Of a DNA stretch of 64,000 nucleotides, positions 1-64,000 are shown piece after piece (positions within the stretch are counted from its first letter, which is position 1; each line of letters starts with the position of its first letter). Source of the DNA: Escherichia phage 121Q. The translations under genes were made by a program, and so were the position numbers. The stretch lies in sequence record NC_025447.1, one strand, 5' to 3'. Below the pieces are notes generated by a model, which ran no database searches, was not told where the DNA came from, and saw only the letters and a program-made list of their open reading frames with translations.

Positions 1-107
1 GAGGTTCAGATTTAAGAATGCTTCTCACCCTAGACACAGATTCCCAAGAGCGTTTTGTCAATGAGCACATTAGAGCACTTTTAATGGAAATTCAAAGTAA
101 ACTATGA
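1..107 (+). CDS. LGT-QE family small protein (5' partial, runs off window start)
   Basis: In-frame ORF to TGA at 105-107 overlapping next ATG; motif LTLDTDSQERFVNEHIRALL resembles the LGTxxQE core of downstream paralogs. Confidence 0.45.
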   Translation, partial: GSDLRMLLTLDTDSQERFVNEHIRALLMEIQSKL

Positions 108-319
108 AGGTAATATCAAACCAAGAGTACTTGGCACTATTCAGGAAGAATAATCACAAATATATGGCACTTGATTCAAGAACTGATATAAGTGAACTTG
201 AAAAAAATCTTTTGCGTTCAGAGATGATAGTACTGACACTCTTAGGAACACAGCATCAAGAAAGAACTGTTAATTCACACATAGAAATACTTAAGAAGCT
301 TATACAGGAAAAGTTATGA
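104..319 (+). CDS. LGT-QE family small protein
   Basis: 71 aa ORF; core LTLLGTQHQERTVNSHIEIL; ATGA coupling to both neighbours. Confidence 0.6.
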   Translation: MKVISNQEYLALFRKNNHKYMALDSRTDISELEKNLLRSEMIVLTLLGTQHQERTVNSHIEILKKLIQEKL

Positions 320-537
320 GAATCATAACACAACAAGATATTCTTAAGTTCACAAGGGTTCATGCATCTGAATTTGATGCTATATTATCAAAAAGTTACA
401 ACAACCCTTATACAGAAGATGTACACTACAATGAATTATGGGTGTATATACTTTTAGGTACAGATCATCAAGAGCAAGCCGTACAGAGGTATTTGAGTGC
501 TTTAAGTACTGCTACTGCTAATGGAGTATGTGTTTAA
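316..537 (+). CDS. LGT-QE family small protein
   Basis: 73 aa ORF; core YILLGTDHQEQAVQRYLSAL; start overlaps upstream stop. Confidence 0.6.
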   Translation: MRIITQQDILKFTRVHASEFDAILSKSYNNPYTEDVHYNELWVYILLGTDHQEQAVQRYLSALSTATANGVCV

Positions 538-781
538 TATGAAAGTACTATCTGAATTAGAAATGCATAATAGATTATACAAGTACTACCATTTACTTAA
601 ACCTATACAGAGGATTAAGTGTCCCTTTGAAGTGAAACAGGTTTTAATTTATGAGCATAAGTTCTTTGTATCATTAGGTACGAACCATCAAGAGTACTTT
701 TTGAAGTTGTACTTGATTACATTAATAGATTTAATTCACTATAAAACCAAACAAGCTAATAAAGAGAAATATGAAAACTAA
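521..781 (+). CDS. LGT-QE family small protein
   Basis: 86 aa ORF; core FVSLGTNHQEYFLKLY; alternative non-overlapping ATG at 539. Confidence 0.55.
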   Translation: MEYVFNMKVLSELEMHNRLYKYYHLLKPIQRIKCPFEVKQVLIYEHKFFVSLGTNHQEYFLKLYLITLIDLIHYKTKQANKEKYEN

Positions 782-1112
782 AATTCAACTCAGGGTATAC
801 ATATCGTATGAAAATATATACGTTAAAAGTAGTCTATGTAAAGATGTAATGGACTACAAAGGTAAACCATTCACAGTTACTTACAGTTTAACAGGAGGTT
901 TATATATCTCTTTTGCTAATTACGAAAATAATATGTACGAACACATTGACATTGAAGATTTAAGTACTTTATCACCAGAGGAATACTTTCAGGAATCATT
1001 AGTATGGGATTTAGAGTTTCCTATGCCATTAGTACATAAGATGATAGTACTAATGAAAGAATCTAAACAGGAGCCTAATGGTGATTATGAAGAACACATT
1101 ATTGAGTATTAA
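771..1112 (+). CDS. FQxS-core family protein
   Basis: 113 aa; C-terminal core SPEEYFQESLVWD shared with ~50 paralogs. Confidence 0.65.
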   Translation: MKTKIQLRVYISYENIYVKSSLCKDVMDYKGKPFTVTYSLTGGLYISFANYENNMYEHIDIEDLSTLSPEEYFQESLVWDLEFPMPLVHKMIVLMKESKQEPNGDYEEHIIEY

Positions 1113-1144
1113 GAGTTCTGATAGTACTGATAGTACAAATGTTC

Positions 1145-1173
1145 TTGACAGTACTTTTCATTACTGATATAGT
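1145..1173 (+). promoter_or_regulatory. sigma70-like promoter
   Basis: TTGACA, 17-nt spacer, TATAGT in intergenic gap upstream of 1203 ORF. Confidence 0.5.
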
Positions 1174-1202
1174 GCACCAACGTTAATCATAGGGTACAGA
1201 TT

Positions 1203-1448
1203 ATGTTAAAATTTTTAAATTTCCTTATCGTCTTGTGTATTGTTCTTGGAATTGCACCGTTTGTATTAGCGTATCTGGATTCAGATGAAATGCAGAAGAT
1301 GAATTGCACAAAGACAGGACAGAGTAGAGAAGAGACGGTTATGATGCCTGTAACGGTTATTGTGAATAACATACCAATTACGAACATGATTCCTACCCTA
1401 ACGACAACGTACCAGTACTCTTGTACAGATGGAGAGAGGTGGAGATGA
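1203..1448 (+). CDS. hypothetical small protein, hydrophobic N-terminus
   Basis: 81 aa ORF after promoter; N-terminal FLIVLCIVLGIAPFVLAYL looks like a TM helix; minus-strand ORF 1187-1387 judged a shadow. Confidence 0.4.
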   Translation: MLKFLNFLIVLCIVLGIAPFVLAYLDSDEMQKMNCTKTGQSREETVMMPVTVIVNNIPITNMIPTLTTTYQYSCTDGERWR

Positions 1449-1765
1449 AATTTAATATAGCAAAAACATCGAATGTATGTATATTTGGTTATGCAGATGA
1501 GTTAGGTGATATTGACATTCTTTTGTACAAAAAGGATGGTGTTATGCATTTCAAGTACCAGGATGAAGAGGCAGACAATTATCCTTTACCTAATTTAGTA
1601 CAAATGCAGGAAGAGGAATTATTCCAGTACAGCTTAGTATATGACATTGATATTTGCACGATGCCAGTACTAATTAATATTCAAAAAGTGATGCTCGATG
1701 TGTTTGATAGGCTAATACAAGGCACACAAGGAAGAACCATATATGTCAATGTACAAGACAATTAA
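1421..1765 (+). CDS. FQxS-core family protein
   Basis: core QEEELFQYSLVYD. Confidence 0.65.
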   Translation: MYRWREVEMKFNIAKTSNVCIFGYADELGDIDILLYKKDGVMHFKYQDEEADNYPLPNLVQMQEEELFQYSLVYDIDICTMPVLINIQKVMLDVFDRLIQGTQGRTIYVNVQDN

Positions 1766-1958
1766 TCAAGAATGGAAGACCCAAAAGTACAGGGAATTCA
1801 GTACTAGTTTAACAAAAGATGCATTGAATTTAAAAAGAACAGAGTTTGATATGTTTATTTTTCTTGGAACACGTTCACAGGAACAATACATTCATTATTA
1901 TATAAGTTCATTGCGAACGGAGATCGTATGCAAAACACAGGGTATTATAAAAAAGTAA
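1743..1958 (+). CDS. LGT-QE family small protein
   Basis: core FIFLGTRSQEQYIHYYISSL. Confidence 0.6.
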   Translation: MSMYKTINQEWKTQKYREFSTSLTKDALNLKRTEFDMFIFLGTRSQEQYIHYYISSLRTEIVCKTQGIIKK

Positions 1959-2194
1959 ACCAATATTTGTACGCTACAAAGTACAGGGATTTTTGTTTAA
2001 AGGGTGGTGATGAAGATTTTTCTTTGCGATTATCAGAATTTAATCTGTTATTTTATCTTGGTACATCGGAACAAGAAGAAATGGCACAGAAATTTATCAA
2101 GCACCTTGAACAAAAAATTCATATGCAAATTTTGATGCTTAAGGTACATAATGAGATAAACAAATATGAACCCAACAATAGTACAGGATCTTAA
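1928..2194 (+). CDS. LGT-QE family small protein
   Basis: core LFYLGTSEQEEMAQKFIKHL. Confidence 0.6.
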   Translation: MQNTGYYKKVNQYLYATKYRDFCLKGGDEDFSLRLSEFNLLFYLGTSEQEEMAQKFIKHLEQKIHMQILMLKVHNEINKYEPNNSTGS

Positions 2195-2552
2195 ACAAGT
2201 AATATTCCTTTTGAATACAAGAAGTGAATTGTATACAGAGTTAGAAGAGATTAATGCATTTTATCAGAATTTTGTAATTCAAGAGTTCAGTGATTTAATT
2301 ACAGATGCATTATTTGAATTCTCGGAGAAATACAAAGGAACAGAGTTCAGTGTTAAGAATGTTATTCGTCCAATTACAAGGAAAATTATATTATCACATT
2401 TTACATTTGACAATAAAGATTTATTCAGTCATAATCCAAGTACAGCTTTATATTTTATTCCTGATTCAGACAAAAATCATCCTATTCATTACGGATGGAT
2501 TTTGTCGTACATAGTACAAGGAAAGGAGTATCCTATTAAATGGAACGATTAG
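2166..2552 (+). CDS. hypothetical protein
   Basis: 128 aa ORF in gene-dense + strand array; no recognisable motif. Confidence 0.45.
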   Translation: MNPTIVQDLKQVIFLLNTRSELYTELEEINAFYQNFVIQEFSDLITDALFEFSEKYKGTEFSVKNVIRPITRKIILSHFTFDNKDLFSHNPSTALYFIPDSDKNHPIHYGWILSYIVQGKEYPIKWND

Positions 2553-2900
2553 GGCGATTAGATTATTACACAATTAATACAAATTATTTGTTGCGTAATA
2601 TAAAATCCGATTACAAAATATGGATAAAGAACAGAGATAGTATGTGTTATGAATTTTATTTAGATTATGCCATCAAACGCTTTTTAAGAGAAGAACATTA
2701 ATGCACACCACGCACACAGAGCACAAAAATACAAAAACGATAAATGTTTTAAATGATTCTTTATTGGTGAGTATAAATTTATATTATAAAATTCATTTAA
2801 ATGGTGGTATTGAAAATTTTAGTTATTATTTGAGTACAATATCGCAAGAGCATTTAATATACCAAGATCATTTATTGCACCCGAATCCATAAGGCAAATT

Positions 2901-3446
2901 ATGAATGATATAGAATTATTAGCACACAAGATTAGTACAATAATGCTTATCCTCAATAACAACCATCCTATATCGAAGATAGATGGAATCCTGAGTCAGA
3001 GGACAGGTGGTAGTTTATATTTGACATTAACAGAGGTTATCGCAAGGAATTACATTGATATTGAAATCGAGAACAGTGATGCATCAGGAAAGGTTGATGT
3101 AGGTGCATTAATCAGTTCAAATCCAGTATCAGCATCCCCATTGACCAAAGGTGTTAGTACAGGATTCGAAGGGTATTTGTGGTACAATACCAATGATGAT
3201 TATTTTATATATCAGCATTCCAATACAAATTATGATGAAGACAAATTTCAGTTCATAGACCCTTATGATGAAGCTGAAGTATTTCAAAAATCATTAATCA
3301 CAAAACCGCATGAGATGATGTATCTAATGTTATTCAGTACAATGCATTTGAATCCATTAATTAAAGGTTTAAAATTTTATATTCAATTGAATTTAGTCCA
3401 TGTAGTTTATGATTTATTAATGCAAGGATATAGTTATGAAGTATAA
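2901..3446 (+). CDS. FQxS-core family protein
   Basis: core DEAEVFQKSLITKP. Confidence 0.6.
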   Translation: MNDIELLAHKISTIMLILNNNHPISKIDGILSQRTGGSLYLTLTEVIARNYIDIEIENSDASGKVDVGALISSNPVSASPLTKGVSTGFEGYLWYNTNDDYFIYQHSNTNYDEDKFQFIDPYDEAEVFQKSLITKPHEMMYLMLFSTMHLNPLIKGLKFYIQLNLVHVVYDLLMQGYSYEV

Positions 3447-3753
3447 AATGCTTAATACAGTATCAGGGGTATATGTAGAATTAGAATCCGATTATTCAGA
3501 TGGATGGAATTTTATTAAACGACACGATAGAAATACATGGTACATGGCACATTTGGATAATGACGTAATAATAGATAATTTTGTCGATTTTAATACATTA
3601 TCAGAAGAAGAATTTTTCCAAATGCAATTTGTGCTTGATACAAATGGATTTGATTTGCTATTATTAAGGAATATTCAGAAAGCGGTTAATGAATTCATAA
3701 TCCAAAATAATTCAGGTAAAATGGGGATGTTCCATGATCTGGAAGTACAATGA
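3436..3753 (+). CDS. FQxS-core family protein
   Basis: core SEEEFFQMQFVLD. Confidence 0.6.
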   Translation: MKYKMLNTVSGVYVELESDYSDGWNFIKRHDRNTWYMAHLDNDVIIDNFVDFNTLSEEEFFQMQFVLDTNGFDLLLLRNIQKAVNEFIIQNNSGKMGMFHDLEVQ

Positions 3754-4291
3754 AATTCAGTACACCTACGCTAATGCAATCCTTATGGGACAAAAGTTAG
3801 CTTGTATTGTTGCAGCCTTATATAATGCCCAGAAATATCACAAGCGTCATTTCCACAAATGTATTGGTATTATTCCATCGAAGTACAATACATATATTGC
3901 GTGCACGAGTCATTTTGATAAACGATTCAATACACCTGATACCCCAAATGCCAGTAGTGTTATTGGTCTTTTGGATTTCGCACCTGGTGCTGTTATTGGA
4001 AAGAATGATTTAGAGTACACATGGTATAATAAAAATGCCCCGTTAGTAATGGTAAAATATGATACAGAAACGAATAAAACAATAGAGTACAATACATATA
4101 AATCAGAGGAAGAATTTTTCCAAGGTTCATTGCTTGTGCCAGTGCGTTTGTTGTTTTATAATGTCCTTATTAGTACAGTACACAATAGTCCATTACACAA
4201 GAATCACAAAATTAATTTCAATTTTTGTGCTTATGCGATTGATGGTGTGTATGAGTGTTTAATGGAGGTATTGAGTTATGAAGCTGAATAA
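3734..4291 (+). CDS. FQxS-core family protein
   Basis: core SEEEFFQGSLLVP. Confidence 0.6.
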   Translation: MIWKYNEIQYTYANAILMGQKLACIVAALYNAQKYHKRHFHKCIGIIPSKYNTYIACTSHFDKRFNTPDTPNASSVIGLLDFAPGAVIGKNDLEYTWYNKNAPLVMVKYDTETNKTIEYNTYKSEEEFFQGSLLVPVRLLFYNVLISTVHNSPLHKNHKINFNFCAYAIDGVYECLMEVLSYEAE

Positions 4292-4619
4292 TACATTTGA
4301 TATTAATAAGTTAAGAGAATGGTTTTATAGTATTGAAATTGAAGCCATCCCGTATCATAGATATGAACAATATAATTTAACCAGTATTGATATCAGTGAG
4401 TTGTACGCGTATTATCAAAGTGCATTAGAGATGCATAAGTTATTTTTGAGTACAGATTTTGTTCTAAATTACAATTTTGAGGAATTTAATAATTATAATT
4501 TAGTACAGAAATATGTAGTAGCAAAGTATATGTACCTTCAAGGAATTACAAGTAATTTGGAATTCAATACAGTCCTTGCTTTAGTTGAGGTAATTTTATG
4601 CAGTACATGTATGATTTAG
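4278..4619 (+). CDS. hypothetical protein
   Basis: 113 aa ORF, overlaps neighbours by a few nt; no family motif seen. Confidence 0.45.
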   Translation: MKLNNTFDINKLREWFYSIEIEAIPYHRYEQYNLTSIDISELYAYYQSALEMHKLFLSTDFVLNYNFEEFNNYNLVQKYVVAKYMYLQGITSNLEFNTVLALVEVILCSTCMI

Positions 4620-5104
4620 AGTTCAGCTTAGATGCTGCATTTAAATATGTTCACAAGATAGAAACAATATACAGTACATTATGTGCAATACAATCAGTAT
4701 CATCTGAGTTTGATGTTGGTGAAAAATATCAGGTATGGAATAATACATTTCTAAACAAAGAACGTTGCTCTACGGGGTTTAATATTTTAACATTTAATCC
4801 CAGCAATTGTTACCCAGAGAAGCATGAACGTTATCCGAATGACGACATGTGGTTTGATTACACAAAAGATGGTGATATGTCATCCCTTGTAGTTCCTGAT
4901 GATTTTAATGCCGAAGATTTAACGGAAGAGTGGTGGTTTCAACAGAATTTAGTACACGATGATATTGATTTATTTTTTTATGTAGTATTTAAAATGCTTT
5001 ACCACAACAATATATTAAAAGATAGTGTGTTTTTTTCATGTCTATATATTGATGATTTGTACAATGAAATCCAAATCAACATTCCCAGCACGCCTGTATC
5101 GTAA
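4598..5104 (+). CDS. FQxS-core family protein
   Basis: core TEEWWFQQNLVHDD. Confidence 0.6.
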   Translation: MQYMYDLEFSLDAAFKYVHKIETIYSTLCAIQSVSSEFDVGEKYQVWNNTFLNKERCSTGFNILTFNPSNCYPEKHERYPNDDMWFDYTKDGDMSSLVVPDDFNAEDLTEEWWFQQNLVHDDIDLFFYVVFKMLYHNNILKDSVFFSCLYIDDLYNEIQINIPSTPVS

Positions 5105-5129
5105 GATATGGGCTTTTTTCGTTTTGGTA

Positions 5130-5158
5130 TTGACAAAGAAGTGCAAAGCTGTTATCAT
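5130..5158 (+). promoter_or_regulatory. sigma70-like promoter
   Basis: TTGACA, 17 nt, TATCAT upstream of AAGGAG RBS. Confidence 0.5.
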
Positions 5159-5186
5159 GTGTAATCATTTTAAAGGAGAACATATA

Positions 5187-5687
5187 GTGAGTTTCATAAT
5201 CCCAAGTACATACGAAGATGCATCAAGTGCAGTTCATAAGATTCATTATATTTTTAATTTAATTATTAGATCTGCAAAAATTAAAATGTATGCACCTCTT
5301 GTGACAAATAATCGAAATGAAGAAATTTTTATTAGCACAGACAAAATTATTTTTCCATATTTCAATGAAGATAGATTGTGGTTCATACATTTAGCTGCAT
5401 TACAAAAATATAAGATGTCAATTCGTAATAATTTGGTTATACCGTTATATCATCCCGATATTGGAGAGGATGAGTATTTTCAGTACAGCACAGTACACCA
5501 CCATGAAGATATCTTTGCTGCTATGCTTATTGCTAAATTGAACACCGTTGATTTGGAGCAGTACAAATACAATAATAAATCATGTAAGATCATAATCCCT
5601 GCATTCATAGCTCTTTATGATTATGTGGTGCATAACAAAAAAGATGATACATATGCTTTCAATGAAGAGTATTTGAATTTTTTTTAA
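5187..5687 (+). CDS. FQxS-core family protein (GTG start)
   Basis: AAGGAG 8 nt upstream of in-frame GTG at 5187; core GEDEYFQYSTVHHH; ORF-track start at 5025 would run through the promoter. Confidence 0.55.
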   Translation: MSFIIPSTYEDASSAVHKIHYIFNLIIRSAKIKMYAPLVTNNRNEEIFISTDKIIFPYFNEDRLWFIHLAALQKYKMSIRNNLVIPLYHPDIGEDEYFQYSTVHHHEDIFAAMLIAKLNTVDLEQYKYNNKSCKIIIPAFIALYDYVVHNKKDDTYAFNEEYLNFF

Positions 5688-5696
5688 GGAGAACAT

Positions 5697-6224
5697 ATGA
5701 GCAGTGACGTGCAGAAATCAATGACATTCAATGAAATTGGTGCATTTAAAGATAAGATCATTGATTGTCTTGAATACATGATTTGTAGTAATATCGAAAG
5801 TATCGAGATATTTAACAAGACAAATCGCTCTTACCATATGATGTACATTGCAAACAATAATGGTATCATTCCATTTATTTCGGATAGTACAATATGGTAC
5901 GCATGTGATACGAAAAAAACCACAATAGGTTTACATTTATTTGAGACACATTATGATCTAATTATTCCTGAACATTGTATGCAAGAAGAAGAATATTTTC
6001 AAATGCAATGTATACATTCACCATTAGTGTTGTTTAGTTTATATATTATACCTTATATCACCAAATGTGTTCATGAGAATAAAGCTCCGTGGAATCATGA
6101 ATTTGTATCGTTGAAGTTATTGTATAATGTATTAGTAGAATATTATGATTACAGGCACAATGGTACAATCAGTGATGTATGGGATTTTGAATCGCTAAGG
6201 GTGAAAACATACACAGGTGAATGA
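5697..6224 (+). CDS. FQxS-core family protein
   Basis: AAGGAG RBS; core QEEEYFQMQCIHSP. Confidence 0.65.
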   Translation: MSSDVQKSMTFNEIGAFKDKIIDCLEYMICSNIESIEIFNKTNRSYHMMYIANNNGIIPFISDSTIWYACDTKKTTIGLHLFETHYDLIIPEHCMQEEEYFQMQCIHSPLVLFSLYIIPYITKCVHENKAPWNHEFVSLKLLYNVLVEYYDYRHNGTISDVWDFESLRVKTYTGE

Positions 6225-6840
6225 TATGACCAGAATTAAAATGTATGATTTGATGCAGTACAGTAAAATTGCCATTCCAGTGCTTAATAAAGTGCTGGAT
6301 GCATTCATTGCCAAATACCCTGAGAATTCAGTGTTATGTATTCCATTTAGTGTTCCAGATAAAGATGATATATTCCAAGTGAATGTCAGTACACGTGGTA
6401 TTACATTGCAGCAGAAATACATGGATACGGAATATTATGGAATAAAGTTGGATTCAGTACAGGGTTCAAAATCAGCCTATGATTTTTTTGTTCCTAATAA
6501 TATAGAGTCATGGGAAACAAACATTTCAAAGAAAGATGAAAATGATGTTCCTATTAGTGGTGTGTTCAACAATAAAGTTTTTTATTATTACGAAACCGAC
6601 AAATTCCCTGAAGAGTTATATTACAATTCAGAAATGAGTGAGGATATAGATGCATTCATGTTTCAATTATCTTTAGTACATGATATCATTGATGTTCAAG
6701 AGTTAAGAGCAGAAATCAATTTAGCTAAAGAGTTATCGGACATGCTGCCACCGTTTAGTATGCTTTTTTGTGAAGGAGGTTATTTTTCAAAAGAAGTGTT
6801 TGAACATTTCGTAGATGTTGTAAAAGGGTTGGATATATAG
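6217..6840 (+). CDS. FQxS-core family protein
   Basis: core DIDAFMFQLSLVHD. Confidence 0.6.
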   Translation: MNDMTRIKMYDLMQYSKIAIPVLNKVLDAFIAKYPENSVLCIPFSVPDKDDIFQVNVSTRGITLQQKYMDTEYYGIKLDSVQGSKSAYDFFVPNNIESWETNISKKDENDVPISGVFNNKVFYYYETDKFPEELYYNSEMSEDIDAFMFQLSLVHDIIDVQELRAEINLAKELSDMLPPFSMLFCEGGYFSKEVFEHFVDVVKGLDI

Positions 6841-6841
6841 T

Positions 6842-7036
6842 ATGCTTATAATTGATATTAAACAAAAATACCGTAAGTTTGATTGGTTCACCGATAGTTT
6901 CCAGCTTGAATTATTACATATGAATATCAGTGAAACATTATGTGCAGAAACACAAGATGAATTTGATGATAGAGTGATGAACATAGTAATGCTTTCTTGC
7001 TTTAAACATTTTGGTTATTTTTTCGGACAGAATTGA
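6842..7036 (+). CDS. hypothetical small protein
   Basis: 64 aa ORF tightly following upstream stop. Confidence 0.4.
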   Translation: MLIIDIKQKYRKFDWFTDSFQLELLHMNISETLCAETQDEFDDRVMNIVMLSCFKHFGYFFGQN

Positions 7037-7045
7037 GGTAAAAAA

Positions 7046-7561
7046 ATGCATCAACACAAGCATCATTCATATGATTTTGCAATTAACATTATGAAGTTCA
7101 TTCGAGCGTTGGAGGATGGGAAGCTTAGTCATAAGTACAGGAAAGAGGGTAACAATTGGTTCAGAAATGATTCCGAGTTCAGTTGTCATAAAATCGTGTA
7201 TAGTAATCAGTACAGTGCCAATTACCTACAAGATGTAGTGATGTGTTTTGAATACGTGTTGCAGTTCAGGGGTTCAATCCAAGATGAGTTGATGGAGAAC
7301 ATGTACATCCGATACCTTCCAATGCTCAAAGATGAAAATGTATTATTAAATTCAATATACCAACGAGTTCGTGAAATTGAGTGCAGGGATATATTAGATA
7401 CAGAAGAATCGTATTTCCAGCATTCCCTGATTTATTCACCTGATTTATTACAGGTACATAATTTGTTTAATACATTACGTCAGAACATCAGTACAGACAT
7501 ATTTTTGTCATTATCGGATTATGATACATTTGTCAAAGATTTAGAGGAAATAGGTTTATGA
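7046..7561 (+). CDS. FQxS-core family protein
   Basis: core TEESYFQHSLIYSP. Confidence 0.6.
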   Translation: MHQHKHHSYDFAINIMKFIRALEDGKLSHKYRKEGNNWFRNDSEFSCHKIVYSNQYSANYLQDVVMCFEYVLQFRGSIQDELMENMYIRYLPMLKDENVLLNSIYQRVREIECRDILDTEESYFQHSLIYSPDLLQVHNLFNTLRQNISTDIFLSLSDYDTFVKDLEEIGL

Positions 7562-7899
7562 GTCGATTTTCGGTTTGTGTGGTAAACATAAAAAGTGATG
7601 GTAGTTTAATTGAATTAGATGTATATGATGATGATAATGCATATGGTATTAAAGTACAGGACAATGATGTGCAGTTCAGTTCAAGAACAAATTTTGAAAA
7701 TCCAGTCCAAGTTCCTAATTTCATAGAAGATGAAGCAGCACGTTTCCAATACGAAACGGCATATGACAATGTACATATGCATATTATTATGCAACAAAGT
7801 TTAGTTCAATTAGTTCCTTTGTTCAGACAAAATATATATGTACATGAATTGTCGATCAATGACGTTCGCAGTTCCGTATTGTTCGATACAAATATGTAA
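7558..7899 (+). CDS. FQxS-core family protein (divergent)
   Basis: core DEAARFQYETAYD. Confidence 0.55.
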   Translation: MSRFSVCVVNIKSDGSLIELDVYDDDNAYGIKVQDNDVQFSSRTNFENPVQVPNFIEDEAARFQYETAYDNVHMHIIMQQSLVQLVPLFRQNIYVHELSINDVRSSVLFDTNM

Positions 7900-7909
7900 G
7901 GAAAGTACA

Positions 7910-8461
7910 ATGAGTTCAATGAGTTTATTAGATACATTAGAAAAAGACAGAAGTGCAATTAAGCGTTTAAAAGAGCAAGTACAAAAGATTGTATACAACG
8001 TTGATAAGTTTGAAGTCCCAGGAAGATTTGGTGATATTTCCCATACGGAGATCAAATCCCTTAAGTCAGATTTGTTGATTAAAAATAAAAATGGGTTGAT
8101 TTTAGTTTTGAGTTCAGATATGATGGGGGCAACACATAGTTATAATGCAGTATCGGTGCGTTCCGAGTGTGAAGGTATATATCTATCACAGGGTTTCAAT
8201 AGCGAGACACAGGTTTGTTTTTGTGATGCAGTACATGATCCTATGAAGTTCACGAGAAGTGAAGCCCAAGCGTTATTAGAGCTATCAGACGAGAGTTTGT
8301 TTCAGTACAGTACAATGTATGACAATGATAAGCTTCGTTGTATGTACGCTGTAAAGCATTATACACAGGAGTTTTCTGGATTTGCATACCTTTTAGTTAG
8401 AACCAATACCAGATATATTGATATGTTAGAAGATTACATCGATAAAGTTGTTAATGTATGA
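7910..8461 (+). CDS. FQxS-core family protein
   Basis: ATG at 7910 after AGGAAAG; core SDESLFQYSTMYD. Confidence 0.6.
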   Translation: MSSMSLLDTLEKDRSAIKRLKEQVQKIVYNVDKFEVPGRFGDISHTEIKSLKSDLLIKNKNGLILVLSSDMMGATHSYNAVSVRSECEGIYLSQGFNSETQVCFCDAVHDPMKFTRSEAQALLELSDESLFQYSTMYDNDKLRCMYAVKHYTQEFSGFAYLLVRTNTRYIDMLEDYIDKVVNV

Positions 8462-8615
8462 TTTTGTGATGGGATGATGCTAATGAAAGAGTTATTTGAA
8501 GATCAGTTCAATACATATGTGGATAATATTCTTTATTCCAGTCGTGCCAGTCAACGAGGAAATCGTGCTTACAATATTGATTACCTATTGGTGGTGCTGA
8601 GTTCACAGTACACCA

Positions 8616-8846
8616 ATGCGGTACAAAGGGTTTATTATGAAAAGTGCAAGTAATAGTGATATTGCAAAGGAGAAGTTTAAGTGCAGTTTAGATTACGGTT
8701 TAAATGATTTTCTTACATGCACAATGTACAGGAATGATGATTATGAGCAATCCGTAATTTCGTTGCACAGATATTTCGAAATAATTTACGCAAGATATCT
8801 TAGAAGGTTAGAGGGAATAGGGGATTGGAATTATGATTACGTTTGA
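8616..8846 (+). CDS. hypothetical small protein
   Basis: 76 aa ORF; start uncertain (alternative ATG at 8637). Confidence 0.4.
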   Translation: MRYKGFIMKSASNSDIAKEKFKCSLDYGLNDFLTCTMYRNDDYEQSVISLHRYFEIIYARYLRRLEGIGDWNYDYV

Positions 8847-9069
8847 AGAACCAGAAACAATGAGTCCATATACGATGAAAGGTTTTGAATTCATGATGGA
8901 TTCGATTTTGAAGAATTCGTGTTTAGTACACAATCCTGAGCGTGCAACAGTGAGGGAATATCAGGACAATGCATTACAGCGTGTAATGAATATGTACAGG
9001 AATACGAGTCGCAAGCTTTGTGCGTTGAAAAGGATTGAAGAAATCAAGGTTTCTAGGCTGAATAAATAG
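8833..9069 (+). CDS. hypothetical small protein
   Basis: 78 aa ORF overlapping upstream gene end. Confidence 0.4.
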   Translation: MITFEEPETMSPYTMKGFEFMMDSILKNSCLVHNPERATVREYQDNALQRVMNMYRNTSRKLCALKRIEEIKVSRLNK

Positions 9070-9268
9070 AGACGTTTCATTTTGACAGGCCGCAGGGGGG
9101 GTCAAAAAAATTTCCGCTGAAAAACATGCTAAGGTATATGTTTAATATAAAGTTTTATATTGTGTTTTTCAGAGTACAGTTCATGTTTCCTGAAACAAAA
9201 AAAATACCCCGCCACCGAACGTGCTCTTTATATTGGAGTTTACCTTATTAATTATAGTAGAGATTAAG

Positions 9269-9646
9269 ATGGAAATAAAATATAATGAATTTTGTGCAAG
9301 GACATGGATGTACACTGGTGAGTTAGTTACGCACTCTAACTTATACAAGGGTGATTTAAACTACGCCAGGGACAAGATTTTAAAGTACTGGAATGCTGAC
9401 TTTTATTTGATGGATTTTAGTACTGGGTTTAGGGGTAAAGCAACCGAGATGTTGGACTATACAGTACTTGATGATGCTGCACTGTTTCAGGAGGCATTAG
9501 TATTTGATAAGAAGTACATCTGTACATTAGAAGAGATGATTGAATTACAGCGTAGAATTAAATGTATTCACAGGGAATGTATAGATATCTGGTGCAGTAC
9601 TGGTGAAGATAATTTTTGTAATCATTTCAATCTAGGGGAAGTGTGA
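9269..9646 (+). CDS. FQxS-core family protein
   Basis: ATG at 9269 (ORF-track start 9221 is GTG with no RBS); core DDAALFQEALVFDKKYICT nearly identical to 10235 and 10588 genes. Confidence 0.55.
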   Translation: MEIKYNEFCARTWMYTGELVTHSNLYKGDLNYARDKILKYWNADFYLMDFSTGFRGKATEMLDYTVLDDAALFQEALVFDKKYICTLEEMIELQRRIKCIHRECIDIWCSTGEDNFCNHFNLGEV

Positions 9647-9870
9647 TGGAATTTGATTTTTTAATATCAGTACATACGGTCAAGGGTGCACCTCAGTACC
9701 TTTGTAATTTAAACAAAGGTGATTTGATTATGGATACAGATACAGAGGTTGTATACAGTTCTAATGTTCTGTGCAAGGAATTTCAGAATTCGAAAATGCT
9801 TGAGTTATTGTGCATTGCTGATTGTAATATTCTGTACAAATTCAGTACTAATCTGAAGGAGATTTTATGA
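9643..9870 (+). CDS. truncated FQxS-family paralog (N-terminal module only)
   Basis: N-terminus MEFDFLISVH...CNLNKGDL matches the 10235 gene but the ORF ends before the FQxS core. Confidence 0.45.
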   Translation: MMEFDFLISVHTVKGAPQYLCNLNKGDLIMDTDTEVVYSSNVLCKEFQNSKMLELLCIADCNILYKFSTNLKEIL

Positions 9871-10235
9871 AAAAAGAAATTAGAATCCAATTCGGTATGA
9901 GGAAAAAAGAGGTCATCTGTACACTGAATCATGCGGACGTGGAAATGGGTGGTGCATTACAAAAATTCTCACATTTTGTTCTTGTACTATATGAAAATGG
10001 GTCTTTTAAAATCTTCACATATGATGATTCAAAAAATTACCGTAATGATTTTGTAAATCTTACAGTACTGTCAGAAGAGGAATTCTTTCAGGAAAGTACT
10101 GTCTGGAATTTACAAGGAGCACCAATTGAATACGTCCGTGCTACACAGGTAGAGATGATCAAAACAATGCAGAACTATCCAGAAGATTATATGACTAAGT
10201 TTCATGAATCTTTTAATGTAGAGGTTGAGTACTGA
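9867..10235 (+). CDS. FQxS-core family protein
   Basis: core SEEEFFQESTVWN. Confidence 0.6.
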   Translation: MKKEIRIQFGMRKKEVICTLNHADVEMGGALQKFSHFVLVLYENGSFKIFTYDDSKNYRNDFVNLTVLSEEEFFQESTVWNLQGAPIEYVRATQVEMIKTMQNYPEDYMTKFHESFNVEVEY

Positions 10236-10591
10236 TGGAATTTGATTTTTTAATATCAGTACATTCTTTTAAGCACAGTTTTCAGTACTTTTGTAATTTA
10301 AACAAAGGTGATTTAATGCACAGTGCGAATGAGTATATTCATTTTACTGATGGTAAATTCTCATTTATTGATTACAGTTCATTAGATTTTCCATACACTG
10401 ATATGCCGGACTATACATTGATGGATGCTGGTGAACTATTTCAAGCTGCATTAGTATTTGACAAGAAGTACATCTGTACATTTGAAGAAGTAATTACTAT
10501 ACAAAATGAAATGAAGGTGTATGCATCGTTGAATAAACCTAATGAATGTATTAATCAAGAATACAAATTCAATATAGGAATTCCAAAATGA
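10235..10591 (+). CDS. FQxS-core family protein
   Basis: core DAGELFQAALVFDKKYICTFEE. Confidence 0.6.
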   Translation: MEFDFLISVHSFKHSFQYFCNLNKGDLMHSANEYIHFTDGKFSFIDYSSLDFPYTDMPDYTLMDAGELFQAALVFDKKYICTFEEVITIQNEMKVYASLNKPNECINQEYKFNIGIPK

Positions 10592-10947
10592 CATATGATT
10601 ATTCTATGTACTATTATAAGTTACCTAAAGGATGGGACTTGTGCTGTAATCTTATTAAGGGAGACTCGGAACATGAGTTGAGTTTATATATGCACTACAA
10701 AGATTCTTGTTTTAAATTTATTCATGTATTACATGATGGCTATGACTATGAATCTGAGAGTCTTATAGATTATACAGTACTGGACGATGGTGAACTATTT
10801 CAGGAAGCATTAGTGTTTGATAAGAATAAGTACTCCTGTACATTTGAAGAAATGGTTTCTTTGCAAAATGAAATGAAGAGATTTGAAAAAGAAAACGTAT
10901 TTAATCCATCCCCATCAAGAACGAATAATTATTATTTCAATATATGA
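10588..10947 (+). CDS. FQxS-core family protein
   Basis: core DDGELFQEALVFDKNKYSCTFEE. Confidence 0.6.
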   Translation: MTYDYSMYYYKLPKGWDLCCNLIKGDSEHELSLYMHYKDSCFKFIHVLHDGYDYESESLIDYTVLDDGELFQEALVFDKNKYSCTFEEMVSLQNEMKRFEKENVFNPSPSRTNNYYFNI

Positions 10948-10956
10948 GATTATAAA

Positions 10957-11451
10957 ATGACATTACAGAGTTCATTGGAAAAAGCAAAGAAGATTCATGA
11001 GTACATGAATATGGTAAAAGAAGGTTCAGTTTACGGTGTTTTCAAAGACACAAGTACTCAATATTATGTGCCAGATAACCTCCTTTATAATGACTGCTCA
11101 GATACAGAAACGTGCGTACTGGATACAGAAACGTGTGTACTGGATACCGACCCTAATGATTATGAATGTTTCATTGATATGCATAATGAGTACATGGTCT
11201 ATATTAATGATGCAGATATTACCATATACAGTACTGACTGCGATTCCGATGACATTATAATTCCGAGTGAAGTACTAGAAGGTCAGTGGGATAGTGAAGA
11301 GTATTACTTCCAACAAAGTACTGTTTACGATGATGAAGTACTTGATGTTATTATAATTATGTGGTACTTTAAAAGTATTGGTTCTGGGAACTTCTATTTC
11401 GATTACAAATACGTAAAGAAAACTGTAGATAACGGTATTAACAGGTGTTGA
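10957..11451 (+). CDS. FQxS-core family protein (tandem subfamily copy 1)
   Basis: N-terminus MTLQSSLEKAKKIHEYM and C-terminus SEEYYFQQSTVYDDEVLDVIIIMWYFKS; contains in-frame 21-bp tandem repeat. Confidence 0.65.
   Translation: MTLQSSLEKAKKIHEYMNMVKEGSVYGVFKDTSTQYYVPDNLLYNDCSDTETCVLDTETCVLDTDPNDYECFIDMHNEYMVYINDADITIYSTDCDSDDIIIPSEVLEGQWDSEEYYFQQSTVYDDEVLDVIIIMWYFKSIGSGNFYFDYKYVKKTVDNGINRC
11101..11142 (+). repeat. 2 x 21-bp tandem direct repeat inside a CDS
   Basis: gatacagaaacgtg[c/t]gtactg twice, encoding DTETCVL DTETCVL. Confidence 0.7.
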
Positions 11452-11452
11452 A

Positions 11453-11923
11453 ATGAGTTTAGAAAGAGCATTAGAGATTGCGAAGTTAATTGATTTATGC
11501 AGCAAAGAAATTGTATCAAATTGTCTCAATGGATATCTATTCAAGGAAGGTAAATCATATTGTCGAATGATATACGATGACAGTAGTGAATATATCCATA
11601 TGTATGAAGAAAACTTAGATTCTTCTGAAACAACACTCAATGGGTGTGATGTTAATTTGGAAGATAATTACATGTACTTCTGTCGTGATGCTGATATTTT
11701 AATACAAGATTCTGACATTCTAACTGGTGGTGAAGAGAAACATCTTCCGTATTCAGTACTGGATAATAACTGGGGTAGTGAAGATTACTATTTCCAGCAG
11801 AGTACTATATATAATGAAGATATACTTGACAAACTTGTTATTTCTTGGTACTTTCATAACACGGATTATAGTAGCTTCTACATAGACTTGGATCTACTAA
11901 GAGTACTTAAAGAGGATATATGA
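11453..11923 (+). CDS. FQxS-core family protein (tandem subfamily copy 2)
   Basis: core SEDYYFQQSTIYNEDILDKLVISWYF. Confidence 0.65.
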   Translation: MSLERALEIAKLIDLCSKEIVSNCLNGYLFKEGKSYCRMIYDDSSEYIHMYEENLDSSETTLNGCDVNLEDNYMYFCRDADILIQDSDILTGGEEKHLPYSVLDNNWGSEDYYFQQSTIYNEDILDKLVISWYFHNTDYSSFYIDLDLLRVLKEDI

Positions 11924-12360
11924 GTTTAGAAAAAGCACTAGAACTAGCCAACAAAATACATCAGTACCATGATAAAATAAAAAGTGGGTTCTATGCTGAT
12001 AAAGTACATGCATATGGGAATGAATATTACCTCACTGGAGTAAAGAGATACTCTAATGATATTTTACTTATGGGTCATGATAAAGACAATAATATACAGT
12101 ACTCTTCATGTAGTCAATATACTAGTTTTATGGTATATATTCCTGGTACTAAGATTACTTTTGACACATCAAATACACCTGTTGACTTCGAGGTACTTGA
12201 TGGCCCGTGGGGTACTGAAGAGTATTACTTCCAACAGAGTCTCATTTTTAACCAAGAAATGCTTGATTCCTTGGTTGTGTTGTGGTACTTTAAGGAATTG
12301 AATTTTGAACCATTCTTTCTTGACTGGGGATCATGTGAGTATTTAATTTCAGGGGAATAA
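11920..12360 (+). CDS. FQxS-core family protein (tandem subfamily copy 3)
   Basis: core TEEYYFQQSLIFNQEMLDSLVVLWYF. Confidence 0.65.
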   Translation: MSLEKALELANKIHQYHDKIKSGFYADKVHAYGNEYYLTGVKRYSNDILLMGHDKDNNIQYSSCSQYTSFMVYIPGTKITFDTSNTPVDFEVLDGPWGTEEYYFQQSLIFNQEMLDSLVVLWYFKELNFEPFFLDWGSCEYLISGE

Positions 12361-12362
12361 TA

Positions 12363-12851
12363 ATGTCATTACAAAGTGCGTTGAAAGAAGCAAAGAAGAT
12401 TCATGAGTACATGATTATGGTACAGGAAGGTTCAGTACCAGGTGTATACAAAACATCAGATACGGAATTCTTCGTTAAGGATAGAGATGATTATGACGAT
12501 TCAGAGGTATGTGCAGAAACATTAGTACTGCACACTGATACTGGTGACAGTGATAACTGTGAATATCATATGTACAATCAGTACATTAGTTATTGCCGTA
12601 ATGAAGATATTACCATCTACAACACAGATAGTGATGCTGATGACACTATCATTCCTTATTCAGTTCTGGAAGGTCAGTGGGATAGTGAAGAATATTACTT
12701 CCAGAATAGTACTATCTACAATGAAGAAGAACTGGATGTTATTGTGATTATGTGGTATTTCAAAAGTATTGACTCCAGTAGTTTCTATTTTGATTATGAA
12801 TATGTAGAGAATACAGTAGGAGAAGGTAATGTCATTACAAAGTGCTCTTGA
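12363..12851 (+). CDS. FQxS-core family protein (tandem subfamily copy 4)
   Basis: N-terminus MSLQSALKEAKKIHEYM; core SEEYYFQNSTIYNEEELDVIVIMWYFKS. Confidence 0.65.
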   Translation: MSLQSALKEAKKIHEYMIMVQEGSVPGVYKTSDTEFFVKDRDDYDDSEVCAETLVLHTDTGDSDNCEYHMYNQYISYCRNEDITIYNTDSDADDTIIPYSVLEGQWDSEEYYFQNSTIYNEEELDVIVIMWYFKSIDSSSFYFDYEYVENTVGEGNVITKCS

Positions 12852-13281
12852 AAAAGCAAAAGAACTACATGGATACTTTGAAGATATAAAGGCCGGAAAG
12901 TTCAAAGAAGTGTACAAAGCCGAGAACGGTAACTACTACAAAGATGAAATGTATAATAACTCCGTTGGTGTAAGGGTTATTCTTGGGTTGAATTCCAATA
13001 GCCCAGTGTCGTATTCGGAATACAATAGAGATGCAGAATTCATTAGTTATGTTGAAAATGGTAGCATTCGTTTTATTAATAGACAAAAACCATTAACATT
13101 GAATTGTGAAGTACTGAATGGTCCGTGGAATAGTGAAGAGTATTACTTCCAAAACAGTACTGTATATGATGATGAAGTACTTGAAGCATTAGTTATTATG
13201 TGGTACTTCAAGAGTGTTAGCTGTCCTCGATTTTATTTGGATTTCGAAGATCTTCGTAAAGTACCAGAAGGTATAGAATGA
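12829..13281 (+). CDS. FQxS-core family protein (tandem subfamily copy 5)
   Basis: core SEEYYFQNSTVYDDEVLEALVIMWYFKS. Confidence 0.65.
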   Translation: MSLQSALEKAKELHGYFEDIKAGKFKEVYKAENGNYYKDEMYNNSVGVRVILGLNSNSPVSYSEYNRDAEFISYVENGSIRFINRQKPLTLNCEVLNGPWNSEEYYFQNSTVYDDEVLEALVIMWYFKSVSCPRFYLDFEDLRKVPEGIE

Positions 13282-13592
13282 AAAACTTATTCAGTGTTCA
13301 GTACGTTCCTGGTGAAATTGGTTTATTGTATCTATTTGACCATGATAATTCATTATTACTAGTAGTGAAGAAATGCCAAGCTAGTTCGTTTGTTGAATAC
13401 ATTCACGATAGTGAATACATTCCTGATTTCCTAGAGTGTGATTATCACGATGAACATGAATCATTTATTTTTCAGGAATCACTCGTATGGGATAAATCGA
13501 TCAACTTCTTTACGTTAATTGAATTACAAAAGCAGGTGAAGTATTATTGGGATTACTTAATTACACAGGATTACATTGAGATTGAAACATAA
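13278..13592 (+). CDS. FQxS-core family protein
   Basis: core HESFIFQESLVWD. Confidence 0.6.
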   Translation: MKNLFSVQYVPGEIGLLYLFDHDNSLLLVVKKCQASSFVEYIHDSEYIPDFLECDYHDEHESFIFQESLVWDKSINFFTLIELQKQVKYYWDYLITQDYIEIET

Positions 13593-13900
13593 TGACAAAA
13601 AATGAATTTGATTCACTTTGTACGGTTTATAATTCATTGACAGAAATACCTGACTTTATTAATTACATTTCAGCTTTAAATCAAATTATGAATAGTTTTG
13701 AACAATCGTTTGAAGAGAAATATGCAGGTAGAAAAGTTCTATGTCATATGTCAATGTACTTGGGAGATGGTGAGCCTTACACTACCAGTACTACATGTGA
13801 AATAAAAAAATATAATATATTATTGGGCACAATAGAATTCACAGTATCCAATGGTGGTAGTTATATGTACTTTAGAGATGGAGTGGTTGAATTATTATGA
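13592..13900 (+). CDS. KYxG-V family small protein
   Basis: 102 aa; EEKYAGRKVLCH motif shared with small proteins at 45-49 kb. Confidence 0.5.
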   Translation: MTKNEFDSLCTVYNSLTEIPDFINYISALNQIMNSFEQSFEEKYAGRKVLCHMSMYLGDGEPYTTSTTCEIKKYNILLGTIEFTVSNGGSYMYFRDGVVELL

Positions 13901-14346
13901 GTTACGAAAGTGCAATCAAGAAAGCAAATGATATTCTAAAAGTTGTTCAGTTCTTCAAAGAAAATCCTGAATACTTAGCTGATGAAAACCATGATCACGA
14001 TGAGAGATTGAGACGAAAAATTGTCGCTTTATTTGACACTAATGCGGATAATTATAGTCTAATTGAGTTAGCATACGATTATATTTCATTGAACCGAAAC
14101 GGACATTTAGTTAATATAGAAAGACATGCGAGTGAAGAATCTTTTAAAATTTCAGACATTTTATCCCTGAGTACTGAAGAAGGGTACTTCCAGGGTAGTA
14201 CTGTTTATGAACAAGGAACACTTGACAATCTATGCACATTCAGTGTAATATATCAGAAATCAGTACTGGATGTATTTTATCTTGACACTGCTGAACTGGA
14301 TACACTAATCAATTTTGTTACTACTGAAGAGGCCACATTTGAGTGA
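13897..14346 (+). CDS. FQxS-core family protein
   Basis: core TEEGYFQGSTVYE. Confidence 0.6.
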   Translation: MSYESAIKKANDILKVVQFFKENPEYLADENHDHDERLRRKIVALFDTNADNYSLIELAYDYISLNRNGHLVNIERHASEESFKISDILSLSTEEGYFQGSTVYEQGTLDNLCTFSVIYQKSVLDVFYLDTAELDTLINFVTTEEATFE

Positions 14347-14879
14347 TGAAAGTTAACATCAATGACTTTGATGCATTACAAGATTTATCAAAAAAGATTC
14401 GCATAATCGTACCAGTACTCAAAAAATGCAGTACTGGTTTAATTGATCCTAGTACTGTTGTTAATGAGAAGTACAATTTTCATCGTGTATTACAGGGTAC
14501 AGGTGCATTTCAGAAGTGTGATGTACGTGAGAAACACGTAATTGATACATCATTGTTTTCTATTGGTGCACCTGTGTCGAATAATTCTATTTTCCTGGAT
14601 AACGCAGGAAATATTCAACAATTAACATTTAAGAAAAGGAAAAAGAACAATAACATTGGTGTGTACGCGATGAAGTGGGGTCAACCTGATTTGAAGCGTG
14701 AAATTCACATCCCTAAGTACAATTACAATGCATTTGACGAACAGTGTTTTCAACTATCGTGTACTGACCCTGACTATGCAATCATTCAGTTCTATATGGA
14801 ATTGCAGATAGCATTTAACAGTAATTTATATATTAACTTGTTGGCAATGAACATCGATGAAGTATTCAAAAACATTTAA
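14343..14879 (+). CDS. FQxS-core family protein (divergent)
   Basis: core DEQCFQLSCTDPD. Confidence 0.5.
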   Translation: MMKVNINDFDALQDLSKKIRIIVPVLKKCSTGLIDPSTVVNEKYNFHRVLQGTGAFQKCDVREKHVIDTSLFSIGAPVSNNSIFLDNAGNIQQLTFKKRKKNNNIGVYAMKWGQPDLKREIHIPKYNYNAFDEQCFQLSCTDPDYAIIQFYMELQIAFNSNLYINLLAMNIDEVFKNI

Positions 14880-15075
14880 TCGAATTGAATACATGAGAAC
14901 TGTGAGTGCAGTGTGGGACATATGGTTCACTACTAAACCAAAAATGGATTACCATGACTTTAAGCTCTTGTTCTTCGTTGGCTCTAACAAACAGGATGTT
15001 GCAATGAAGGGTTATATTCAGCACTTACAGGAACTAATACAGAAGAGGGTTAATGAAAATAATAGACCAAGATGA
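14857..15075 (+). CDS. LGT-QE family small protein
   Basis: core LFFVGSNKQDVAMKGYIQHL. Confidence 0.55.
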   Translation: MKYSKTFNRIEYMRTVSAVWDIWFTTKPKMDYHDFKLLFFVGSNKQDVAMKGYIQHLQELIQKRVNENNRPR

Positions 15076-15244
15076 TATTGCTAAACTATTCAATATATAT
15101 TCTACTAGAATGATGCAAACAGACTCATATAGTACTGAATTCAAAGAGTTGAAAGTACTGATGTACTTGGGAACCCAATATCAGGAACAAGTTATTTTGG
15201 AATATATTAATTCGTTGAAGAAGGATATCCGTTATGTACGATGA
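15053..15244 (+). CDS. LGT-QE family small protein
   Basis: core LMYLGTQYQEQVILEYINSL. Confidence 0.6.
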   Translation: MKIIDQDDIAKLFNIYSTRMMQTDSYSTEFKELKVLMYLGTQYQEQVILEYINSLKKDIRYVR

Positions 15245-15794
15245 TTTAGATCTTGCGTTTGAACGTATGGTAATTTTAATGCAATGTGCAGAAATGCATG
15301 AAACAATCCGTCGCACCAAAGGGATTGAATATACAAGTAAACTATTCTCATACGAAAGTCGTCGAGGGATGGATCATTTTTACTGCACTGATTGTTCAAA
15401 GTTTTCAGTACTGAAATATTATCATCCTACTGTTTCCAATAATAGTTTAATATCCACATATGACGGTGATCTGTTTAGTGTAATGTATGACACATTACAT
15501 CCATCAATTTCAATCTATAAAGATTGCGATAGTAGTTTATCGTATATAATTGAAGATTACTTATCTCCTAATACTGAAGAGAATATTTTTCAGAACAGTG
15601 TGTTGCATGATGAATTAAGTATAAAATGCATCTATATGTTCAATAAGTTAAAAGAGTACGCCGATAATAATTACTTCATTGATGATTTAGCGGTATTGTC
15701 TGTTTCCGTTTTTAATACAAATGATATTGATATGAAATACTATAATGAGATTTGTAAAGTACATCATATGTATAAGGAACTATTATGTCAATAA
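15234..15794 (+). CDS. FQxS-core family protein
   Basis: core TEENIFQNSVLHD. Confidence 0.6.
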   Translation: MYDDLDLAFERMVILMQCAEMHETIRRTKGIEYTSKLFSYESRRGMDHFYCTDCSKFSVLKYYHPTVSNNSLISTYDGDLFSVMYDTLHPSISIYKDCDSSLSYIIEDYLSPNTEENIFQNSVLHDELSIKCIYMFNKLKEYADNNYFIDDLAVLSVSVFNTNDIDMKYYNEICKVHHMYKELLCQ

Positions 15795-16387
15795 ATGCAA
15801 ATAAATGTTGTAGTGCAGATGTGCATTTGTTTTTTAAGAAATTAGCAAATGATATTATATATATGCAGGAAATGATTTATCACAAACGAGCGGATTTAGA
15901 AAAAGCATTAGTACAGTTCTCATTTATGCTTGATGGTGATATATTTCTAGAGAGTGATGCATTGCAAATAGTATTAGACAAAAATGCTAAAAGATTTTTA
16001 TTTCATATAGATAATAAATTATGTTCCTCCGTATGTCGTACTTTTTATAATCGTGATTCGGACTTATATCAATTCCTTTATTCTAAAGGTGCAGTAGAAG
16101 CATCATATGGTGATGGTTATGCCCTAGGAAAGAGTATTCCATTTATGAAATCATTTAAAATAGAACACATCAGTACTGATGAAGATGCAATGTTCACAAA
16201 TGATATAACTATGGGACGTGAAGATGCAATGCGATATATTACAAATTCTATGCATACATTCTTTCAACGAACAGAATTTGATAATGTATATATATCAAAT
16301 GTAAATATTTTCAATGACCTGTGTCAGTACTTGAGAAGTGTTTGTAATTTCGATGAAAGCTATTGTAAGCTATATACTGAGGTATAA
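15785..16387 (+). CDS. hypothetical protein (possible divergent FQxS member)
   Basis: 200 aa ORF; only a weak HTFFQRTEFD match to the family core. Confidence 0.45.
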   Translation: MSINANKCCSADVHLFFKKLANDIIYMQEMIYHKRADLEKALVQFSFMLDGDIFLESDALQIVLDKNAKRFLFHIDNKLCSSVCRTFYNRDSDLYQFLYSKGAVEASYGDGYALGKSIPFMKSFKIEHISTDEDAMFTNDITMGREDAMRYITNSMHTFFQRTEFDNVYISNVNIFNDLCQYLRSVCNFDESYCKLYTEV

Positions 16388-16392
16388 AACAA

Positions 16393-16755
16393 ATGAACAC
16401 ATTAAGTATTACATACTATACAACTAAAAAATTAGTTACTTGTTTAATATCTTTGAAGACAAACCATGATGATATGTTTGATATGGCTGCATATGAATTA
16501 GAATTATCAGAAGATGGCTTCAAGAGCTATGAAGTATATAGCTATGTCCGTGAAGATGTAATTGACACTACACTAATGCAAGAGGATGAGTTATTCCAAG
16601 AAAGTTTAGTATGGGATAATAAGTACGATTGTAACTTTGATTTCTTATGTTTAATCCAGAAAGAAATGAAAAGAATCTTTGATAATTATCCAATCAAACG
16701 TTTCAGTACTGCACCTGAGCAATATAAAAGGATTATATTCACCTATGAAGATTGA
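16393..16755 (+). CDS. FQxS-core family protein
   Basis: core QEDELFQESLVWD. Confidence 0.6.
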   Translation: MNTLSITYYTTKKLVTCLISLKTNHDDMFDMAAYELELSEDGFKSYEVYSYVREDVIDTTLMQEDELFQESLVWDNKYDCNFDFLCLIQKEMKRIFDNYPIKRFSTAPEQYKRIIFTYED

Positions 16756-17122
16756 ATTTGAAGTTATTACATATAGTATAGGTGATGGTATCCGTTGCTA
16801 TGTACAAGCAAGGCATATGGTTCCTGATGATAAACTGTCACCCAAAAGCTTCTGTATCACACAAGATCTCTTAGATATCAACGGAGAGTACAAGTACATA
16901 TATTATCTTACTAAGGGTTATTGTAGTACACGTGGTTTTAATATTGTAGCTGTTTCTAGAGATGAAATTGATGATTTAACTGAGTACGGGGAAGAAGAGA
17001 TGTTCCAGTACAGTACTGTTTTTAATGAACTGGATGTGTTTCTGTTACGAAAAATACAACACATTATGCAAGAATGTTTGCATCATAAGAGAGGTATGGT
17101 ATGCGACGTGAATCTGAATTAG
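16745..17122 (+). CDS. FQxS-core family protein
   Basis: ATG at 16745 overlapping upstream stop; core GEEEMFQYSTVFN. Confidence 0.6.
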   Translation: MKIEFEVITYSIGDGIRCYVQARHMVPDDKLSPKSFCITQDLLDINGEYKYIYYLTKGYCSTRGFNIVAVSRDEIDDLTEYGEEEMFQYSTVFNELDVFLLRKIQHIMQECLHHKRGMVCDVNLN

Positions 17123-17442
17123 TTAAAGTAATGTACGCTACTCATATTAAACTACTACTTGTTAAATTTGATTATAATAAAAAACATAATGATTTCTATA
17201 CTTTAATTCGTGATGAAAATACATTCTCCTTGCGATGCAACAATATACCCTTGAAGATAAATGATTTTACTTCACTTGACGAGGGGGAATTATTTCAAGA
17301 ATCATTAGTTTTTAATAGTAATATAAAAATTGATATAGAAGTTATTAAAAAATACCAGATTCTATTGAACAAAATTATGAATTGTTATCCATGTGAAATA
17401 GGTGGTCATATGCAGTTCAAATCAAAAATGTATGAATTATGA
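17101..17442 (+). CDS. FQxS-core family protein
   Basis: core DEGELFQESLVFN. Confidence 0.6.
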   Translation: MRRESELVKVMYATHIKLLLVKFDYNKKHNDFYTLIRDENTFSLRCNNIPLKINDFTSLDEGELFQESLVFNSNIKIDIEVIKKYQILLNKIMNCYPCEIGGHMQFKSKMYEL

Positions 17443-17449
17443 GGTTTAT

Positions 17450-17986
17450 ATGTTAGATAAAAAAATGAACTCTGGAACCCAATATAATCATCTTAAGTTG
17501 GATACATTCGAATCAGCTATCAGTACAGCACAAGATATAATTGATATTATCAAGTTCATTAAAGAAGATAAGTTCAAATGTTTGAAAATACTAAATCGTT
17601 CAATGTACCGTGATAAAAATATTCATGTATCAGTACGTAGACCGAAAGATCAAGAAAGTGGGAGAGATTTCTATAACAACAGTGAGCAGTTCGAATGTGA
17701 ATATGATCCAGAATTTAGAGGTGGTTTCATGTGTTACTGTATGAAGGATACCTCACACATTGAGATACGTTCATCGAAAGGTGGCATACGTACATTAGAG
17801 TTTATTGATATAGTTTTAAATCAGGAATACTACTTTCAACTATCATTATTGTTTCCTGCATACGATTTAGGAGTTCTATTCATGTATAAGTACTTTCATG
17901 AGCACTGGAATGAAGACTTCTATCTGGACTTAGAAGATTACCAATTAGTTTGGAAAGAAATGGTAGAACTTCGCAACCCATCTTGA
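17450..17986 (+). CDS. FQxS-core family protein
   Basis: ATG at 17450 after GAGG; core NQEYYFQLSLLFP. Confidence 0.6.
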   Translation: MLDKKMNSGTQYNHLKLDTFESAISTAQDIIDIIKFIKEDKFKCLKILNRSMYRDKNIHVSVRRPKDQESGRDFYNNSEQFECEYDPEFRGGFMCYCMKDTSHIEIRSSKGGIRTLEFIDIVLNQEYYFQLSLLFPAYDLGVLFMYKYFHEHWNEDFYLDLEDYQLVWKEMVELRNPS

Positions 17987-18012
17987 CACCCTCCGATTCT
18001 TTGTGATATAAT
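17983..18012 (+). promoter_or_regulatory. sigma70-like promoter with extended -10
   Basis: TTGACA, 18 nt, TGaTATAAT; sits in the gap before the 18046 gene. Confidence 0.55.
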
Positions 18013-18045
18013 CTCTTTATATTAATTGTAAAGGGTTATATCACA

Positions 18046-18522
18046 ATGTCCAAAGACCTATCATTTAGCAATGCACAAAAAATAGCAAAAGACATTATCA
18101 GGGTTTATAAATTCCTTACAAATGTTACTGAAGATTTTTCCGTGGGCAAACATACAGTCAAAAAACGAAATGGATACCTTTCCTTTATGGATGGGTTACT
18201 CTATAGTTCAGATGAATCAACTTGTAGTATTAGAGTGCTTGATGAAGTACCAAGTGGTGATTTTATTTCATACCATTTCCCAAGTTCAGATAATTTCAAA
18301 TACTACAATCATCATCTTATAAATGAAGGATTTGATACGGCTGAAATTAACACTGAAGAAGAGTTCTTCCAGTACAGTACTGTGTATCCAGAGAGGATTG
18401 TTTTCAGTTCAGTGATTTACACTGCCCTTAAAAATGAACTAAATTCAGATAGTGATCATTTCTACTTGGACCTGAACAATCTCGATTGTATTATTGAGTA
18501 CCTGGAGAAAAATGGTTTATGA
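18046..18522 (+). CDS. FQxS-core family protein
   Basis: core TEEEFFQYSTVYP. Confidence 0.65.
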   Translation: MSKDLSFSNAQKIAKDIIRVYKFLTNVTEDFSVGKHTVKKRNGYLSFMDGLLYSSDESTCSIRVLDEVPSGDFISYHFPSSDNFKYYNHHLINEGFDTAEINTEEEFFQYSTVYPERIVFSSVIYTALKNELNSDSDHFYLDLNNLDCIIEYLEKNGL

Positions 18523-19013
18523 TTACTACAGAATATGATTACGATGGTGTTTTAGAATTTGCAGACAATATCTATCGCATTGCAAAGGAGTTCAGAAGTC
18601 CTGACCCATTTGGTGGTATGTTCGAATACGATGAGTTTAGTTCATCCAAAGGAAGACTTGCGTTTACTAATGAAAGAGGTAATCAAATCTATGCCGAGTA
18701 CTTTGATGACAATGACTTTCATTACAAAGCCGGATACATTTCATATTGCCCTGGGTCTGATTTGAAGATTAATATTGACAATTATAGAGAAGCAGTATTT
18801 GTTAAGTATGATGATTTAGTGTTCATGTCAGAGGAAATGTACTTTCAGGGTTCTTGTATTCATGATGTAAAAGTACTTAATGCTATGTTATTTTATGGTG
18901 CACTACTTCATCATTACAAATACAAACAACGATTCTTTTTAGATTTAGTAGTATACTATAAATGCGTGGATTATTTGAATGCAAAATACGACAACAATTC
19001 AGTACATGACTGA
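18519..19013 (+). CDS. FQxS-core family protein
   Basis: core SEEMYFQGSCIHD. Confidence 0.6.
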   Translation: MITTEYDYDGVLEFADNIYRIAKEFRSPDPFGGMFEYDEFSSSKGRLAFTNERGNQIYAEYFDDNDFHYKAGYISYCPGSDLKINIDNYREAVFVKYDDLVFMSEEMYFQGSCIHDVKVLNAMLFYGALLHHYKYKQRFFLDLVVYYKCVDYLNAKYDNNSVHD

Positions 19014-19341
19014 TGGTACTGAATACTTTGTTTCAAGATATGTAATCAGACACAATCATTATGTAACCTATATTCCAGAATACAATCAATTTTATATCCA
19101 GATTTATCAAGACAATGGAAAGATAAATGATATATATTCAGAAATAAAAATCCCTGATTATAGTACTTTATCAGAAGAGGAATTGTTTCAGCAGAGCACT
19201 ATCAGTACTGAAGATGTGTACAAAATAATGGAATACCAGAAGGTACTTAAATATTTTCATGAAGTACAGGATATACAAATAGATATTCTTACTGCGTGGA
19301 GTTATATCACACACGAGGTAAATTATGTTCGAAATGATTAA
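19006..19341 (+). CDS. FQxS-core family protein
   Basis: ATG at 19006 overlapping upstream stop; core SEEELFQQSTIST. Confidence 0.55.
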   Translation: MTDGTEYFVSRYVIRHNHYVTYIPEYNQFYIQIYQDNGKINDIYSEIKIPDYSTLSEEELFQQSTISTEDVYKIMEYQKVLKYFHEVQDIQIDILTAWSYITHEVNYVRND

Positions 19342-19738
19342 AATTATGCAACGATGTGTTGTTGACCAACACGGGATATATGGATATCGTTTAAGTGCTC
19401 CTATTGACAAAAATAAAACAACCTATGTAAGCTATAATGCTGTACAAGGATTTGATATATTCATTAGTACTAATTATCAAATCAATCAAGCTAAAGATGT
19501 GTCTATAATGACCCCTGATGAGTTATTTCAGTACAGCTTAGTCTTTCCTTCATGTATCGATTTACAACGTCTAGGAGCGATACAGAAGGTTTTACGCGAA
19601 CATAAAGTACAACCCAATAAAGTCACACACATTCCAGAAACAATCTTCAAAACCATAGAAGTAGAAACTCCTGATTATATGTTAAGTGATGATGAGTACT
19701 ACGAGAAACACTTCCCTGGTAAAGTTTGGAGAGATTGA
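19325..19738 (+). CDS. FQxS-core family protein
   Basis: core TPDELFQYSLVFP. Confidence 0.6.
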   Translation: MFEMIKIMQRCVVDQHGIYGYRLSAPIDKNKTTYVSYNAVQGFDIFISTNYQINQAKDVSIMTPDELFQYSLVFPSCIDLQRLGAIQKVLREHKVQPNKVTHIPETIFKTIEVETPDYMLSDDEYYEKHFPGKVWRD

Positions 19739-20229
19739 TGAACCGAAAGTACAGAGAAACTATGAAGTTCGCTAGGGAGTGTTTAGAAGTGTTTGAGTTC
19801 ATCAATGCTCATAAAGATTTACTCCATAGATACATTGCAATCAGTGAGACAGATGACCATAGGTACATATGTTCTCGAATTCAAGATAAGATATATAAGA
19901 TTGTGTTCTCGGAAACATACACAGATACATCTAATTCACTATATGATTTTGCACGTACTGATTACGTTTCATACAAATCTTGGTCTGATAGTATTAAAAT
20001 TGTGCACAAGCAAAATACATTTTATTCTTTTCTTACGGACATTTCCGAAGAAAGTTACTTTCAAAACAGTTTAATTTATACAGAAAAAGAACTCAAAATG
20101 TTATATATTATGTCGTACTTTAAAAAGTACTGCAAATTTAATACATTATCTTTTGAGATTTCTGCAATGAAAGTATTCATTAAAAATGTAAAAGAACTAA
20201 AGAGGGCTTTTAATGTACATAGAAAATGA
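19738..20229 (+). CDS. FQxS-core family protein
   Basis: ATGA overlap start at 19738; core SEESYFQNSLIYT. Confidence 0.6.
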   Translation: MNRKYRETMKFARECLEVFEFINAHKDLLHRYIAISETDDHRYICSRIQDKIYKIVFSETYTDTSNSLYDFARTDYVSYKSWSDSIKIVHKQNTFYSFLTDISEESYFQNSLIYTEKELKMLYIMSYFKKYCKFNTLSFEISAMKVFIKNVKELKRAFNVHRK

Positions 20230-20755
20230 GAATGTAAAATGCATTACTGAAATTTGTATAAAATTAATGAAAATTTTCATTAACCCAAAATACAAAAAAC
20301 GTTCATTACATCATAATATTGATGAGCATTGTACCATTAATATACTAGGTAGTATTCTTGATGTAAAATATGATGGTAGAATGTTATTTGGCATAAGAGA
20401 AGAGAAAATAGATGATGCATTCTTTTCCTGTAAAGATAAATTTGAACCTTCTGATTATAAAGTAATTATTCGTGATGATAGCATCTACATTAGTAGTGAT
20501 TATTCAAATTACTTCGATAAAATATACAATGAAAACGTTGACTACCATTATGAAATGATAGATTTACCAGTAACAGACATTGATATGGAGAGAATCAAAT
20601 TTTCATTATCAGATAATGAGTACTTAGGTATACAAACATATTATTCACTACAAGGAAAGATTCCACCTGCTATGTATATAAGGATTGAGATTGGTAATGT
20701 ATTCAATGATAAGGTTATATCTATTGCTGATAAAATATTGAGGGTTGAATTATGA
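20213..20755 (+). CDS. hypothetical protein (possible divergent FQxS member)
   Basis: 180 aa ORF; degenerate core region ERIKFSLSDNEY. Confidence 0.45.
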   Translation: MYIENENVKCITEICIKLMKIFINPKYKKRSLHHNIDEHCTINILGSILDVKYDGRMLFGIREEKIDDAFFSCKDKFEPSDYKVIIRDDSIYISSDYSNYFDKIYNENVDYHYEMIDLPVTDIDMERIKFSLSDNEYLGIQTYYSLQGKIPPAMYIRIEIGNVFNDKVISIADKILRVEL

Positions 20756-21315
20756 ATATCAATGATTACCAATTTCATAGGCTTGAATTTCGTCATTGTG
20801 TTGCATTTGCAAAAACATTGATGTGCATCATTGACACTCTTTCATCCAAACAATTTCGTAAGGATAATGATTTATTTCTGAAAAAAGGTCGTGTAACATC
20901 AACCGATATCGGTATTGAACTATTTGTTGATATCAGTGTTGATACCGGAGACAGTACAAGGGTTGGTTGTATAGGTCATATTGGTACACATTGCTTCACA
21001 TGGAATCCAAATACAAGTCAAGTACGAGTTGATTATAGAAATTCACGTTGGGTTGATCTTAGTACTGAATCAGATTTAGAATCAGCTATGTTCCAGCTAA
21101 GTTTAATTCACAATCCTAATGAACTTCTTTACATTATTACTTTCAGTTATCTGTTACAAAACTACGATAATCCATCAGGATTTTTCATAGAATCAGATAT
21201 AGATGAAATTATGGAAGAGATTCCCAGTTTAAAGAATATTCTCGAAGAAAAAGATTTCTATGAAGACTTCAGAGATTTATACGACATGCACTTGGAGTTA
21301 TTTAAGAATGGATAA
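20752..21315 (+). CDS. FQxS-core family protein
   Basis: core LESAMFQLSLIHN. Confidence 0.6.
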   Translation: MNINDYQFHRLEFRHCVAFAKTLMCIIDTLSSKQFRKDNDLFLKKGRVTSTDIGIELFVDISVDTGDSTRVGCIGHIGTHCFTWNPNTSQVRVDYRNSRWVDLSTESDLESAMFQLSLIHNPNELLYIITFSYLLQNYDNPSGFFIESDIDEIMEEIPSLKNILEEKDFYEDFRDLYDMHLELFKNG

Positions 21316-21826
21316 AGATGATATTCTAATTAGACTAATTAATAGTTTAATAAAGTTCTCAAATAATGATGTCGATACATACAAAGTGGGGGATATTGAA
21401 TTTAAATCATTTGGTATGTACGGTGAGGATAAAACATATTATGCGTCAATGAAATTTCAAGATTTTCACGAGATGTTAATATCGTTATCATATGAAGATG
21501 TTGATCCAAGATGGAGTTCCAGTATTTCACTATCGAGAATGGTAATTCGTAGTAAGCATCGTTATATTTCGTCAAAGAATACTCCTAACTTGATTAATAT
21601 TGTGTTGAATGAAAATACAAATCCCCTATCTAAACATGATATCGTACCGTTAACCGATGAAGTTCTTTTTCAATTGAGTACCATTTGTGATGAAGATGTG
21701 ATATCATGTATGAAAATTTATGAGAAGGTTGGGAGTGATATTCCCATGAACTATTACCTAACTATAGATGGAACGTACCTTCGAGATGAGGTTCTAGCGT
21801 ACATTGACAGTGTTTTACCAAAATAA
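21308..21826 (+). CDS. FQxS-core family protein
   Basis: ATG at 21308; core TDEVLFQLSTICD. Confidence 0.6.
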   Translation: MDKDDILIRLINSLIKFSNNDVDTYKVGDIEFKSFGMYGEDKTYYASMKFQDFHEMLISLSYEDVDPRWSSSISLSRMVIRSKHRYISSKNTPNLINIVLNENTNPLSKHDIVPLTDEVLFQLSTICDEDVISCMKIYEKVGSDIPMNYYLTIDGTYLRDEVLAYIDSVLPK

Positions 21827-21847
21827 AGACCCGTATGGGTCTTTTTG
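21827..21847 (+). terminator. rho-independent terminator
   Basis: AGACCC-gtat-GGGTCT hairpin followed by TTTTT. Confidence 0.6.
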
Positions 21848-21913
21848 TGTTTATGGCTTTACAAGAGCATTCAGGTGTGTTATACTTGATTTTAACTAGA
21901 GTTGGAGGAATCT

Positions 21914-22480
21914 ATGAGTACTGAATTAATTAAAGAAGTCACATTACTTCTGAAGCATTGTTTTAAGTTCATTCCTGATACTGGCTCACGCCAGTACATT
22001 AAAGTTAATGAGAAATATAACATCAATATCCTTGTATCTGAAACTGCGAGCAGTTATGCTAACATTGAGTTGGATTCTGAAGAAAAATATACAGTATTAC
22101 AAATCATAGCAGATGTACAACGTAAACAAGATTATCGTTCTTCATTTTACAACGATTATCTGTGCGTTTGCTCAAACTTCAGTGAGAATAAAATTGTGTA
22201 TAAGAATTTATACACACATGAAGTGATTGATACATATAATTATAAAATTTCATCTGATGAATACAATGTTCTAATGTTCAACGCAAACCTTTTGTATGAT
22301 GCCAGTACTGTACGCTGTTTAGAGTTAGCATATAAAATTCCAAAGATCATGGAAAGAAAAGATTTGATTCACTTTAAAACAATTTTAAAATACAGTACAA
22401 AAGAATTAGAGGATTTAGTACAGGCTCTTAAGAATTTCATTAATGAACATGTACCTGTTAAATTCGAGGATGCACAATGA
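21914..22480 (+). CDS. hypothetical protein
   Basis: GGAGG RBS 5 nt upstream of ATG at 21914; no clear family core. Confidence 0.5.
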   Translation: MSTELIKEVTLLLKHCFKFIPDTGSRQYIKVNEKYNINILVSETASSYANIELDSEEKYTVLQIIADVQRKQDYRSSFYNDYLCVCSNFSENKIVYKNLYTHEVIDTYNYKISSDEYNVLMFNANLLYDASTVRCLELAYKIPKIMERKDLIHFKTILKYSTKELEDLVQALKNFINEHVPVKFEDAQ

Positions 22481-23061
22481 ACCATATCAGAACTAAAATT
22501 TTGAGACTCATGCATGACATTGCAGAACTTTCAGAGATTCATGACATTACGGAAATTGTTGAATTTGATAATTATCGACTGAAAATTGAAAACAAATCCA
22601 AACATCGTTTTGGTTCAGTTCAGTTGGATGTATATAAAACTTATGAATTTTCTAAAAAAATTAAAAGTTCATGGGATACGATTACTATGTACATTCGCAC
22701 ATCCAGAAATCGTGAACGTATTGGTTCTATTTCTTCTAATATGGTATTTGCGAATGCATTACATGAAAAAATGAATAAAATTGTAGAATCTGATTTCAGT
22801 GAAGATGATGGTTTTATTGGGTTGGATGTTCCACCAGAATTAGACCAAAGTGAAGATATTCGAGATGCATTCATTTTCCAGAAATCATTGTTGGACAATT
22901 ACAAAGAATTCGAGTACTTAATGCTTTGTTACGATACTGCAAAAATTCTTGATTGTGGTGAACTAGTTATGTACAATGATTTTATCAATTGCAAGACTGA
23001 TGTTCTGAATACACTACTTCAAAATATAGAATCTGTTAAGGAAAAATATGAACGCTTATAG
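22477..23061 (+). CDS. FQxS-core family protein
   Basis: core IRDAFIFQKSLLDN. Confidence 0.6.
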   Translation: MNHIRTKILRLMHDIAELSEIHDITEIVEFDNYRLKIENKSKHRFGSVQLDVYKTYEFSKKIKSSWDTITMYIRTSRNRERIGSISSNMVFANALHEKMNKIVESDFSEDDGFIGLDVPPELDQSEDIRDAFIFQKSLLDNYKEFEYLMLCYDTAKILDCGELVMYNDFINCKTDVLNTLLQNIESVKEKYERL

Positions 23062-23629
23062 TTATATGACAGAACGCCATCAGTTATTATATGATATCAG
23101 TAAAAAAATGCTATCAATTGTTGGTAGTGCGAAAGAAATTGAAAAACAATATCTCATCCGTGATGTAGCAATTTCATCTAAATGTTGGTCAAATGAATAT
23201 TACGACCACGGTATTCTTACTATTTCTGGGGCTAGAAATATTTGTATTGTAAAAAATAAAAGTAAAAGTAATGAAGAGTGTGAGATTAGAACCGATATAC
23301 AAATTAAGGATGATGGAAGTTTTTCACACCACCCATTCCATATTAGTACTATTGGTGTTTTATATAATATTAAAGTACTATTCGGTGATGAAGAGTATGT
23401 GTTAAAAGCTATCAATCCAGATTCAAGTACAGTTGAAGAAGAACTGTTCCAGATGAGCACTGTTATACCTGAAGAGGTTCTTAGTACTGTTGTTTTTTGT
23501 AGTTTAATTTATCATACATACAAAAAGAACCAATTCGATTTCCACATTTTAGGAACGTACATCTTCAATACTTTGAATGTTGATCGTTTAAAAGCATTAA
23601 ATGCAGCAATGGATAAGGTGCTACAATGA
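23048..23629 (+). CDS. FQxS-core family protein
   Basis: core VEEELFQMSTVIP. Confidence 0.6.
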   Translation: MNAYSYMTERHQLLYDISKKMLSIVGSAKEIEKQYLIRDVAISSKCWSNEYYDHGILTISGARNICIVKNKSKSNEECEIRTDIQIKDDGSFSHHPFHISTIGVLYNIKVLFGDEEYVLKAINPDSSTVEEELFQMSTVIPEEVLSTVVFCSLIYHTYKKNQFDFHILGTYIFNTLNVDRLKALNAAMDKVLQ

Positions 23630-24054
23630 CAAGAGATGATTGTTTGTACATATGGGATATAATTGAAACTACACTTTCAAATCCAGAAAATTATAAAACA
23701 AAAAAAAGACAACGACACAAAATATGGATAGATTTGTTCGTTGAGGGCATACACGCAGTGACTATTTGGGATTCACCGAGGGCATCAGCATCTACTCTAT
23801 TGGACAATGAATGCATTGATTGCATTAATTCCACTTTTCATCTCTACGGTACTACATTTTTCGGTACATTTCTGGATATTGAAAGTAAAGATGATATTGA
23901 TTCACTTGCGTTACAATACCAAGTACTGTATAATACTAAATTAATTTACGATTTAGTACTAGCTTCTTATGTGTATAAATTAATGATGAAATATAATCAT
24001 ATTTCTGTTTCAGTTTATACTAAGGATATTCTTTCATTAAGAGACAAAACATGA
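23626..24054 (+). CDS. hypothetical protein
   Basis: 142 aa ORF, ATGA-coupled; no family core. Confidence 0.45.
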   Translation: MTRDDCLYIWDIIETTLSNPENYKTKKRQRHKIWIDLFVEGIHAVTIWDSPRASASTLLDNECIDCINSTFHLYGTTFFGTFLDIESKDDIDSLALQYQVLYNTKLIYDLVLASYVYKLMMKYNHISVSVYTKDILSLRDKT

Positions 24055-24560
24055 GTTTATTAAATGCACGCGAATTAGTTGAGATGTATGAGATTTTGTC
24101 TTCATATAAAAATTCTCATGGAGATGTGATTCTCGACAAAAAGTTCCATGTCAGTGTTGAACATATATCAAATATAGATATGATTTCTTTGGTGGAAAGT
24201 AATAAGTCAGGTCTTGAACGCGATATCATGCGTTTGATTTATATTCCCAAACCATCATATACTAATGATAGTTCAATTAGTAATGAGACATTCATGTATA
24301 GTCCTGGTACGGATTCTACTATAGTATCGCTGTCCAATAAATCAATGGGTACTTTCCAATTCATCTATACCAGTACTGATAACATTGAAGAAATTGAATT
24401 TCAAAACAATACATTAAGTCCATGTAGTAGTGTTATAACCTTTATGTCATATCTATGGTCAACTAAAACAAGTGCTGTTGTATATAGTTCAAATTATACA
24501 CAAGATAGTATTGTTGAATCATATAAAGTTCTAAAGGAATACTATGAAAATAACAAATGA
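24051..24560 (+). CDS. FQxS-core family protein (weak)
   Basis: core IEEIEFQNNTLSP. Confidence 0.5.
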   Translation: MSLLNARELVEMYEILSSYKNSHGDVILDKKFHVSVEHISNIDMISLVESNKSGLERDIMRLIYIPKPSYTNDSSISNETFMYSPGTDSTIVSLSNKSMGTFQFIYTSTDNIEEIEFQNNTLSPCSSVITFMSYLWSTKTSAVVYSSNYTQDSIVESYKVLKEYYENNK

Positions 24561-25125
24561 TTTTATTAAAAGTGTAGTACACCCTATGCTTAGTATTATG
24601 AAAAAAATACAGAATCTACCGGAAGATAACGATTACAAGTTTAATCGTTTTGATTCAGATGTGTTTTGTATTGAAATTGAAATTAATAACAATCGCAATT
24701 TACATTTAAAATTCAAAGAATCGTCAAGTCCGTACTACAACTTTGATATGAATTTTAAAATAGATACTGACATTGAAGAAAACGTAATATCAAATCATAC
24801 TAGCAAAAATGGTTTTATGCATAGAACTACTATGTACAATAATAAAAATAGTATTATATCTAAATGGAATCATCAATTCACTAAAATTTGTGAAATTGAA
24901 TATAGTGATTTTGGTGAAGAGAATTACTTTCAGTTAAGTACAATTCATGAACTTCCACCGTATGATTATGTTAAAACATGGTTTGATATTCATAATATAA
25001 TTGATGATGCAATCAAACTTCCTTTTGGTGTGTCAATATCATATACTGCTCCTAAAACATTTGTTTTTACTGAAGATATGATTATGAAAAAGATATGGGC
25101 AATTATCCCACTTATGATGGATTAA
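24544..25125 (+). CDS. FQxS-core family protein
   Basis: core GEENYFQLSTIHE. Confidence 0.6.
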   Translation: MKITNDFIKSVVHPMLSIMKKIQNLPEDNDYKFNRFDSDVFCIEIEINNNRNLHLKFKESSSPYYNFDMNFKIDTDIEENVISNHTSKNGFMHRTTMYNNKNSIISKWNHQFTKICEIEYSDFGEENYFQLSTIHELPPYDYVKTWFDIHNIIDDAIKLPFGVSISYTAPKTFVFTEDMIMKKIWAIIPLMMD

Positions 25126-25130
25126 ATTCG

Positions 25131-25157
25131 TACCAGGGGTTGACTCTGGTATTTTTG
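25131..25157 (+). terminator. rho-independent terminator
   Basis: TACCAG-gggttgact-CTGGTA hairpin followed by TTTTTG. Confidence 0.55.
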
Positions 25158-25186
25158 TATGATACATTGTCCTAAAGGAGAATTTT

Positions 25187-25738
25187 ATGAACTACAATCA
25201 TGATCTTTTTACATTATGTGCATCCAAATGTGTTGATGGATGGACAGATAAAATCAATACCATAATTCATCGATATCTGGTCTTTAGTTCTCGTGCACGA
25301 AGTGAGGGGGCTATGGATTTCAAATATACACTATCTATTGATGGTGTAACTATCCATGCAGACGAAGAACGTCTGAGCATTAATTTGTATGATTCATGTG
25401 TATTTGCTATTCACCAAAAGATGGGGAAAGGATGGGGTTGTAATAACATTAACTCAAAAGCTATCTTTTGGGTTGGTCACCACCAGACAGTACTTGATCC
25501 TTCAATCAAATCTAATCTTTTATCCGATAATATGGTTTATGATTTATTGTACTCCGAAGAACAACATTTTCAGTTAAGTACATTACATGATCTGGCACAG
25601 TACGAGGATTGTTACAAAACATTAGAACTATGCCATTCCCTTGAACTTAAAGATAAATTGATACAAGTTTACCCTTCATTCTTTCATGAAGAAGTACAAA
25701 GTACACTAGATCATATTTTATATGGATACGATAAATGA
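25187..25738 (+). CDS. FQxS-core family protein
   Basis: AAAGGAG RBS; core SEEQHFQLSTLHD. Confidence 0.65.
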   Translation: MNYNHDLFTLCASKCVDGWTDKINTIIHRYLVFSSRARSEGAMDFKYTLSIDGVTIHADEERLSINLYDSCVFAIHQKMGKGWGCNNINSKAIFWVGHHQTVLDPSIKSNLLSDNMVYDLLYSEEQHFQLSTLHDLAQYEDCYKTLELCHSLELKDKLIQVYPSFFHEEVQSTLDHILYGYDK

Positions 25739-26337
25739 GAAAAAGTTATCAAGAAGCTATTGACTTAATTCGTGAAGTTATCAAGGTGGCTCCTGCTGCT
25801 ATTGAGTTCAAGAAGTCCATATACAAGAAGTATGGTTCAATGTCGAGTATGTGCTTTCAAAAGAAACGTAGAGCATTCACTACCCAGTACTGGAATGATT
25901 CTATCATCCTGAGCAATGAGACTCAGCGTATTTTAACACTAGAATCTGAACCTAATGAGTACGGGGAAGGGAACATTTGTGTACCTGATTATGATGAAAT
26001 TAACTTCAACTGCGGTGATTTTGAAACAACATTATTACTTCATGAGGGTTATCCAGAAGGTGATGTATTAGCTGAGTACAATCCAAAAACTAAAATTCTC
26101 AAAAGAGGAATCCAGTTCACTATTAATAACAAAGATGATGTTCAAGCAGCACTGATGCAACTGAGTACAAGTGAACCTATCACTATTAGTGTAGAAGAGT
26201 TATGGGGAATTATTTCAGTACTCAATGAGTGCTACAAAGTAAAATCATTGCGTAAACACAGCATTATATTACATACCAATATGGCAAATATAAAATGTAA
26301 GCACATTCAAGAAATGGTGGTTCCAGATGGACTTTAA
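25735..26337 (+). CDS. hypothetical protein (possible divergent FQxS member)
   Basis: 200 aa; degenerate core DDVQAALMQLSTSEP. Confidence 0.45.
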   Translation: MRKSYQEAIDLIREVIKVAPAAIEFKKSIYKKYGSMSSMCFQKKRRAFTTQYWNDSIILSNETQRILTLESEPNEYGEGNICVPDYDEINFNCGDFETTLLLHEGYPEGDVLAEYNPKTKILKRGIQFTINNKDDVQAALMQLSTSEPITISVEELWGIISVLNECYKVKSLRKHSIILHTNMANIKCKHIQEMVVPDGL

Positions 26338-26911
26338 AGAAATTGAAAGTAAATTAAAGTACTTCAAAGATATCAAACTTCTTTGGAAAAAGTATAAAGT
26401 TGATTACAATTTCAGTGATGATGAGACAATAAAATACATTGAGATTAATATCAAAATCAAGTTCAAGAATAATAATTATGGTGAAGTAACCTTAAATCAT
26501 ACTGGTATATCACTCAAGGACTATGATGGTACAACACTCGCATATTTTGACTTCACACCAGAACCAGGTGAAACACTACTTAGTGAGATAAATTCCTATG
26601 ACATGGAAGTGTTCGGCGGGAATCCGTTACTGTTCCGACTTTCTGAAGAGTGGAGTGAAGAGTACTACACTTACAAAGATGGTGTAGTACTTGACATTCA
26701 TGGAGAAGTTGTGAATGACTTGGAAGAACGTTTGTTCCAAGAATTGTGTGTTTCAAATACTTCATATGCATACAATCATATCCTTGACATGTTTGATTTA
26801 TATAGTAAAATAGATGCTGAAATGAAGGCACATGGTATTCATTACCTTACAATTAACGACTATGCTCAACTCGAAACCGCTGTGAAAGCATTGACTAAAG
26901 TACTGAAATAG
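26327..26911 (+). CDS. FQxS-core family protein
   Basis: core LEERLFQELCVSN. Confidence 0.55.
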   Translation: MDFKEIESKLKYFKDIKLLWKKYKVDYNFSDDETIKYIEINIKIKFKNNNYGEVTLNHTGISLKDYDGTTLAYFDFTPEPGETLLSEINSYDMEVFGGNPLLFRLSEEWSEEYYTYKDGVVLDIHGEVVNDLEERLFQELCVSNTSYAYNHILDMFDLYSKIDAEMKAHGIHYLTINDYAQLETAVKALTKVLK

Positions 26912-26920
26912 GAATGAAAT

Positions 26921-27334
26921 ATGAAACTGTATCATGCGAGTACTGTAAAAATTGATAACTTTTATATCCCGTATGGTGGTCTTCATATGGGAGGTAAACA
27001 CAGTGCTTTGGAAGCTGCATTACGCAAGCTGAGAAGCCCACTGAACGTAGTAGACGCATGTACAGTATACTTGCATACCTTAGAAGTTGATGTTGATAAC
27101 GTGCTTCTGTGTGAAGATTTAGGCAGTGATGATGAGTGGCGTTCACTTATTGAGAATTGCACTGCTCAAGGTTATGATGCTGTTCAGTACAAAAATGATT
27201 ACGAGCCAGACAATGTTCCTAGCTTTATGATTTGGGATGCATCTAAAGTTCGCATCATTGAAGTTGATGCTATGCATATGGATGAAGCTGAAATGATTAT
27301 CGAAGATTTTCTTGATGAATATGAAGGTGTATAA
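26921..27334 (+). CDS. hypothetical protein
   Basis: 137 aa ORF; overlapping minus-strand ORFs judged shadows. Confidence 0.45.
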   Translation: MKLYHASTVKIDNFYIPYGGLHMGGKHSALEAALRKLRSPLNVVDACTVYLHTLEVDVDNVLLCEDLGSDDEWRSLIENCTAQGYDAVQYKNDYEPDNVPSFMIWDASKVRIIEVDAMHMDEAEMIIEDFLDEYEGV

Positions 27335-27870
27335 TGTCTGACCCGATGGTAGCACTGGCACGTACAAAATTACTATTAAAGATTGGTGAGATTTTTACGG
27401 TTCTTCTGTCCAATAATATTGATATCACTGAGCTAGATATTAAGCAACCGTGGGAAGTGACTATGTTCTCGGCGTTCCACCGATTGTCATATAAAGGTGA
27501 AAGTGTTCTTGATTTTAACCCTAAAGCAAAATTCATAGATTATGCTGCGTTGTACAGAGAGTTGCACCGAAATATTTATTCCGGTTGTATAACCAATAAC
27601 TTCAAAGAAATTAAAGTTCAAACTGCATCACATGAGTTCAATGATTTACTTTATCCAGAATTTAATCTAACGGAAGAATTACTCTTTCAGTACTCGTTAA
27701 TTCTCACAAATCTCGAAACGCTAGAGTACTACAAAGAGTTAGTAGATATTTTTATGAATACACGACTTTCAAAAGATATTGTGATATTCTGGTATACAGA
27801 GCATGTTACGGAGGAATTGCTTACTGAATTTCTTCTAAATATGACAGCTATAAAGGAGAAGTTATGTTAG
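27334..27870 (+). CDS. FQxS-core family protein
   Basis: core TEELLFQYSLILT. Confidence 0.6.
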   Translation: MSDPMVALARTKLLLKIGEIFTVLLSNNIDITELDIKQPWEVTMFSAFHRLSYKGESVLDFNPKAKFIDYAALYRELHRNIYSGCITNNFKEIKVQTASHEFNDLLYPEFNLTEELLFQYSLILTNLETLEYYKELVDIFMNTRLSKDIVIFWYTEHVTEELLTEFLLNMTAIKEKLC

Positions 27871-28337
27871 ATATTTTAGGAAACATCGATACTGCAAATT
27901 ATTTTATCCAGGACGCACTGTTCAATACAGTTCAACAAGGATTAGAAGTTCGTCATAACGTTTACCAAGGTGATGGTTATTTCGTTGATATTGTTGAGGC
28001 ACGAAAGAATACGTTTAATGTTAACATTACAACACTGGGTAGACAGAACATTGCACGAATTTTAGTAAGTAAAGATGAAATTGTATTGAGATACAGTGCT
28101 AAGTTTATGTTGACTTATAAGAAAAAAACTGATATGTTCAGTACTAATTTATTTGATGAACCATTTGACCTTGAAGATATTGAAGCTACTTTCTTTACTC
28201 AAAGTACTATGGTAAAATACACTGATGTTCAATTTTCTGCTGATGTAATGTCAGAAACATTACAAATGATCAAGGTATTATTTTATGCATTTGAGCAATT
28301 TAGAGAAGAAAGAAACAAGGTTAACAACCACAGATGA
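27864..28337 (+). CDS. FQxS-core family protein (divergent)
   Basis: core IEATFFTQSTMVK. Confidence 0.5.
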   Translation: MLDILGNIDTANYFIQDALFNTVQQGLEVRHNVYQGDGYFVDIVEARKNTFNVNITTLGRQNIARILVSKDEIVLRYSAKFMLTYKKKTDMFSTNLFDEPFDLEDIEATFFTQSTMVKYTDVQFSADVMSETLQMIKVLFYAFEQFREERNKVNNHR

Positions 28338-28698
28338 ACTAATAGAGGCGATCACTAAGGAGTCAAAATACCACAAAGGGATTCGTCTATATTTTATAGA
28401 TATTGGTTCAATGGAAGGCATATACATTTATGGTTCACAATCTTTATCTTATGATGTAATGCCAAAAAAACATGTAAAAATCTTTTTAGGTTCAAATAAA
28501 AAAACTTTCTTGACAATTAATGATAAAAACGTTATTATGAATTCGTTGGGTCATGATAAGGTGGAAATTGATCTAAACACGCTTGAGGATATTGATTTTT
28601 TTCAATACGAGTGTTTAGGTGTTGACTTACATGGCATTAGTAGCGATAAGATAAAATCATTAATCAAATATTTCGAAGGTGTTCATAAATGTATCTAA
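28285..28698 (+). CDS. FQxS-core family protein
   Basis: core LEDIDFFQYECLG; start uncertain because of 53-nt overlap with upstream gene. Confidence 0.5.
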   Translation: MHLSNLEKKETRLTTTDELIEAITKESKYHKGIRLYFIDIGSMEGIYIYGSQSLSYDVMPKKHVKIFLGSNKKTFLTINDKNVIMNSLGHDKVEIDLNTLEDIDFFQYECLGVDLHGISSDKIKSLIKYFEGVHKCI

Positions 28699-29186
28699 CT
28701 AAATCAATGAAAAATTCATTTGATAAAATCAAGAGTTGTCTTGATGGGGAAAATATTACAAGTGTTACACAAACTGCTGACCAAATTCAAAGCAGTTCAA
28801 ATGATTGTACTGTTATTTTAGGTTTACATAGTCTACGTTTATCAATAGTAAATAATATTGACAACACTGCTATTGTAATCACACCATGCCATATTCAAAA
28901 TGAGAATGGTGTATATCTTCATCACATGGGAACAGTATTTCATATTTTCAATACAAACGAAAACATTGTTAAGGAATACAAATCTCTTAATATTGATTCA
29001 GGTGAATTATTTCAAATGAGTACTTTGTACTCATGTAATTTTACAGATACTTCATGTATTTTGCCATTTTTCTTGGAAATTATTAAGAAAATGGAAAATT
29101 TAAAACGTGAATACAATAAAGAAATGGTTCCTGAAGCTATATTAAATATTACTAATGCTATAGAGAAGTATAATGCAGTGACTTAA
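28689..29186 (+). CDS. FQxS-core family protein
   Basis: core DSGELFQMSTLYS. Confidence 0.6.
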   Translation: MYLTKSMKNSFDKIKSCLDGENITSVTQTADQIQSSSNDCTVILGLHSLRLSIVNNIDNTAIVITPCHIQNENGVYLHHMGTVFHIFNTNENIVKEYKSLNIDSGELFQMSTLYSCNFTDTSCILPFFLEIIKKMENLKREYNKEMVPEAILNITNAIEKYNAVT

Positions 29187-29228
29187 TAAAAACGCACATG
29201 GAGTGCATTAGAAGATCAAGGATAGATC

Positions 29229-29702
29229 ATGGAGATTAAAACTGTTGAAAATGGGAAAATTGATGACATTTTAGAGTTGGACGCATTCAAAGTTCATGAT
29301 ATAATGTTTAATGTGAAGGACATTATTCAATGTCTATTTTTGTGTAGCAAGACAATGCATGATTTTTTTCACAACCCAAATACTAACGTTTTTATACTAA
29401 CAATCAGTACTGAAAACTCGTTTATCATGGGTATGCCTATGAGTACAAATGAACAATATATTGATTGTGTTATTCGTAATAACGATAGTATTACGCCACA
29501 ATCTGAAGTACGTAAAAAGAAAAACACCTACACAATCAAAGATGATAAAATTATGATGTGCTGTAGTAAAGGGTTTATATTAGATAATTTTATCGTCAAA
29601 GACAGTTATCATGACTTTAAAGTGTCTGAAAATCAATCCAATGTAGTTCTTTATGCGAGTGACATAGAAAGTCTAACAGTTAAAGACCCCAGTTTGGAGT
29701 AA
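29229..29702 (+). CDS. hypothetical protein
   Basis: 157 aa ORF with AAGGAT RBS; no family core. Confidence 0.5.
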   Translation: MEIKTVENGKIDDILELDAFKVHDIMFNVKDIIQCLFLCSKTMHDFFHNPNTNVFILTISTENSFIMGMPMSTNEQYIDCVIRNNDSITPQSEVRKKKNTYTIKDDKIMMCCSKGFILDNFIVKDSYHDFKVSENQSNVVLYASDIESLTVKDPSLE

Positions 29703-29704
29703 GT

Positions 29705-29836
29705 ATGGCTAAGAAAGTAAACAATTTCGTACAGAAACACATGAATGAGTTTAACAAGCCTCAGACACATGTGGATCGTAAAAAAGAAATGAAAAATGGT
29801 AAAGTAAAACACAAGTCGAGATTTATTCTCGACTAA
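29705..29836 (+). CDS. small basic protein (43 aa)
   Basis: Below ORF-track size cutoff; GGAG 6 nt upstream of ATG; translation MAKKVNNFVQKHMNEFNKPQTHVDRKKEMKNGKVKHKSRFILD is Lys-rich. Confidence 0.35.
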   Translation: MAKKVNNFVQKHMNEFNKPQTHVDRKKEMKNGKVKHKSRFILD

Positions 29837-29865
29837 TTTTTTGTCTAAATTTATGAGGATTGTAT

Positions 29866-30714
29866 ATGTTAGACATTTCAGATTTTCTTAATTTTAAAAA
29901 ATATTCAGTACTTGAACATATCAACGAATTTCTGAATTCTACTACACCATTTGGTATCAGTACATCAGATGCATACGATGGATATACAATCTTCCCATAC
30001 AATGACTTTCAAATTTCCGTCAAAAAAGGTTTTACAAAAGAAGTTGCAATTCGTGATGTAGTAATGTATAGCGATTCTTCTATTTCTTACTGTCATGACG
30101 TGAACAAGTTTGAATCTCTTTCAACACCTAATTGTTCATACTACAAATCCCATGACACGATGATGTATAAAGAACAACATATTAATGGTGTTTCGTTCTA
30201 TAAAACTAGCAGTGATAAATCATATACATCTAGAGATGATTTTGGAAAATACACATGTACTATGCACACGGATAATGAAAAAACAAATTACACTCATTCA
30301 TTCGAGTCCAAATTCCAAGAGAGTGAAGTTTCAAATATCACTATACAAGAACAGGTTTCAGAAGGCATTGTATATCGTAGTACTGCATTCTTTCGCATGA
30401 AAGATATTGCCACAGGCAGACCAATGATGTACAATATTGACATATACATGAAAGGTGATATATCCGAAGTAGTGATTAGTACTGGTTATCGTGAAAAATA
30501 TACAGTTACAATGGAATCACCAGATGCATCATTAGTTCACCTCTTTAACAATTTATATACATTCCAATTCGAACTTAGTTTCGATCCAAATGAATATCAA
30601 ATATTTGATATATTAAAAAGTAATATTATTAATAAGTTAGAATATTACTACAAGTTAGGTGGTAAGATGTGCATAGTTAATACTATGTTACATAACATAA
30701 AAGAAACATTATAA
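29866..30714 (+). CDS. hypothetical protein
   Basis: ATG at 29866 after GAGGA (ORF-track 29860 is a TTG start); about 283 aa. Confidence 0.5.
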   Translation: MLDISDFLNFKKYSVLEHINEFLNSTTPFGISTSDAYDGYTIFPYNDFQISVKKGFTKEVAIRDVVMYSDSSISYCHDVNKFESLSTPNCSYYKSHDTMMYKEQHINGVSFYKTSSDKSYTSRDDFGKYTCTMHTDNEKTNYTHSFESKFQESEVSNITIQEQVSEGIVYRSTAFFRMKDIATGRPMMYNIDIYMKGDISEVVISTGYREKYTVTMESPDASLVHLFNNLYTFQFELSFDPNEYQIFDILKSNIINKLEYYYKLGGKMCIVNTMLHNIKETL

Positions 30715-30730
30715 ATCTGGAGGATTTGGT

Positions 30731-31027
30731 ATGGATACTAAATTCAAAATTATTTTTAAAACTAAGCCGTATATTCCACATACAGCAGAACGTTTTATAC
30801 CACATGGTGCTGAGGAAATTATTCACCAAGATGGTACTAAGTTATACCTTGTTCCTTGTTCTTATGAACGTGCAGTAGAAATGTTACTAATGAATGCTAG
30901 ACTATGCAAAAACAAGTACATTAGTTACCTATACAATGAACATATTTTAGATTTCAATGATGAAAATATGTTCATTCTAGCAATTGAGGATTTTGATAAC
31001 TGGTACAATATTATTAAAATCCAATGA
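30731..31027 (+). CDS. hypothetical small protein
   Basis: 98 aa; GGAGGA RBS. Confidence 0.5.
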   Translation: MDTKFKIIFKTKPYIPHTAERFIPHGAEEIIHQDGTKLYLVPCSYERAVEMLLMNARLCKNKYISYLYNEHILDFNDENMFILAIEDFDNWYNIIKIQ

Positions 31028-31032
31028 AAATA

Positions 31033-31071
31033 ATGTGAACATATTAGATTCTTGTGATATAATGTTCACAT
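31033..31071 (+). promoter_or_regulatory. promoter with extended -10 inside a 10-bp inverted repeat
   Basis: ATGTGAACAT ... TGTGATATAAT ... ATGTTCACAT; perfect 10-bp arms flank the -10 element. Confidence 0.45.
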
Positions 31072-31096
31072 CTTTTTTTTGATAACGGAGATATAG

Positions 31097-31483
31097 ATGA
31101 ATACAAGTTCAGTCCTAAAAGCAATTGGTGGTGTTTTACTCATTGAAGTAAAAGGTGAGCCAAAGCTATGCTGTTTAGAAGATATGAAGAATACAAAACA
31201 CTTCAGTACTGGTCAGATTTTCAATGCCATTCGTATTCTAAATGACAAATCCATTGCTGATTATGGAAAAGTTTGGCCTGTATATCAAAATGCTGATGGT
31301 GATATCAGTACTGATTGGAAAACAATTGAGGCGGTACGACAAAGTTGTGAGAGTGATTGGGACTTCATTGTTGAAGTTTGTGATCAACTACAAGAAGATG
31401 TTCCAGAAATTGTTGAACGAAAAGAAGTTCTAGCACGACTTGAAAAATTCCGTCACGGAACACTACAGTATGACACAATCTAA
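31097..31483 (+). CDS. hypothetical protein
   Basis: 128 aa ORF downstream of promoter; RBS ACGGAGA. Confidence 0.5.
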   Translation: MNTSSVLKAIGGVLLIEVKGEPKLCCLEDMKNTKHFSTGQIFNAIRILNDKSIADYGKVWPVYQNADGDISTDWKTIEAVRQSCESDWDFIVEVCDQLQEDVPEIVERKEVLARLEKFRHGTLQYDTI

Positions 31484-31532
31484 TCTGCTTATTAAAAATA
31501 TCTAATTAACATTATATAAAAGGAATTTAAAA

Positions 31533-31838
31533 ATGGAAGACAATGGAATGAAATTTGATATGTTTGAAGGTGTACCAGAGTTCGATTTCAACAAACTTGA
31601 AGAAGGTGAGGAATCAGAACTAGTTAGTGTTACGCTTAAAGCAGATTCTAAAAAGAAATATTCATCATCAGTACGTTCACGTTCACAAGAAGAATACGAA
31701 ACATTTATTGAAAGTATTCATTATGAAACATTCCATCACGCAGATGGAACTCCATATGAAGTACGTGTAACAGTACTGAAGCCTGAAGTAAATCCAATGG
31801 AAAATCTACGTCCTGTTTACTGCTGGGCAAGTCACTAA
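31533..31838 (+). CDS. hypothetical protein
   Basis: 101 aa ORF; AAGGAA RBS. Confidence 0.5.
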   Translation: MEDNGMKFDMFEGVPEFDFNKLEEGEESELVSVTLKADSKKKYSSSVRSRSQEEYETFIESIHYETFHHADGTPYEVRVTVLKPEVNPMENLRPVYCWASH

Positions 31839-31846
31839 TAAACCAA

Positions 31847-31877
31847 AGGACGGGATTTGTTATCTCGTCCTTTTTTT
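31847..31877 (+). terminator. rho-independent terminator
   Basis: GGACG...CGTCC hairpin followed by TTTTTTT. Confidence 0.6.
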
Positions 31878-31889
31878 GTCTGGAGATGT

Positions 31890-32744
31890 ATGAAACTTTA
31901 TCTAATCGTTGACTACAATAAGGATTATGCTGGTAACTTCACCGAAGATTCGGATGGATATTGCACATCGACTAATGTCAATGTACGTAGCAGTAGTGCT
32001 CATGAACATGAATCTTGTAAAAATCTAAAAGATTTTATCGCATACCGAGCATTTGAAAAGAACTTCTGCCGCAGTAGATATTCGAAGTTTGAGTACCCGT
32101 TAATTGATGTTCCTGATGATTTAATGTTCCAGTTAATGCTGACCGGAGTTCAAGATTATGATTACATAGCGTATAATCATATTACTAAGAAAATTTATAT
32201 TGGTACATCATCACATGACACTTCTATGTATGCATCATGCCCAGATGATCGAATGAATGATAGAAAATCATACTATAGTGGGTCAGTTGGTTTAAATGAT
32301 TCATTAAATAAAAATTCATTCTTTGAGTATGTTTATGATTACCATCATGAGAAAAAAGAACGTGAAGATTACTGTATAGCAATTGATAGTACTAATGGTT
32401 ATGAAGACGTGAAAGAAGCACTTATGCCGTACATTATTGAAAAGTACTACAAAGATTTTCAGTACTGTAGTAATTTTCTAATCAGAAATTCTATTATAAT
32501 CGGTCGCCAATCTAGTGCATACTCTCAGTACTATAATGATTCACCAGTAGCATCGGCAAATGAAATGTGTGATATTTTACAAATTCCACGTGAAGATATG
32601 GCATTCATTTTTACATCTTTTATTGAAGATGATGAGTTGTATATTAAAAATAAACACCGTTTCATGCCAAGCAAGATTGAGGTTATTCGAAGTTTTAGTG
32701 TTGATATACTAACAAATTTCACAGAAAAAACCGAATATAACTGA
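31890..32744 (+). CDS. FQxS-core-containing protein (large member)
   Basis: ATG at 31890 downstream of terminator; core PDDLMFQLMLTGV within a 284-aa product. Confidence 0.5.
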   Translation: MKLYLIVDYNKDYAGNFTEDSDGYCTSTNVNVRSSSAHEHESCKNLKDFIAYRAFEKNFCRSRYSKFEYPLIDVPDDLMFQLMLTGVQDYDYIAYNHITKKIYIGTSSHDTSMYASCPDDRMNDRKSYYSGSVGLNDSLNKNSFFEYVYDYHHEKKEREDYCIAIDSTNGYEDVKEALMPYIIEKYYKDFQYCSNFLIRNSIIIGRQSSAYSQYYNDSPVASANEMCDILQIPREDMAFIFTSFIEDDELYIKNKHRFMPSKIEVIRSFSVDILTNFTEKTEYN

Positions 32745-32774
32745 GACAAATGATAAGTTAATGATATAATATAA

Positions 32775-32807
32775 GGTGACAACATAATATGTTAGTCACC
32801 TTTTTTT
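32775..32807 (+). terminator. rho-independent terminator
   Basis: GGTGAC-aacataatatgtta-GTCACC hairpin followed by TTTTTTT. Confidence 0.65.
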
Positions 32808-32809
32808 AA

Positions 32810-33347
32810 TCCTGAAAGGTTCCCATAAGGAAATGATTAAAAGCCTAATCCACTCGAAAATGTAGAGGGTAGATGAGTAGTCCTTTCAGTACGAACAGCA
32901 GATGAAACCCGTTAGATGATGGCATAGTTTGAACCACTCACGGCAATGCGGCTGTATAAAGAACTCCAATAGGATAAAGAGAGTTCCTCGATAGACATAT
33001 AAGGATCGCACCTTACCAATTATCTAAGGGAGATTTCATAAGAAATATGCGGTCGGAATTATACAATATAGTTGCGTCCAAATTTTGTGAAATCAAATAC
33101 AAGTACTGGTCATATGGTATTTGTATTATGTGTCGGGATGTTTAAGACCGACGACCGTTGCTACAAGAACCGCGATAGAGAGAAACAGAGCAACCCGCTT
33201 TCGTCTCGTAAGAGAATTCGTGATATGAACTATGTGAAGGCCACCAGCGTCAAATTTTTTTGTTCTTTCCCCTGCGGGGGGATGAAATATGCTCAAGCAA
33301 ACCCCGTCAATATTAATTAAAAGAAAATAGTACTTGTAGAATTAGAC
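32810..33347. other. ORF-free, hairpin-rich island (candidate structured RNA or control region)
   Basis: No convincing ORF on either strand; locally higher GC by eye; complementary segments CTGAAAGG/CCTTTCAG, GAACTC/GAGTTC, GTCGG/CCGAC, TTGCT/AGCAA, CCCC-tgcg-GGGG. Confidence 0.35.
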
Positions 33348-33422
33348 ATGCGTAGCATGATAATTCTACTGATGTTGATGCAATCAACGTCACGTATATT
33401 CATTGATGTTTCCATAGGAATA

Positions 33423-33968
33423 ATGATGGCATTTATTAGAAAAGAAAAAACTGTTACTTATAAAACTTTGAATTTTGATGATTGCATTAATCAATCACAA
33501 GACGAAGATATCTTTACTGGATATGTGGTTATTAAAGAAAAAGGATGCATTTCTTATATAAAGGAATTACAAAATGGAATTGAAGTGACTTCAGTTAAAT
33601 TACTTCCTACTCAAAAACCAACAATATCAAAAGCCCAGTATGGTAATTATTTTGAAGAAAGATATAGTAATAATTCAATAAGTGTTAAGGCTCATATTAT
33701 TAAAGGAGAACTAGAAGGAGAATATAGAAAATACAACCCACAAGGAAAATGTGTTTGGGTTAAATACTTCAATTCAGGATATGATGTAACATCTGAAATT
33801 ATAGAGTTCTTGGGTTTAAAATGTACCCCTGAGACTATTCATGATTACAAGTTCAATACTGAAGAAGAGTTTAATCTGATGATGCGTTACGGTTCACATT
33901 TTAAATTTTTATATGAATATAACATTGACAGTAGTACTTTTGATAAGATAGTACACAACTGTCTCTAA
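33423..33968 (+). CDS. hypothetical protein
   Basis: ORF 33348-33968; first plausible ATG after RBS-like AGGAA at 33423; start uncertain. Confidence 0.4.
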   Translation: MMAFIRKEKTVTYKTLNFDDCINQSQDEDIFTGYVVIKEKGCISYIKELQNGIEVTSVKLLPTQKPTISKAQYGNYFEERYSNNSISVKAHIIKGELEGEYRKYNPQGKCVWVKYFNSGYDVTSEIIEFLGLKCTPETIHDYKFNTEEEFNLMMRYGSHFKFLYEYNIDSSTFDKIVHNCL

Positions 33969-33984
33969 CAAAAGGAATTATATA

Positions 33985-34506
33985 ATGTCGAAGAAGGATG
34001 CTTCGAAAAAACATTCAGTACATTTCAGTACTGGAAAAGATAACTGGACAACTCCCAAAGATTTCTTTGAAGATTTGGATGAGTTATGGGGATTTACACT
34101 TGATGCTGCTTGTGTAGATGAGACTGCATTGTGTGATAATTTTTTCACTCCAGAAGATGATTCACTATCACAGGATTGGGGAAATAATATAGTTTGGTTG
34201 AATCCACCATACAGTGACTTGAAAACTTGGTTATCTAAAGCAGTAGATGCATATAATAACGGGGCAACTGTAGTTATTCTTGTACCCTCAAGAACCGACA
34301 CAATTGCTTTTCAGGATTATGCTGCTAAAATATGTGATTGTATTTGTTTTATTAAGGGAAGATTACGATTTGGTATACCAGAAGAACCCGATAAGAAAAC
34401 AGATTCAGCACCATTTCCTTCGTGTCTGATAGTACTGGATAAGTACTTAACCACTGCTAAAATCAATTATCTTAAATCTCTTGGGTTGGTGATGAAGAAT
34501 TTATGA
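33985..34506 (+). CDS. DNA N6-adenine methyltransferase (phage Dam-like family)
   Basis: WTTPKDFFEDLDELWGFTLDAAC and catalytic NPPYS motif (WLNPPYSD) typical of phage N6-adenine MTases. Confidence 0.8.
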   Translation: MSKKDASKKHSVHFSTGKDNWTTPKDFFEDLDELWGFTLDAACVDETALCDNFFTPEDDSLSQDWGNNIVWLNPPYSDLKTWLSKAVDAYNNGATVVILVPSRTDTIAFQDYAAKICDCICFIKGRLRFGIPEEPDKKTDSAPFPSCLIVLDKYLTTAKINYLKSLGLVMKNL

Positions 34507-35036
34507 AAGAAACATGTGTATTAACGTTTGGTCGTATTAATCCTGTACATCGTGGACATGGTTTAGTTTTTGAAAAGGCCAAAACATTACAAGAACAGTA
34601 CAATGCTGATTTAAAAATATATCTAAGCACCAGTACTGACAATATAAAAAACCCACTCCCACCTGAACTAAAAATGTATTATACAGAGGGATTCTATCCT
34701 TCAGTGCAAGAGAACATCTACACAGAAGACAATCTATTTGATATAATGAGAGAACTGGATGGAAAGTACTTAGATGTTCTTTTCATTTGTGGTTCTGACC
34801 GTATTGATTCTTTTCAAAAAACTCTTGACATGTACAATGGTAAGTTGTATAATTTTTGTAGTATAAAAGCAATTCAGGCAGGTATTGACCGTAATGTAAG
34901 TCAATATAGCTCAACACAAATGCGTAACTTCGCAAAAAATGAAGATTTTGATAGTTTTCGTGAGTTTTTACCTGGAAATGACGAGGACTTAAAAATACAA
35001 TTATTTGAAGACGTTATAAAATACATGAGGAAATAA
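34503..35036 (+). CDS. HxGH nucleotidyltransferase (NMN adenylyltransferase-like)
   Basis: N-terminal TFGRINPVHRGH matches the G-R-F-x-P-x-H-x-G-H signature of NadM/cytidylyltransferase-fold enzymes. Confidence 0.5.
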   Translation: MKETCVLTFGRINPVHRGHGLVFEKAKTLQEQYNADLKIYLSTSTDNIKNPLPPELKMYYTEGFYPSVQENIYTEDNLFDIMRELDGKYLDVLFICGSDRIDSFQKTLDMYNGKLYNFCSIKAIQAGIDRNVSQYSSTQMRNFAKNEDFDSFREFLPGNDEDLKIQLFEDVIKYMRK

Positions 35037-35038
35037 TT

Positions 35039-35332
35039 ATGTCAGTACTGTTCAAAACCAATCCAGTACTTTGGGATCAAAATGAGCAATCAGGATTTCG
35101 TTCCATCCATGTTGAATACAAAGGTAATACTGTAGTTGCAATTATTGCTAACAAAACTCTAGGAAACTGGACTGCACAGGTTGTTCCTATGGGATATTCT
35201 TACACATCTGATGAGGTACAATTCCTGGCTGAACTATATCGCCAAGTGCCGTTTATCATTAATGTACTAGAAGGTAATGATACATTATCACATGCAGATG
35301 TGATTAATTTTCTTGGAAACTTGCATGTGTGA
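35039..35332 (+). CDS. hypothetical protein
   Basis: 97 aa ORF, tightly coupled. Confidence 0.45.
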   Translation: MSVLFKTNPVLWDQNEQSGFRSIHVEYKGNTVVAIIANKTLGNWTAQVVPMGYSYTSDEVQFLAELYRQVPFIINVLEGNDTLSHADVINFLGNLHV

Positions 35333-35612
35333 TGAAATAAATCTTACAGGATATTTTTTACAAGAATCAATGATTAAATTTAGTGAAAAATTTTCAGTAC
35401 TGGATGGTATCGAAATGTGGCATGTCAAACCACTGTTCCACACTTTCAGTAAAGAGCACAAAATGTTATTGACTGAAGCGAGTAAATCAAATAACATATG
35501 TGAAATCAAAATTGGTGTAAATGTCTATAAAGGGATGGTTATCTTTTTTGACAATAACAGCAACTACTTTTATATTGTTAAGGAGCATTACGTTGACAAA
35601 TACAAATACTAA
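35325..35612 (+). CDS. hypothetical protein
   Basis: ATG at 35325 overlapping upstream TGA. Confidence 0.45.
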   Translation: MCDEINLTGYFLQESMIKFSEKFSVLDGIEMWHVKPLFHTFSKEHKMLLTEASKSNNICEIKIGVNVYKGMVIFFDNNSNYFYIVKEHYVDKYKY

Positions 35613-36207
35613 TACATACTTCCGTTATCTTCGCTTAGGTCTTTCCCTACGTCCGATCCGTGGAAAGTGCGATTCACTCGCTGACCTTGACTATGCATAT
35701 GCATTACATCATGAAGGTGTACAGTATGTATTGGGTGATTATGGTGAATTTGAAGAAACAAATGACAGTACTGGAATTAATGCTGGTGTAGAAAATCTTA
35801 ACAACATTGCTAACAGTTCTCGCCATGACATTGTGTTACAGATTCAAAACTTTATTGAGCAGCACACAGGTAAACGTGTTTGGTGCTATGTCGGTACTGA
35901 TGCACAAATGTCAATTTCATTCGGTAACGATGAAGGATATGTTGCACAGCTTATTATGGATTTTGAATCTGAAGAGAAGTTTTTAGAATTCAAAGAAAAG
36001 ATTATTCAGTCACTTGTTGATATGGGTATCCCCGAAGATAAAATGCCAGAAGTTCAAAACATTGATGAATTTGTTTTGATTCCATCTGATGAGAAATATG
36101 ATGCAATGTTTACTGCCCTTAATATTCCAGGAGTTATTGTGGAGTACTTTGATGATGGTGATGATAGTATCTATATCGATCTAGATGACGATGACGACGA
36201 TGAATAA
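35521..36207 (+). CDS. hypothetical protein with acidic C-terminus
   Basis: ORF ends in DLDDDDDDE; start uncertain (alternative TTG at 35593 after AAGGAG); TNTNTNT low-complexity near N-terminus. Confidence 0.45.
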   Translation: MSIKGWLSFLTITATTFILLRSITLTNTNTNTYFRYLRLGLSLRPIRGKCDSLADLDYAYALHHEGVQYVLGDYGEFEETNDSTGINAGVENLNNIANSSRHDIVLQIQNFIEQHTGKRVWCYVGTDAQMSISFGNDEGYVAQLIMDFESEEKFLEFKEKIIQSLVDMGIPEDKMPEVQNIDEFVLIPSDEKYDAMFTALNIPGVIVEYFDDGDDSIYIDLDDDDDDE

Positions 36208-36214
36208 TGTACAT

Positions 36215-36245
36215 AGCCCGACATAAGTTCGGGCTATTTTTGTAA
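36215..36245 (+). terminator. rho-independent terminator
   Basis: AGCCCGA-cataag-TTCGGGCT hairpin followed by ATTTTTG. Confidence 0.65.
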
Positions 36246-36253
36246 GGGGATAT

Positions 36254-36529
36254 ATGAATTATAAAGTTCTACAATATACATACAGTGTTTTGTTTGATTT
36301 ACATCACAATGGAAGATATCTCAATACAATACGAGAAAACACATTCACTCATACTATCTGGATTAATCACTTAATAATGATACGTGAATATTTTGTTAAT
36401 AGTGAGATAATCATTCGTGGTAAAAAACATAAGATAGAACAAGTTAATAGTTTTGGTGGTAAATTAGTACTATCATTTATAGATAGTAATACTAATGAAA
36501 GATATAGTATAGATTTGGTGGACATATGA
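36254..36529 (+). CDS. TYK-LYDL family small protein (tandem array 1/7)
   Basis: N-terminus MNYKVLQYTYSVLFDL; ~90 aa like its six neighbours. Confidence 0.55.
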   Translation: MNYKVLQYTYSVLFDLHHNGRYLNTIRENTFTHTIWINHLIMIREYFVNSEIIIRGKKHKIEQVNSFGGKLVLSFIDSNTNERYSIDLVDI

Positions 36530-36792
36530 ATTATAAAGATTTCCTACTAACATACAAGATTATTCGAGATTTAGCACACGACAATGATAGCCCTAGTCTA
36601 GAAGACACATGCACTGAAATGATTCATACGATTCGTGGTAAGATTAAAAAAAAATTCAGTACTGTTATTATTGGTGATGACCATGCAGAATTTTCTGATA
36701 TAATCATTAGACGTGATGGTAAAGTTGAGGTTCAGTACTACACTGATTTTGGATTTACCAGTATTCCGTTGGAGATATTCCCTTGGGATTAA
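36526..36792 (+). CDS. TYK-LYDL family small protein (2/7)
   Basis: N-terminus MNYKDFLLTYKIIRDL. Confidence 0.55.
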   Translation: MNYKDFLLTYKIIRDLAHDNDSPSLEDTCTEMIHTIRGKIKKKFSTVIIGDDHAEFSDIIIRRDGKVEVQYYTDFGFTSIPLEIFPWD

Positions 36793-37094
36793 ATTTAAAT
36801 GATATACAATTCACTTATAAGATCCTATATGATTTGTATGATGTATACCTTGTTAGTAACAAAATAGGTTCACATAACCCATACAAAGAACAACCATTTA
36901 TTGATTTATATATTGAGTACTTAGATTCAGTAGGTGAATATATAAAAAAGAATTACAGTACTTTTATCGACGGAAATGATATATTCGAGTTCTCTGGAGT
37001 TAAATCATACAATGGGATTATCCATGTTGAATTTCTTGAAATAACCGATAGGGGATTTATCGAGATTAAAGTTGTGAAGTTGGTGAATTTATAA
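36783..37094 (+). CDS. TYK-LYDL family small protein (3/7)
   Basis: LNDIQFTYKILYDLYD. Confidence 0.55.
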   Translation: MGLNLNDIQFTYKILYDLYDVYLVSNKIGSHNPYKEQPFIDLYIEYLDSVGEYIKKNYSTFIDGNDIFEFSGVKSYNGIIHVEFLEITDRGFIEIKVVKLVNL

Positions 37095-37104
37095 GAGGTT
37101 ACAT

Positions 37105-37416
37105 ATGTTATTAAATGATATACAATTCACATACAAATTTTTGTATATCCAATACGCTACGGTTGATGCTGGAGAATATCTCTACGGTGAAATCTATCGT
37201 TCGGTATGGATAAAGTTTTTGGATGAATTACATGAATATTACCATGATTTGTGTATAGTTCGTGATAATAAAATATACAAATTCCGCGATATTGTTAGTC
37301 ATAGCGGTAAGCTACGATTGGAATTAAGTACTGATAGTGATGTTGATTGGATTGGTGTAAATTTACTGGAGTTGGAGAATGAAAAACAACTTAAAGGAAA
37401 TACAAGTATTTTATAA
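37105..37416 (+). CDS. TYK-LYDL family small protein (4/7)
   Basis: MLLNDIQFTYKFLYIQY. Confidence 0.55.
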   Translation: MLLNDIQFTYKFLYIQYATVDAGEYLYGEIYRSVWIKFLDELHEYYHDLCIVRDNKIYKFRDIVSHSGKLRLELSTDSDVDWIGVNLLELENEKQLKGNTSIL

Positions 37417-37663
37417 ATTCTTATACTTGTCATATGTAAAAGATGAGTACTATGAAAGTGTGTATTATTTTTTATGGCAACATTACCGTACTATAGTAAG
37501 AGATTTATATATAGGAAAATCTATCATATCCAATGGTGAAAAATGTATATGTACTGATGTTGTTAGTTTTAATGGTTCTTTAACACTGTGTTTCAGATGC
37601 GATAATAATAGTGGGTCATTTTCATTAAACGTATATCAGTTAGAAGGAATAAATTTTGAATAA
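37379..37663 (+). CDS. TYK-LYDL family small protein (5/7)
   Basis: LKEIQVFYKFLYLSY; DLYIGKSIIS motif. Confidence 0.55.
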   Translation: MKNNLKEIQVFYKFLYLSYVKDEYYESVYYFLWQHYRTIVRDLYIGKSIISNGEKCICTDVVSFNGSLTLCFRCDNNSGSFSLNVYQLEGINFE

Positions 37664-37856
37664 ATGTCCATATTGTAACAGTACTCAATTAGCTCGTTTC
37701 CGTTTAGATTCAGACTGGGCGACTGGTGCTGGTGATTTCTTCCCTATCAATGATGATGCAGAATACACCGAAGAACAGCACAAAGATTTTGATAAATCAT
37801 GGCGACCTGACATTGAGTGCATTTATTGCCTTAATTGTGAGCGTGTTCATGACTAA
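37656..37856 (+). CDS. C4 zinc-ribbon small protein
   Basis: CPYC near N-terminus and CIYCLNC near C-terminus. Confidence 0.5.
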   Translation: MNKCPYCNSTQLARFRLDSDWATGAGDFFPINDDAEYTEEQHKDFDKSWRPDIECIYCLNCERVHD

Positions 37857-38112
37857 AGCTGAACTAATAGTTCATACATATAAAATGATATCAAGTACTG
37901 AGTTATCATATAGTGCAGATAATCCAGTACTGGATTATTTTGTTGAATTATTGAAAGAGCATTATATTGGTAAATCACTGATTCTTAATAATATTAATTT
38001 CACGGTAAAGGATGTAGCACCTGGAAAAAACGTACTAATAGTATGTGTTACTTCATCTGATAACCCAGTATACCCAATATCAATAATTTTTGAGATATTA
38101 GGAGATTTATGA
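37850..38112 (+). CDS. TYK-LYDL / KYxG-V family small protein (6/7)
   Basis: ATG at 37850 overlapping upstream stop; MTKAELIVHTYKMIS and EHYIGKSLIL. Confidence 0.5.
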
Positions 38113-38399
38113 ATATCATTTTAATGCAGAAAACATATGCTATATTGGTGAAAGATTATTCCATTACTTTCGATTCACAAGAAAGTGCTCTACATAACCT
38201 ATACAAAAACGTAACACAAGAATACAGAAATATGTTTTCTGACTTAGTAGTAGGAAGGTATTTCAGTACTAGAAAATACCCAAAACTTCAAATAGTTGAT
38301 GTTTCTTTTTATTTCAATGGTCATATTACTATTCATAGTTTAGACCAAGATTCAACAACGTACTTAAACTTTTCATTTGATGAGGTAACATTTTTATGA
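38109..38399 (+). CDS. TYK-LYDL family small protein (7/7)
   Basis: MNIILMQKTYAILVKDY. Confidence 0.5.
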   Translation: MNIILMQKTYAILVKDYSITFDSQESALHNLYKNVTQEYRNMFSDLVVGRYFSTRKYPKLQIVDVSFYFNGHITIHSLDQDSTTYLNFSFDEVTFL

Positions 38400-38572
38400 G
38401 AACAGTATTTTTTATCTGGAGTCTTTTTTCATTGGCAGTACTGACAGTATGTGGGATTTGTTTCCTTTCATCAATTAATACTTGGTATATCAATTTACTA
38501 TTTCCATTTGTCGGTGTTGGATTAGGATTTACTTTACATAGTGTATGTAAGGATTACAATGAGAACAAATGA
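38396..38572 (+). CDS. small hydrophobic (membrane) protein, 58 aa
   Basis: Below ORF-track cutoff; ATGA overlap start; translation MRTVFFIWSLFSLAVLTVCGICFLSS... is largely hydrophobic. Confidence 0.35.
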   Translation: MRTVFFIWSLFSLAVLTVCGICFLSSINTWYINLLFPFVGVGLGFTLHSVCKDYNENK

Positions 38573-38837
38573 AGTACTTGTTGCTGAAACAATGAAGATG
38601 ATTTACGATATCACGTCAGCACAGAATATGCCATATCCAACTAAGTCTTTATTGAGGACTGTGTATCTGGGGATAGTACAGGAGTACTACAAATCCAAGC
38701 ACAGAAGCATTATTAGTGTTTATCGTGATTATGAAAGGATTCGTATTTTATTCTGGAACAAGAATCGAGTACGTTCTGAATGTGATCTAGTAGATTTTAA
38801 ATTAGAGAATCTTTATTGCTATAAACAGGGACAATAG
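38559..38837 (+). CDS. hypothetical small protein
   Basis: ATG at 38559 (MRTNEVLV...) in frame with ORF 38541-38837. Confidence 0.45.
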   Translation: MRTNEVLVAETMKMIYDITSAQNMPYPTKSLLRTVYLGIVQEYYKSKHRSIISVYRDYERIRILFWNKNRVRSECDLVDFKLENLYCYKQGQ

Positions 38838-38895
38838 TCTAATTCATGATATAATAATGGGTAAGGAACAATAATTAACACAAGGAGTGTGTGAA

Positions 38896-39624
38896 ATGCT
38901 TGACCGTATCCGTTTCGCTACAGAGATGGCGAATGAATTAAACATGGCAAATTTCCAAATGTTAACATCAGTAATGGCTGAACATGCATGTGCTTATTCT
39001 GTAAGTGGTGTGCAGTGTGGTCAGGAGAATATGTTAGCAGATGTTTATAGTGAAGTACAAAGTAAGCAATATAGTGTAAAGACATATAAGGATAAGTTTG
39101 TTAGTCTTTATATGAACGAAGATATTGCCGAAGACCGCAAATTCACTGATTTTATTATTGAACGCCGAGTATCAGGTGTATCTAATCCTAATGCATCAAG
39201 CGATGAAGTTTTTGCAGAAGTACTGAAAGATATATACGAAAATGAATTAAAAAGTAAGAATCATTACAATGTACGTGAAACTAACACAGTGCTCTTGGGA
39301 TATGATGAAGACGAAGAATACTATTATTTTCGTATGACTGAAGTTCCTTTTGAATACAAATCTCCATATACAACTACAGTGAAAGAATTTACTGAAAAAA
39401 GTAAAAACTTTATGAAGCATGAAGGAAATCGTTGTAGTATAAATGGTTATGACGAAAATGGCATTCACATTTATGAATGGGTTCACCCAAATTGTCAGAC
39501 ATACACTCGTTGCTTGAAAAAACGTTATAATTTAGAAGAGCATGAATCATTCTATTTTAAAGTTAAGAAGCAAGGTTATACTCGCCCCGCCGATTCTGAA
39601 TTGATGGGTATGATATATTTCTAA
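38896..39624 (+). CDS. hypothetical protein
   Basis: AAGGAG 7 nt upstream of ATG at 38896; 242 aa. Confidence 0.55.
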   Translation: MLDRIRFATEMANELNMANFQMLTSVMAEHACAYSVSGVQCGQENMLADVYSEVQSKQYSVKTYKDKFVSLYMNEDIAEDRKFTDFIIERRVSGVSNPNASSDEVFAEVLKDIYENELKSKNHYNVRETNTVLLGYDEDEEYYYFRMTEVPFEYKSPYTTTVKEFTEKSKNFMKHEGNRCSINGYDENGIHIYEWVHPNCQTYTRCLKKRYNLEEHESFYFKVKKQGYTRPADSELMGMIYF

Positions 39625-39634
39625 GGAAACTGCT

Positions 39635-39916
39635 ATGGATTTTTATCTACACACATGGACATACGAACAATATATTACATTATATCTTGAAATTATTAAC
39701 ACAGAACCTAGGTGTGGTTGTTGGTTCGCAGATATCATAAAAGAGTATGCGGACGAATTTGAGTTCGTGTATCTTGGTACTGATATATTTGTAAAAAGTG
39801 TAGGTAAAACCGGACGAATCACTGATATAGATTACGACACTGTTAGTGTGAATTTCTATGTTGATTTTCCTGATGCTGGCGTTGATGGTGTATATTGTCT
39901 TTATGAAATAATTTAA
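39635..39916 (+). CDS. hypothetical small protein
   Basis: 93 aa ORF; minus-strand ORF 39680-39958 judged a shadow. Confidence 0.45.
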   Translation: MDFYLHTWTYEQYITLYLEIINTEPRCGCWFADIIKEYADEFEFVYLGTDIFVKSVGKTGRITDIDYDTVSVNFYVDFPDAGVDGVYCLYEII

Positions 39917-39923
39917 ATTTTTA

Positions 39924-39947
39924 GGCCAGCGTTTGCTGGTCTTTTTT
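39924..39947 (+). terminator. rho-independent terminator
   Basis: CCAGC-gttt-GCTGG hairpin followed by TCTTTTTT. Confidence 0.55.
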
Positions 39948-39960
39948 CGCAGGTACAAAG

Positions 39961-40263
39961 ATGTTCAGTATAGATTTAATTAACAGTACTATCAAAATGT
40001 TGGCAGATTTGGTGAGACAATCCAATGGAACTTTATATTCTGCAATGTATAAAATGTTTGACCGATATATCAAGGATTGTAACATATCATTATATGGACT
40101 TGCTGTTGATATAGACGATTACTATGGAATTAATACTTCATATAAAACAGGAATTTTAATTGGTATTAATATAAAGATGGGGTATCTCCCTTATTACTGT
40201 ATAGGATTACCAGATAATACTTTGGTAGAATATCCAGCCAGTACTATTAAATTAAGAGGATAA
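39961..40263 (+). CDS. hypothetical small protein
   Basis: 100 aa ORF after terminator. Confidence 0.45.
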   Translation: MFSIDLINSTIKMLADLVRQSNGTLYSAMYKMFDRYIKDCNISLYGLAVDIDDYYGINTSYKTGILIGINIKMGYLPYYCIGLPDNTLVEYPASTIKLRG

Positions 40264-40270
40264 AACTAAA

Positions 40271-40849
40271 ATGAATGTATTAGAATTAAGTACTAAGCTG
40301 ATTACTATGCGTAACGAGTGGTACGATTGGTTTTATAATGGTACTGATATGGATTTTTCAAAATATCCATTTATGGAATCAGGATGTGATGCAAGATACC
40401 GCTGGTTGAGCAAAGATTGTTCTGGTTTACATATTCTAGTTGACGATAGTGGTCAGGGAATTATAAAAGATTTACTTCAAGTTGAACAACTCGTCCATGA
40501 TAATTGGTGTGATAACGATCCATACCTTGGAAATATGATTTATGTAAGTGAAGATGATTGCATATTCGTTATCCAGCGTCATGGTAATTCTATGTTTTAT
40601 GTAGCAGACAGCAGTACTCCAGAAGGTGCAGCAGCCGATGGTCTTATGCCTAAGATTGATATATTGGAATTTGGATTACCTGAGCACTTCCAGATTAGTA
40701 CTTTATACGATATTCCACCACTTGAGTTCTTTGAAGAATTTAAATTGTACTACAATGATCTTCAAAAATTGAGTACTGAGAGTCGCCTTGAAATAACCGT
40801 CAAGTACATGGACGGAACGAAATTAACCGATACGGGGATAGAATTTTGA
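40271..40849 (+). CDS. FQxS-core family protein
   Basis: core LPEHFQISTLYD. Confidence 0.55.
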   Translation: MNVLELSTKLITMRNEWYDWFYNGTDMDFSKYPFMESGCDARYRWLSKDCSGLHILVDDSGQGIIKDLLQVEQLVHDNWCDNDPYLGNMIYVSEDDCIFVIQRHGNSMFYVADSSTPEGAAADGLMPKIDILEFGLPEHFQISTLYDIPPLEFFEEFKLYYNDLQKLSTESRLEITVKYMDGTKLTDTGIEF

Positions 40850-41535
40850 TTAAAGATTTAGATAGAATTTTATATGTACTAAGGGGTGTAATTACATTAC
40901 ATCCACAAATCAATCGAATTGAAAGTACATTTCAGTTGGAGTCAAGAGAAACTCCATATTCACATATATCAAATGTAGTTGGTTCACTCAGTACTGAAGA
41001 CTCGTCTTACGATATTTGTGTATGTGAAGTACAACCAAGTTCGGATCTTGGATTTGCTATTTTTGATAAAGAACAAAATCTCATTAGTATGTTTCAGTGC
41101 AATAATCCTTTTTGGAAAACATGCCTGTATCCAGAGTGGGCTATGCTTGATCCAACCAAGAGTACCATTAAAGTTTATGACTCTAAAAATGATGAAGTCG
41201 TTATTGATTTGGATGAGTCAATGTCAGAGGAAGAACACTTTCAGCTAATGATGATGCGTGCTATGCCTGAGTACAATGCAATGATTAACACTGTGCAATA
41301 CATTAAGGATACTATGCCATCATTGCGTACACATGAGTTTTGTCATCCTGTATTGTATGAACATTTGGATTTAGATTTCAGTACTATTAAATTCAAAGAT
41401 AGTATTATAAAATATATTCAAGAAAATGTTAAATTTAATTTCATTAGTACTATGAACAATAATCCAAAAACGAATTTTAGGCATCAGTACAATGAATCTT
41501 TTTCTAATGGTCGTGATACCAGTTGGTGGAAATAA
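40846..41535 (+). CDS. FQxS-core family protein
   Basis: core SEEEHFQLMMMRA. Confidence 0.55.
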   Translation: MIKDLDRILYVLRGVITLHPQINRIESTFQLESRETPYSHISNVVGSLSTEDSSYDICVCEVQPSSDLGFAIFDKEQNLISMFQCNNPFWKTCLYPEWAMLDPTKSTIKVYDSKNDEVVIDLDESMSEEEHFQLMMMRAMPEYNAMINTVQYIKDTMPSLRTHEFCHPVLYEHLDLDFSTIKFKDSIIKYIQENVKFNFISTMNNNPKTNFRHQYNESFSNGRDTSWWK

Positions 41536-41536
41536 T

Positions 41537-41800
41537 ATGAATATCCAAGATAGATTACAATTACTGTACACTATTGAACAGGCTGCTTTTGAACTTGTTC
41601 GAAAAATATCAGATGAACTACCTAAAGGAACTAAAGTTCGTGTACGTGAGATGAATTATTTTTCTGGAGTAATTGAAGAACAAGTACTAACAGTGAATAA
41701 AGTAACATACTATGAATCTGAGTTGTCTATTCAGTGTGAATCGGATGATGGATTAATATCATATTATGGAACTGATGTAGATATAGAGGTAATAAAATGA
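41537..41800 (+). CDS. KYxG-V family small protein
   Basis: ATG at 41537; ELPKGTKVRVRE motif. Confidence 0.45.
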   Translation: MNIQDRLQLLYTIEQAAFELVRKISDELPKGTKVRVREMNYFSGVIEEQVLTVNKVTYYESELSIQCESDDGLISYYGTDVDIEVIK

Positions 41801-42939
41801 CCCTTTTACAAATATATGAAGATTTAATGCACTTATGTAATACAAACGATGCGTTTTTTTATGTGGATCATAAAAGTCCTGCTGGTGGTACGTATCGTGT
41901 ATTCAGTTATCGTCTAGCATCATACACTGATTTCATGCAACCAAATGCGTTGGAAACCCGTGGCTCTATGTGGGAAATTGATGAAGAAGGTGACATGATA
42001 CGTTGTGCAGCACGTACAATGAAAAAGTTCTTCAATGCTTACGAGAATCCTGCTACAATGTTCCCTGCTAACACCACATGCGATGACATTGCGGTAGTTA
42101 TGCCTAAGTTGGATGGTTCGATCATCAGTACTTATCGTGATAATGATGGTGAGATTCGTTGTAAATCACATACTGCATTGTATTCTGACCATGCGATTAA
42201 CAGTACTCGACTTATTAACGAGAACCAGAATTTGTATCAGTACATCGACGAAGCGGAACGTTTAGGTTACACAGTTAATATGGAGTATACAAGCCCAGAG
42301 TACCGAATTGTATTACCATATCAGGTAGAACAACTGTTTGTACTGAACGTTCGACATCGTGTGAGTGGTGAGTTGCTATGTGGTAAAGCACTACGTGATA
42401 AGTTTCCATGCCTTGCACAGTACAGTACTAATATGACCGGAAAAGATATTCATCACACTTTTCCGGTACGAAATACCTTCCGTGAAAGCGTGGAGGAAGT
42501 TCATAAAATGCTTGATATTGAGGGTTTTGTGTGCATCCTAAATAATGGGACAATGTGTAAAATAAAGACTGACTGGTACAGTTCATTACATCTTACAAAA
42601 GATAGTATTATTATTGATTCTCATTTATATGAAGCCGTATTAAATGGTTCAAGTGATGATTTAAAACAATTGTTCAGTACTGATGAATATGCTATGCAAA
42701 AGATATTAAGAATGGAACAATTGGTATTTTCGTGCTATAATGCATTACAAGATGAAGTAGAAAGCTTCGTCAAGGAACACAAGCACTTGGAGCGAAAGGA
42801 ATTCGCAATGAAGGTTCAGGAGTGTTTAACTAATGAACTGAATCGTCAGGGCTTGGCCTTTGCAATGTATAACAATAAGAAAGTTGATTACAAAGAGACT
42901 CTTATAAAATACATGAAAATTGTACTAAAGGATTTTTAG
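41797..42939 (+). CDS. rnlA: RNA ligase 1 (T4 Rnl1-type tRNA repair ligase)
   Basis: N-terminal FFY.D....GGTYRVFSY..ASY, ALE.RG, KFFN..ENP and nucleotidyltransferase KxDGS motif (PKLDGS), all as in T4 Rnl1. Confidence 0.85.
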   Translation: MTLLQIYEDLMHLCNTNDAFFYVDHKSPAGGTYRVFSYRLASYTDFMQPNALETRGSMWEIDEEGDMIRCAARTMKKFFNAYENPATMFPANTTCDDIAVVMPKLDGSIISTYRDNDGEIRCKSHTALYSDHAINSTRLINENQNLYQYIDEAERLGYTVNMEYTSPEYRIVLPYQVEQLFVLNVRHRVSGELLCGKALRDKFPCLAQYSTNMTGKDIHHTFPVRNTFRESVEEVHKMLDIEGFVCILNNGTMCKIKTDWYSSLHLTKDSIIIDSHLYEAVLNGSSDDLKQLFSTDEYAMQKILRMEQLVFSCYNALQDEVESFVKEHKHLERKEFAMKVQECLTNELNRQGLAFAMYNNKKVDYKETLIKYMKIVLKDF

Positions 42940-42966
42940 TACTATCTAGCCTAAGCACAAGGAGAA

Positions 42967-43224
42967 GTGATGGCTAAACCTAAGTATAAAAATGACGGTT
43001 CCCTTTCTCCGACTGAGTTCAGGAAAATACAAGAAGAAATCGATGAATTACAGCACAAACGCTCAATGAAAGGTGTGAAGATAAGTAAGAAACGAATCGA
43101 GAATACCTTCGGATGTAGTAGTACTGAATACAAGAAGAAAAGGAAACCAAAAGGTGTTAAGCCGAGAATACATGATGTAACTCGCTATACATCGAAACGT
43201 GAAAATAAATTTGATCCACTATAA
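42967..43224 (+). CDS. small highly basic protein
   Basis: 85 aa rich in K/R (KKKRKPKGVKPR); minus-strand ORF 42951-43133 judged a shadow. Confidence 0.45.
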   Translation: MMAKPKYKNDGSLSPTEFRKIQEEIDELQHKRSMKGVKISKKRIENTFGCSSTEYKKKRKPKGVKPRIHDVTRYTSKRENKFDPL

Positions 43225-43233
43225 GGAGTTCAT

Positions 43234-43464
43234 ATGAAAGTTGAAGTTCAGCATAGTATTGTTCAGGATATGTCAGTAGTTAAATTTCTTTCTCTGAAAG
43301 ATTACTTCAGATGTATCAAGTTCCTAGAAGAATCTCAATTACAGTGGACCCCATTAAAGTACAGTTCATCCAATGATACAGCTAGTATTCGTTGTGATGA
43401 ATCTGTACTTGTGAAAATCTCCAAACGATTTGGAGTAGGAAAAGTTAATGAGCACAGTAAGTGA
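43234..43464 (+). CDS. hypothetical small protein
   Basis: 76 aa ORF; GGAG RBS. Confidence 0.45.
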   Translation: MKVEVQHSIVQDMSVVKFLSLKDYFRCIKFLEESQLQWTPLKYSSSNDTASIRCDESVLVKISKRFGVGKVNEHSK

Positions 43465-43702
43465 CCTAAAATACTACAACAAAACTGCGGATACGTTTAT
43501 TACTCATTTATATGAAGAATTTAGTCGTATCCGTAAGGAATATACAGGTAAATGTATTTTATATAGTTCTTATCATAGTGGTGGAATTGAAAGTGCTTAC
43601 ATTACTAAAGTGAAGTTTTCTGATGACTATCAATTACTCTTTGAATTAGATGATTGTTTCGTTATTGAAGCTTGTTTGATAGTGGATGTTCTAGATAATT
43701 GA
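43448..43702 (+). CDS. hypothetical small protein
   Basis: 84 aa ORF. Confidence 0.4.
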   Translation: MSTVSDLKYYNKTADTFITHLYEEFSRIRKEYTGKCILYSSYHSGGIESAYITKVKFSDDYQLLFELDDCFVIEACLIVDVLDN

Positions 43703-43708
43703 GGACAT

Positions 43709-44023
43709 ATGAATAAAGAACTTGCATTTGAGAGGATCGAAAAGTTAAAGTACATTGAAAAGGAACTAATAGAATCTGTCGAATCAATGGTCGAAGATTA
43801 CGTTTTCGATTTTAAGAAAACATTGATTGGATGTAAAGTTAAATGCTGGGATCATACAATCAGAGAATGGTTCAGTACTATAATTCTTGATGTTAAAGTA
43901 TCGCGTACTGCTATTGGTAATTTAGTAAATGGTGAATGCTTTGTATACACTGAATACAATAACGGAACAAGAAACCTTTCAAGAGGATGGCACAAACTCG
44001 AAGATGTAGAATTCATTGAGTAA
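43709..44023 (+). CDS. KYxG-V family small protein
   Basis: KKTLIGCKVKCWD motif. Confidence 0.45.
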   Translation: MNKELAFERIEKLKYIEKELIESVESMVEDYVFDFKKTLIGCKVKCWDHTIREWFSTIILDVKVSRTAIGNLVNGECFVYTEYNNGTRNLSRGWHKLEDVEFIE

Positions 44024-44035
44024 CAAGGAGTAATA

Positions 44036-44968
44036 ATGCCAACTATTACACTGACAGTTGGATTACCTGGGTGTGGCAAAACCACATGGGCAGTTCAAGA
44101 AATTAAAAATGCCAAATCGAAGACTATCAACATTAACCGTGATGACATTCGAGAATCAATGGCAGGGTCACATGATGCATACAAATTCAACGACGCTAAT
44201 GAGCAGTACGTAACTAAAATGCAGTTCAGTGCAGCAAATTCAGCAGCAGAGAATGGTTGGAACATCATTGTGTCCGATACGAACCTTAAACAACATTTCC
44301 GTGATGAATGGAAACGTTGGGCTAAAGATAATGAATACGACTACAAAGAAAAGAACTTCTACGAAGATTTCGTACCTAATGAAGATCGTGGTGCAGATGT
44401 TCATGTTTTCTTTAAGATTAAAGAGTTCGTAAAACTTTGTAAGAAACGTAACCTCATGCGTGAGCGTTCAGTACAAGATAATATCATCGACACTATGGCA
44501 GATACGTACTATTATAGTAAGGCCATGCACATTGGTTACTATGGTAATTCACGAGAAGCTGCTGTTATCGTTGATATTGACGGTACTCTTGCTCATAAAT
44601 GGGGTCGCAATCCTTACGATGAAAGTACTGTTCTTCAGGATACACCAGATGAAGAAGTTATTTTGTCTATTATCGCTGAAGCAGTTTTTCATAAACGCAA
44701 GATTATCGTCATGAGTGGGCGTACTGAAGGGTGTCGTGCTGATACCGAACAGTGGCTTAAGAATTGGGGTATTCCTTACGATGCATTGTTTATGCGAGAC
44801 ATAGATGATAAACGTCCCGATGATGTTGTAAAATTCGACCTGTACATGAAAAATGTGGTTGATCATTACGATGTTAAAAAGGTTTATGATGACCGCGATC
44901 AAGTTGTATTCATGTGGCGTAAGCTACTTGGCTTGAAAGTAATGCAAGTTGCAGAAGGAAATTTCTAA
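44036..44968 (+). CDS. pseT: polynucleotide 5'-kinase / 3'-phosphatase
   Basis: N-terminal Walker A GLPGCGKTTW plus NINRDD; C-terminal HAD phosphatase motif VIVDIDGTLA and DDRDQVV; T4 Pnk-like. Confidence 0.85.
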   Translation: MPTITLTVGLPGCGKTTWAVQEIKNAKSKTININRDDIRESMAGSHDAYKFNDANEQYVTKMQFSAANSAAENGWNIIVSDTNLKQHFRDEWKRWAKDNEYDYKEKNFYEDFVPNEDRGADVHVFFKIKEFVKLCKKRNLMRERSVQDNIIDTMADTYYYSKAMHIGYYGNSREAAVIVDIDGTLAHKWGRNPYDESTVLQDTPDEEVILSIIAEAVFHKRKIIVMSGRTEGCRADTEQWLKNWGIPYDALFMRDIDDKRPDDVVKFDLYMKNVVDHYDVKKVYDDRDQVVFMWRKLLGLKVMQVAEGNF

Positions 44969-44972
44969 TACA

Positions 44973-44999
44973 AAAGGGATCATATGTTGGTCCCTTTTT
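44973..44999 (+). terminator. rho-independent terminator (weak stem)
   Basis: AGGGA...TCCCT hairpin followed by TTTTTC. Confidence 0.45.
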
Positions 45000-45017
45000 C
45001 TTTTAAGGTATATTATA

Positions 45018-45194
45018 ATGAATGTAAAAACACAGATGTTGTTACAAAAAGAATACTTAGAAAATATAGAAATGTTCTATAGATTGTCTTTATACGAAAA
45101 TAAAGATAAAAAATATAACTTTTCTAAACAACTAAACACAAGTACTAATGATTATCTATTTTCATCAATGTTTTATGTGAGAGGTTTATTATAA
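45018..45194 (+). CDS. hypothetical small protein
   Basis: Internal ATG at 45018 of ORF 44949-45194, downstream of terminator; weak RBS. Confidence 0.3.
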   Translation: MNVKTQMLLQKEYLENIEMFYRLSLYENKDKKYNFSKQLNTSTNDYLFSSMFYVRGLL

Positions 45195-45454
45195 TGGATA
45201 AATTTCACACAGATATAACACAGATAGGTAATCTTATCAATAGTCTAATTACTGATTTAGAAGAAAAGTATTTAGGTCGAAATGTATACGTAGAAATGTA
45301 TGAAACATATGGTGTTATTGATATGATTTATTACAGTGCATTGAAGTGTGAAATACGTTTAACAGTATGTTTGTTTGAAAAAAATACATTCAACAGAAGT
45401 ACTGCAATTCGCCAAGTTGGAGTTGATGATATAGAATTATACGAGGAACAATGA
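45194..45454 (+). CDS. KYxG-V family small protein
   Basis: LEEKYLGRNVYVEMYETYG. Confidence 0.5.
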   Translation: MDKFHTDITQIGNLINSLITDLEEKYLGRNVYVEMYETYGVIDMIYYSALKCEIRLTVCLFEKNTFNRSTAIRQVGVDDIELYEEQ

Positions 45455-45705
45455 TGTTTGAGCAAGACTTAGAGATATTCAAAAGTCATATTGATTACTT
45501 GACTATATTAGAAAATGATTTAACTACAAAGTACAAAGGTATTCGTGTTCTGTGCTGGTATGATGATTGGGATTATAAACGTGAACTCACTATTGATCGA
45601 ATTTATTTCAGTGACGGTGTACTAAATGTACATGGTGTAAATGATTTTGGTCATTCATATACATATTCTAATAATGCTAAATTTAAAAGGATCTACAATG
45701 AATGA
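45451..45705 (+). CDS. KYxG-V family small protein
   Basis: LTTKYKGIRVLCWYD. Confidence 0.5.
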   Translation: MMFEQDLEIFKSHIDYLTILENDLTTKYKGIRVLCWYDDWDYKRELTIDRIYFSDGVLNVHGVNDFGHSYTYSNNAKFKRIYNE

Positions 45706-46000
45706 ATATTATCATAATTTATTCGATTACATAAAACTAATAGATGATCTTTCTTTCGAATTTCTTAGTACTGAAAAAGTTCTTGAACCTCTCTATTATG
45801 ATTGTATTAGTTCACTATCTTTAGATGAAAAAGAGATATTATCAAATAATTTACCGTCAACCGTCTGTGTAATCAATGGTTCCAAGGCTGTGGTGTCTGA
45901 GGTTAATTTTCATAAATCACTTAATACAATTGTTTACAAGTTCGATAACACTTGGATCAATCATGTAACCAGTAATATTAAATCTGTGAGATTTTTATGA
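45698..46000 (+). CDS. hypothetical small protein
   Basis: ATG at 45698 (MNEYYHN...) overlapping upstream stop. Confidence 0.45.
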   Translation: MNEYYHNLFDYIKLIDDLSFEFLSTEKVLEPLYYDCISSLSLDEKEILSNNLPSTVCVINGSKAVVSEVNFHKSLNTIVYKFDNTWINHVTSNIKSVRFL

Positions 46001-46293
46001 ATATAAAAAAATTATTTGAACAAGTAAATTTATTGTACTGGTGTTCAGACGGTTCAGATAAGGAATATAGTGAAGTTTATTTAGAACTGTTTAGAACTGA
46101 AATTCATTATATTCGAAGATACTTAATTGATAACAAAACTAAAGTACAAGTAAGATACCATAATGGTACTTTAAAGGATGGTATAATTATTGGATTGATA
46201 GTTGCACGATGGTCTAGTAATATTAAAGTTGCAGTAAGATTAATGACTGATGATGGTGTCTACACAATAGAAGCTAGTGAGATTATATATTAA
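45997..46293 (+). CDS. KYxG-V family small protein
   Basis: ATGA overlap start; DNKTKVQVRYHNG. Confidence 0.45.
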   Translation: MNIKKLFEQVNLLYWCSDGSDKEYSEVYLELFRTEIHYIRRYLIDNKTKVQVRYHNGTLKDGIIIGLIVARWSSNIKVAVRLMTDDGVYTIEASEIIY

Positions 46294-46599
46294 ATGGATA
46301 TACAAACATTCAATAAGCTAAAGTACTATGATAATGGTTTTGCATTAATAATTAACGAACTTGATGGGATACCATACGAATATCATAATCAATTAATGAA
46401 GATAGTAAAATGTATATGTGAAGAATTAAAAAGTATGTTTAAAAATGAATATGTTTATGATTTAGGTAATAGTAGCAAAAAACTATACATAAAAAAATTC
46501 TGGGGAACGCATTGTGGTTTAATGGTCGATTTAGGTTTAAGTTTAGACGATAATTCTGAATCATGTTCATTATATATAGATGAAATGCGAATATCATGA
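46294..46599 (+). CDS. hypothetical small protein
   Basis: 101 aa ORF starting immediately after upstream stop. Confidence 0.45.
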   Translation: MDIQTFNKLKYYDNGFALIINELDGIPYEYHNQLMKIVKCICEELKSMFKNEYVYDLGNSSKKLYIKKFWGTHCGLMVDLGLSLDDNSESCSLYIDEMRIS

Positions 46600-46656
46600 G
46601 ACGTATCAGAATTCGGTGATATAATTTGATTACATCACCAATGTGGAGAAGTTGAA

Positions 46657-46983
46657 GTGAATGGTTCGTTTTTAACAATTTTAGAAAAGACATCCGAGAT
46701 GCTTTCTAGTTCGTTAATGCACATTTTCAGTACTAATAATTTATACAATACCCAGGTGTTAGATTCAATTAGTAATAACTATGTGGTAAGTATATCTGAT
46801 GAAATATGTCCATTTAATGCGTATACGAATTATAGTGTAGAAGAGTTTCATATATCCGAGATTCGATGTGGTTTTGGTGCTTGGTTAGTTCTAAATGAAC
46901 GTTCAGGGACGTCTTTATACATCGAAGAAATTGATAAATTTATATACAAAGGAGTAGAATATGTTAACCCCAATCATTCTTAG
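46657..46983 (+). CDS. hypothetical protein
   Basis: 108 aa ORF downstream of GTGATATAAT -10 element near 46614; start codon uncertain. Confidence 0.4.
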   Translation: MNGSFLTILEKTSEMLSSSLMHIFSTNNLYNTQVLDSISNNYVVSISDEICPFNAYTNYSVEEFHISEIRCGFGAWLVLNERSGTSLYIEEIDKFIYKGVEYVNPNHS

Positions 46984-47590
46984 CAGTGCATATGTAATCG
47001 GTATTATTATTTCTGGTATGCTTGCATATAACTATAACAGAAGTGTTATAGGTTATGTAGTACTTGGTACAGTACTAAGTCCAGTGATTGCTATTGGTCT
47101 TCTTGTTATGCTAGGTGAGAAAAATACAAACTTCTTTATTACTAAAGAACTTGATAAAATCACCCCAGCACCAGAAACAGTTATTCCAGAAGTTAAAGAA
47201 GAAGTTAAAGAAGTTGAAGTGCAAATGCAAGTTAAAGTGTATAATACACTTGAAGAAACTGACCCTAAAGTTGTAGTGAATGTAGTTCCAGTCGTTGAAG
47301 ATGTGAAACCAAAAGCTCCTAAAGCACAGAAAAATACTAAAACTGCAAAGAAAGCTCGTTACACTAAAGGTAAGAACAAAGGTAAATCTAAGGATGAACC
47401 ACAACTAGGTGTTCATGACCATACTGCACAAATTGCAACGGCAGCGACCGCAGCAGCAATCGTAACATCACCAATCTACAACAATGATGATTACAGTGAT
47501 TATAGCCGTCACAGCAGTTCTTCCTCTGATTCTTGTTCCTATGATAGCTCTAGTTCTGATTCAAGTTCATCTTCTGGAAGTTGTGATTAA
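46961..47590 (+). CDS. membrane protein with Ser-rich low-complexity C-terminus
   Basis: AAAGGAG RBS; two hydrophobic segments near N-terminus; C-terminal SSSSSDSCSYDSSSSDSSSSSGSCD. Confidence 0.55.
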   Translation: MLTPIILSSAYVIGIIISGMLAYNYNRSVIGYVVLGTVLSPVIAIGLLVMLGEKNTNFFITKELDKITPAPETVIPEVKEEVKEVEVQMQVKVYNTLEETDPKVVVNVVPVVEDVKPKAPKAQKNTKTAKKARYTKGKNKGKSKDEPQLGVHDHTAQIATAATAAAIVTSPIYNNDDYSDYSRHSSSSSDSCSYDSSSSDSSSSSGSCD

Positions 47591-47919
47591 TGTCAATGAA
47601 ACCACTAATTCAACATAATATTTTTTATAGGTCATTATTCAAAATTCAAGATGATTTTTATCAGACGTTGAGTAATGATCTTATAGGTAAAACTGTACGA
47701 TATTCGGAACAATACATCAAACGTATGACAAGTCAGTATATTGACCCTGAATACGAATACGACATTGAACACATTAATCCCAATACTAGAATGAAAATCA
47801 TTGAGATATTTAAGAATGGGAGAACTATAGGTGCTGAAATTGAGTACTTGAATTGTGATTGTTACATAGATACAGAGTTGAGTTTGGATTATCTTGTTTT
47901 AGTGGATGATGAGGAATAA
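47590..47919 (+). CDS. KYxG-V family small protein
   Basis: NDLIGKTVRYSEQY. Confidence 0.5.
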   Translation: MSMKPLIQHNIFYRSLFKIQDDFYQTLSNDLIGKTVRYSEQYIKRMTSQYIDPEYEYDIEHINPNTRMKIIEIFKNGRTIGAEIEYLNCDCYIDTELSLDYLVLVDDEE

Positions 47920-47921
47920 TT

Positions 47922-48137
47922 ATGATAACATTTTTCGCAATATATGGATTTGTAGCATTTGTTACATTTATAACCAACTTTCTAGTACTTAATTGGGGTT
48001 GTTTTAAAGATGAAATCATGATTATCATGAATCTCCAAACAGCAGCACTGATGGCTATTATTTGGCCTGTAACGTTAGTATATATTTTTATTTCACTTAC
48101 CCAAGATATTATTAACAAATATAAGAGAAAGAAATAA
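47922..48137 (+). CDS. small membrane protein
   Basis: 71 aa with two hydrophobic stretches; C-terminal KYKRKK. Confidence 0.5.
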   Translation: MITFFAIYGFVAFVTFITNFLVLNWGCFKDEIMIIMNLQTAALMAIIWPVTLVYIFISLTQDIINKYKRKK

Positions 48138-48388
48138 TGTTCAACAACGACTTATCACATTTGCGATATCTTATGTCTTTGGCTGATGATTTTATAAATG
48201 ATCTGAAGCCAAAATATATTGGTCAAGAAGTACGATTAATAAACTCCAGAGGGTATGGAAAATATATTATTACTGATATGTATATTAGTGGTGGTGAATG
48301 GCGTTTTAAAATTAATACTTATCTTAAAGATGGTTCTTTTGCTGGAACACAAGTTACTAAACACACTAATATTATATGGTTGGAGTAA
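48137..48388 (+). CDS. KYxG-V family small protein
   Basis: LKPKYIGQEVRLIN. Confidence 0.5.
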   Translation: MFNNDLSHLRYLMSLADDFINDLKPKYIGQEVRLINSRGYGKYIITDMYISGGEWRFKINTYLKDGSFAGTQVTKHTNIIWLE

Positions 48389-48390
48389 TA

Positions 48391-49134
48391 ATGAAACATT
48401 TCTTAGAAGTAACCGTACCTGATGATAAAGATTTATACATTGTAGGTGATTTGCATGGTAATGGTAAACTATGGGATGCTACAGTGAAAGAATTTGGTAT
48501 TACACACAATGATTATGTTTTCAGTGTAGGTGATATTATCGACCGTGGAGAACAAAATTCAAAGCTCCTTTTTGAATTTTTGTTCGGAGAAAATCGTTAC
48601 ATGATTGCAGGTAATCATGAGATGATGTGCGTTGATTCGGAAACACTTCGAGATTGGTATCATTGTTGGATAAGTAATGGTGGTGATAAATTCCTTGATG
48701 AAGTTGGAGGAACAGGCATTCAATTCTTTCGTCAGTACTTAAAAGATCTCCCTATGATTATCCAAATCAATCACCGAGGCTTGAAGATTGGGTTAGTTCA
48801 TGCTGGAGTTCCGTTGGAATATACAACATGGGAACGATTTGTTAATGGGACAAAATCACTTAGTGCTGATATAATTGATAAGTGCTTGTGGGATAGGAAA
48901 ACATTCGATTATTGTAGAACGAATAATACCTATTATGCACCTAAGTTAGATGGAGTGCATTGTGTCTTTAGTGGACATACAGCAGTTACTGATCCACTCA
49001 TTTATGGTAATCGCATTTGGATTGATAGTCAGTTCTTGACGGGTGACTTAACTCTCGCTACTCCACAAAGTGGTGGGATGAGATACTTACGTAAAGAAAA
49101 AGATGAATACTCATTCAATCGTTTCAAAAGGTAA
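48391..49134 (+). CDS. Ser/Thr protein phosphatase (PPP family, lambda-phosphatase-like)
   Basis: GDLHGN, GDIIDRGEQN and AGNHE metallophosphatase motifs; GGAG RBS 5 nt upstream. Confidence 0.8.
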   Translation: MKHFLEVTVPDDKDLYIVGDLHGNGKLWDATVKEFGITHNDYVFSVGDIIDRGEQNSKLLFEFLFGENRYMIAGNHEMMCVDSETLRDWYHCWISNGGDKFLDEVGGTGIQFFRQYLKDLPMIIQINHRGLKIGLVHAGVPLEYTTWERFVNGTKSLSADIIDKCLWDRKTFDYCRTNNTYYAPKLDGVHCVFSGHTAVTDPLIYGNRIWIDSQFLTGDLTLATPQSGGMRYLRKEKDEYSFNRFKR

Positions 49135-49139
49135 TAATT

Positions 49140-49409
49140 ATGCATGATGTAGTTAAAAAATATTTGAATGATAGATATATTATGAAAAAATCTATTAATT
49201 CTATCCTAAAAGATCATGCTAATCAAATACGTGAGATTCTATCAAATAAACTTATTGGTTGTTCAGTTGAGTTCAATTACAAAAAGAATGTAGTGAAGAT
49301 TGGAGTTATTAAACGTGTAGTTGCTGTTTATGACCAAAATGTATATGTTGAAATTGAATATGATGGTAAATTATCACAATTAAGTACTGAAGATTTAACA
49401 TTTTTATAA
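49140..49409 (+). CDS. KYxG-V family small protein
   Basis: SNKLIGCSVEFNY. Confidence 0.5.
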   Translation: MHDVVKKYLNDRYIMKKSINSILKDHANQIREILSNKLIGCSVEFNYKKNVVKIGVIKRVVAVYDQNVYVEIEYDGKLSQLSTEDLTFL

Positions 49410-49419
49410 GGAAATAGAA

Positions 49420-49647
49420 ATGAAAGTAATTCAAGTTATGGTAGAAAAATACCAAACTGAAGATGGTCGTATTTTTGATTCAGCTAAACAAGCTGAACAC
49501 CATGAACGTATTATTTCGGGTGCACGTAAAGTGTGTCCTACATGTAGTGGAACACAACAAGTACCGTCAGAAGATTACCGCAGCTTTTATGCTTGTCCAC
49601 ACTGTGATGGGAAAGGCTATGTAGAAAAACAAGAGGTATGGAAATGA
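49420..49647 (+). CDS. small zinc-finger protein (DnaJ-type CxxCxGxG)
   Basis: CPTCSGTQ and CPHCDGKG motifs. Confidence 0.55.
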   Translation: MKVIQVMVEKYQTEDGRIFDSAKQAEHHERIISGARKVCPTCSGTQQVPSEDYRSFYACPHCDGKGYVEKQEVWK

Positions 49648-50057
49648 AATTGTATTGCTTAACTAATATGTACTGTCAAGGTGTCCAAGCTGGTATTCAA
49701 GCATTCCATGCTGGTGTTAAACTAATTAAAGAATATGAAGGTACTGCTTTCAGTACTATTATTGATGAATGGTACTATGAACACGAAACTATTGTAGTTC
49801 TAAATGCTGGTGGACATGATAAATTAAATTCTTATTATAACAACCTTAGCAAACAGGGGAAAGTTCCGTTTGCCAAGTTCAATGAAGCTGGATTGAATGA
49901 TGCTATTACCTGTGTAGCAGTACTGTGTACGTCTGAAATGATTGAAGACATGGCTGTTATGCGTATGAATCTTCCTGCTGGTGATCAACTAATGCAAGTA
50001 AAATATGGTGCATTGTTTGACACACTAAAAGCAATCAGTACAATGAGGACTATTTGA
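49638..50057 (+). CDS. hypothetical protein
   Basis: 139 aa ORF. Confidence 0.5.
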   Translation: MEMKLYCLTNMYCQGVQAGIQAFHAGVKLIKEYEGTAFSTIIDEWYYEHETIVVLNAGGHDKLNSYYNNLSKQGKVPFAKFNEAGLNDAITCVAVLCTSEMIEDMAVMRMNLPAGDQLMQVKYGALFDTLKAISTMRTI

Positions 50058-51256
50058 TGGATTTTCCAGAGAAGTTATTTGTTGCACGTTCCTATGTAAA
50101 CCACAACCAAGTTGATGGTTTTATTATCGATGCAACAAAATCACATACAAAAGCGTTTGAAACAAAGAAAGAGAGAGCAGAGTACTGGGCAAAGAAGAAC
50201 AATCTTCCATCGTTATATATTGACAACGTTCCAACTACTGGATTTTGTGTAGTTGATAAATTAACAATTCATGCACGAGAAACATATTTCACAATCCGTC
50301 ACCCAGAAGGATTTGAATTTATGATTAGTGCCAAAAACATGAATGATTTAATTATCAATAACGATATAATCAAAGGTGTTTTTGTAGACCCAATGTTTTT
50401 CAACAATAACTTAGAATTAATTAATGGTAAAACAAAAACATTTGCTAAGTTAGTTGAAAAAGAAAATAAAAAAGAACAACAAAAAGAAACTGTAGCAGGT
50501 CTTAAAGTTGGTGATGGTTTCACGTATCTCAAAGAAGATTACTATTACTGCGGTAAAGTACATGCAATTTGTATAAAGAAAACTAAAGAATTTGCATACC
50601 CCGACAAAAGTTCTGTTTATCATTTACTTTTTAACAGTACTCGTGGAACTTATGCATTGAATCAACGTTTGGATAATTACAATCTGGAACCTCGTGCACT
50701 CTTGAATAAGAAAACTACGGCAGATGAAGAAATTAAACTTGCTAATGAATTTTGGCAAAGCTATAGAACAAACAGACATAATCCATTAGGTGAATCTAAC
50801 ATTCCAGTACTGGTACACAATAAATCATTTAAAGCAAAAGACCTAAAAATTAAATATGAAGAAATAAATGTTGATGATCTTATGAATAATGGACGTTTCA
50901 ACGAGAACGTACCATTTATGACTAAAGATAATGAACAATCTTATCGCGTATTTTTTGGTGTAAGTAATAATACAACACGTAGTTATTATGGACGTAGCGG
51001 GGATTATAATATTCATTATAATGATAAATTTGAACGCTTTAGTGCATACCCAGTTCAAATTGATGATAATGGAATTATGTCAATGGATGTTGATATTAAT
51101 GAGCACACATCATTTAGTACATGGAACGGTTATCGTTCACCATTCTTCCCACCAAATGAACGCAAAACATCAAGTTCTCGTTACTACCAAGATAAGCCGT
51201 GTCACGTTCAACTATCAATTAGTAATCCACTTTATATTGGAAAGTATTATCTATAA
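50054..51256 (+). CDS. hypothetical protein (400 aa)
   Basis: Long ORF with ATGA coupling; internal opposite-strand ORFs judged shadows. Confidence 0.55.
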   Translation: MMDFPEKLFVARSYVNHNQVDGFIIDATKSHTKAFETKKERAEYWAKKNNLPSLYIDNVPTTGFCVVDKLTIHARETYFTIRHPEGFEFMISAKNMNDLIINNDIIKGVFVDPMFFNNNLELINGKTKTFAKLVEKENKKEQQKETVAGLKVGDGFTYLKEDYYYCGKVHAICIKKTKEFAYPDKSSVYHLLFNSTRGTYALNQRLDNYNLEPRALLNKKTTADEEIKLANEFWQSYRTNRHNPLGESNIPVLVHNKSFKAKDLKIKYEEINVDDLMNNGRFNENVPFMTKDNEQSYRVFFGVSNNTTRSYYGRSGDYNIHYNDKFERFSAYPVQIDDNGIMSMDVDINEHTSFSTWNGYRSPFFPPNERKTSSSRYYQDKPCHVQLSISNPLYIGKYYL

Positions 51257-51267
51257 AGGAATATACA

Positions 51268-52686
51268 ATGAGCATTTTAGCAATTCTTGAAAGCATTAAA
51301 AATACTAGCAGTACTCTGGGCAAAAAGGCTATTCTTGAACAAAATAAAGATAATGTAACTTTGCAAAAAGTTCTGAAATATACACTCGATCCTAGTATTG
51401 TAAGTGGGTATAAAAAGCTACCAGACGCTGATAACGTGTATCAACATATGACATTGGATGAAGCTATTGATAAACTAGAATGCATCTATAAGCGTGCATT
51501 GACGGGACATACAGGGCGTGATTTCATTGCTTCAGTACTAGGTAGTGTGAGTCCAGATGATGCTGAAGTTCTTCGTAAGATGCTTACAAAGAACTTAGAT
51601 TGTGGTATTCAAGAAAAGAACTGCAATGATGTATTTGGTAAAGGATTTATTAAAGATGAACCATATATGCGTTGTTCTTTGCTTGATAAAAAGACTGTTA
51701 AGAACATCAACTTCAAAGGTCATGGTTATGCTGTCTCCGAGGTCAAGATGGATGGTCAGTACTTAAACCATGTAGTCATTAATGGTGCTCTTACCTCTTC
51801 CTCCCGTAATGGTAAACTATATGACTTCTTAGGTTGTCGTGATGGTGAGATGGCAGGTCTTGCACATCAAATTCAAATGAATGATGAACGTTTTAGTAGT
51901 GGTGTCGTCTTTATGGGTGAAGGTCTAGTACTTGATAATGACGGTGAAACTATTCTTCCACGAACAACTGGTAATGGTATCATTCAGAAGGCTGGTAAAG
52001 ATAGTATTAGTCAGAATGAAGCAATGCGTACTGTATTTGTACTATGGGATGTTGTTCCGTATGATGCATTCTGTGAAGGTACATGGAATGTAAAACGTAA
52101 AGAACGTCGCGAACTTCTTGAATCTGCCATCAATGTATTGGGTAGTGATTTTGTACGTATGGTGAAATACCGTAAGGTTCAAAACATTAAAGAAGCATTT
52201 GAGTACAATAACGAACTCATGGATCAGGGTGAAGAAGGATCAGTACTGAAATGTGAAGATGGTATCTGGAAATCACATACATCTCCTAAGCAGTTGAAAG
52301 TAAAACTAAAAATGCAATTGGATTTGCGTATTGTTGGTTTCAACGAAGGTGAAGGTAAGCGTAAAGGTTCACTTGGTTCTTTACAACTTGAAAGTGCATG
52401 TGGCACACTGAAGGTAAATGTAGGAACAGGTATCCGTGAAAAAGATGCAGAGTGGACATTCAAAACCATTTGGGAACGAATGCAAGAACTAATTGGTAAA
52501 GTCGTTACCGTTGAGTGCAATGAGATTGTAATCGACAAGCGTACAGGTGAACCATCACTATTTTTACCAGTGTTTATTGAATTTAGATTTGACAAAAACA
52601 CTTGTGACGATTATACTCGTATCTTAGAAATTCGTGATAGTGCTGTTGAGGTGTTCTCTAACAGTATTATTGAAGCACTTAGCTAA
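51268..52686 (+). CDS. ATP-dependent DNA ligase (T4 gp30-like)
   Basis: N-terminus ILAILESIKNTSSTLGKKAILEQNKDN parallels T4 ligase; adenylation KxDG motif EVKMDGQ. Confidence 0.85.
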   Translation: MSILAILESIKNTSSTLGKKAILEQNKDNVTLQKVLKYTLDPSIVSGYKKLPDADNVYQHMTLDEAIDKLECIYKRALTGHTGRDFIASVLGSVSPDDAEVLRKMLTKNLDCGIQEKNCNDVFGKGFIKDEPYMRCSLLDKKTVKNINFKGHGYAVSEVKMDGQYLNHVVINGALTSSSRNGKLYDFLGCRDGEMAGLAHQIQMNDERFSSGVVFMGEGLVLDNDGETILPRTTGNGIIQKAGKDSISQNEAMRTVFVLWDVVPYDAFCEGTWNVKRKERRELLESAINVLGSDFVRMVKYRKVQNIKEAFEYNNELMDQGEEGSVLKCEDGIWKSHTSPKQLKVKLKMQLDLRIVGFNEGEGKRKGSLGSLQLESACGTLKVNVGTGIREKDAEWTFKTIWERMQELIGKVVTVECNEIVIDKRTGEPSLFLPVFIEFRFDKNTCDDYTRILEIRDSAVEVFSNSIIEALS

Positions 52687-52705
52687 TCATTTATTGGAGG
52701 TAATT

Positions 52706-53497
52706 ATGAAATTTGTTGTAACATCTGACGTACACGGTGGAACTGATTACCTCCATAGCGGTGATTACAGTGATGTAGTACTGATCATTGCTGGGGACTT
52801 CGATGAAGTTAAACGCAGTCGTTACCGTACTGGTATCGAATCACTGTGTAAGCAGTTCAAAAATGTAGTACTGGTTCCAGGTAATCACGAATATTATGGT
52901 TCCAATATCATCAAAACGCATAAAGTACTATCCAATATGCAGGATGAGATTCCTAATTTTATCTTTTTGCAAAACAAATTTGTATGGCTGGATGGAGTAC
53001 TGCTTGTTGGTAGTACTCTGTGGACAGACTTCGATAAAGGTAATTCTTTGACGAAGTTTGATGCTCGTCAGAAGATGAACGATTACAAACATATCCGTCA
53101 TGGAACAACATCAGAGCCTTGGCGTAAAAAACTGACACCTGATGATACTGAGTTTATGCATCACAAAGATAAACAATTTATCAAAAATTCTATTGACACA
53201 GTTCGCTTTATGCATGATAATGATTTCAAGGTCATCGTGATTACTCATCACGCACCAAGTTATCAAAGTGTTTCACCAAAATATAAAAATGATTCACTGA
53301 ATGGTTGTTACTGTTCCGATATGGATCAGTACATTGAAGATTTGGGTGCTGATGTTTGGATTCATGGTCATGTTCATAGTAGCTTTGACTACCACATTGG
53401 TAAGACACGTATCATTTGTAATCCACGAGGCTATGAATCGTATAGTGGATCTTGTGAGAATTTTGATTACAATCCTAAATTTGTATTTGAAATTTAA
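52706..53497 (+). CDS. calcineurin-like metallophosphoesterase
   Basis: GGAGG RBS; DVHGG, GDF and PGNHEYY motifs. Confidence 0.7.
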   Translation: MKFVVTSDVHGGTDYLHSGDYSDVVLIIAGDFDEVKRSRYRTGIESLCKQFKNVVLVPGNHEYYGSNIIKTHKVLSNMQDEIPNFIFLQNKFVWLDGVLLVGSTLWTDFDKGNSLTKFDARQKMNDYKHIRHGTTSEPWRKKLTPDDTEFMHHKDKQFIKNSIDTVRFMHDNDFKVIVITHHAPSYQSVSPKYKNDSLNGCYCSDMDQYIEDLGADVWIHGHVHSSFDYHIGKTRIICNPRGYESYSGSCENFDYNPKFVFEI

Positions 53498-53509
53498 TGT
53501 GAGGATACA

Positions 53510-53893
53510 GTGTCATTGATTTATTTTGAACTACCAGAATATACCAATTATCCAAGCCGAGTTATTTGCTCAGTTTATAGTAATGCATATCATCACTTGT
53601 TAGTGAATAGTAATAAAGCTGTGCATTATTATCGAAATAAAGAACCACGTACATTAAAGAATCGTTATGGTTTTGACCCAACTAACACTGAAGTTGAACT
53701 CTGTGATCTGTTTGGGGAAGTAATGGTGGTGTTGAAACGAGATATTCATCTTTTCCATACATACAAACTTAATCAGTACTTTATGGAAACACTGTCTATA
53801 CGTTCCCATGCTCCGATGATTAAAGTTGATTTGAATTATGTTGATGATAAATTGAAATATGATTTCATAAATTCACTTGTTTATTTGGAGTAA
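53510..53893 (+). CDS. hypothetical protein
   Basis: 127 aa ORF. Confidence 0.45.
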   Translation: MSLIYFELPEYTNYPSRVICSVYSNAYHHLLVNSNKAVHYYRNKEPRTLKNRYGFDPTNTEVELCDLFGEVMVVLKRDIHLFHTYKLNQYFMETLSIRSHAPMIKVDLNYVDDKLKYDFINSLVYLE

Positions 53894-53894
53894 T

Positions 53895-54299
53895 ATGAAT
53901 ATACGTTCAGTACGAATATTTTCATTTGTTGATATGAATGAAAAACACTCTTATGTGTTTGAAACTGTCAATAAGTTAAATCCTCATACGGCAAAAATGA
54001 TTGAAACCATGAAGATCTTGAGTTTTCATATAGAAGTTTACTATCTTCATGACGATTCTGTTTTTGTATATGATGATGGATGGTATGACGGTGTGTTTTA
54101 TGATGACATTAGCACTACTGCTGATTACTACTTTCTAGTGAGTAACCCACTATTCAGTACTAAAACTTTGTTTGACATTACCGATACAAGCGTGTATGAT
54201 ACAAGTCATGTTGAGTTACTTAAGTTTGATCCAGTATTATTCAACAAAGAAACGGCGTATTGGATGACTGATTTCTTTTCAAATATTCCAGTAAAATAG
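53895..54299 (+). CDS. hypothetical protein
   Basis: ATG at 53895 after GGAG. Confidence 0.45.
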   Translation: MNIRSVRIFSFVDMNEKHSYVFETVNKLNPHTAKMIETMKILSFHIEVYYLHDDSVFVYDDGWYDGVFYDDISTTADYYFLVSNPLFSTKTLFDITDTSVYDTSHVELLKFDPVLFNKETAYWMTDFFSNIPVK

Positions 54300-54301
54300 T
54301 T

Positions 54302-54329
54302 TGGACATTTTAAATCTTAGTGATATAAT
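54302..54329 (+). promoter_or_regulatory. sigma70-like promoter with extended -10
   Basis: TTGGACA, 16 nt, gTGaTATAAT upstream of clpP RBS. Confidence 0.5.
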
Positions 54330-54363
54330 ACTCACTACAACGAAATAATAGAGGAAATTAACA

Positions 54364-55059
54364 ATGGTTGAACAATTCATGTTTGGTGGTTATGCTAATG
54401 GCGAAGTACGTAACATTTCTATTCCTTACGTAGTTGAGAAAGTTAATGGTTCAGAACGTACATATGATCTAGCATCTCGTATGATGCAAGACCGTATCAT
54501 TTTCCTTGATACTGATTTCAATGATCAAATGGCACATATCATCAAACAACAATTGGTGTGGTTAGACTCACAAGGTGATTCCCCTATTACATTCTACATT
54601 AGTTCACCAGGTGGTTCAGTACACGCAGGTTTGGGTATTGCAGACGTTGCTAAGTCTTGTATTTCCCCAATCCGCACTGTAGTTATGGGTTATGCGGCAT
54701 CAATGGGTTGCTATACACAATCTGTTATTGGAACTAAAGGTTTCCGTTTAGGTGGTAAACGTTCATACTTCATGTGTCACCAAGTAAGTTCTGGTACACA
54801 AGGTCTAATTACAGACCAGAAGATTTCCCTACAACATTCTGATGCACTGAATACATTGTTGACCAAAGAAATTGCAGAAGCAGTAGGCGTATCACATGAA
54901 CAATTACTAAAAGATGCTGACCGCGATTTGTGGTTAAATGCAGAAGAAGCACTTGAATATGGTGAACATGGTTTCATTGATGGTATTATTCTTGGACCAC
55001 GTAACGAAGAAGGCAAGTACTTAGTTAAGCGTCGCGGCGGTGTGGAAGAGTGGGTGTAA
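54364..55059 (+). CDS. clpP: ClpP-family serine protease subunit
   Basis: DRIIFLD, ISSPGGSV and MGYAASMG (active-site Ser context); His in FMCHQ. Confidence 0.8.
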   Translation: MVEQFMFGGYANGEVRNISIPYVVEKVNGSERTYDLASRMMQDRIIFLDTDFNDQMAHIIKQQLVWLDSQGDSPITFYISSPGGSVHAGLGIADVAKSCISPIRTVVMGYAASMGCYTQSVIGTKGFRLGGKRSYFMCHQVSSGTQGLITDQKISLQHSDALNTLLTKEIAEAVGVSHEQLLKDADRDLWLNAEEALEYGEHGFIDGIILGPRNEEGKYLVKRRGGVEEWV

Positions 55060-55107
55060 GATAGATTTTGATGCCTCAATATGGGGCATCATCTTTGTGG
55101 AGATTAT

Positions 55108-55398
55108 ATGAAAGTACTAGTACGTAATAATACGGAAGTAGCAAATGTATTAGAAGATTCCGATTTTATTAATGTTGCGTTCGATCAAATTAGTGCAGTA
55201 GCACTTGAGTTAAAAAATGTGGATGAATCTGAGCGTGTACTAAATGGTTTTGCAATTGTACTTGAATTAATGAAAGAAGTACTAATTAAAAAGAACATTA
55301 ATCCAGTTGATGCGGTTCAACATGCAGAAGCTGTGCGTAAAGAACACGGTACATTCTCTGACAAAAAATACATTCAAACTGATGAGGTAAAAGAATAA
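55108..55398 (+). CDS. hypothetical small protein
   Basis: ATG at 55108 after GGAG; alternative upstream start at 55081. Confidence 0.45.
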   Translation: MKVLVRNNTEVANVLEDSDFINVAFDQISAVALELKNVDESERVLNGFAIVLELMKEVLIKKNINPVDAVQHAEAVRKEHGTFSDKKYIQTDEVKE

Positions 55399-55399
55399 T

Positions 55400-55846
55400 A
55401 TGTCCAATGCACAATATAAAGATGGTTATGACGCATACAAAGCAAAAGTAGTTCTAAGTGCTGAACAGCTAAAAATGCAGCATCCATTATATCGTCAGGG
55501 CTATCGTGCAGCACAAGCAGAAGCAATGAAGAAAAATAATGTAACTTTCCCTACTACGCTATATGATATTCCTAAACGTCCACACATTTTTAAAGCTGAA
55601 TGGACTGATATTATGGCAGCGACAAAGCGTCCACGTTTTGCTAAATTACACACCGATGAAGGTCGCTGGTTGCTAATGGGGATTATGAAAGCAGTTGAGA
55701 ATCAATCTCATAAGATTGTTCGTTATAAAGATGTTGTTGCTATGGTTGATAAAGCATTTGACCTTGTACTTCAATATGGTTATGATGAAGGTGTACTAAC
55801 TGTTTCTGATTGTGAAAAATATCAGTACACCCCATATCAAAAATAA
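55400..55846 (+). CDS. hypothetical protein
   Basis: 148 aa ORF. Confidence 0.5.
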   Translation: MSNAQYKDGYDAYKAKVVLSAEQLKMQHPLYRQGYRAAQAEAMKKNNVTFPTTLYDIPKRPHIFKAEWTDIMAATKRPRFAKLHTDEGRWLLMGIMKAVENQSHKIVRYKDVVAMVDKAFDLVLQYGYDEGVLTVSDCEKYQYTPYQK

Positions 55847-55856
55847 TATTACAAAT

Positions 55857-55884
55857 AGGAATCCAGTACTGGATTCCTCTTTTT
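55857..55884 (+). terminator. rho-independent terminator
   Basis: Perfect 22-bp palindrome AGGAATCCAGTACTGGATTCCT followed by CTTTTT. Confidence 0.65.
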
Positions 55885-55964
55885 ATTGCTGTATATCAAT
55901 TTTCATCGATCAAAAAATGATCTATATAAGCTAAATACCCAAGGAATCATTGTTACTAGGGTAG

Positions 55965-56519
55965 GTGAATATGCAGCAATATAATTTAACTGAAGAACAA
56001 AGTGATATTTTTTATCATCATATGTTTTTAATTGATGAGTTTGCTTTGAAAATTAATTCTGAAGCAATTGATATATTGAAGAAATGGTATTCATGTTATA
56101 ATAAAAACAAAAAGTGGTATTGGTTTAATAGAAATTTAAAGTCATTTTTAAAAACAATAACACAAGTTGATAGTGTAGAAATGATACATAGTTCAATTGG
56201 ATATAGTTATTTGACTAAACACAATAATACTATGATGTTATCCGGTTTTAAAGTTGAAAGAATTTCAAAGCTTACAGGTTTATCATTAAAAACAATTTTA
56301 TATGATATAGAAAAGATTTGGAAAACTATAGAATTCATGCACAAAAATATGTCATTCATATATAGAAATTATGATATATTCACTGAGGTACGTCAATATC
56401 ATAATAAACCTTATGTATTGAATGAAAAGTACTATAATCATATGGAAGTTTGTTCTAAACTCGTTGATGATTGGAATCTAGAGGGACATAATGAAATACA
56501 CACACCTAAGTATAGATGA
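55965..56519 (+). CDS. hypothetical protein
   Basis: 184 aa ORF, very AT-rich. Confidence 0.45.
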   Translation: MNMQQYNLTEEQSDIFYHHMFLIDEFALKINSEAIDILKKWYSCYNKNKKWYWFNRNLKSFLKTITQVDSVEMIHSSIGYSYLTKHNNTMMLSGFKVERISKLTGLSLKTILYDIEKIWKTIEFMHKNMSFIYRNYDIFTEVRQYHNKPYVLNEKYYNHMEVCSKLVDDWNLEGHNEIHTPKYR

Positions 56520-57015
56520 TACTAATATCTGGTTAGATAACATAATCAAGACATTAGAATTAATTAAACTTACATTACAAAAAACTACTGATATTGAAAT
56601 TAATATTAAACAAGAAATATTAAACTATTATCATAGAAACAAATATAGCACGTTTATCTCTAAATTAATTTATGGATTATATGATATTGAAGATATTTGC
56701 ATCGGTTACAGTACTGGTATTTGCTTCACTGTTAATGGTTTAAAAAATGATTTAAATTTCAGACTTTCCGATGAAGAGCAAGATTTTCGTAGATTTTGTG
56801 ATAATATTATGGATACAGACAAAATTACATTTGTGATTGAATTAAATCAAACATGGTCTACATATGCAGATAAACCATTTGAAATTAATGAAACAGATGT
56901 GTTAAACTATATTCGAGTTATGAAAATTCATGATTTGTGTAAAAACGCATTGTTAAGTATTGGAGCTTATAATGAAACATACGACTTGGTTGAAGATAGC
57001 AGAAGTAGTTGCTGA
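56491..57015 (+). CDS. hypothetical protein
   Basis: 174 aa ORF. Confidence 0.45.
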   Translation: MKYTHLSIDDTNIWLDNIIKTLELIKLTLQKTTDIEINIKQEILNYYHRNKYSTFISKLIYGLYDIEDICIGYSTGICFTVNGLKNDLNFRLSDEEQDFRRFCDNIMDTDKITFVIELNQTWSTYADKPFEINETDVLNYIRVMKIHDLCKNALLSIGAYNETYDLVEDSRSSC

Positions 57016-57451
57016 GGAAAGTAAATGTATTTCACAAAAAGTTGGTTGTGTTATTGTTAAAAATAATAGAGTATTGAGTACTGGATACAATGGAACGCCA
57101 TCTAAGCAGCCAAACTGTTGTGATGTAAATCAACATTTAGTGAACGATGGTCGTTTTCAAGACTGGGTTGATGATGCAGCAAAACATGAACATCATGAGT
57201 GGAGTAATATTCATGAGATCCATGCAGAGATGAACGCTTTACTGTATAGTTCTCCTACTGAACGCCAAGGAGCAACTCTTTACACAACTCTACAACCATG
57301 CTATACTTGTTCTAAGTTAATCGCAGGTAGTGGGATTACCCGTGTAATTTATCACAAAAGTTATCCACGAACACCACCTGAAGCGATTAAAGTACTGGAA
57401 GATGCTGGGATTATTGTTAACTGCATTTATGACAAGGGTATGAATCAATGA
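56972..57451 (+). CDS. cd: dCMP deaminase
   Basis: Zinc-binding HAEMNAL and PCYTCSKLI motifs; GGAG RBS before ATG at 56972. Confidence 0.85.
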   Translation: MKHTTWLKIAEVVAEESKCISQKVGCVIVKNNRVLSTGYNGTPSKQPNCCDVNQHLVNDGRFQDWVDDAAKHEHHEWSNIHEIHAEMNALLYSSPTERQGATLYTTLQPCYTCSKLIAGSGITRVIYHKSYPRTPPEAIKVLEDAGIIVNCIYDKGMNQ

Positions 57452-57702
57452 CATTTATGATTGTTGGATTTCTATCAATATTAGTATTATTTTTTATAAC
57501 AGTAATGTTTGTTATTGATGATAATGACATTTCTCAACGAAACTATGAAGTGCGTTTTTCTGCACAAAACAACAAGTACTACATTGTAAACTGTATACAC
57601 CGTAGTGAGAAAAGGGTAACAAGTAGATTTGGATTTACCATTTATTATAAAGACCGAGTAGAAGCTGACATGATTTGTCAGAAGCTTAATACTGTAGAAT
57701 AA
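57448..57702 (+). CDS. small membrane protein
   Basis: 84 aa; N-terminal hydrophobic stretch MIVGFLSILVLFFITVMFVI. Confidence 0.5.
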   Translation: MTFMIVGFLSILVLFFITVMFVIDDNDISQRNYEVRFSAQNNKYYIVNCIHRSEKRVTSRFGFTIYYKDRVEADMICQKLNTVE

Positions 57703-57731
57703 AAAAAAAGGAGCCACAAGGCTCCTTTTTT
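57701..57731. terminator. bidirectional rho-independent terminator
   Basis: A9-GGAGCC-acaa-GGCTCC-T6 between convergent genes. Confidence 0.7.
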
Positions 57732-57732
57732 G

Positions 57733-58110
57733 TTAACCAGGGATGTTACAATAATACAAATCCCAAGGGTGATATTTCATTTCTCCAGTACTCAATTTAA
57801 TTTTATGAAACTGGAATGATTCGGCAAATGCACTATCATCAATCTTAATACAAAAAGTATTTTTTGCTAAAGTTGGTGCAATCTCTAGTGCAGTTTTAGT
57901 TGCATCTAATCTGATTTTATCTTTATCAAAACTTGTTATAGTTACAAAACGATAAACATTAAAATCAGTGTCGATAAGATCGTAAACACAACTAGAACGT
58001 TGATTAAAGATGTTCAAGTTATATTTCAATTCACCGTTTATATTAGCGGCGGTTACACAAAAGCCGCCGATATTGAATGGTAATTTACCTTGTGCTGCTA
58101 TAGCTTTCAT
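57733..58110 (-). CDS. hypothetical protein (antisense island, gene 2)
   Basis: 125 aa minus-strand ORF with AGAGGAAA RBS; N-terminus QGKLPFNIGGFCVTAANINGE is paralogous to the upstream small ORF. Confidence 0.55.
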   Translation of the reverse strand: MKAIAAQGKLPFNIGGFCVTAANINGELKYNLNIFNQRSSCVYDLIDTDFNVYRFVTITSFDKDKIRLDATKTALEIAPTLAKNTFCIKIDDSAFAESFQFHKIKLSTGEMKYHPWDLYYCNIPG

Positions 58111-58238
58111 ATTTTATTTCCTCTTATTAATAAACAACTACTTTTACAGATTGTTGTACCTTTTATATTTACACCGTCAACTAAATATCCACCTAAAGTG
58201 AATGGAAATTGGTCTTGTCCTGCGATTGGTTCCCCCAT
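58107..58238 (-). CDS. small protein (43 aa), paralog of the N-terminus of the downstream gene
   Basis: Hand translation MGEPIAGQDQFPFTLGGYLVDGVNIKGTT...; AAGGAG RBS 8 nt upstream; stop overlaps next ATG. Confidence 0.4.
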   Translation of the reverse strand: MGEPIAGQDQFPFTLGGYLVDGVNIKGTTICKSSCLLIRGNKI

Positions 58239-58357
58239 TAAGGGCACTCCTTATAAAAAAGCTTTACATTTGGTATGGGTTTGTGATAGAATCTTCACAG
58301 TGATTGTACTAAGGGGATTATCAGATGAGGGAAATTTGAGTTAAGTACAGAAAAAGT

Positions 58358-58386
58358 TTGACTTAAGTGTTTAAGTACTATATTAT
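58358..58386 (+). promoter_or_regulatory. sigma70-like promoter
   Basis: TTGACT, 17 nt, TATTAT upstream of the 58420 gene. Confidence 0.5.
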
Positions 58387-58419
58387 TTATATCTTCCTAA
58401 CCAAAATTAAGGATTTGTT

Positions 58420-59028
58420 ATGAAAAGACTATGGCTTGAGGTAGTACAAGCAGTAATGCTTCTGATGTTGATAAATTTTCCAGCCAGTGCTGGTGTTGAA
58501 AGTAAAAATGTGATAAAGTACAATCCTGAAACACGTAATGTATATTTCATCTCAGATATTACGGATGGGTCACTAAAGCGTATGATGGAGTTGTATGATA
58601 AAGAACACTATGATACCATTACCATCACATCGCCAGGTGGTGATTTTGATGCTGGGATTAAAATGGCAAACTTCGTTAGAGACAATGGTATAAATTTAAT
58701 TGTTTCTAGGTATTGCAACTCAGCATGTACTGTGGTATTCTTCAGTGTAGCTTTTGAAAAGCGATACATGATAAATCGCTCAGTACTGGGACTTCATAAC
58801 ATTTCTATTAAAAGTAATGTTAAAGACGGTGATAATTCTTTTGTATCAGTTAGGCAGCTATCAACTTTTACTGAAGAAATGGCAACTAAAGTAGGTTTTC
58901 TATTTACACTATATTCTGCAAATGGAATTCCACCAGACGTTCTATATAAAGTTAGCCGTTCGCGTGGTGAAGATGTTGTAATATTAACAAAACCAGAACT
59001 GGTTTTTTACGGTTCAGTCAAACAATAA
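58420..59028 (+). CDS. secreted ClpP/crotonase-fold-like protein (putative periplasmic protease-like)
   Basis: N-terminal signal-peptide-like LLMLINFPASAG; TITSPGGDFDAG resembles the ClpP-fold S-P-G-G loop. Confidence 0.4.
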   Translation: MKRLWLEVVQAVMLLMLINFPASAGVESKNVIKYNPETRNVYFISDITDGSLKRMMELYDKEHYDTITITSPGGDFDAGIKMANFVRDNGINLIVSRYCNSACTVVFFSVAFEKRYMINRSVLGLHNISIKSNVKDGDNSFVSVRQLSTFTEEMATKVGFLFTLYSANGIPPDVLYKVSRSRGEDVVILTKPELVFYGSVKQ

Positions 59029-59098
59029 AAATAATTAAAATAACAGGATGATTATGATGTACTTCCTTTGTTATTAATTATATTGAGATTATATAACT

Positions 59099-59359
59099 AT
59101 GACAAACATCCAAAATTTGACATCTATTATTTTTTATGCTACAGTAGTGATGTATATTACTGTACTTTTCCTAACAGTTTTCATTTACAAAGATTACAAA
59201 AATGGCTTTATTGATAACACAACAATGAAGTTCAATTCAAAGTTTGAAGCAATAATTTATTATGTTCTGGCAACATCATATTTGGTGTGTCTAATGTTAT
59301 TAGGTACATTGATTTATATTTTATATACAACTTTATTTGCAATTGGAGCTATTTTATGA
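59099..59359 (+). CDS. small membrane protein
   Basis: 86 aa with two long hydrophobic segments. Confidence 0.5.
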   Translation: MTNIQNLTSIIFYATVVMYITVLFLTVFIYKDYKNGFIDNTTMKFNSKFEAIIYYVLATSYLVCLMLLGTLIYILYTTLFAIGAIL

Positions 59360-59952
59360 CATGTATCATTGCACACACTGATGGTGTAACTTCTTTTATT
59401 GCAGGGGACAAACTGGGAAGTAACGGGTTCACAAAGTCCGTTCAAACTGAGCCTAAAGTATTTGAGAAAGAATTCATTAAAATCAATGATGATGCTGGTT
59501 TGACCCGTACAAAAGAAATTATGGCGATTGGTTACACCACATCATTCCGTATGGGTCAACTTCTTACTTACAGTTTGAATCTACCACAGCAAGATGCAAA
59601 TGAGACGTTTCCACAGTACTTAGTACTGAAAGTTATTCCTATTATTCGTCAAATGTTCAAAGAGGAATGGGGTTCTCGTGATCCTTCACAAGAAGTAGGT
59701 GGTGGACAGTTCATCATTCTTCACAATCATACAATTTATGAAGTTCAAGAAGATTTTTCAGTTCTTCAACCGAAAACACGAATCACCGCCGTAGGTAGCG
59801 GAACATATCATGCTATTGCAGCAATGCAAGCATATATTGAAGTTGAAAATGAATCAAAAGTGCCACTACATGAACGCATCAAATCAATTTTTAAAATTGT
59901 CAGTGATAATGTAACTAGTGTAAGTGCCGAGTTTGATGTTTTAAAGTATTAA
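59356..59952 (+). CDS. putative Ntn-hydrolase / HslV-like protein
   Basis: GGAG RBS; N-terminus MTCIIAHTDGVTSFIAGDKLGSNG resembles the HslV/proteasome-beta N-terminal Thr plus AGD pattern; weak. Confidence 0.35.
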   Translation: MTCIIAHTDGVTSFIAGDKLGSNGFTKSVQTEPKVFEKEFIKINDDAGLTRTKEIMAIGYTTSFRMGQLLTYSLNLPQQDANETFPQYLVLKVIPIIRQMFKEEWGSRDPSQEVGGGQFIILHNHTIYEVQEDFSVLQPKTRITAVGSGTYHAIAAMQAYIEVENESKVPLHERIKSIFKIVSDNVTSVSAEFDVLKY

Positions 59953-59970
59953 AATTATAAGAGAGAATAG

Positions 59971-60165
59971 ATGATGGCATACACAATTTATGAATGGGTT
60001 TTGAGTTTTTTTATAGTTTTTTCTATTGTTGTAATTTATAACAATGCTAAATGCTTATACAGGGACTTGAAATCCAATGGTTATCACAAAGATAATAATT
60101 TTATGTATGCCTATCATATTGGAATAATTCTGTTATTATCAATATATTTAATTGGTTTTTCATAA
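59971..60165 (+). CDS. small membrane protein
   Basis: 64 aa, two hydrophobic helices. Confidence 0.45.
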   Translation: MMAYTIYEWVLSFFIVFSIVVIYNNAKCLYRDLKSNGYHKDNNFMYAYHIGIILLLSIYLIGFS

Positions 60166-60174
60166 GGATCGAAT

Positions 60175-60927
60175 ATGATATCAGAAAAATTTATAAGTAA
60201 TGAAGGTAAAAAAAGATTACTGATTATATCTGGTGCAGGACTTTCAGTCGAAAGTGGGATGGAACCTTTTCGATTTGATGATGGTTTGTGGGATACATTT
60301 AAAATTAATGATGTATGTAACATTGCTAGTTTAACTACAAAATATCATGTTGTTCATTCTTTCTATAATACATTGCGTGTAAAATTGGGACAATGCGAAC
60401 CAAATGCAATGCATTATTTTATAAAATCGTTAGAAGAACAATATGGTGATTGCTTCCTTCATATGACTTCTAACATGGACGATCTTTATACTCGTATTGG
60501 TGGTCATGAGCTTAAACTTCATGGAAACTTGTGCGAAGTTATTGAAAATTATAGTATCAATTCTGATGATTATAATGTTATTAACTGCGGATACGAACCA
60601 TACATACCAAAACATGATGTTTTTGCTAAACCAAATGTGGTAATGATTGGAGAATATCATCGTTATGTTGATGGTATACGCTTACCAATTTACGAAGAAC
60701 GAAATAATGTGTTGAAATCTCTTAATGAAAATGATACAGTTATTGTAATTGGTAGTAGCGATACAGTACTAGTATGGTCGAGATTAGCAGCAGCATTACC
60801 ATGTTATAGTGTTAATGTTAACATTCGTAAAAATGATAATGATTTTTTGTTTAATGAAAAAGTTATCAAGCCAGCAACCAAAGCAATACCACATCTAGAG
60901 ACTATAATTAAGGAACGTATGAAATGA
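60175..60927 (+). CDS. Sir2-family protein (NAD-dependent deacylase / ADP-ribosyltransferase fold)
   Basis: GAGLSVESGMEPFR, TSNMDDLY, catalytic HG (KLHGNL), KPNVVMIGE and VIGSS motifs in sirtuin order. Confidence 0.8.
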   Translation: MISEKFISNEGKKRLLIISGAGLSVESGMEPFRFDDGLWDTFKINDVCNIASLTTKYHVVHSFYNTLRVKLGQCEPNAMHYFIKSLEEQYGDCFLHMTSNMDDLYTRIGGHELKLHGNLCEVIENYSINSDDYNVINCGYEPYIPKHDVFAKPNVVMIGEYHRYVDGIRLPIYEERNNVLKSLNENDTVIVIGSSDTVLVWSRLAAALPCYSVNVNIRKNDNDFLFNEKVIKPATKAIPHLETIIKERMK

Positions 60928-61475
60928 GTGTTAAAGAAGTTCCCTTTGGTGAATATGGCTCACGTGCAAATTTTGTATTTTGTTATTTCTTTGCAAGAAA
61001 ATGTAACCCTTACAAAAACTATGAGTTGAATGATATACCAGAAGTAAATTTAGTTTTACTACAATTACGATGGGATGGTCTTCTTGGTGGATGTGGTGGA
61101 ACCGTAGAAAGTACTGATATCTCACTAGAAGATGCGTTGCGTCGTGAAGTTCAAGAAGAAATGGATTACAATATTTTTGTTTCCCATCTTCGACCACTCA
61201 AAACTTTTGAAATTTACCCAGGTGCAAACAGTCATAGTTTTAGCTATGAAGTAAGCTATGACGAGTTGAAACACATTAGAGATGGATACACTAATGCTAA
61301 ACATGCGAGTGCTGAAGTTGCTGGTGTAAATTTATGTCATATTTCTCGTTATTCTAAGGGACAAAATCGAGAAGCGGGATATAATAATCTTATGACACAG
61401 AACTTCATCGGTACAGCAAAACAAGAATTGGAGTATCTGGTTCAAAAAGAAAACTTACTAATTAGTTATCTATAG
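60924..61475 (+). CDS. Nudix hydrolase-like protein
   Basis: GGTVESTDISLEDALRREVQEEMD approximates the Nudix box (compare MutT GGKIEMGETPEQAVVRELQEEVG) with a one-residue insertion. Confidence 0.55.
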   Translation: MSVKEVPFGEYGSRANFVFCYFFARKCNPYKNYELNDIPEVNLVLLQLRWDGLLGGCGGTVESTDISLEDALRREVQEEMDYNIFVSHLRPLKTFEIYPGANSHSFSYEVSYDELKHIRDGYTNAKHASAEVAGVNLCHISRYSKGQNREAGYNNLMTQNFIGTAKQELEYLVQKENLLISYL

Positions 61476-61484
61476 GAGTTTAAC

Positions 61485-61805
61485 ATGTCTTACGCAATGT
61501 TTTTGGATGATATTCGTGATGCAAATCTATATTATCCAAACCAAGATATGGTGGTATGTCGTGACTTTAAAAGTGCATGTGAATATGTTATTGAAAATGG
61601 AATTCCAGCATTTGTATCATTCGACCATGACTTGGGTGATGTGAGCGAAGACGAAAAGACTGGATATTCTTTTGCTAAGTTTCTTATTGATTATATGTTT
61701 GATAATAATATTAAAGAACCGTTTGAGTACTTTGTTCACAGTAGTAATCCTGTTGGTAAAATTAATATTGAAACATACTTAAACAATGGATTTAACGCAT
61801 TATGA
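61485..61805 (+). CDS. hypothetical protein with acidic FLDDIRD / SFDHDLGD motifs
   Basis: 106 aa; GGAG RBS; motif spacing reminiscent of receiver-like domains, unverified. Confidence 0.45.
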   Translation: MSYAMFLDDIRDANLYYPNQDMVVCRDFKSACEYVIENGIPAFVSFDHDLGDVSEDEKTGYSFAKFLIDYMFDNNIKEPFEYFVHSSNPVGKINIETYLNNGFNAL

Positions 61806-62104
61806 TTCAAACACACATCAAAAGTCTTATTTGTACTGTTCTGTTAGGTGCAGGAGTTCTTTGGTTCGGACAGTATCACGAGAACACTAAGCGTACCAAC
61901 ATTCACTACAATACCGCAGAAGTTGTTAGTTTAGGACAATGTAGCGAGTCCAAATGTTCATTCATGTATAAAACCCAAAGTGGTGAAGTACGTAATGGAC
62001 TATCAAGAGAACCAGTTTCAATTGGTCAACTTGTTTACCAGGAGTGCTGGGAAGAAAAGGTTCGAGGTTCACGTTGCTATGTTGAATACGAACCAAATAT
62101 GTAA
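61802..62104 (+). CDS. hypothetical protein with N-terminal TM segment
   Basis: 100 aa; hydrophobic LICTVLLGAGVLWF. Confidence 0.45.
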   Translation: MIQTHIKSLICTVLLGAGVLWFGQYHENTKRTNIHYNTAEVVSLGQCSESKCSFMYKTQSGEVRNGLSREPVSIGQLVYQECWEEKVRGSRCYVEYEPNM

Positions 62105-62164
62105 TAATCCGAGTCAATAACATTAGTCGAGTACAAGGATGTACTCATAACTCAAGGATGTTTT

Positions 62165-63604
62165 ATGAAAAAATATACAATTGACACAAACGTACTACTA
62201 TCTGACCCTAATGCATCTATTGCTTTTGATGGTGCTGCAATCATTCTACCATTTACAGTACTGGAAGAATTAGATTCGATTAAGAGTCGTAATGTAGATG
62301 TTTCACGCGATGCTCGTGTTGCTATTCGTAACATTGAAGCAATTATTGCAGATGCATCACATGACGAGATTAGTAGTACTGGTGTTAATATTGCTGATGT
62401 TCATACCAATATGAATCCTGATAGCAAATTGTTTGTTATTACAAACGAAGAAGCTGAGGCACTAATTCGTACTAAAGGTACAGAAGAGAAAGTTCAAACC
62501 CTTCTCAAAAGTACTGTACCTGATGATAAAATCATTCTGGTAGCTTTAGCAACAGAATCAGTACTGGTAACTCGTGATATCAACATGCGTATCAAAGCAC
62601 TAAGTTATGGTGTCGAGGTACAAGATTATCGCCATGATATTGTTATTGGTGATAGTGATTTGATTCACATTGGTCAACACCATCTGGAAATCAATTTTTG
62701 GGAAGTATACAGCAACTTAACCAATACTAATATTCAATCCGAACAAGTTGGTCGTCGTTTGTATCATTACATTTCTAAAAGCTTGATTGAACATCTGCTT
62801 CCACAAAATCTATGCATCGGTGATTATCTATATGATGATGCTGACGTATTATTTGTGTACGAAGGACAATCAGCAATTGAGGAAGATGATGGAACACTAA
62901 CACCAGAAGATATTTTGGTATTCCAAGACATTGGACAATCAGTGTCTTTACGTGCTAAAGTATGGGATATTAAAGCAAAGAATATCCAACAAGCACTCGC
63001 CATCAACAGTATTCTCGATCCTGATGTACATCTAACAGTACTGCTAGGTTCTGCTGGTACTGGTAAAACACTAATTACAATTGCTACTGCATTAGAATTA
63101 GTACTGGAAAAACGTAAATACGACCGAATCATCTTCTCTAAAACTCAAGACTCACAGTTTGAAGATATTGGTTTCTTGCCAGGTTCAGAAGCAGAAAAAG
63201 TGATTCCATTCTGTGGAGCCGCGATTGATGCGTTAGAGTTTCTTCATAAAGATGATGCCAATCCACAAGGTAGTATTGAAGAGATTATGAAACGTAATGT
63301 TATTCAATTTAAAGCACTAAACTTTGTACGTGGACGTTCATTCACCAACACTATTCTAGTAGTTGATGAATTCCAAAACATTACACCTGCACAAGCAAAA
63401 ACCATCTTGACACGAGCAGGGTTAAACTGTAAAGTAGTAATTATGGGTAACTTGAGTCAGATTGACAGTAAGTTTATTAGTCCTGTTAACAGTGGTTTGA
63501 CATATGTAACTGAGAAGTTTAAAGACTGGGCAGGTTGTCGTGTCATCGAACTAGAAGGTGTTGTTCGTTCACCACTGGCTGAATTTGCTGAAGAAAATAT
63601 GTAA
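62165..63604 (+). CDS. phoH: PhoH-like ATPase with N-terminal PIN domain
   Basis: PIN-like YTIDTNVLLSDPNA; Walker A LGSAGTGKT; Walker B VVDEFQN. Confidence 0.8.
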   Translation: MKKYTIDTNVLLSDPNASIAFDGAAIILPFTVLEELDSIKSRNVDVSRDARVAIRNIEAIIADASHDEISSTGVNIADVHTNMNPDSKLFVITNEEAEALIRTKGTEEKVQTLLKSTVPDDKIILVALATESVLVTRDINMRIKALSYGVEVQDYRHDIVIGDSDLIHIGQHHLEINFWEVYSNLTNTNIQSEQVGRRLYHYISKSLIEHLLPQNLCIGDYLYDDADVLFVYEGQSAIEEDDGTLTPEDILVFQDIGQSVSLRAKVWDIKAKNIQQALAINSILDPDVHLTVLLGSAGTGKTLITIATALELVLEKRKYDRIIFSKTQDSQFEDIGFLPGSEAEKVIPFCGAAIDALEFLHKDDANPQGSIEEIMKRNVIQFKALNFVRGRSFTNTILVVDEFQNITPAQAKTILTRAGLNCKVVIMGNLSQIDSKFISPVNSGLTYVTEKFKDWAGCRVIELEGVVRSPLAEFAEENM

Positions 63605-63605
63605 T

Positions 63606-63628
63606 ATTGTATGGGACATAATGTCCCA
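63606..63628. promoter_or_regulatory. 23-bp near-perfect palindrome (terminator hairpin or operator)
   Basis: GTATGGGACAT-a-ATGTCCCATAC just after phoH stop, followed by TGATATAAT -10-like element. Confidence 0.4.
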
Positions 63629-63672
63629 TACATGATATAATGTTGTTATCATAATACAGAAGGAGATATAAA

Positions 63673-63861
63673 ATGGCTAAACAACCTAAGAAACAAGAAC
63701 CAGTAGCAAAAGTTAAGAAAGAGAAAGTTATTCAATCCAAAGAACAACGTATGTACGAACAACGTAAGAGTGAAACCCTATCCGGTCTACAAGCTCTACG
63801 CAAGCAAGGTGTACTAACTCGTGCACAGTACCGTGAACTAGTAGCTCAGAAAGGTTTTTGA
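63673..63861 (+). CDS. small basic protein
   Basis: 62 aa, K/R/Q-rich; AGGAGA RBS 8 nt upstream. Confidence 0.55.
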   Translation: MAKQPKKQEPVAKVKKEKVIQSKEQRMYEQRKSETLSGLQALRKQGVLTRAQYRELVAQKGF

Positions 63862-63965
63862 TTCATTTGAAGCAATATTGTGGAGTTCTTAATAAATACT
63901 TTTATAAGAATAATAATACTTTTTATTAAATTAAAAAGAACTCCATGTGTTATTTCAGTTTTTCG

Positions 63966-63991
63966 TCCCTGTCTTTTGGCAGGGATTTTTT
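63966..63991 (+). terminator. rho-independent terminator
   Basis: TCCCTG-tcttttgg-CAGGGA hairpin followed by TTTTTT. Confidence 0.6.
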
Positions 63992-64000
63992 ATATCTATA

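Follow-up and report, generated by a model that had tools for sequence, protein, structure and literature searches.

Three peptidase-fold genes, including a divergent ClpP, within 5.6 kb of an Asteriusvirus-like jumbo coliphage

Gene content of the locus

We analysed a window of 64 kb from the genome of Escherichia phage 121Q, an Asteriusvirus-like (Rak2-like) jumbo coliphage. Three genes for proteins with peptidase folds lie here on the same strand and span 5.6 kb (Table 1). The original prediction, made from the sequence of the window, placed three protease-fold genes within 6 kb, and labelled the assignments of the second and the third as weak. All three ORFs are present in the ORF list of the window with unchanged coordinates, and the profile and structure matches agree with them. 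Thus the three peptidase genes are genuine, and each product has a protease fold, including the two that had been called with less confidence. As a rough estimate, the chance that three of four peptidase genes in ~348 kb fall inside 5.6 kb is of the order of 0.003.

In public records of related phages all three proteins are already named proteases. The present analysis mostly confirms and tidies these automatic annotations: the name "head maturation protease" is corrected for ClpP, and the name "HslV family" is refined for the proteasome homolog.

Table 1. Genes and candidate regulatory elements of the locus, in window coordinates
Feature	Position	Strand	Evidence
Sigma-70-type promoter-like site, 34 nt upstream of the ClpP start codon (TGGACA-16 nt-TATAAT with upstream TG)	54302..54329	+	Consensus scan, comparison with Turkey3
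ClpP, family S14 proteolytic subunit, 231 aa	54364..55059	+	Pfam, triad alignment, relatives
Terminator-like hairpin with a weak T-run, immediately downstream of ClpP	55069..55091	+	Consensus scan only
Promoter-like site upstream of the exported ClpP-fold gene (TTGACT-17 nt-TATTAT)	58358..58386	+	Scan, conservation in Turkey3
Exported ClpP-fold Ser/His protein, 202 aa, predicted signal peptide at residues 1-24	58420..59028	+	Family, alignment, structure
Small membrane protein, 86 aa, 2-3 hydrophobic spans	59099..59359	+	ORF, hydropathy analysis
Proteasome-beta/HslV-fold N-terminal-nucleophile hydrolase, 198 aa	59356..59952	+	Family, alignment, structure model

The stop codon of the small membrane protein gene overlaps the start codon of the proteasome homolog gene (ATGA). 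The membrane protein gene is also present in JP4 and Turkey3. No match to its product was found in Pfam or PHROG.

ClpP

Judging by its sequence, the first gene encodes a true ClpP, as had been claimed; it is divergent, but its catalytic triad is intact. The protein matches the Pfam family PF00574 with 141.3 bits (cut-off 20.2, E 4e-41, profile positions 2-179 of 182 covered), the best solved ClpP structure with E 1e-36, and E. coli ClpP over the full length with 36% identity. All three residues of the triad align with Ser97, His122 and Asp171 (E. coli mature numbering) within the motifs AASMG, CHQ and DRD, and the oxyanion residues Gly68 and Met98 are retained. In these features and in the full-length match it resembles bacterial ClpP (MEROPS family S14) of the ClpAP and ClpAPS systems, and it has an N-terminal extension of ~19 aa where E. 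coli ClpP has its propeptide. It differs from bacterial ClpP in three substitutions, Y60T, F82S and L114G, and in a conserved C-terminal tail of ~20 aa, ending in LVKRRGGVEEWV, which is absent from the E. coli protein. The scores also remain below the NCBIfam equivalog/subfamily cut-offs (TIGR00493, 151.6 vs 308.6 bits; NF001368, 155.2 vs 249 bits).

JP4 and slurp01 have a ClpP with the same sequence as that of 121Q (100% identity), and across the Rak2-like phages identity is 45-75%. The genes of 121Q and the diverged phage Turkey3 have 75 synonymous and 9 amino-acid-changing codon differences, and ClpP is thus strongly constrained by purifying selection.

ClpP had been predicted to have its own promoter, and a candidate sigma-70-type site was indeed found upstream of the gene. 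It matches 11 of 12 consensus positions, and both hexamers are retained in Turkey3 with a changed spacer; this AT-rich region shows no excess of promoter-like matches as a class (43 observed, 38 expected). Transcription of ClpP is probably early and by the host polymerase.

In the PHROG-based annotation of JP4, PBECO4 and RaK2, the clpP gene is assigned to head (prohead) maturation. Indeed, the top PHROG match of the protein is phrog_94, "head maturation protease" (E 5e-44), and this name is used for it in public records. However, relatives of 121Q have a dedicated S77 (T4 gp21-type) prohead protease, encoded beside the major head gene, in the interval from the scaffold gene to the portal gene (PMC7247149), whereas the clpP gene is situated outside the head module, among genes for DNA ligase, a phosphoesterase and dCMP deaminase. 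The virion proteome of phAPEC6 (62 proteins) contains the S77 protease and the product of the neighbouring gene, gp347, but none of ClpP, the exported protein and the proteasome homolog. Finally, a cellular ClpP model matches the whole length of the protein with 155 bits, against 51 bits for the ClpP-related head-maturation model. We therefore reject a prohead protease function, which is extremely improbable given the separate S77 enzyme, the gene position and the absence from the virion.

The complete genome of a relative, PBECO4, provides candidate partners of ClpP. Its protein gp539 (762 aa) is a ClpA-like unfoldase that shares 43% identity with E. coli ClpA across 732 residues and has SIGM at the aligned position of the ClpA motif SIGL, which we take to be the ClpP-docking loop. 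Its protein gp457 contains a ClpS domain (24.7 bits, cut-off 23). Both genes are far from the clpP locus, and no further Clp/Hsp100, ClpX or HslU homolog was found among all PBECO4 ORFs. As both genes were observed in PBECO4, outside the 64-kb window, their presence in 121Q is assumed from ~93% nucleotide identity. The likeness to bacterial ClpAP and ClpAPS thus extends to ClpA-like and ClpS-domain proteins in the same phage lineage, with the difference that the phage component genes are scattered across the genome rather than joined in an operon.

Clp proteins of the same gene family and the same phage group have been noted in the literature. In the passages concerned, Attai et al. 2018 (PMC6102473) state that ClpA is conserved in most Rak2-like phages, and, together with Iyer et al. 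2021 (PMC7824862), note jumbo-phage Clp genes (ClpP, ClpA, ClpS) and propose roles on host proteins or in assembly. Those of Iyer et al. describe jumbo-phage ClpP as patchily distributed and as a possible weapon against the host. No experimental test of the Clp proteins of Rak2-like or other jumbo phages is given in these passages of the two papers.

Since PBECO4 encodes both a ClpA-like unfoldase and a ClpS-domain protein, the likeliest role of ClpP would be in a ClpAP(S) machine of the phage's own. With an activity and oligomeric state that we infer, the Ser-His-Asp enzyme would form in the cytoplasm the proteolytic chamber for the phage ClpA-like unfoldase, with the phage ClpS-domain protein as an adaptor, and the machine would unfold and degrade chosen host or phage proteins during infection.

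Alternatively, the main partner of the phage ClpP could be host ClpX or ClpA, or it could form mixed assemblies with host ClpP; host proteolysis would thereby be redirected or blunted with no phage unfoldase involved. The likely host-type promoter implies that ClpP is made while host unfoldases are present, and the deployment against the host proposed by Iyer et al. points in the same direction. This is unlikely, as the same lineage encodes a ClpS-domain protein as well as an unfoldase whose loop is of the docking type, and ClpA is conserved in most phages of the group. Moreover, positions 60, 82 and 114 of E. coli ClpP are presumably docking-pocket residues, and their substitution in the phage protein speaks against a simple fit to the host loops. 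The same changes make pairing with any particular unfoldase uncertain.

Predicted exported ClpP-fold protein

The second gene had been suggested to encode a secreted ClpP-fold-like protein. The structure of its product matches ClpP: it has the ClpP/crotonase fold and is closest to ClpP, and Ser101 and His126 line up with the catalytic Ser and His. The motif TITSPGGDFDAG occupies residues 68-79. Residues S71, G73, G74, C99, S101, C103 and H126 are invariant among 22 family members with identity down to 21%. The N-terminus consists of MKR, a hydrophobic core and the sequence FPASA|G, resembling a cleavable signal peptide. Such a signal-like N-terminus was observed in all 22 family members examined, by a heuristic that combines hydropathy with cleavage-site rules. 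Both the fold and the predicted signal peptide of the original description are thus retained. Both the -35 and the -10 blocks of the upstream promoter-like site are kept in Turkey3.

The full Ser-His-Asp triad is absent, as the position equivalent to Asp171 of ClpP is neither acidic nor conserved. The protein scores below the Pfam PF00574 threshold (16.7 vs 20.2 bits), and the family profile matches solved ClpP with E 0.018. Given the missing conserved acid and the sub-threshold Pfam score, its catalysis could differ from that of ClpP, or it may have none. That the gene encodes no peptidase at all, but a ClpP/crotonase-fold protein with a binding, scaffold or other role, is a rather improbable reading.

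The reading that we prefer is a peptidase outside the cytoplasm. The protein would leave the cytoplasm via Sec, and the signal peptide would be cleaved after Ala24. In the periplasm it may act as an ATP-independent ClpP-fold serine peptidase with a Ser101-His126 pair, and the invariant cysteines that flank Ser101 are probably disulfide-bonded. The presumed substrate would be a protein of the envelope or the periplasm. The closest parallels are SppA and NfeD (family S49), extracytoplasmic ClpP-fold peptidases that share with it the ClpP/crotonase fold and the predicted ATP-free action outside the cytoplasm. The passages on Clp proteins in PMC6102473 and PMC7824862 contain no discussion of an exported ClpP-fold paralogue.

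Proteasome homolog

The product of the third gene begins with MTCIIA, and M1 and T2 are both kept by every one of 34 aligned homologs; this favours the ATG at 59356 over an upstream GTG as the start codon. The other invariant positions are Asp18, Lys34 and the G-x-G motif at 147-149, Thr2 becoming Thr1 once Met is removed. The structure model (pLDDT 93) has four helices, including helix 85-105, and matches HslV and BPH (Foldseek E 3e-10, TM 0.6-0.7) as well as 20S beta subunits. The N-terminal Thr, the equivalents of Asp17 and Lys33 (T2, D18, K34) and the proteasome-beta fold are those of group I proteasome-like Ntn hydrolases. The gene has 61-70 synonymous and 17-29 amino-acid-changing codon differences, and thus is under purifying selection.

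This protein had been described as an HslV/proteasome-beta-like Ntn hydrolase. The fold, the type of hydrolase and the N-terminal Thr all stand, but the label "HslV-like" is too specific, and a separate, already described group of proteasome homologs fits better. HslV of the HslUV system is indeed the best match both among solved structures and by profile (family profile E 2e-9), and its N-terminal Thr and G-S-G motif have counterparts in E. coli HslV. However, identity to the latter is ~21%, and the scores for the HslV equivalog models are below their cut-offs (TIGR03692, 18.3 vs 157.75 bits; NF003964, 19.2 vs 137 bits). No HslU homolog was observed in PBECO4, in the window, or near 80 viral and 80 bacterial loci of the family, and the same two sets of loci contain no AAA+ partner nearby.

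The match to HslV, together with the lack of a phage HslU and the presence of one in E. coli, would allow the phage protein to replace or supplement host HslV, forming with host HslU a hybrid HslUV of altered specificity. Apart from the low identity and the failed models, such a hybrid is made doubtful by Val at the position of HslV Lys28, a residue that we take to be a contact for the HslU C-terminus. Furthermore, helix 2 is followed by a loop that exceeds its HslV counterpart by 5-8 residues. A long loop in this place is associated with unfoldase-independent homologs (Fuchs, Alva and Lupas 2021, PMC8665760). Lastly, the family occurs in Actinobacteria, a phylum for which HslV is unmarked in Table 1 of the same paper.

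Judged by its described features, the protein is closest to the AAH group of Fuchs et al. (published representative WP_035979212). Of the AAH, CPH and PPH homologs of phages and bacteria in that study, it resembles AAH in being a compact subunit with no propeptide, with equivalents of Thr1, Asp17 and Lys33 and with helices H1-H4. AAH proteins are found in many phages, Actinobacteria and Proteobacteria; the family of the phage protein was observed in 195 cultured phages and in the genomes of 218 species, many of them Actinobacteria, others Myxococcota and Proteobacteria. Members from Asteriusvirus have an extra hairpin of ~15 residues inserted after the Lys34 strand. Assignment to PPH was considered and rejected, as PPH, with ~140 residues, has no helix H2, whereas the phage protein is 198 residues long and possesses helix 85-105. 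After removal of Met the AAH-type protein would expose Thr1 and may act as a proteasome-type threonine peptidase with no dedicated unfoldase.

Organization of the locus and implications

The original prediction further suggested that the phage brings its own proteolytic machinery. The ClpA-like unfoldase and the ClpS-domain protein of PBECO4 support this idea, which finds no support if the three genes are meant to form one machinery. A single co-functioning module could be suspected from three peptidase-fold genes on one strand within 5.6 kb, from the synteny of the genes for ClpP and the exported protein, kept from Asteriusvirus to RaK2, and from an unrelated 120-kb phage contig (n=1), in which the proteasome homolog adjoins a ClpP-like gene. 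However, a ClpP-like gene occurs within 10 kb of the proteasome homolog in only 5 of 80 viral loci, and HslU- or ClpX-like genes in none of the 80. The genes for ClpP and for the exported protein are each preceded by a conserved promoter-like element of their own, and terminator-like hairpins and an opposite-strand virion gene also lie between the genes. Export is predicted for one product, and a cytoplasmic location for the other two. In RaK2 the slot of the proteasome homolog is occupied by NAD-salvage genes, and identity to Turkey3 differs sharply between the proteins (ClpP 96%, proteasome homolog 85%, exported protein 50%). Separate transcription units, different predicted compartments and the variable slot of the proteasome homolog thus argue against one module, which we regard as very unlikely.

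The locus is, rather, probably a set of three independent peptidase genes, each acting in its own way and in the role proposed for it above, although our confidence in this reading as a whole is far from complete. A bolder version is improbable. ClpP, with its remodelled docking pocket and special tail, might be served only by the phage's own ClpA- and ClpS-like proteins, forming an orthogonal Clp system, while the exported Ser/His peptidase, with its nucleophile clamped by a disulfide, would cut host envelope or periplasmic proteins. If true, this would provide a first way into the function of a family that comprises thousands of uncharacterised exported ClpP-like proteins.

If the roles suggested here are correct, Rak2-like jumbo phages own a layered degradation toolkit, in which ClpAP(S) and the usual prohead protease are joined by an exported ClpP-fold enzyme and by a proteasome homolog that stands alone. 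Such a toolkit would be a tractable E. coli model for viral reprogramming of bacterial proteolysis, and for the function of both the orphan AAH-type proteasome homologs and the large family of exported ClpP-fold proteins.

Three protease-fold genes of phage 121Q

The prediction that three protease-fold genes lie within 6 kb was confirmed. They encode a ClpP (231 aa), an exported ClpP-fold protein (202 aa) with a predicted signal peptide, and a proteasome homolog (198 aa) with the fold of the Ntn hydrolases HslV and proteasome beta. The G+C content of the window is about 32%, and coding is almost wholly on one strand. The 6-kb region has 92-93% nucleotide identity to Asteriusvirus jumbo coliphages with genomes of 350-380 kb, among them G17, PBECO4, Sharanji and phAPEC6. 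All three kinds of protein are previously known and annotated: the records of the related jumbo phage JP4 and the RefSeq record of PBECO4 name them, in gene order, 'head maturation protease', 'protease' and 'peptidase HslV family'. The exported ClpP-fold family is the least charted of the three. The roles and substrates of all three proteins are what we infer here. No matches to the PADLOC defence models were observed for any of the proteins. Elsewhere in the window there are tandem paralogue families of small genes with no assigned function.

Features of the 121Q window and candidate Clp partner genes of PBECO4
Feature	Position	Strand	Remarks
Small-gene paralogue family, 9 members	within 771-20229 and 36254-37663	+	about 113-141 aa
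Small-gene paralogue family, 8 members	within 771-20229 and 36254-37663	+	about 146-167 aa
Small-gene paralogue family, 4 members	within 771-20229 and 36254-37663	+	about 91-103 aa
ClpP	54364-55059	+	Pfam PF00574, passed by a wide margin
Strong GC-rich hairpin	57704-57731		12-bp, between A and T runs; 3' of the minus-strand gene
Virion-protein gene	57733-58110	-	sole minus-strand gene of the region; phAPEC6 counterpart gp347
Exported ClpP-fold protein	58420-59028	+	end-to-end match to phrog_26024 'protease'
Small membrane protein	59099-59359	+	86 aa, 2-3 hydrophobic spans; stop overlaps proteasome-homolog start (ATGA)
Proteasome homolog	59356-59952	+	ATG at 59356 preceded by GGAG motif
Sir2-like deacetylase, Nudix hydrolase, PhoH-like genes	60175-63604	+	directly 3' of proteasome homolog
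ClpS-domain gene	PBECO4 NC_027364.1 249684-250229		181 aa; outside the window
ClpA-like unfoldase gene	PBECO4 NC_027364.1 330788-333076	-	outside the window

The ClpP homolog

The first gene encodes a ClpP, as predicted. The protein matches solved ClpP structures (E 1e-36) and is 36% identical to ClpP of E. coli, with the Ser-His-Asp catalytic triad and the oxyanion residues aligned throughout. Its score is below the NCBI ClpP equivalog cut-offs, which marks it as divergent. Where E. coli ClpP has its propeptide, the phage protein has about 19 additional N-terminal residues. Its C-terminal tail, about 20 residues long (about 210-231) and ending LVKRRGGVEEWV, is absent from E. coli ClpP and is kept from Asteriusvirus to the related jumbo phage RaK2 at an overall identity of about 70%. 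The protein is 100% identical in several sequenced relatives, and comparison with Turkey3, another related phage, yields 75 synonymous and only 9 amino-acid-changing codon differences, indicating strong purifying selection.

The gene was also predicted to have its own promoter. The sequence TGGACA-16-TATAAT with an upstream TG is located 34 nt 5' of the start codon. Promoter-like matches as a class are not enriched across the region overall. Both hexamers are retained in Turkey3 despite divergence of the spacer, which suggests a genuine host-type promoter.

The possibility that this ClpP is the prohead protease is ruled out by a separate Peptidase_S77 (T4 gp21-type) enzyme, encoded between the scaffold and portal genes in PBECO4 and phAPEC6 (PMC7247149), and by the absence of ClpP from the phAPEC6 virion proteome. 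The 62 virion proteins of phAPEC6 include the Peptidase_S77 enzyme and gp347 (75% peptide coverage), and none of them corresponds to any of the three proteins described here.

Candidate partners were sought in the whole genome of PBECO4, taken as a complete relative. Its gp539 (762 aa) is a Clp/Hsp100 protein with two AAA+ domains; over 732 residues it shares 43% identity with E. coli ClpA, and SIGM is aligned to the SIGL motif of ClpA. The product of another gene, gp457, carries a ClpS domain. Over 170 kb separates each of the two genes from the ClpP gene; thus the Clp components are scattered and do not form an operon. With E. coli ClpX, HslU, ClpA and ClpS as queries, no further unfoldase was found among all ORFs of PBECO4 and the window, and the same search left the three genes as the only peptidase genes of the window. 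In agreement with this whole-genome check, no Asteriusvirus genome was among the matches listed in a tblastn search of phages with E. coli ClpX and HslU. Given gp539, gp457 and no other unfoldase, a phage ClpAP(S) system, with its ClpA-like and ClpS-domain genes seen in PBECO4, would be the most economical reading of these sequences. Alignment with E. coli ClpP revealed the substitutions Y60T, F82S and L114G at positions that we take to be part of the docking pocket; they could reflect co-adaptation of the ClpP to the phage unfoldase. Earlier studies recorded only the presence of ClpA in most Rak2-like phages (PMC6102473), and of ClpP, ClpA, ClpX or ClpS in jumbo phages (PMC7824862).

The exported ClpP-fold protein

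At the level of the fold there is now good support for the likeness of the second protein to ClpP, originally considered weak. The catalytic Ser and His of ClpP have S101 and H126 as their aligned counterparts; these two residues, together with S71, G73, G74, C99, C103 and P171, are invariant in 22 family members with identity down to 21%. The position of the ClpP Asp is not conserved in the family, and the score is under the Pfam ClpP cut-off. A direct search of solved structures produced only spurious GFP-like matches (E 0.03 or worse), and the profile and fold results were preferred.

The N-terminus opens with basic residues and also shows a hydrophobic core and an A-S-A motif for cleavage, and a signal-like N-terminus is present in every examined member of the family. 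As two cysteines, Cys99 and Cys103, flank the nucleophile in a protein predicted to be exported, a disulfide between them is suggested.

The search for close homologs yielded only 14, all from Rak2-like phages or contigs, and the cultured phages that carry the gene are all Rak2-like (47 records). When 1.8 billion cluster representatives were searched with the profile, 2718 relatives were retrieved, mostly exported, 230-290 aa long and without a Pfam model, sharing the N-terminal 130 residues. The cluster names of the distant relatives were uninformative, and so was the bacterial neighbourhood of a relative from Ferrimonas.

The gene has a conserved promoter-like element of its own upstream. 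It evolves far faster than its neighbours: the protein is 50% identical to its Turkey3 counterpart, compared to 85-96% for the adjacent genes. The difference is indicative of locally faster evolution or of gene replacement, and such rapid change might be expected of a host-interaction protein.

The proteasome homolog

The similarity of the third protein to HslV and proteasome beta subunits, also initially weak, now has fold-level support. The best match of the family profile is HslV (E 2e-9), followed by 20S beta subunits and BPH; the predicted model (pLDDT 93) matches HslV and BPH at TM 0.6-0.7. The HslV equivalog models are not passed. The N-terminal Thr, T2, is invariant in all 34 aligned homologs, as are M1, D18, K34 and a G-x-G motif.

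Members of the family occur in 195 cultured phages (among them T5-like phages of Salmonella and E. coli and phages of Vibrio and Aeromonas), in at least 594 viral contigs, and in the genomes of 218 bacterial species, many of them Actinobacteria, with Myxococcota and Proteobacteria. By its distribution, four helices and lack of a propeptide, the protein fits the published description of AAH, one of the proteasome-homolog groups of Fuchs, Alva and Lupas (PMC8665760). Another of their groups, PPH, is a misfit, since its members have 140 residues (PMC8665760). Compared with HslV, the protein has a longer loop following helix 2; Fuchs et al. linked a long loop at this place to unfoldase-independent homologs (PMC8665760). 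Among 80 viral and 80 bacterial loci, none had a homolog of HslU, ClpX or ClpA within 6-10 kb of the gene.

The recurrent setting of the gene is mostly nucleotide-metabolism, NAD or ligase regions. NAD-metabolism, PhoH, ligase and dCMP deaminase genes recur near it in unrelated large phages. The bacterial neighbourhoods gave no functional clue. In a 128-kb metagenomic phage contig (L007:5090-6555) the gene overlaps the stop codon of a Gp23-like major-capsid-type gene, unlike the other contexts. The idea derived from this contig, that the proteasome homolog is a prohead protease, was rejected because the contexts elsewhere are mostly metabolic and, in 7 of the 80 viral loci, a gene family beside it itself resembles, judging from its sequence, the HK97-type prohead protease.

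One module or three separate genes

The original prediction that the phage supplies proteolytic machinery of its own stands in part: PBECO4 does encode candidate ClpA-like and ClpS partners, but the three peptidase genes probably do not form one module. They have separate promoter-like sites and intervening terminator-like hairpins, and their evolutionary rates differ widely. The hairpin beside the minus-strand gene could stop transcription coming from either direction. A conserved pairing of ClpP and the proteasome homolog, prompted by one contig with both genes adjacent, was rejected on the survey of 80 viral loci, where a ClpP-like gene was near the proteasome homolog in only five and homologs of HslU or ClpX in none. 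The 86-aa membrane protein, conserved in Asteriusvirus, matches no family and was not seen beside the proteasome homolog in other phages. RaK2 preserves the gene order ligase, ClpP, dCMP deaminase, opposite-strand virion gene, exported protein, and has NMNAT, HNH and NAMPT genes in the slot that holds the small membrane gene and the proteasome homolog in 121Q. The predicted sites of action of the three products lie in different compartments, and the clustering of the genes seems to reflect an accessory-gene region rather than a joint function.

Follow-up and report, generated by a model that had tools for sequence, protein, structure and literature searches.

Organisation of the locus

The sequence analysed here, referred to as the window, is a stretch of 64,000 nucleotides from Escherichia phage 121Q (NC_025447.1), which shares 98% identity with Asteriusvirus-type jumbo coliphages already deposited. 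Towards its end, the genes of a Sir2-family sirtuin, a Nudix hydrolase and a cREC protein are at the centre of a conserved, operon-like block of five genes, completed by a membrane-protein gene and, as the last large gene of the synteny, by a PIN-PhoH gene (Table 1). The genes are already annotated in some 30 deposited phage genomes that are nearly identical to one another.

Table 1. Features of the Sir2 block and its downstream flank, with positions in the window
Feature	Position	Strand	Details
Sir2 gene	60175-60927	+	250 aa; ATG at 60175 preceded by AAGGA
NUDT16/X29-like Nudix gene	60924-61475	+	183 aa; ATGA overlap with Sir2 at 60924-60927
cREC gene	61485-61805	+	106 aa; pI 4.22; PF20274 profile match
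Membrane-protein gene	61802-62104	+	100 aa; phrog_14661 'membrane protein', 3.9e-44
PIN-PhoH (PhoH2-type) gene, predicted RNA nuclease/helicase	62165-63604	+	Pfam PIN_4 7.8e-20, PhoH 7.3e-44
Terminator-like hairpin	63965-63986	+	9-bp stem, then a T run; consensus pattern match alone

Positions of the three core open reading frames, as well as the ATGA coupling of the first two genes, are those given by a first-pass annotation of this DNA, which had described a coupled module of three genes. The coupling holds, but the module extends further, through the membrane protein and PIN-PhoH. The Nudix stop codon TAG (61473-61475) sits within the sequence TAGGAG, 9 nt ahead of the cREC start, and a second ATGA overlap, absent from the first-pass annotation, joins the cREC stop to the membrane-protein start at 61802-61805. 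The membrane protein features a single N-terminal hydrophobic helix, with a hydrophobic 19-mer from residue 5. A consensus scan of the plus strand found no terminator-like hairpin between 60175 and 63965; the hairpin listed in Table 1 is the first such site past the block on this strand and, as such, possibly marks the end of the operon. Scans of the whole window for tRNAs and Rfam families were both empty.

An HxGH-motif gene at 34503-35036 had also been tentatively assigned to the same theme. This assignment is rejected, as the gene lies 25 kb away, is ATGA-coupled to a Dam-like methyltransferase gene and shows only family-level similarity to HIGH nucleotidyltransferases: its HIGH-NTase scores are below threshold, its match to the NMNAT of phage CBB has E 0.008, and a sequence search of the PDB gave no match.

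The sirtuin

The motifs described at first pass for all three core proteins are present, and their profile scores are far beyond chance. The first protein matches Pfam SIR2 (PF02146, E 4.6e-20, 72.8 bits against a cutoff of 24) over profile positions 1-178 of 180, and phrog_2162 of PHROGs at 1e-77. Its motifs are G20-A-G-L-S-V-E-S-G-M-E-P-F-R33, T98-S-N-M-D-D-L104, H116-G117 and K152-P-N-V-V-M-I-G-E160; in phmmer and MAFFT alignments, the first two and H116 line up with CobB residues, H116 with the catalytic histidine, and H116, N100 and D103 are invariant across the phage clade. The best PDB sequence matches are CobB structures (6rxj/1s5p, ~1e-21). An AF2 model (pLDDT 89.6) likewise has CobB as its top Foldseek match (TM 0.76/0.84), followed by SIRT5 and Sir2Af. 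The Rossmann NAD pocket, the catalytic histidine and the TxNxDxL and (K/R)PxVVxFGE motifs are shared with CobB and these class III sirtuins at about 27-31% identity, and the class-III FYN..R segment is kept. The reading of the protein as a sirtuin whose NAD pocket is intact is thus borne out, and neither of the two findings named at first pass as refuting, a Sir2 protein lacking the catalytic histidine on alignment or a second protein outside the Nudix fold, was made.

This resemblance to bona fide protein deacylases speaks for a protein deacylase module, in which a CobB-like NAD-dependent lysine deacylase would reprogramme proteins of the host or the phage, acetyl-CoA synthetase for example, the Nudix enzyme would hydrolyse O-acyl-ADP-ribose (OAADPr) or ADP-ribose as by-products, and cREC would be an accessory phosphatase. 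A deacylase role has been proposed for the Sir2 of a schizoT4-like Vibrio phage, whose transcript is present at 20 min post infection (PMC5107563). We consider such a module rather unlikely for the present block, in view of features of the sirtuin described below and of its neighbours. This explanation is close to the reading of the first-pass annotation and to that of Skliros et al. 2016.

The small domain of deacylase sirtuins typically carries a four-cysteine zinc ribbon. In the corresponding region, an alignment of the phage clade has no conserved cysteine; the window protein has two, C120 and C138, both non-conserved, where CobB has C...CxCC. The zinc-ribbon cysteines are likewise missing from the Vibrio phage Sir2 (PMC5107563). 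Moreover, the GTSxxVxP strand, which helps to clamp the acyl peptide, is replaced in the phage clade by G(S/C)S(D/N)xV(L/I)..W, and the phage proteins differ further from CobB in clade-specific invariant residues (C48, H61, G139-Y140, W201) and, in jumbo phages, in an insert at residues 162-171. Against the NCBIfam CobB equivalogs NF040867 and NF001755, the window protein reaches 85.7 and 92.7 bits, compared with cutoffs of 320 and 318; on these scores and the missing zinc ribbon, a true CobB orthologue is rejected. Judged on its residues, the protein belongs to a phage-specific, CobB-like and zinc-less clade, with the NAD pocket and the catalytic H116 intact.

A defence-type Sir2 (ThsA, DSR1/2, SIR2-HerA, SIR2-pAgo) was also considered and rejected. 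Comparison with the PADLOC models gave no family at E <= 0.01, and no defence-type Sir2 structure occurs among the top 50 Foldseek PDB matches, the fold neighbours being deacylase sirtuins.

The Nudix hydrolase

The assignment of the second protein to the Nudix family is upheld by its profiles, with matches to Pfam Nudt16-like (PF22327, 1.3e-18, 67.9 bits against a cutoff of 27), to Pfam NUDIX (7e-7, 29.7 bits against 21.1) and to PHROGs (8e-91); its top PDB matches are Xenopus X29 (1u20, 2.8e-12) and human NUDT16 (1e-11). The REVQEE of its Nudix box, E69-D-A-L-R-R-E-V-Q-E-E79, fits REUxEE, and the spacing G56-x5-E62-x11-R74 is of the NUDT16/X29 type (Gx5Ex11REUxEE). R74, E75, E78 and E79 are invariant in the alignment. 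With the C-terminal helix region also in common, these matches identify the protein as a true Nudix of the NUDT16 type with the catalytic glutamates of REUxEE present. Identity to NUDT16 and X29 is limited to ~25-30%, xGU is replaced by xDY and, unlike these enzymes, the phage protein is operonically tied to a sirtuin and a cREC protein.

X29 is a Nudix enzyme which decaps U8 snoRNA, and the substrates of NUDT16 relatives are RNA-linked and protein-linked NDP-X. OAADPr is also hydrolysed by Nudix enzymes, a point in favour of the deacylase module, which nevertheless leaves unexplained why a Nudix of this RNA-associated type should be fused to cREC in related phages. Within phages, the NUDT16-like Nudix is nearly limited to those carrying the Sir2 block (69 of 73 phage records), where it always adjoins Sir2. 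Fusion partners in the NUDT16-like family are cREC, HD_4, Ham1 and CTP_transf, each in one or two proteins, which decides little, and the surroundings of the Nudix gene in Aeromonas phage LAh_9 give no further pointer.

The cREC protein

The third protein had been listed simply as small and acidic. Its acidity is confirmed by its pI and by a content of 18 D/E against 7 K/R, but it can now be named: it is a member of cREC_REC (PF20274; 1.8e-22, 80.3 bits against a cutoff of 27; PHROGs 3e-30), a family described in the Aravind papers as a cyclic-phosphate-processing receiver and predicted phosphoesterase. Its motifs F6-L-D-D-I-R-D12 and S45-F-D-H-D-L-G-D52 belong to a truncated, four-stranded receiver fold with a complete phospho-Asp pocket (D8, D9, R11, D47-H48-D49, S86, N88). 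In comparison with CheY-like REC domains, it has only four strands and no strand-5 lysine, has neither histidine kinase partner nor output domain, and possesses the additional invariant residues R11, H48, D49 and N88. Unlike the receivers of two-component systems, it is predicted to be an enzyme and not a switch.

Conservation and gene neighbourhoods

The order Sir2-Nudix-cREC-membrane protein-PIN-PhoH is the same in four Rak2-like jumbo lineages, whose Sir2 proteins are 43-63% identical to that of the window; the membrane protein (cluster 14) occupies the same slot and PIN-PhoH lies directly downstream in all four. In the CBB/GAP32/BF/Yen9 lineage, Nudix and cREC are a single polypeptide (L008:6787-7692, L002:6787-7695). 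Translational overlap, conserved order in the four lineages and this fusion indicate that Sir2, Nudix and cREC are functionally coupled.

Unbiased neighbourhood clustering of 73 Sir2 loci from 18 lineages placed cREC within three genes of Sir2 in six lineages; these fall into two phage groups which are unrelated and differ in gene order. In Vequintavirinae-type phages, the companions of Sir2 are a phosphoesterase, an RNA ligase and a P-loop kinase. The Sir2 loci of T5-like phages (24/24) have at +1 a phosphatase of the HAD 'Swiss-army-knife RNA repair' type (HAD_SAK), in the slot which cREC takes elsewhere. A 2H phosphoesterase lies at -1/-2 of Sir2 in two jumbo lineages only (1 and 4); a search with the CBB homologue found none anywhere in the 64-kb window. 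These recurrent RNA ligase, kinase, HAD_SAK, 2H, cREC and PIN-PhoH neighbours are left unexplained by a protein deacylase.

These data also bear on another explanation, that the genes are independent auxiliary functions without a common pathway, held together by an inherited syntenic early-gene region. Stop/start overlaps between unrelated small genes are usual in phages, and ATGA is common in the window, for example between the Dam-like and HxGH genes; moreover, synteny alone is not independent evidence among four jumbo lineages of common descent. However, Nudix and cREC form one polypeptide in one lineage, the Sir2-cREC pairing recurs in unrelated Vequintavirinae with another gene order and other partners, and the NUDT16-like Nudix stays beside Sir2 throughout the block-bearing phages, all of which make independence highly improbable.

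Genes of NAD salvage, Nampt and an NMNAT-Nudix, lie 3-9 genes upstream of the Sir2 block in three of the four jumbo lineages (RaK2, CBB/GAP32/BF/Yen9 and a further metagenomic lineage). No homologues of either were found in the 64-kb window. In a tblastn search with Nampt, every other Rak2-like genus was represented among the Rak2-like orthologues and no record of the PBECO4/121Q group was; judging from these comparisons, the salvage genes have been lost from the lineage of the window.

Proposed function

The first-pass annotation had placed the genes in an NAD/ADP-ribose theme, with a possible manipulation of host NAD pools. The theme stands, in that a sirtuin with an NAD pocket is paired with a Nudix, while the context of this sirtuin clade across phages fits RNA-end healing, or the clean-up of by-products, better than a generic manipulation of host NAD pools. 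From this context we infer which substrates are used, how the steps follow one another and what the block does for the phage, and tentatively favour, at somewhat less than even probability, NAD-dependent healing of RNA ends. The zinc-less, CobB-derived sirtuin would bind NAD+, release nicotinamide and pass ADP-ribose on to an oxygen nucleophile of a macromolecule, most probably a phosphate of damaged RNA, namely the 2'-PO4 remaining once a 2',3'-cyclic end has been opened. This would be the KptA/Tpt1 reaction on a sirtuin scaffold, after Iyer et al. 2022. The Nudix would cleave the ADP-ribose pyrophosphate to AMP and a phosphoribosyl fragment, and cREC would open or remove the leftover (cyclic) phosphate via its receiver-type Asp pocket, in a DxD arrangement; alternatively, cREC may work earlier, at the 2',3'-cyclic end of the RNA. 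PIN-PhoH would contribute RNA unwinding and cleavage to the same pathway.

RNA-end healing is supported by the Sir2 neighbours in other phages (RNA ligase, kinase and phosphoesterase in Vequintavirinae, HAD_SAK in T5-like phages, 2H in jumbo phages), by the ATGA overlaps, the stretch free of terminators, the conserved synteny and the Nudix::cREC fusion, and by the intact domains and catalytic residues, including the full phospho-Asp pocket of cREC. The substrates of the NUDT16 relatives agree with it as well. Further support comes from T4-type Rnl1 and Pnkp, encoded in the same phage 16-18 kb upstream of the block, even though repair by Pnkp and Rnl1 of this type needs no 2'-phosphotransferase, which counts against the proposal. 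It is also weakened by the deacylase nature of the closest Sir2 relatives in sequence and structure. Since the window has no 2H enzyme, the step creating the 2'-PO4 is without an enzyme unless cREC performs it. Phage early regions generally cluster nucleic-acid enzymes, so that lying side by side says less here than it would in a bacterial operon. Finally, in a broader survey of the cREC family, which has more than 544 confirmed matches in viral contigs, the neighbourhoods of 30-31 lineages (118 flanking proteins) had no dominant partner; the weak signals, about equally frequent, were PolyA_pol (2) on the one hand and PRPP synthase (2) with NAPRTase (1) on the other, and this rarity of RNA-repair neighbours lowers the support for RNA-end healing.

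The same survey is among the arguments for a role in counter-defence and NAD economy. Here, Nudix and cREC, with a 2H/Acb1-like enzyme in relatives, would destroy immune nucleotides or toxic NAD products (cADPR isomers, ADPr-1''-P, ADPr>p, cyclic oligonucleotides), the pieces would enter NAD resynthesis, and the sirtuin would be a regulated NAD consumer. The PRPP synthase and NAPRTase genes are among the few recurring cREC neighbours in other environmental phages, and Mydovirus-type phages have PRPP synthase and Nampt near Sir2-cREC. Acb1 is an anti-CBASS protein, and the CBB 2H enzyme next to Sir2 matches Pfam Acb1 at 1e-15. The upstream Nampt and NMNAT-Nudix genes of the sister jumbo phages fit this explanation, as they fit, by recycling nicotinamide, a protein deacylase. 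Degradation of soluble ADPr derivatives by phage Nudix and cREC has also been proposed in the Aravind papers. Yet the block is intact in the lineage of the window, which has no Nampt, NMNAT-Nudix or 2H; an NAD-consuming sirtuin is an odd fit for NAD conservation; and Sir2, Nudix and cREC have no PADLOC match or known anti-defence homology. On balance, this role is unlikely.

Comparison with known systems

The Sir2 module has been described computationally before (PMC9503650, PMC7824862). Iyer, Burroughs, Anantharaman & Aravind 2022 presented a sirtuin-centred, NAD+-utilising RNA repair neighbourhood with a predicted KptA/Tpt1-like sirtuin (PMC9503650, section 3.7.3), and our unbiased neighbourhood analysis reproduces its RNA-end-healing context of RNA ligase, kinase, HAD_SAK and 2H. 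All four components required for their configuration 1 (Serratia phage BF type) are contiguous in the window at 60175-63604, in the order of L002 and L008. The window differs from that configuration in that Nudix and cREC are separate and not fused, and in having no linked 2H phosphoesterase and no Nampt/NMNAT-Nudix as in the relatives. The function given for configuration 1 is itself a prediction (PMC9503650); in the literature on phage sirtuins and cREC, we found no experimental work beyond two analyses of the Aravind laboratory and one in-silico and transcript study (PMC5107563). Although the module is genuine and conserved, it adds little as a finding of a genome scan, since its genes are annotated and a prediction of their neighbourhood is in print.

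The proposed reaction resembles that of KptA/Tpt1 with 2H in its NAD+-dependent ADP-ribosyl transfer to a phosphate, followed by O2'' attack to a 1'',2''-cyclic product, and KptA too is found in a phage RNA-repair setting. The sirtuin fold is unrelated; the likeness lies in the proposed mechanism alone. A tblastn search of the 64-kb window with E. coli KptA gave nothing better than E 4. Phages with KptA (98 records) and phages with the Sir2 clade (979 records) do not overlap among the matches listed; the two appear complementary across phages, which supports RNA-end healing. Around KptA in three jumbo phages, only hypothetical proteins occur, and this lack of a cREC or Nudix parallel counts at most slightly against it.

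If the predicted chemistry is true, the block would hold the first sirtuin shown to act on RNA phosphate ends and give the cREC receiver-fold family its first assigned activity; both questions matter for understanding how large phages withstand host defences that cleave RNA and deplete NAD. A more specific proposal, which we hold to be quite improbable, is that the block makes up the consuming side of a phage NAD cycle, with the zinc-less sirtuin acting as an RNA 2'-phosphotransferase, Nampt and NMNAT of sister phages rebuilding NAD+, and cREC representing a new receiver-fold cyclic phosphodiesterase/phosphatase with an Asp nucleophile (DxD, HAD-like). Phage NAD salvage (NadV/NatV in KVP40; Nampt and NMNAT-Nudix) is absent at the 121Q locus and present near the same block in sister phages.

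Organisation and conservation of the module

At about 32% GC the window is AT-rich, and nearly all of its coding lies on the + strand. The first-pass annotation had placed three coupled genes near its 3' end, and both their ORF coordinates and every motif quoted for them proved exact. One ATGA (60924-60927) contains both the Sir2 stop and the Nudix start, the TAG that ends Nudix is part of a TAGGAG, 9 nt upstream of the cREC start at 61485, and a second ATGA overlap (61802-61805) joins cREC to the next gene; no terminator-like hairpin was found on the + strand between the module start and 63965. Segment 59900-62200 matches about 20 deposited jumbo coliphage genomes (310-384 kb; SHEFM2K, PBECO4, G17, phAPEC6 and slurp01 among them) over its full length at 97.7-98.3% identity, and several of these records label the three genes 'Sir2 NAD-dependent deacetylase', 'nudix hydrolase' and 'hypothetical protein'. 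The module is already known: the genes have been annotated as a set, and a computational prediction for them has been published (Iyer et al. 2022, PMC9503650), a literature which the first-pass annotation missed.

Features of the window, with profile matches, motifs or lengths
Feature	Coordinates	Strand	Matches, motifs or length
Paralogue family, 8 members	771-17442		about 113-141 aa
Paralogue family, 6 members	10957-20229		about 146-167 aa
Dam-like N6-adenine methyltransferase	33985-34506
HxGH gene	34503-35036		GRINPVHRGH, SSTQMRN; PHROG 'cytidyltransferase' families
Paralogue family, 3 members	36783-37663
T4 Rnl1-like RNA ligase	41797-42939
Pnkp kinase-phosphatase	44036-44968
Calcineurin-like phosphoesterase	48376-49134
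'Hydrolase' (phrog_3668)	49638-50057		139 aa
ATP-dependent DNA ligase	51268-52686
Calcineurin-like phosphoesterase	52634-53497
ClpP	54364-55059		4e-41
'Protease'	58420-59028		weakly ClpP-like
HslV-family peptidase	59287-59952
Sir2	60175-60927	+	Pfam SIR2 4.6e-20; PHROGs 1e-77
Nudix	60924-61475	+	Pfam Nudt16-like 1.3e-18, NUDIX 7e-7; PHROGs 8e-91
cREC	61485-61805	+	Pfam cREC_REC (PF20274) 1.8e-22; PHROGs 3e-30
Membrane protein	61802-62104	+
PIN-PhoH	62165-63604	+

A neighbourhood survey of 73 loci of the sirtuin clade (18 lineages at 65% identity), in which adjoining ORFs were clustered without prior labels, independently reproduced the three configurations of Iyer et al. 2022. Four Rak2-like jumbo lineages (window/PBECO4; RaK2; CBB/GAP32/BF/Yen9; one metagenomic) share one gene order, Sir2, Nudix, cREC, 100-aa membrane protein and PIN-PhoH, except that in the metagenomic one a 122-aa ORF separates Sir2 from Nudix. 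In the CBB/Yen9 lineage Nudix and cREC form one polypeptide of about 300 aa. Vequintavirinae-type phages carry Sir2 with RNA ligase, cREC, a P-loop kinase, a phosphoesterase and DNA ligase. At all 24 of 24 T5-like loci the gene after Sir2 encodes a HAD 'Swiss-army-knife RNA repair' phosphatase. Six of the 18 lineages have cREC at most three genes away from Sir2; they come from two unrelated phage groups, each with its own gene order. The module is real, conserved and functionally coupled: the coupling proposed initially is borne out by the ATGA overlaps, the conserved order and the fusion, and the block extends further downstream than had been noticed.

Properties of the three proteins

The first two genes had been read correctly as Sir2 and Nudix. 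Of the two outcomes that were to speak against the proposal, a second protein outside the Nudix fold or a sirtuin lacking its catalytic His, neither was seen. In the sirtuin, H116 aligns with the catalytic His of CobB and is invariant in the clade. Its best solved sequence relatives are E. coli CobB (6rxj/1s5p, about 1e-21), followed by archaeal Sir2Af and SIRT5, and the AlphaFold model (pLDDT 89.6, built on 25 homologues) likewise has its closest structural match in CobB (TM 0.76/0.84), ahead of Sir2Af and SIRT5, with no defence-type Sir2 structure among the top 50 structural matches and no match to PADLOC defence models. It is not a CobB orthologue, since it scores 86-93 bits where the NCBIfam cutoffs stand at about 320. 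In an alignment with CobB the whole phage clade lacks the four cysteines of the zinc ribbon, as an earlier in-silico study of Vibrio phage Sir2 also noted (PMC5107563), and has G(S/C)S(D/N)xV(L/I)..W, whose Trp is nearly invariant, in place of the GTSxxVxP segment; C48, H61, G139-Y140 and W201 are conserved residues of the clade's own. The clade has a broad distribution, with 979 phage records (T5-like, rV5-like, Mydovirus, Phapecoctavirus, KVP40-like and Rak2-like). The orthologue of Klebsiella phage RaK2 (contig L011:6998-7738) may be inactive, since its NAD-binding motif is degenerate (SGNGLSMDSGFDLYD versus SGAGLSxESGIxxFR); the remainder of the block is retained.

The Nudix residues R74, E75, E78 and E79 of the REUxEE motif are invariant among homologues. 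Among solved structures the nearest are Xenopus X29 and human NUDT16 (3e-12 to 1e-11), with which the phage protein has the unusual spacing Gx5Ex11REUxEE in common. The family is small: HMMER, run exhaustively over 1.84 billion representatives, gave 482 proteins at E <= 1e-3 and 163 at E <= 1e-10. In all, 69 of its 73 records in the phage collection are Rak2-like jumbo phages, where it adjoins Sir2, and longer members are occasionally fused to cREC, HD_4, Ham1 or a cytidylyltransferase-like domain.

The third protein is acidic, as had been described (pI 4.22), and its identity, previously not recognised, is cREC (PF20274), a family named by the Aravind group and predicted to process cyclic phosphates or ADPr derivatives (PMC7824862, PMC9503650). 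A sequence search of the PDB gave no match for it. Its very confident AlphaFold model (pLDDT 96.6) is a truncated, four-stranded receiver, with D8/D9 after strand 1, D47 after strand 3 and S86 after strand 4, where CheY-type receivers have their metal-binding pair, phospho-acceptor Asp and Thr/Ser. All four are among the residues invariant in a 46-sequence alignment (D8, D9, R11, P41, F46, D47, H48, D49, L50, G60, S86, N88, G91, I95). D47-x-D49 appears to mimic HAD motif I (nucleophile and general acid), which would suit a hydrolase over a switch. Elsewhere, in the bacterium Malaciobacter mytili (contig L075:3313-4321), cREC is a standalone gene immediately downstream of a calcineurin-like phosphoesterase, and two phage contigs (L077, L078) have cREC in the vicinity of an AAA_28 P-loop protein, ClpS and HSP20.

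Proposed RNA-end repair and alternative readings

The module combines an NAD-binding sirtuin and a NUDT16-type Nudix, both catalytically intact, and a cREC with a complete phospho-Asp pocket, coupled or fused upstream of an RNA helicase/nuclease (PIN-PhoH). In the published model, the sirtuin would take 2'-phosphates off RNA, or otherwise ADP-ribosylate an RNA-linked phosphate, and Nudix and cREC would break down the ADP-ribose cyclic phosphate by-product or ready the RNA end. We favour this model, if tentatively, because the recurrent partners of the clade are enzymes of RNA-end healing and sealing and because sirtuin and Tpt1 chemistries run formally parallel: an oxygen nucleophile attacks NAD C1'', then O2'' attack gives a 1'',2''-cyclic species. 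Consistent with it, KptA-encoding phages (98 records) and Sir2-clade phages do not overlap among the matches listed, and Rnl1 and Pnkp are encoded in the same phage.

Confidence is limited by several points. The T4-type RNA repair pathway works without a 2'-phosphotransferase, the window has no 2H enzyme, and adjacency in phage early regions is weak evidence. The KptA neighbourhoods examined hold no parallel to the Sir2 block, and 30 other cREC lineages (viral contigs) have heterogeneous neighbours, with only PolyA_pol (2), PRPP synthase (2) and NAPRTase (1) recurring. Moreover, the sirtuin's closest relatives are protein deacylases, which also speaks for a protein deacylase module, a reading we consider rather unlikely.

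NMNAT-Nudix and Nampt lie upstream of Sir2 in three Rak2-like lineages related to the window's, and a 2H phosphoesterase just upstream in two. That of Pectobacterium phage CBB (L008:5273-5719), adjoining Sir2, matches Pfam Acb1, an anti-CBASS protein, at 1e-15, which hints that part of the relatives' neighbourhood may serve counter-defence. The salvage linkage fits any NAD-consuming enzyme equally, and keeps alive both the deacylase reading and a counter-defence or NAD-economy role for the module, the latter slightly the less probable. No homologue of NMNAT-Nudix, Nampt or 2H was found at the module locus or elsewhere in the 64-kb window, nor any PBECO4/121Q-type record among Rak2-like Nampt orthologues; within 53000-60175 the window's lineage has protease genes where comparison contigs L002, L008, L011 and L012 carry salvage/2H genes. 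With this module two predictions could be put to a clean experimental test: that a sirtuin acts on the phosphate ends of RNA, and that a receiver domain works as an enzyme.

Other genes of the window

The HxGH nucleotidyltransferase gene, tentatively assigned to the same theme in the first-pass annotation, lies 25 kb from the module and overlaps the stop of the Dam-like methyltransferase by ATGA, which suggests that those two form a coupled pair instead. Its Pfam and NCBIfam scores are sub-threshold, its comparison with the CBB NMNAT gives E 0.008, and the PDB holds no sequence match to its product; no connection to the module emerged.

Scans of the whole window (1-64000) found neither tRNA genes nor any Rfam family at gathering threshold. 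Genes for nucleic-acid end processing cluster at 41797-53497, with Rnl1 and Pnkp 16-18 kb upstream of the module, and three protease-like genes occupy 54364-59952. Paralogous small genes form arrays at 771-20229 and 36783-37663. The phrog_3668 'hydrolase' is weakly, sub-threshold Pth2-like (peptidyl-tRNA hydrolase; E 3.9e-4, 20.5 bits versus a cutoff of 126) and has a homologue in Vibrio phage K566.
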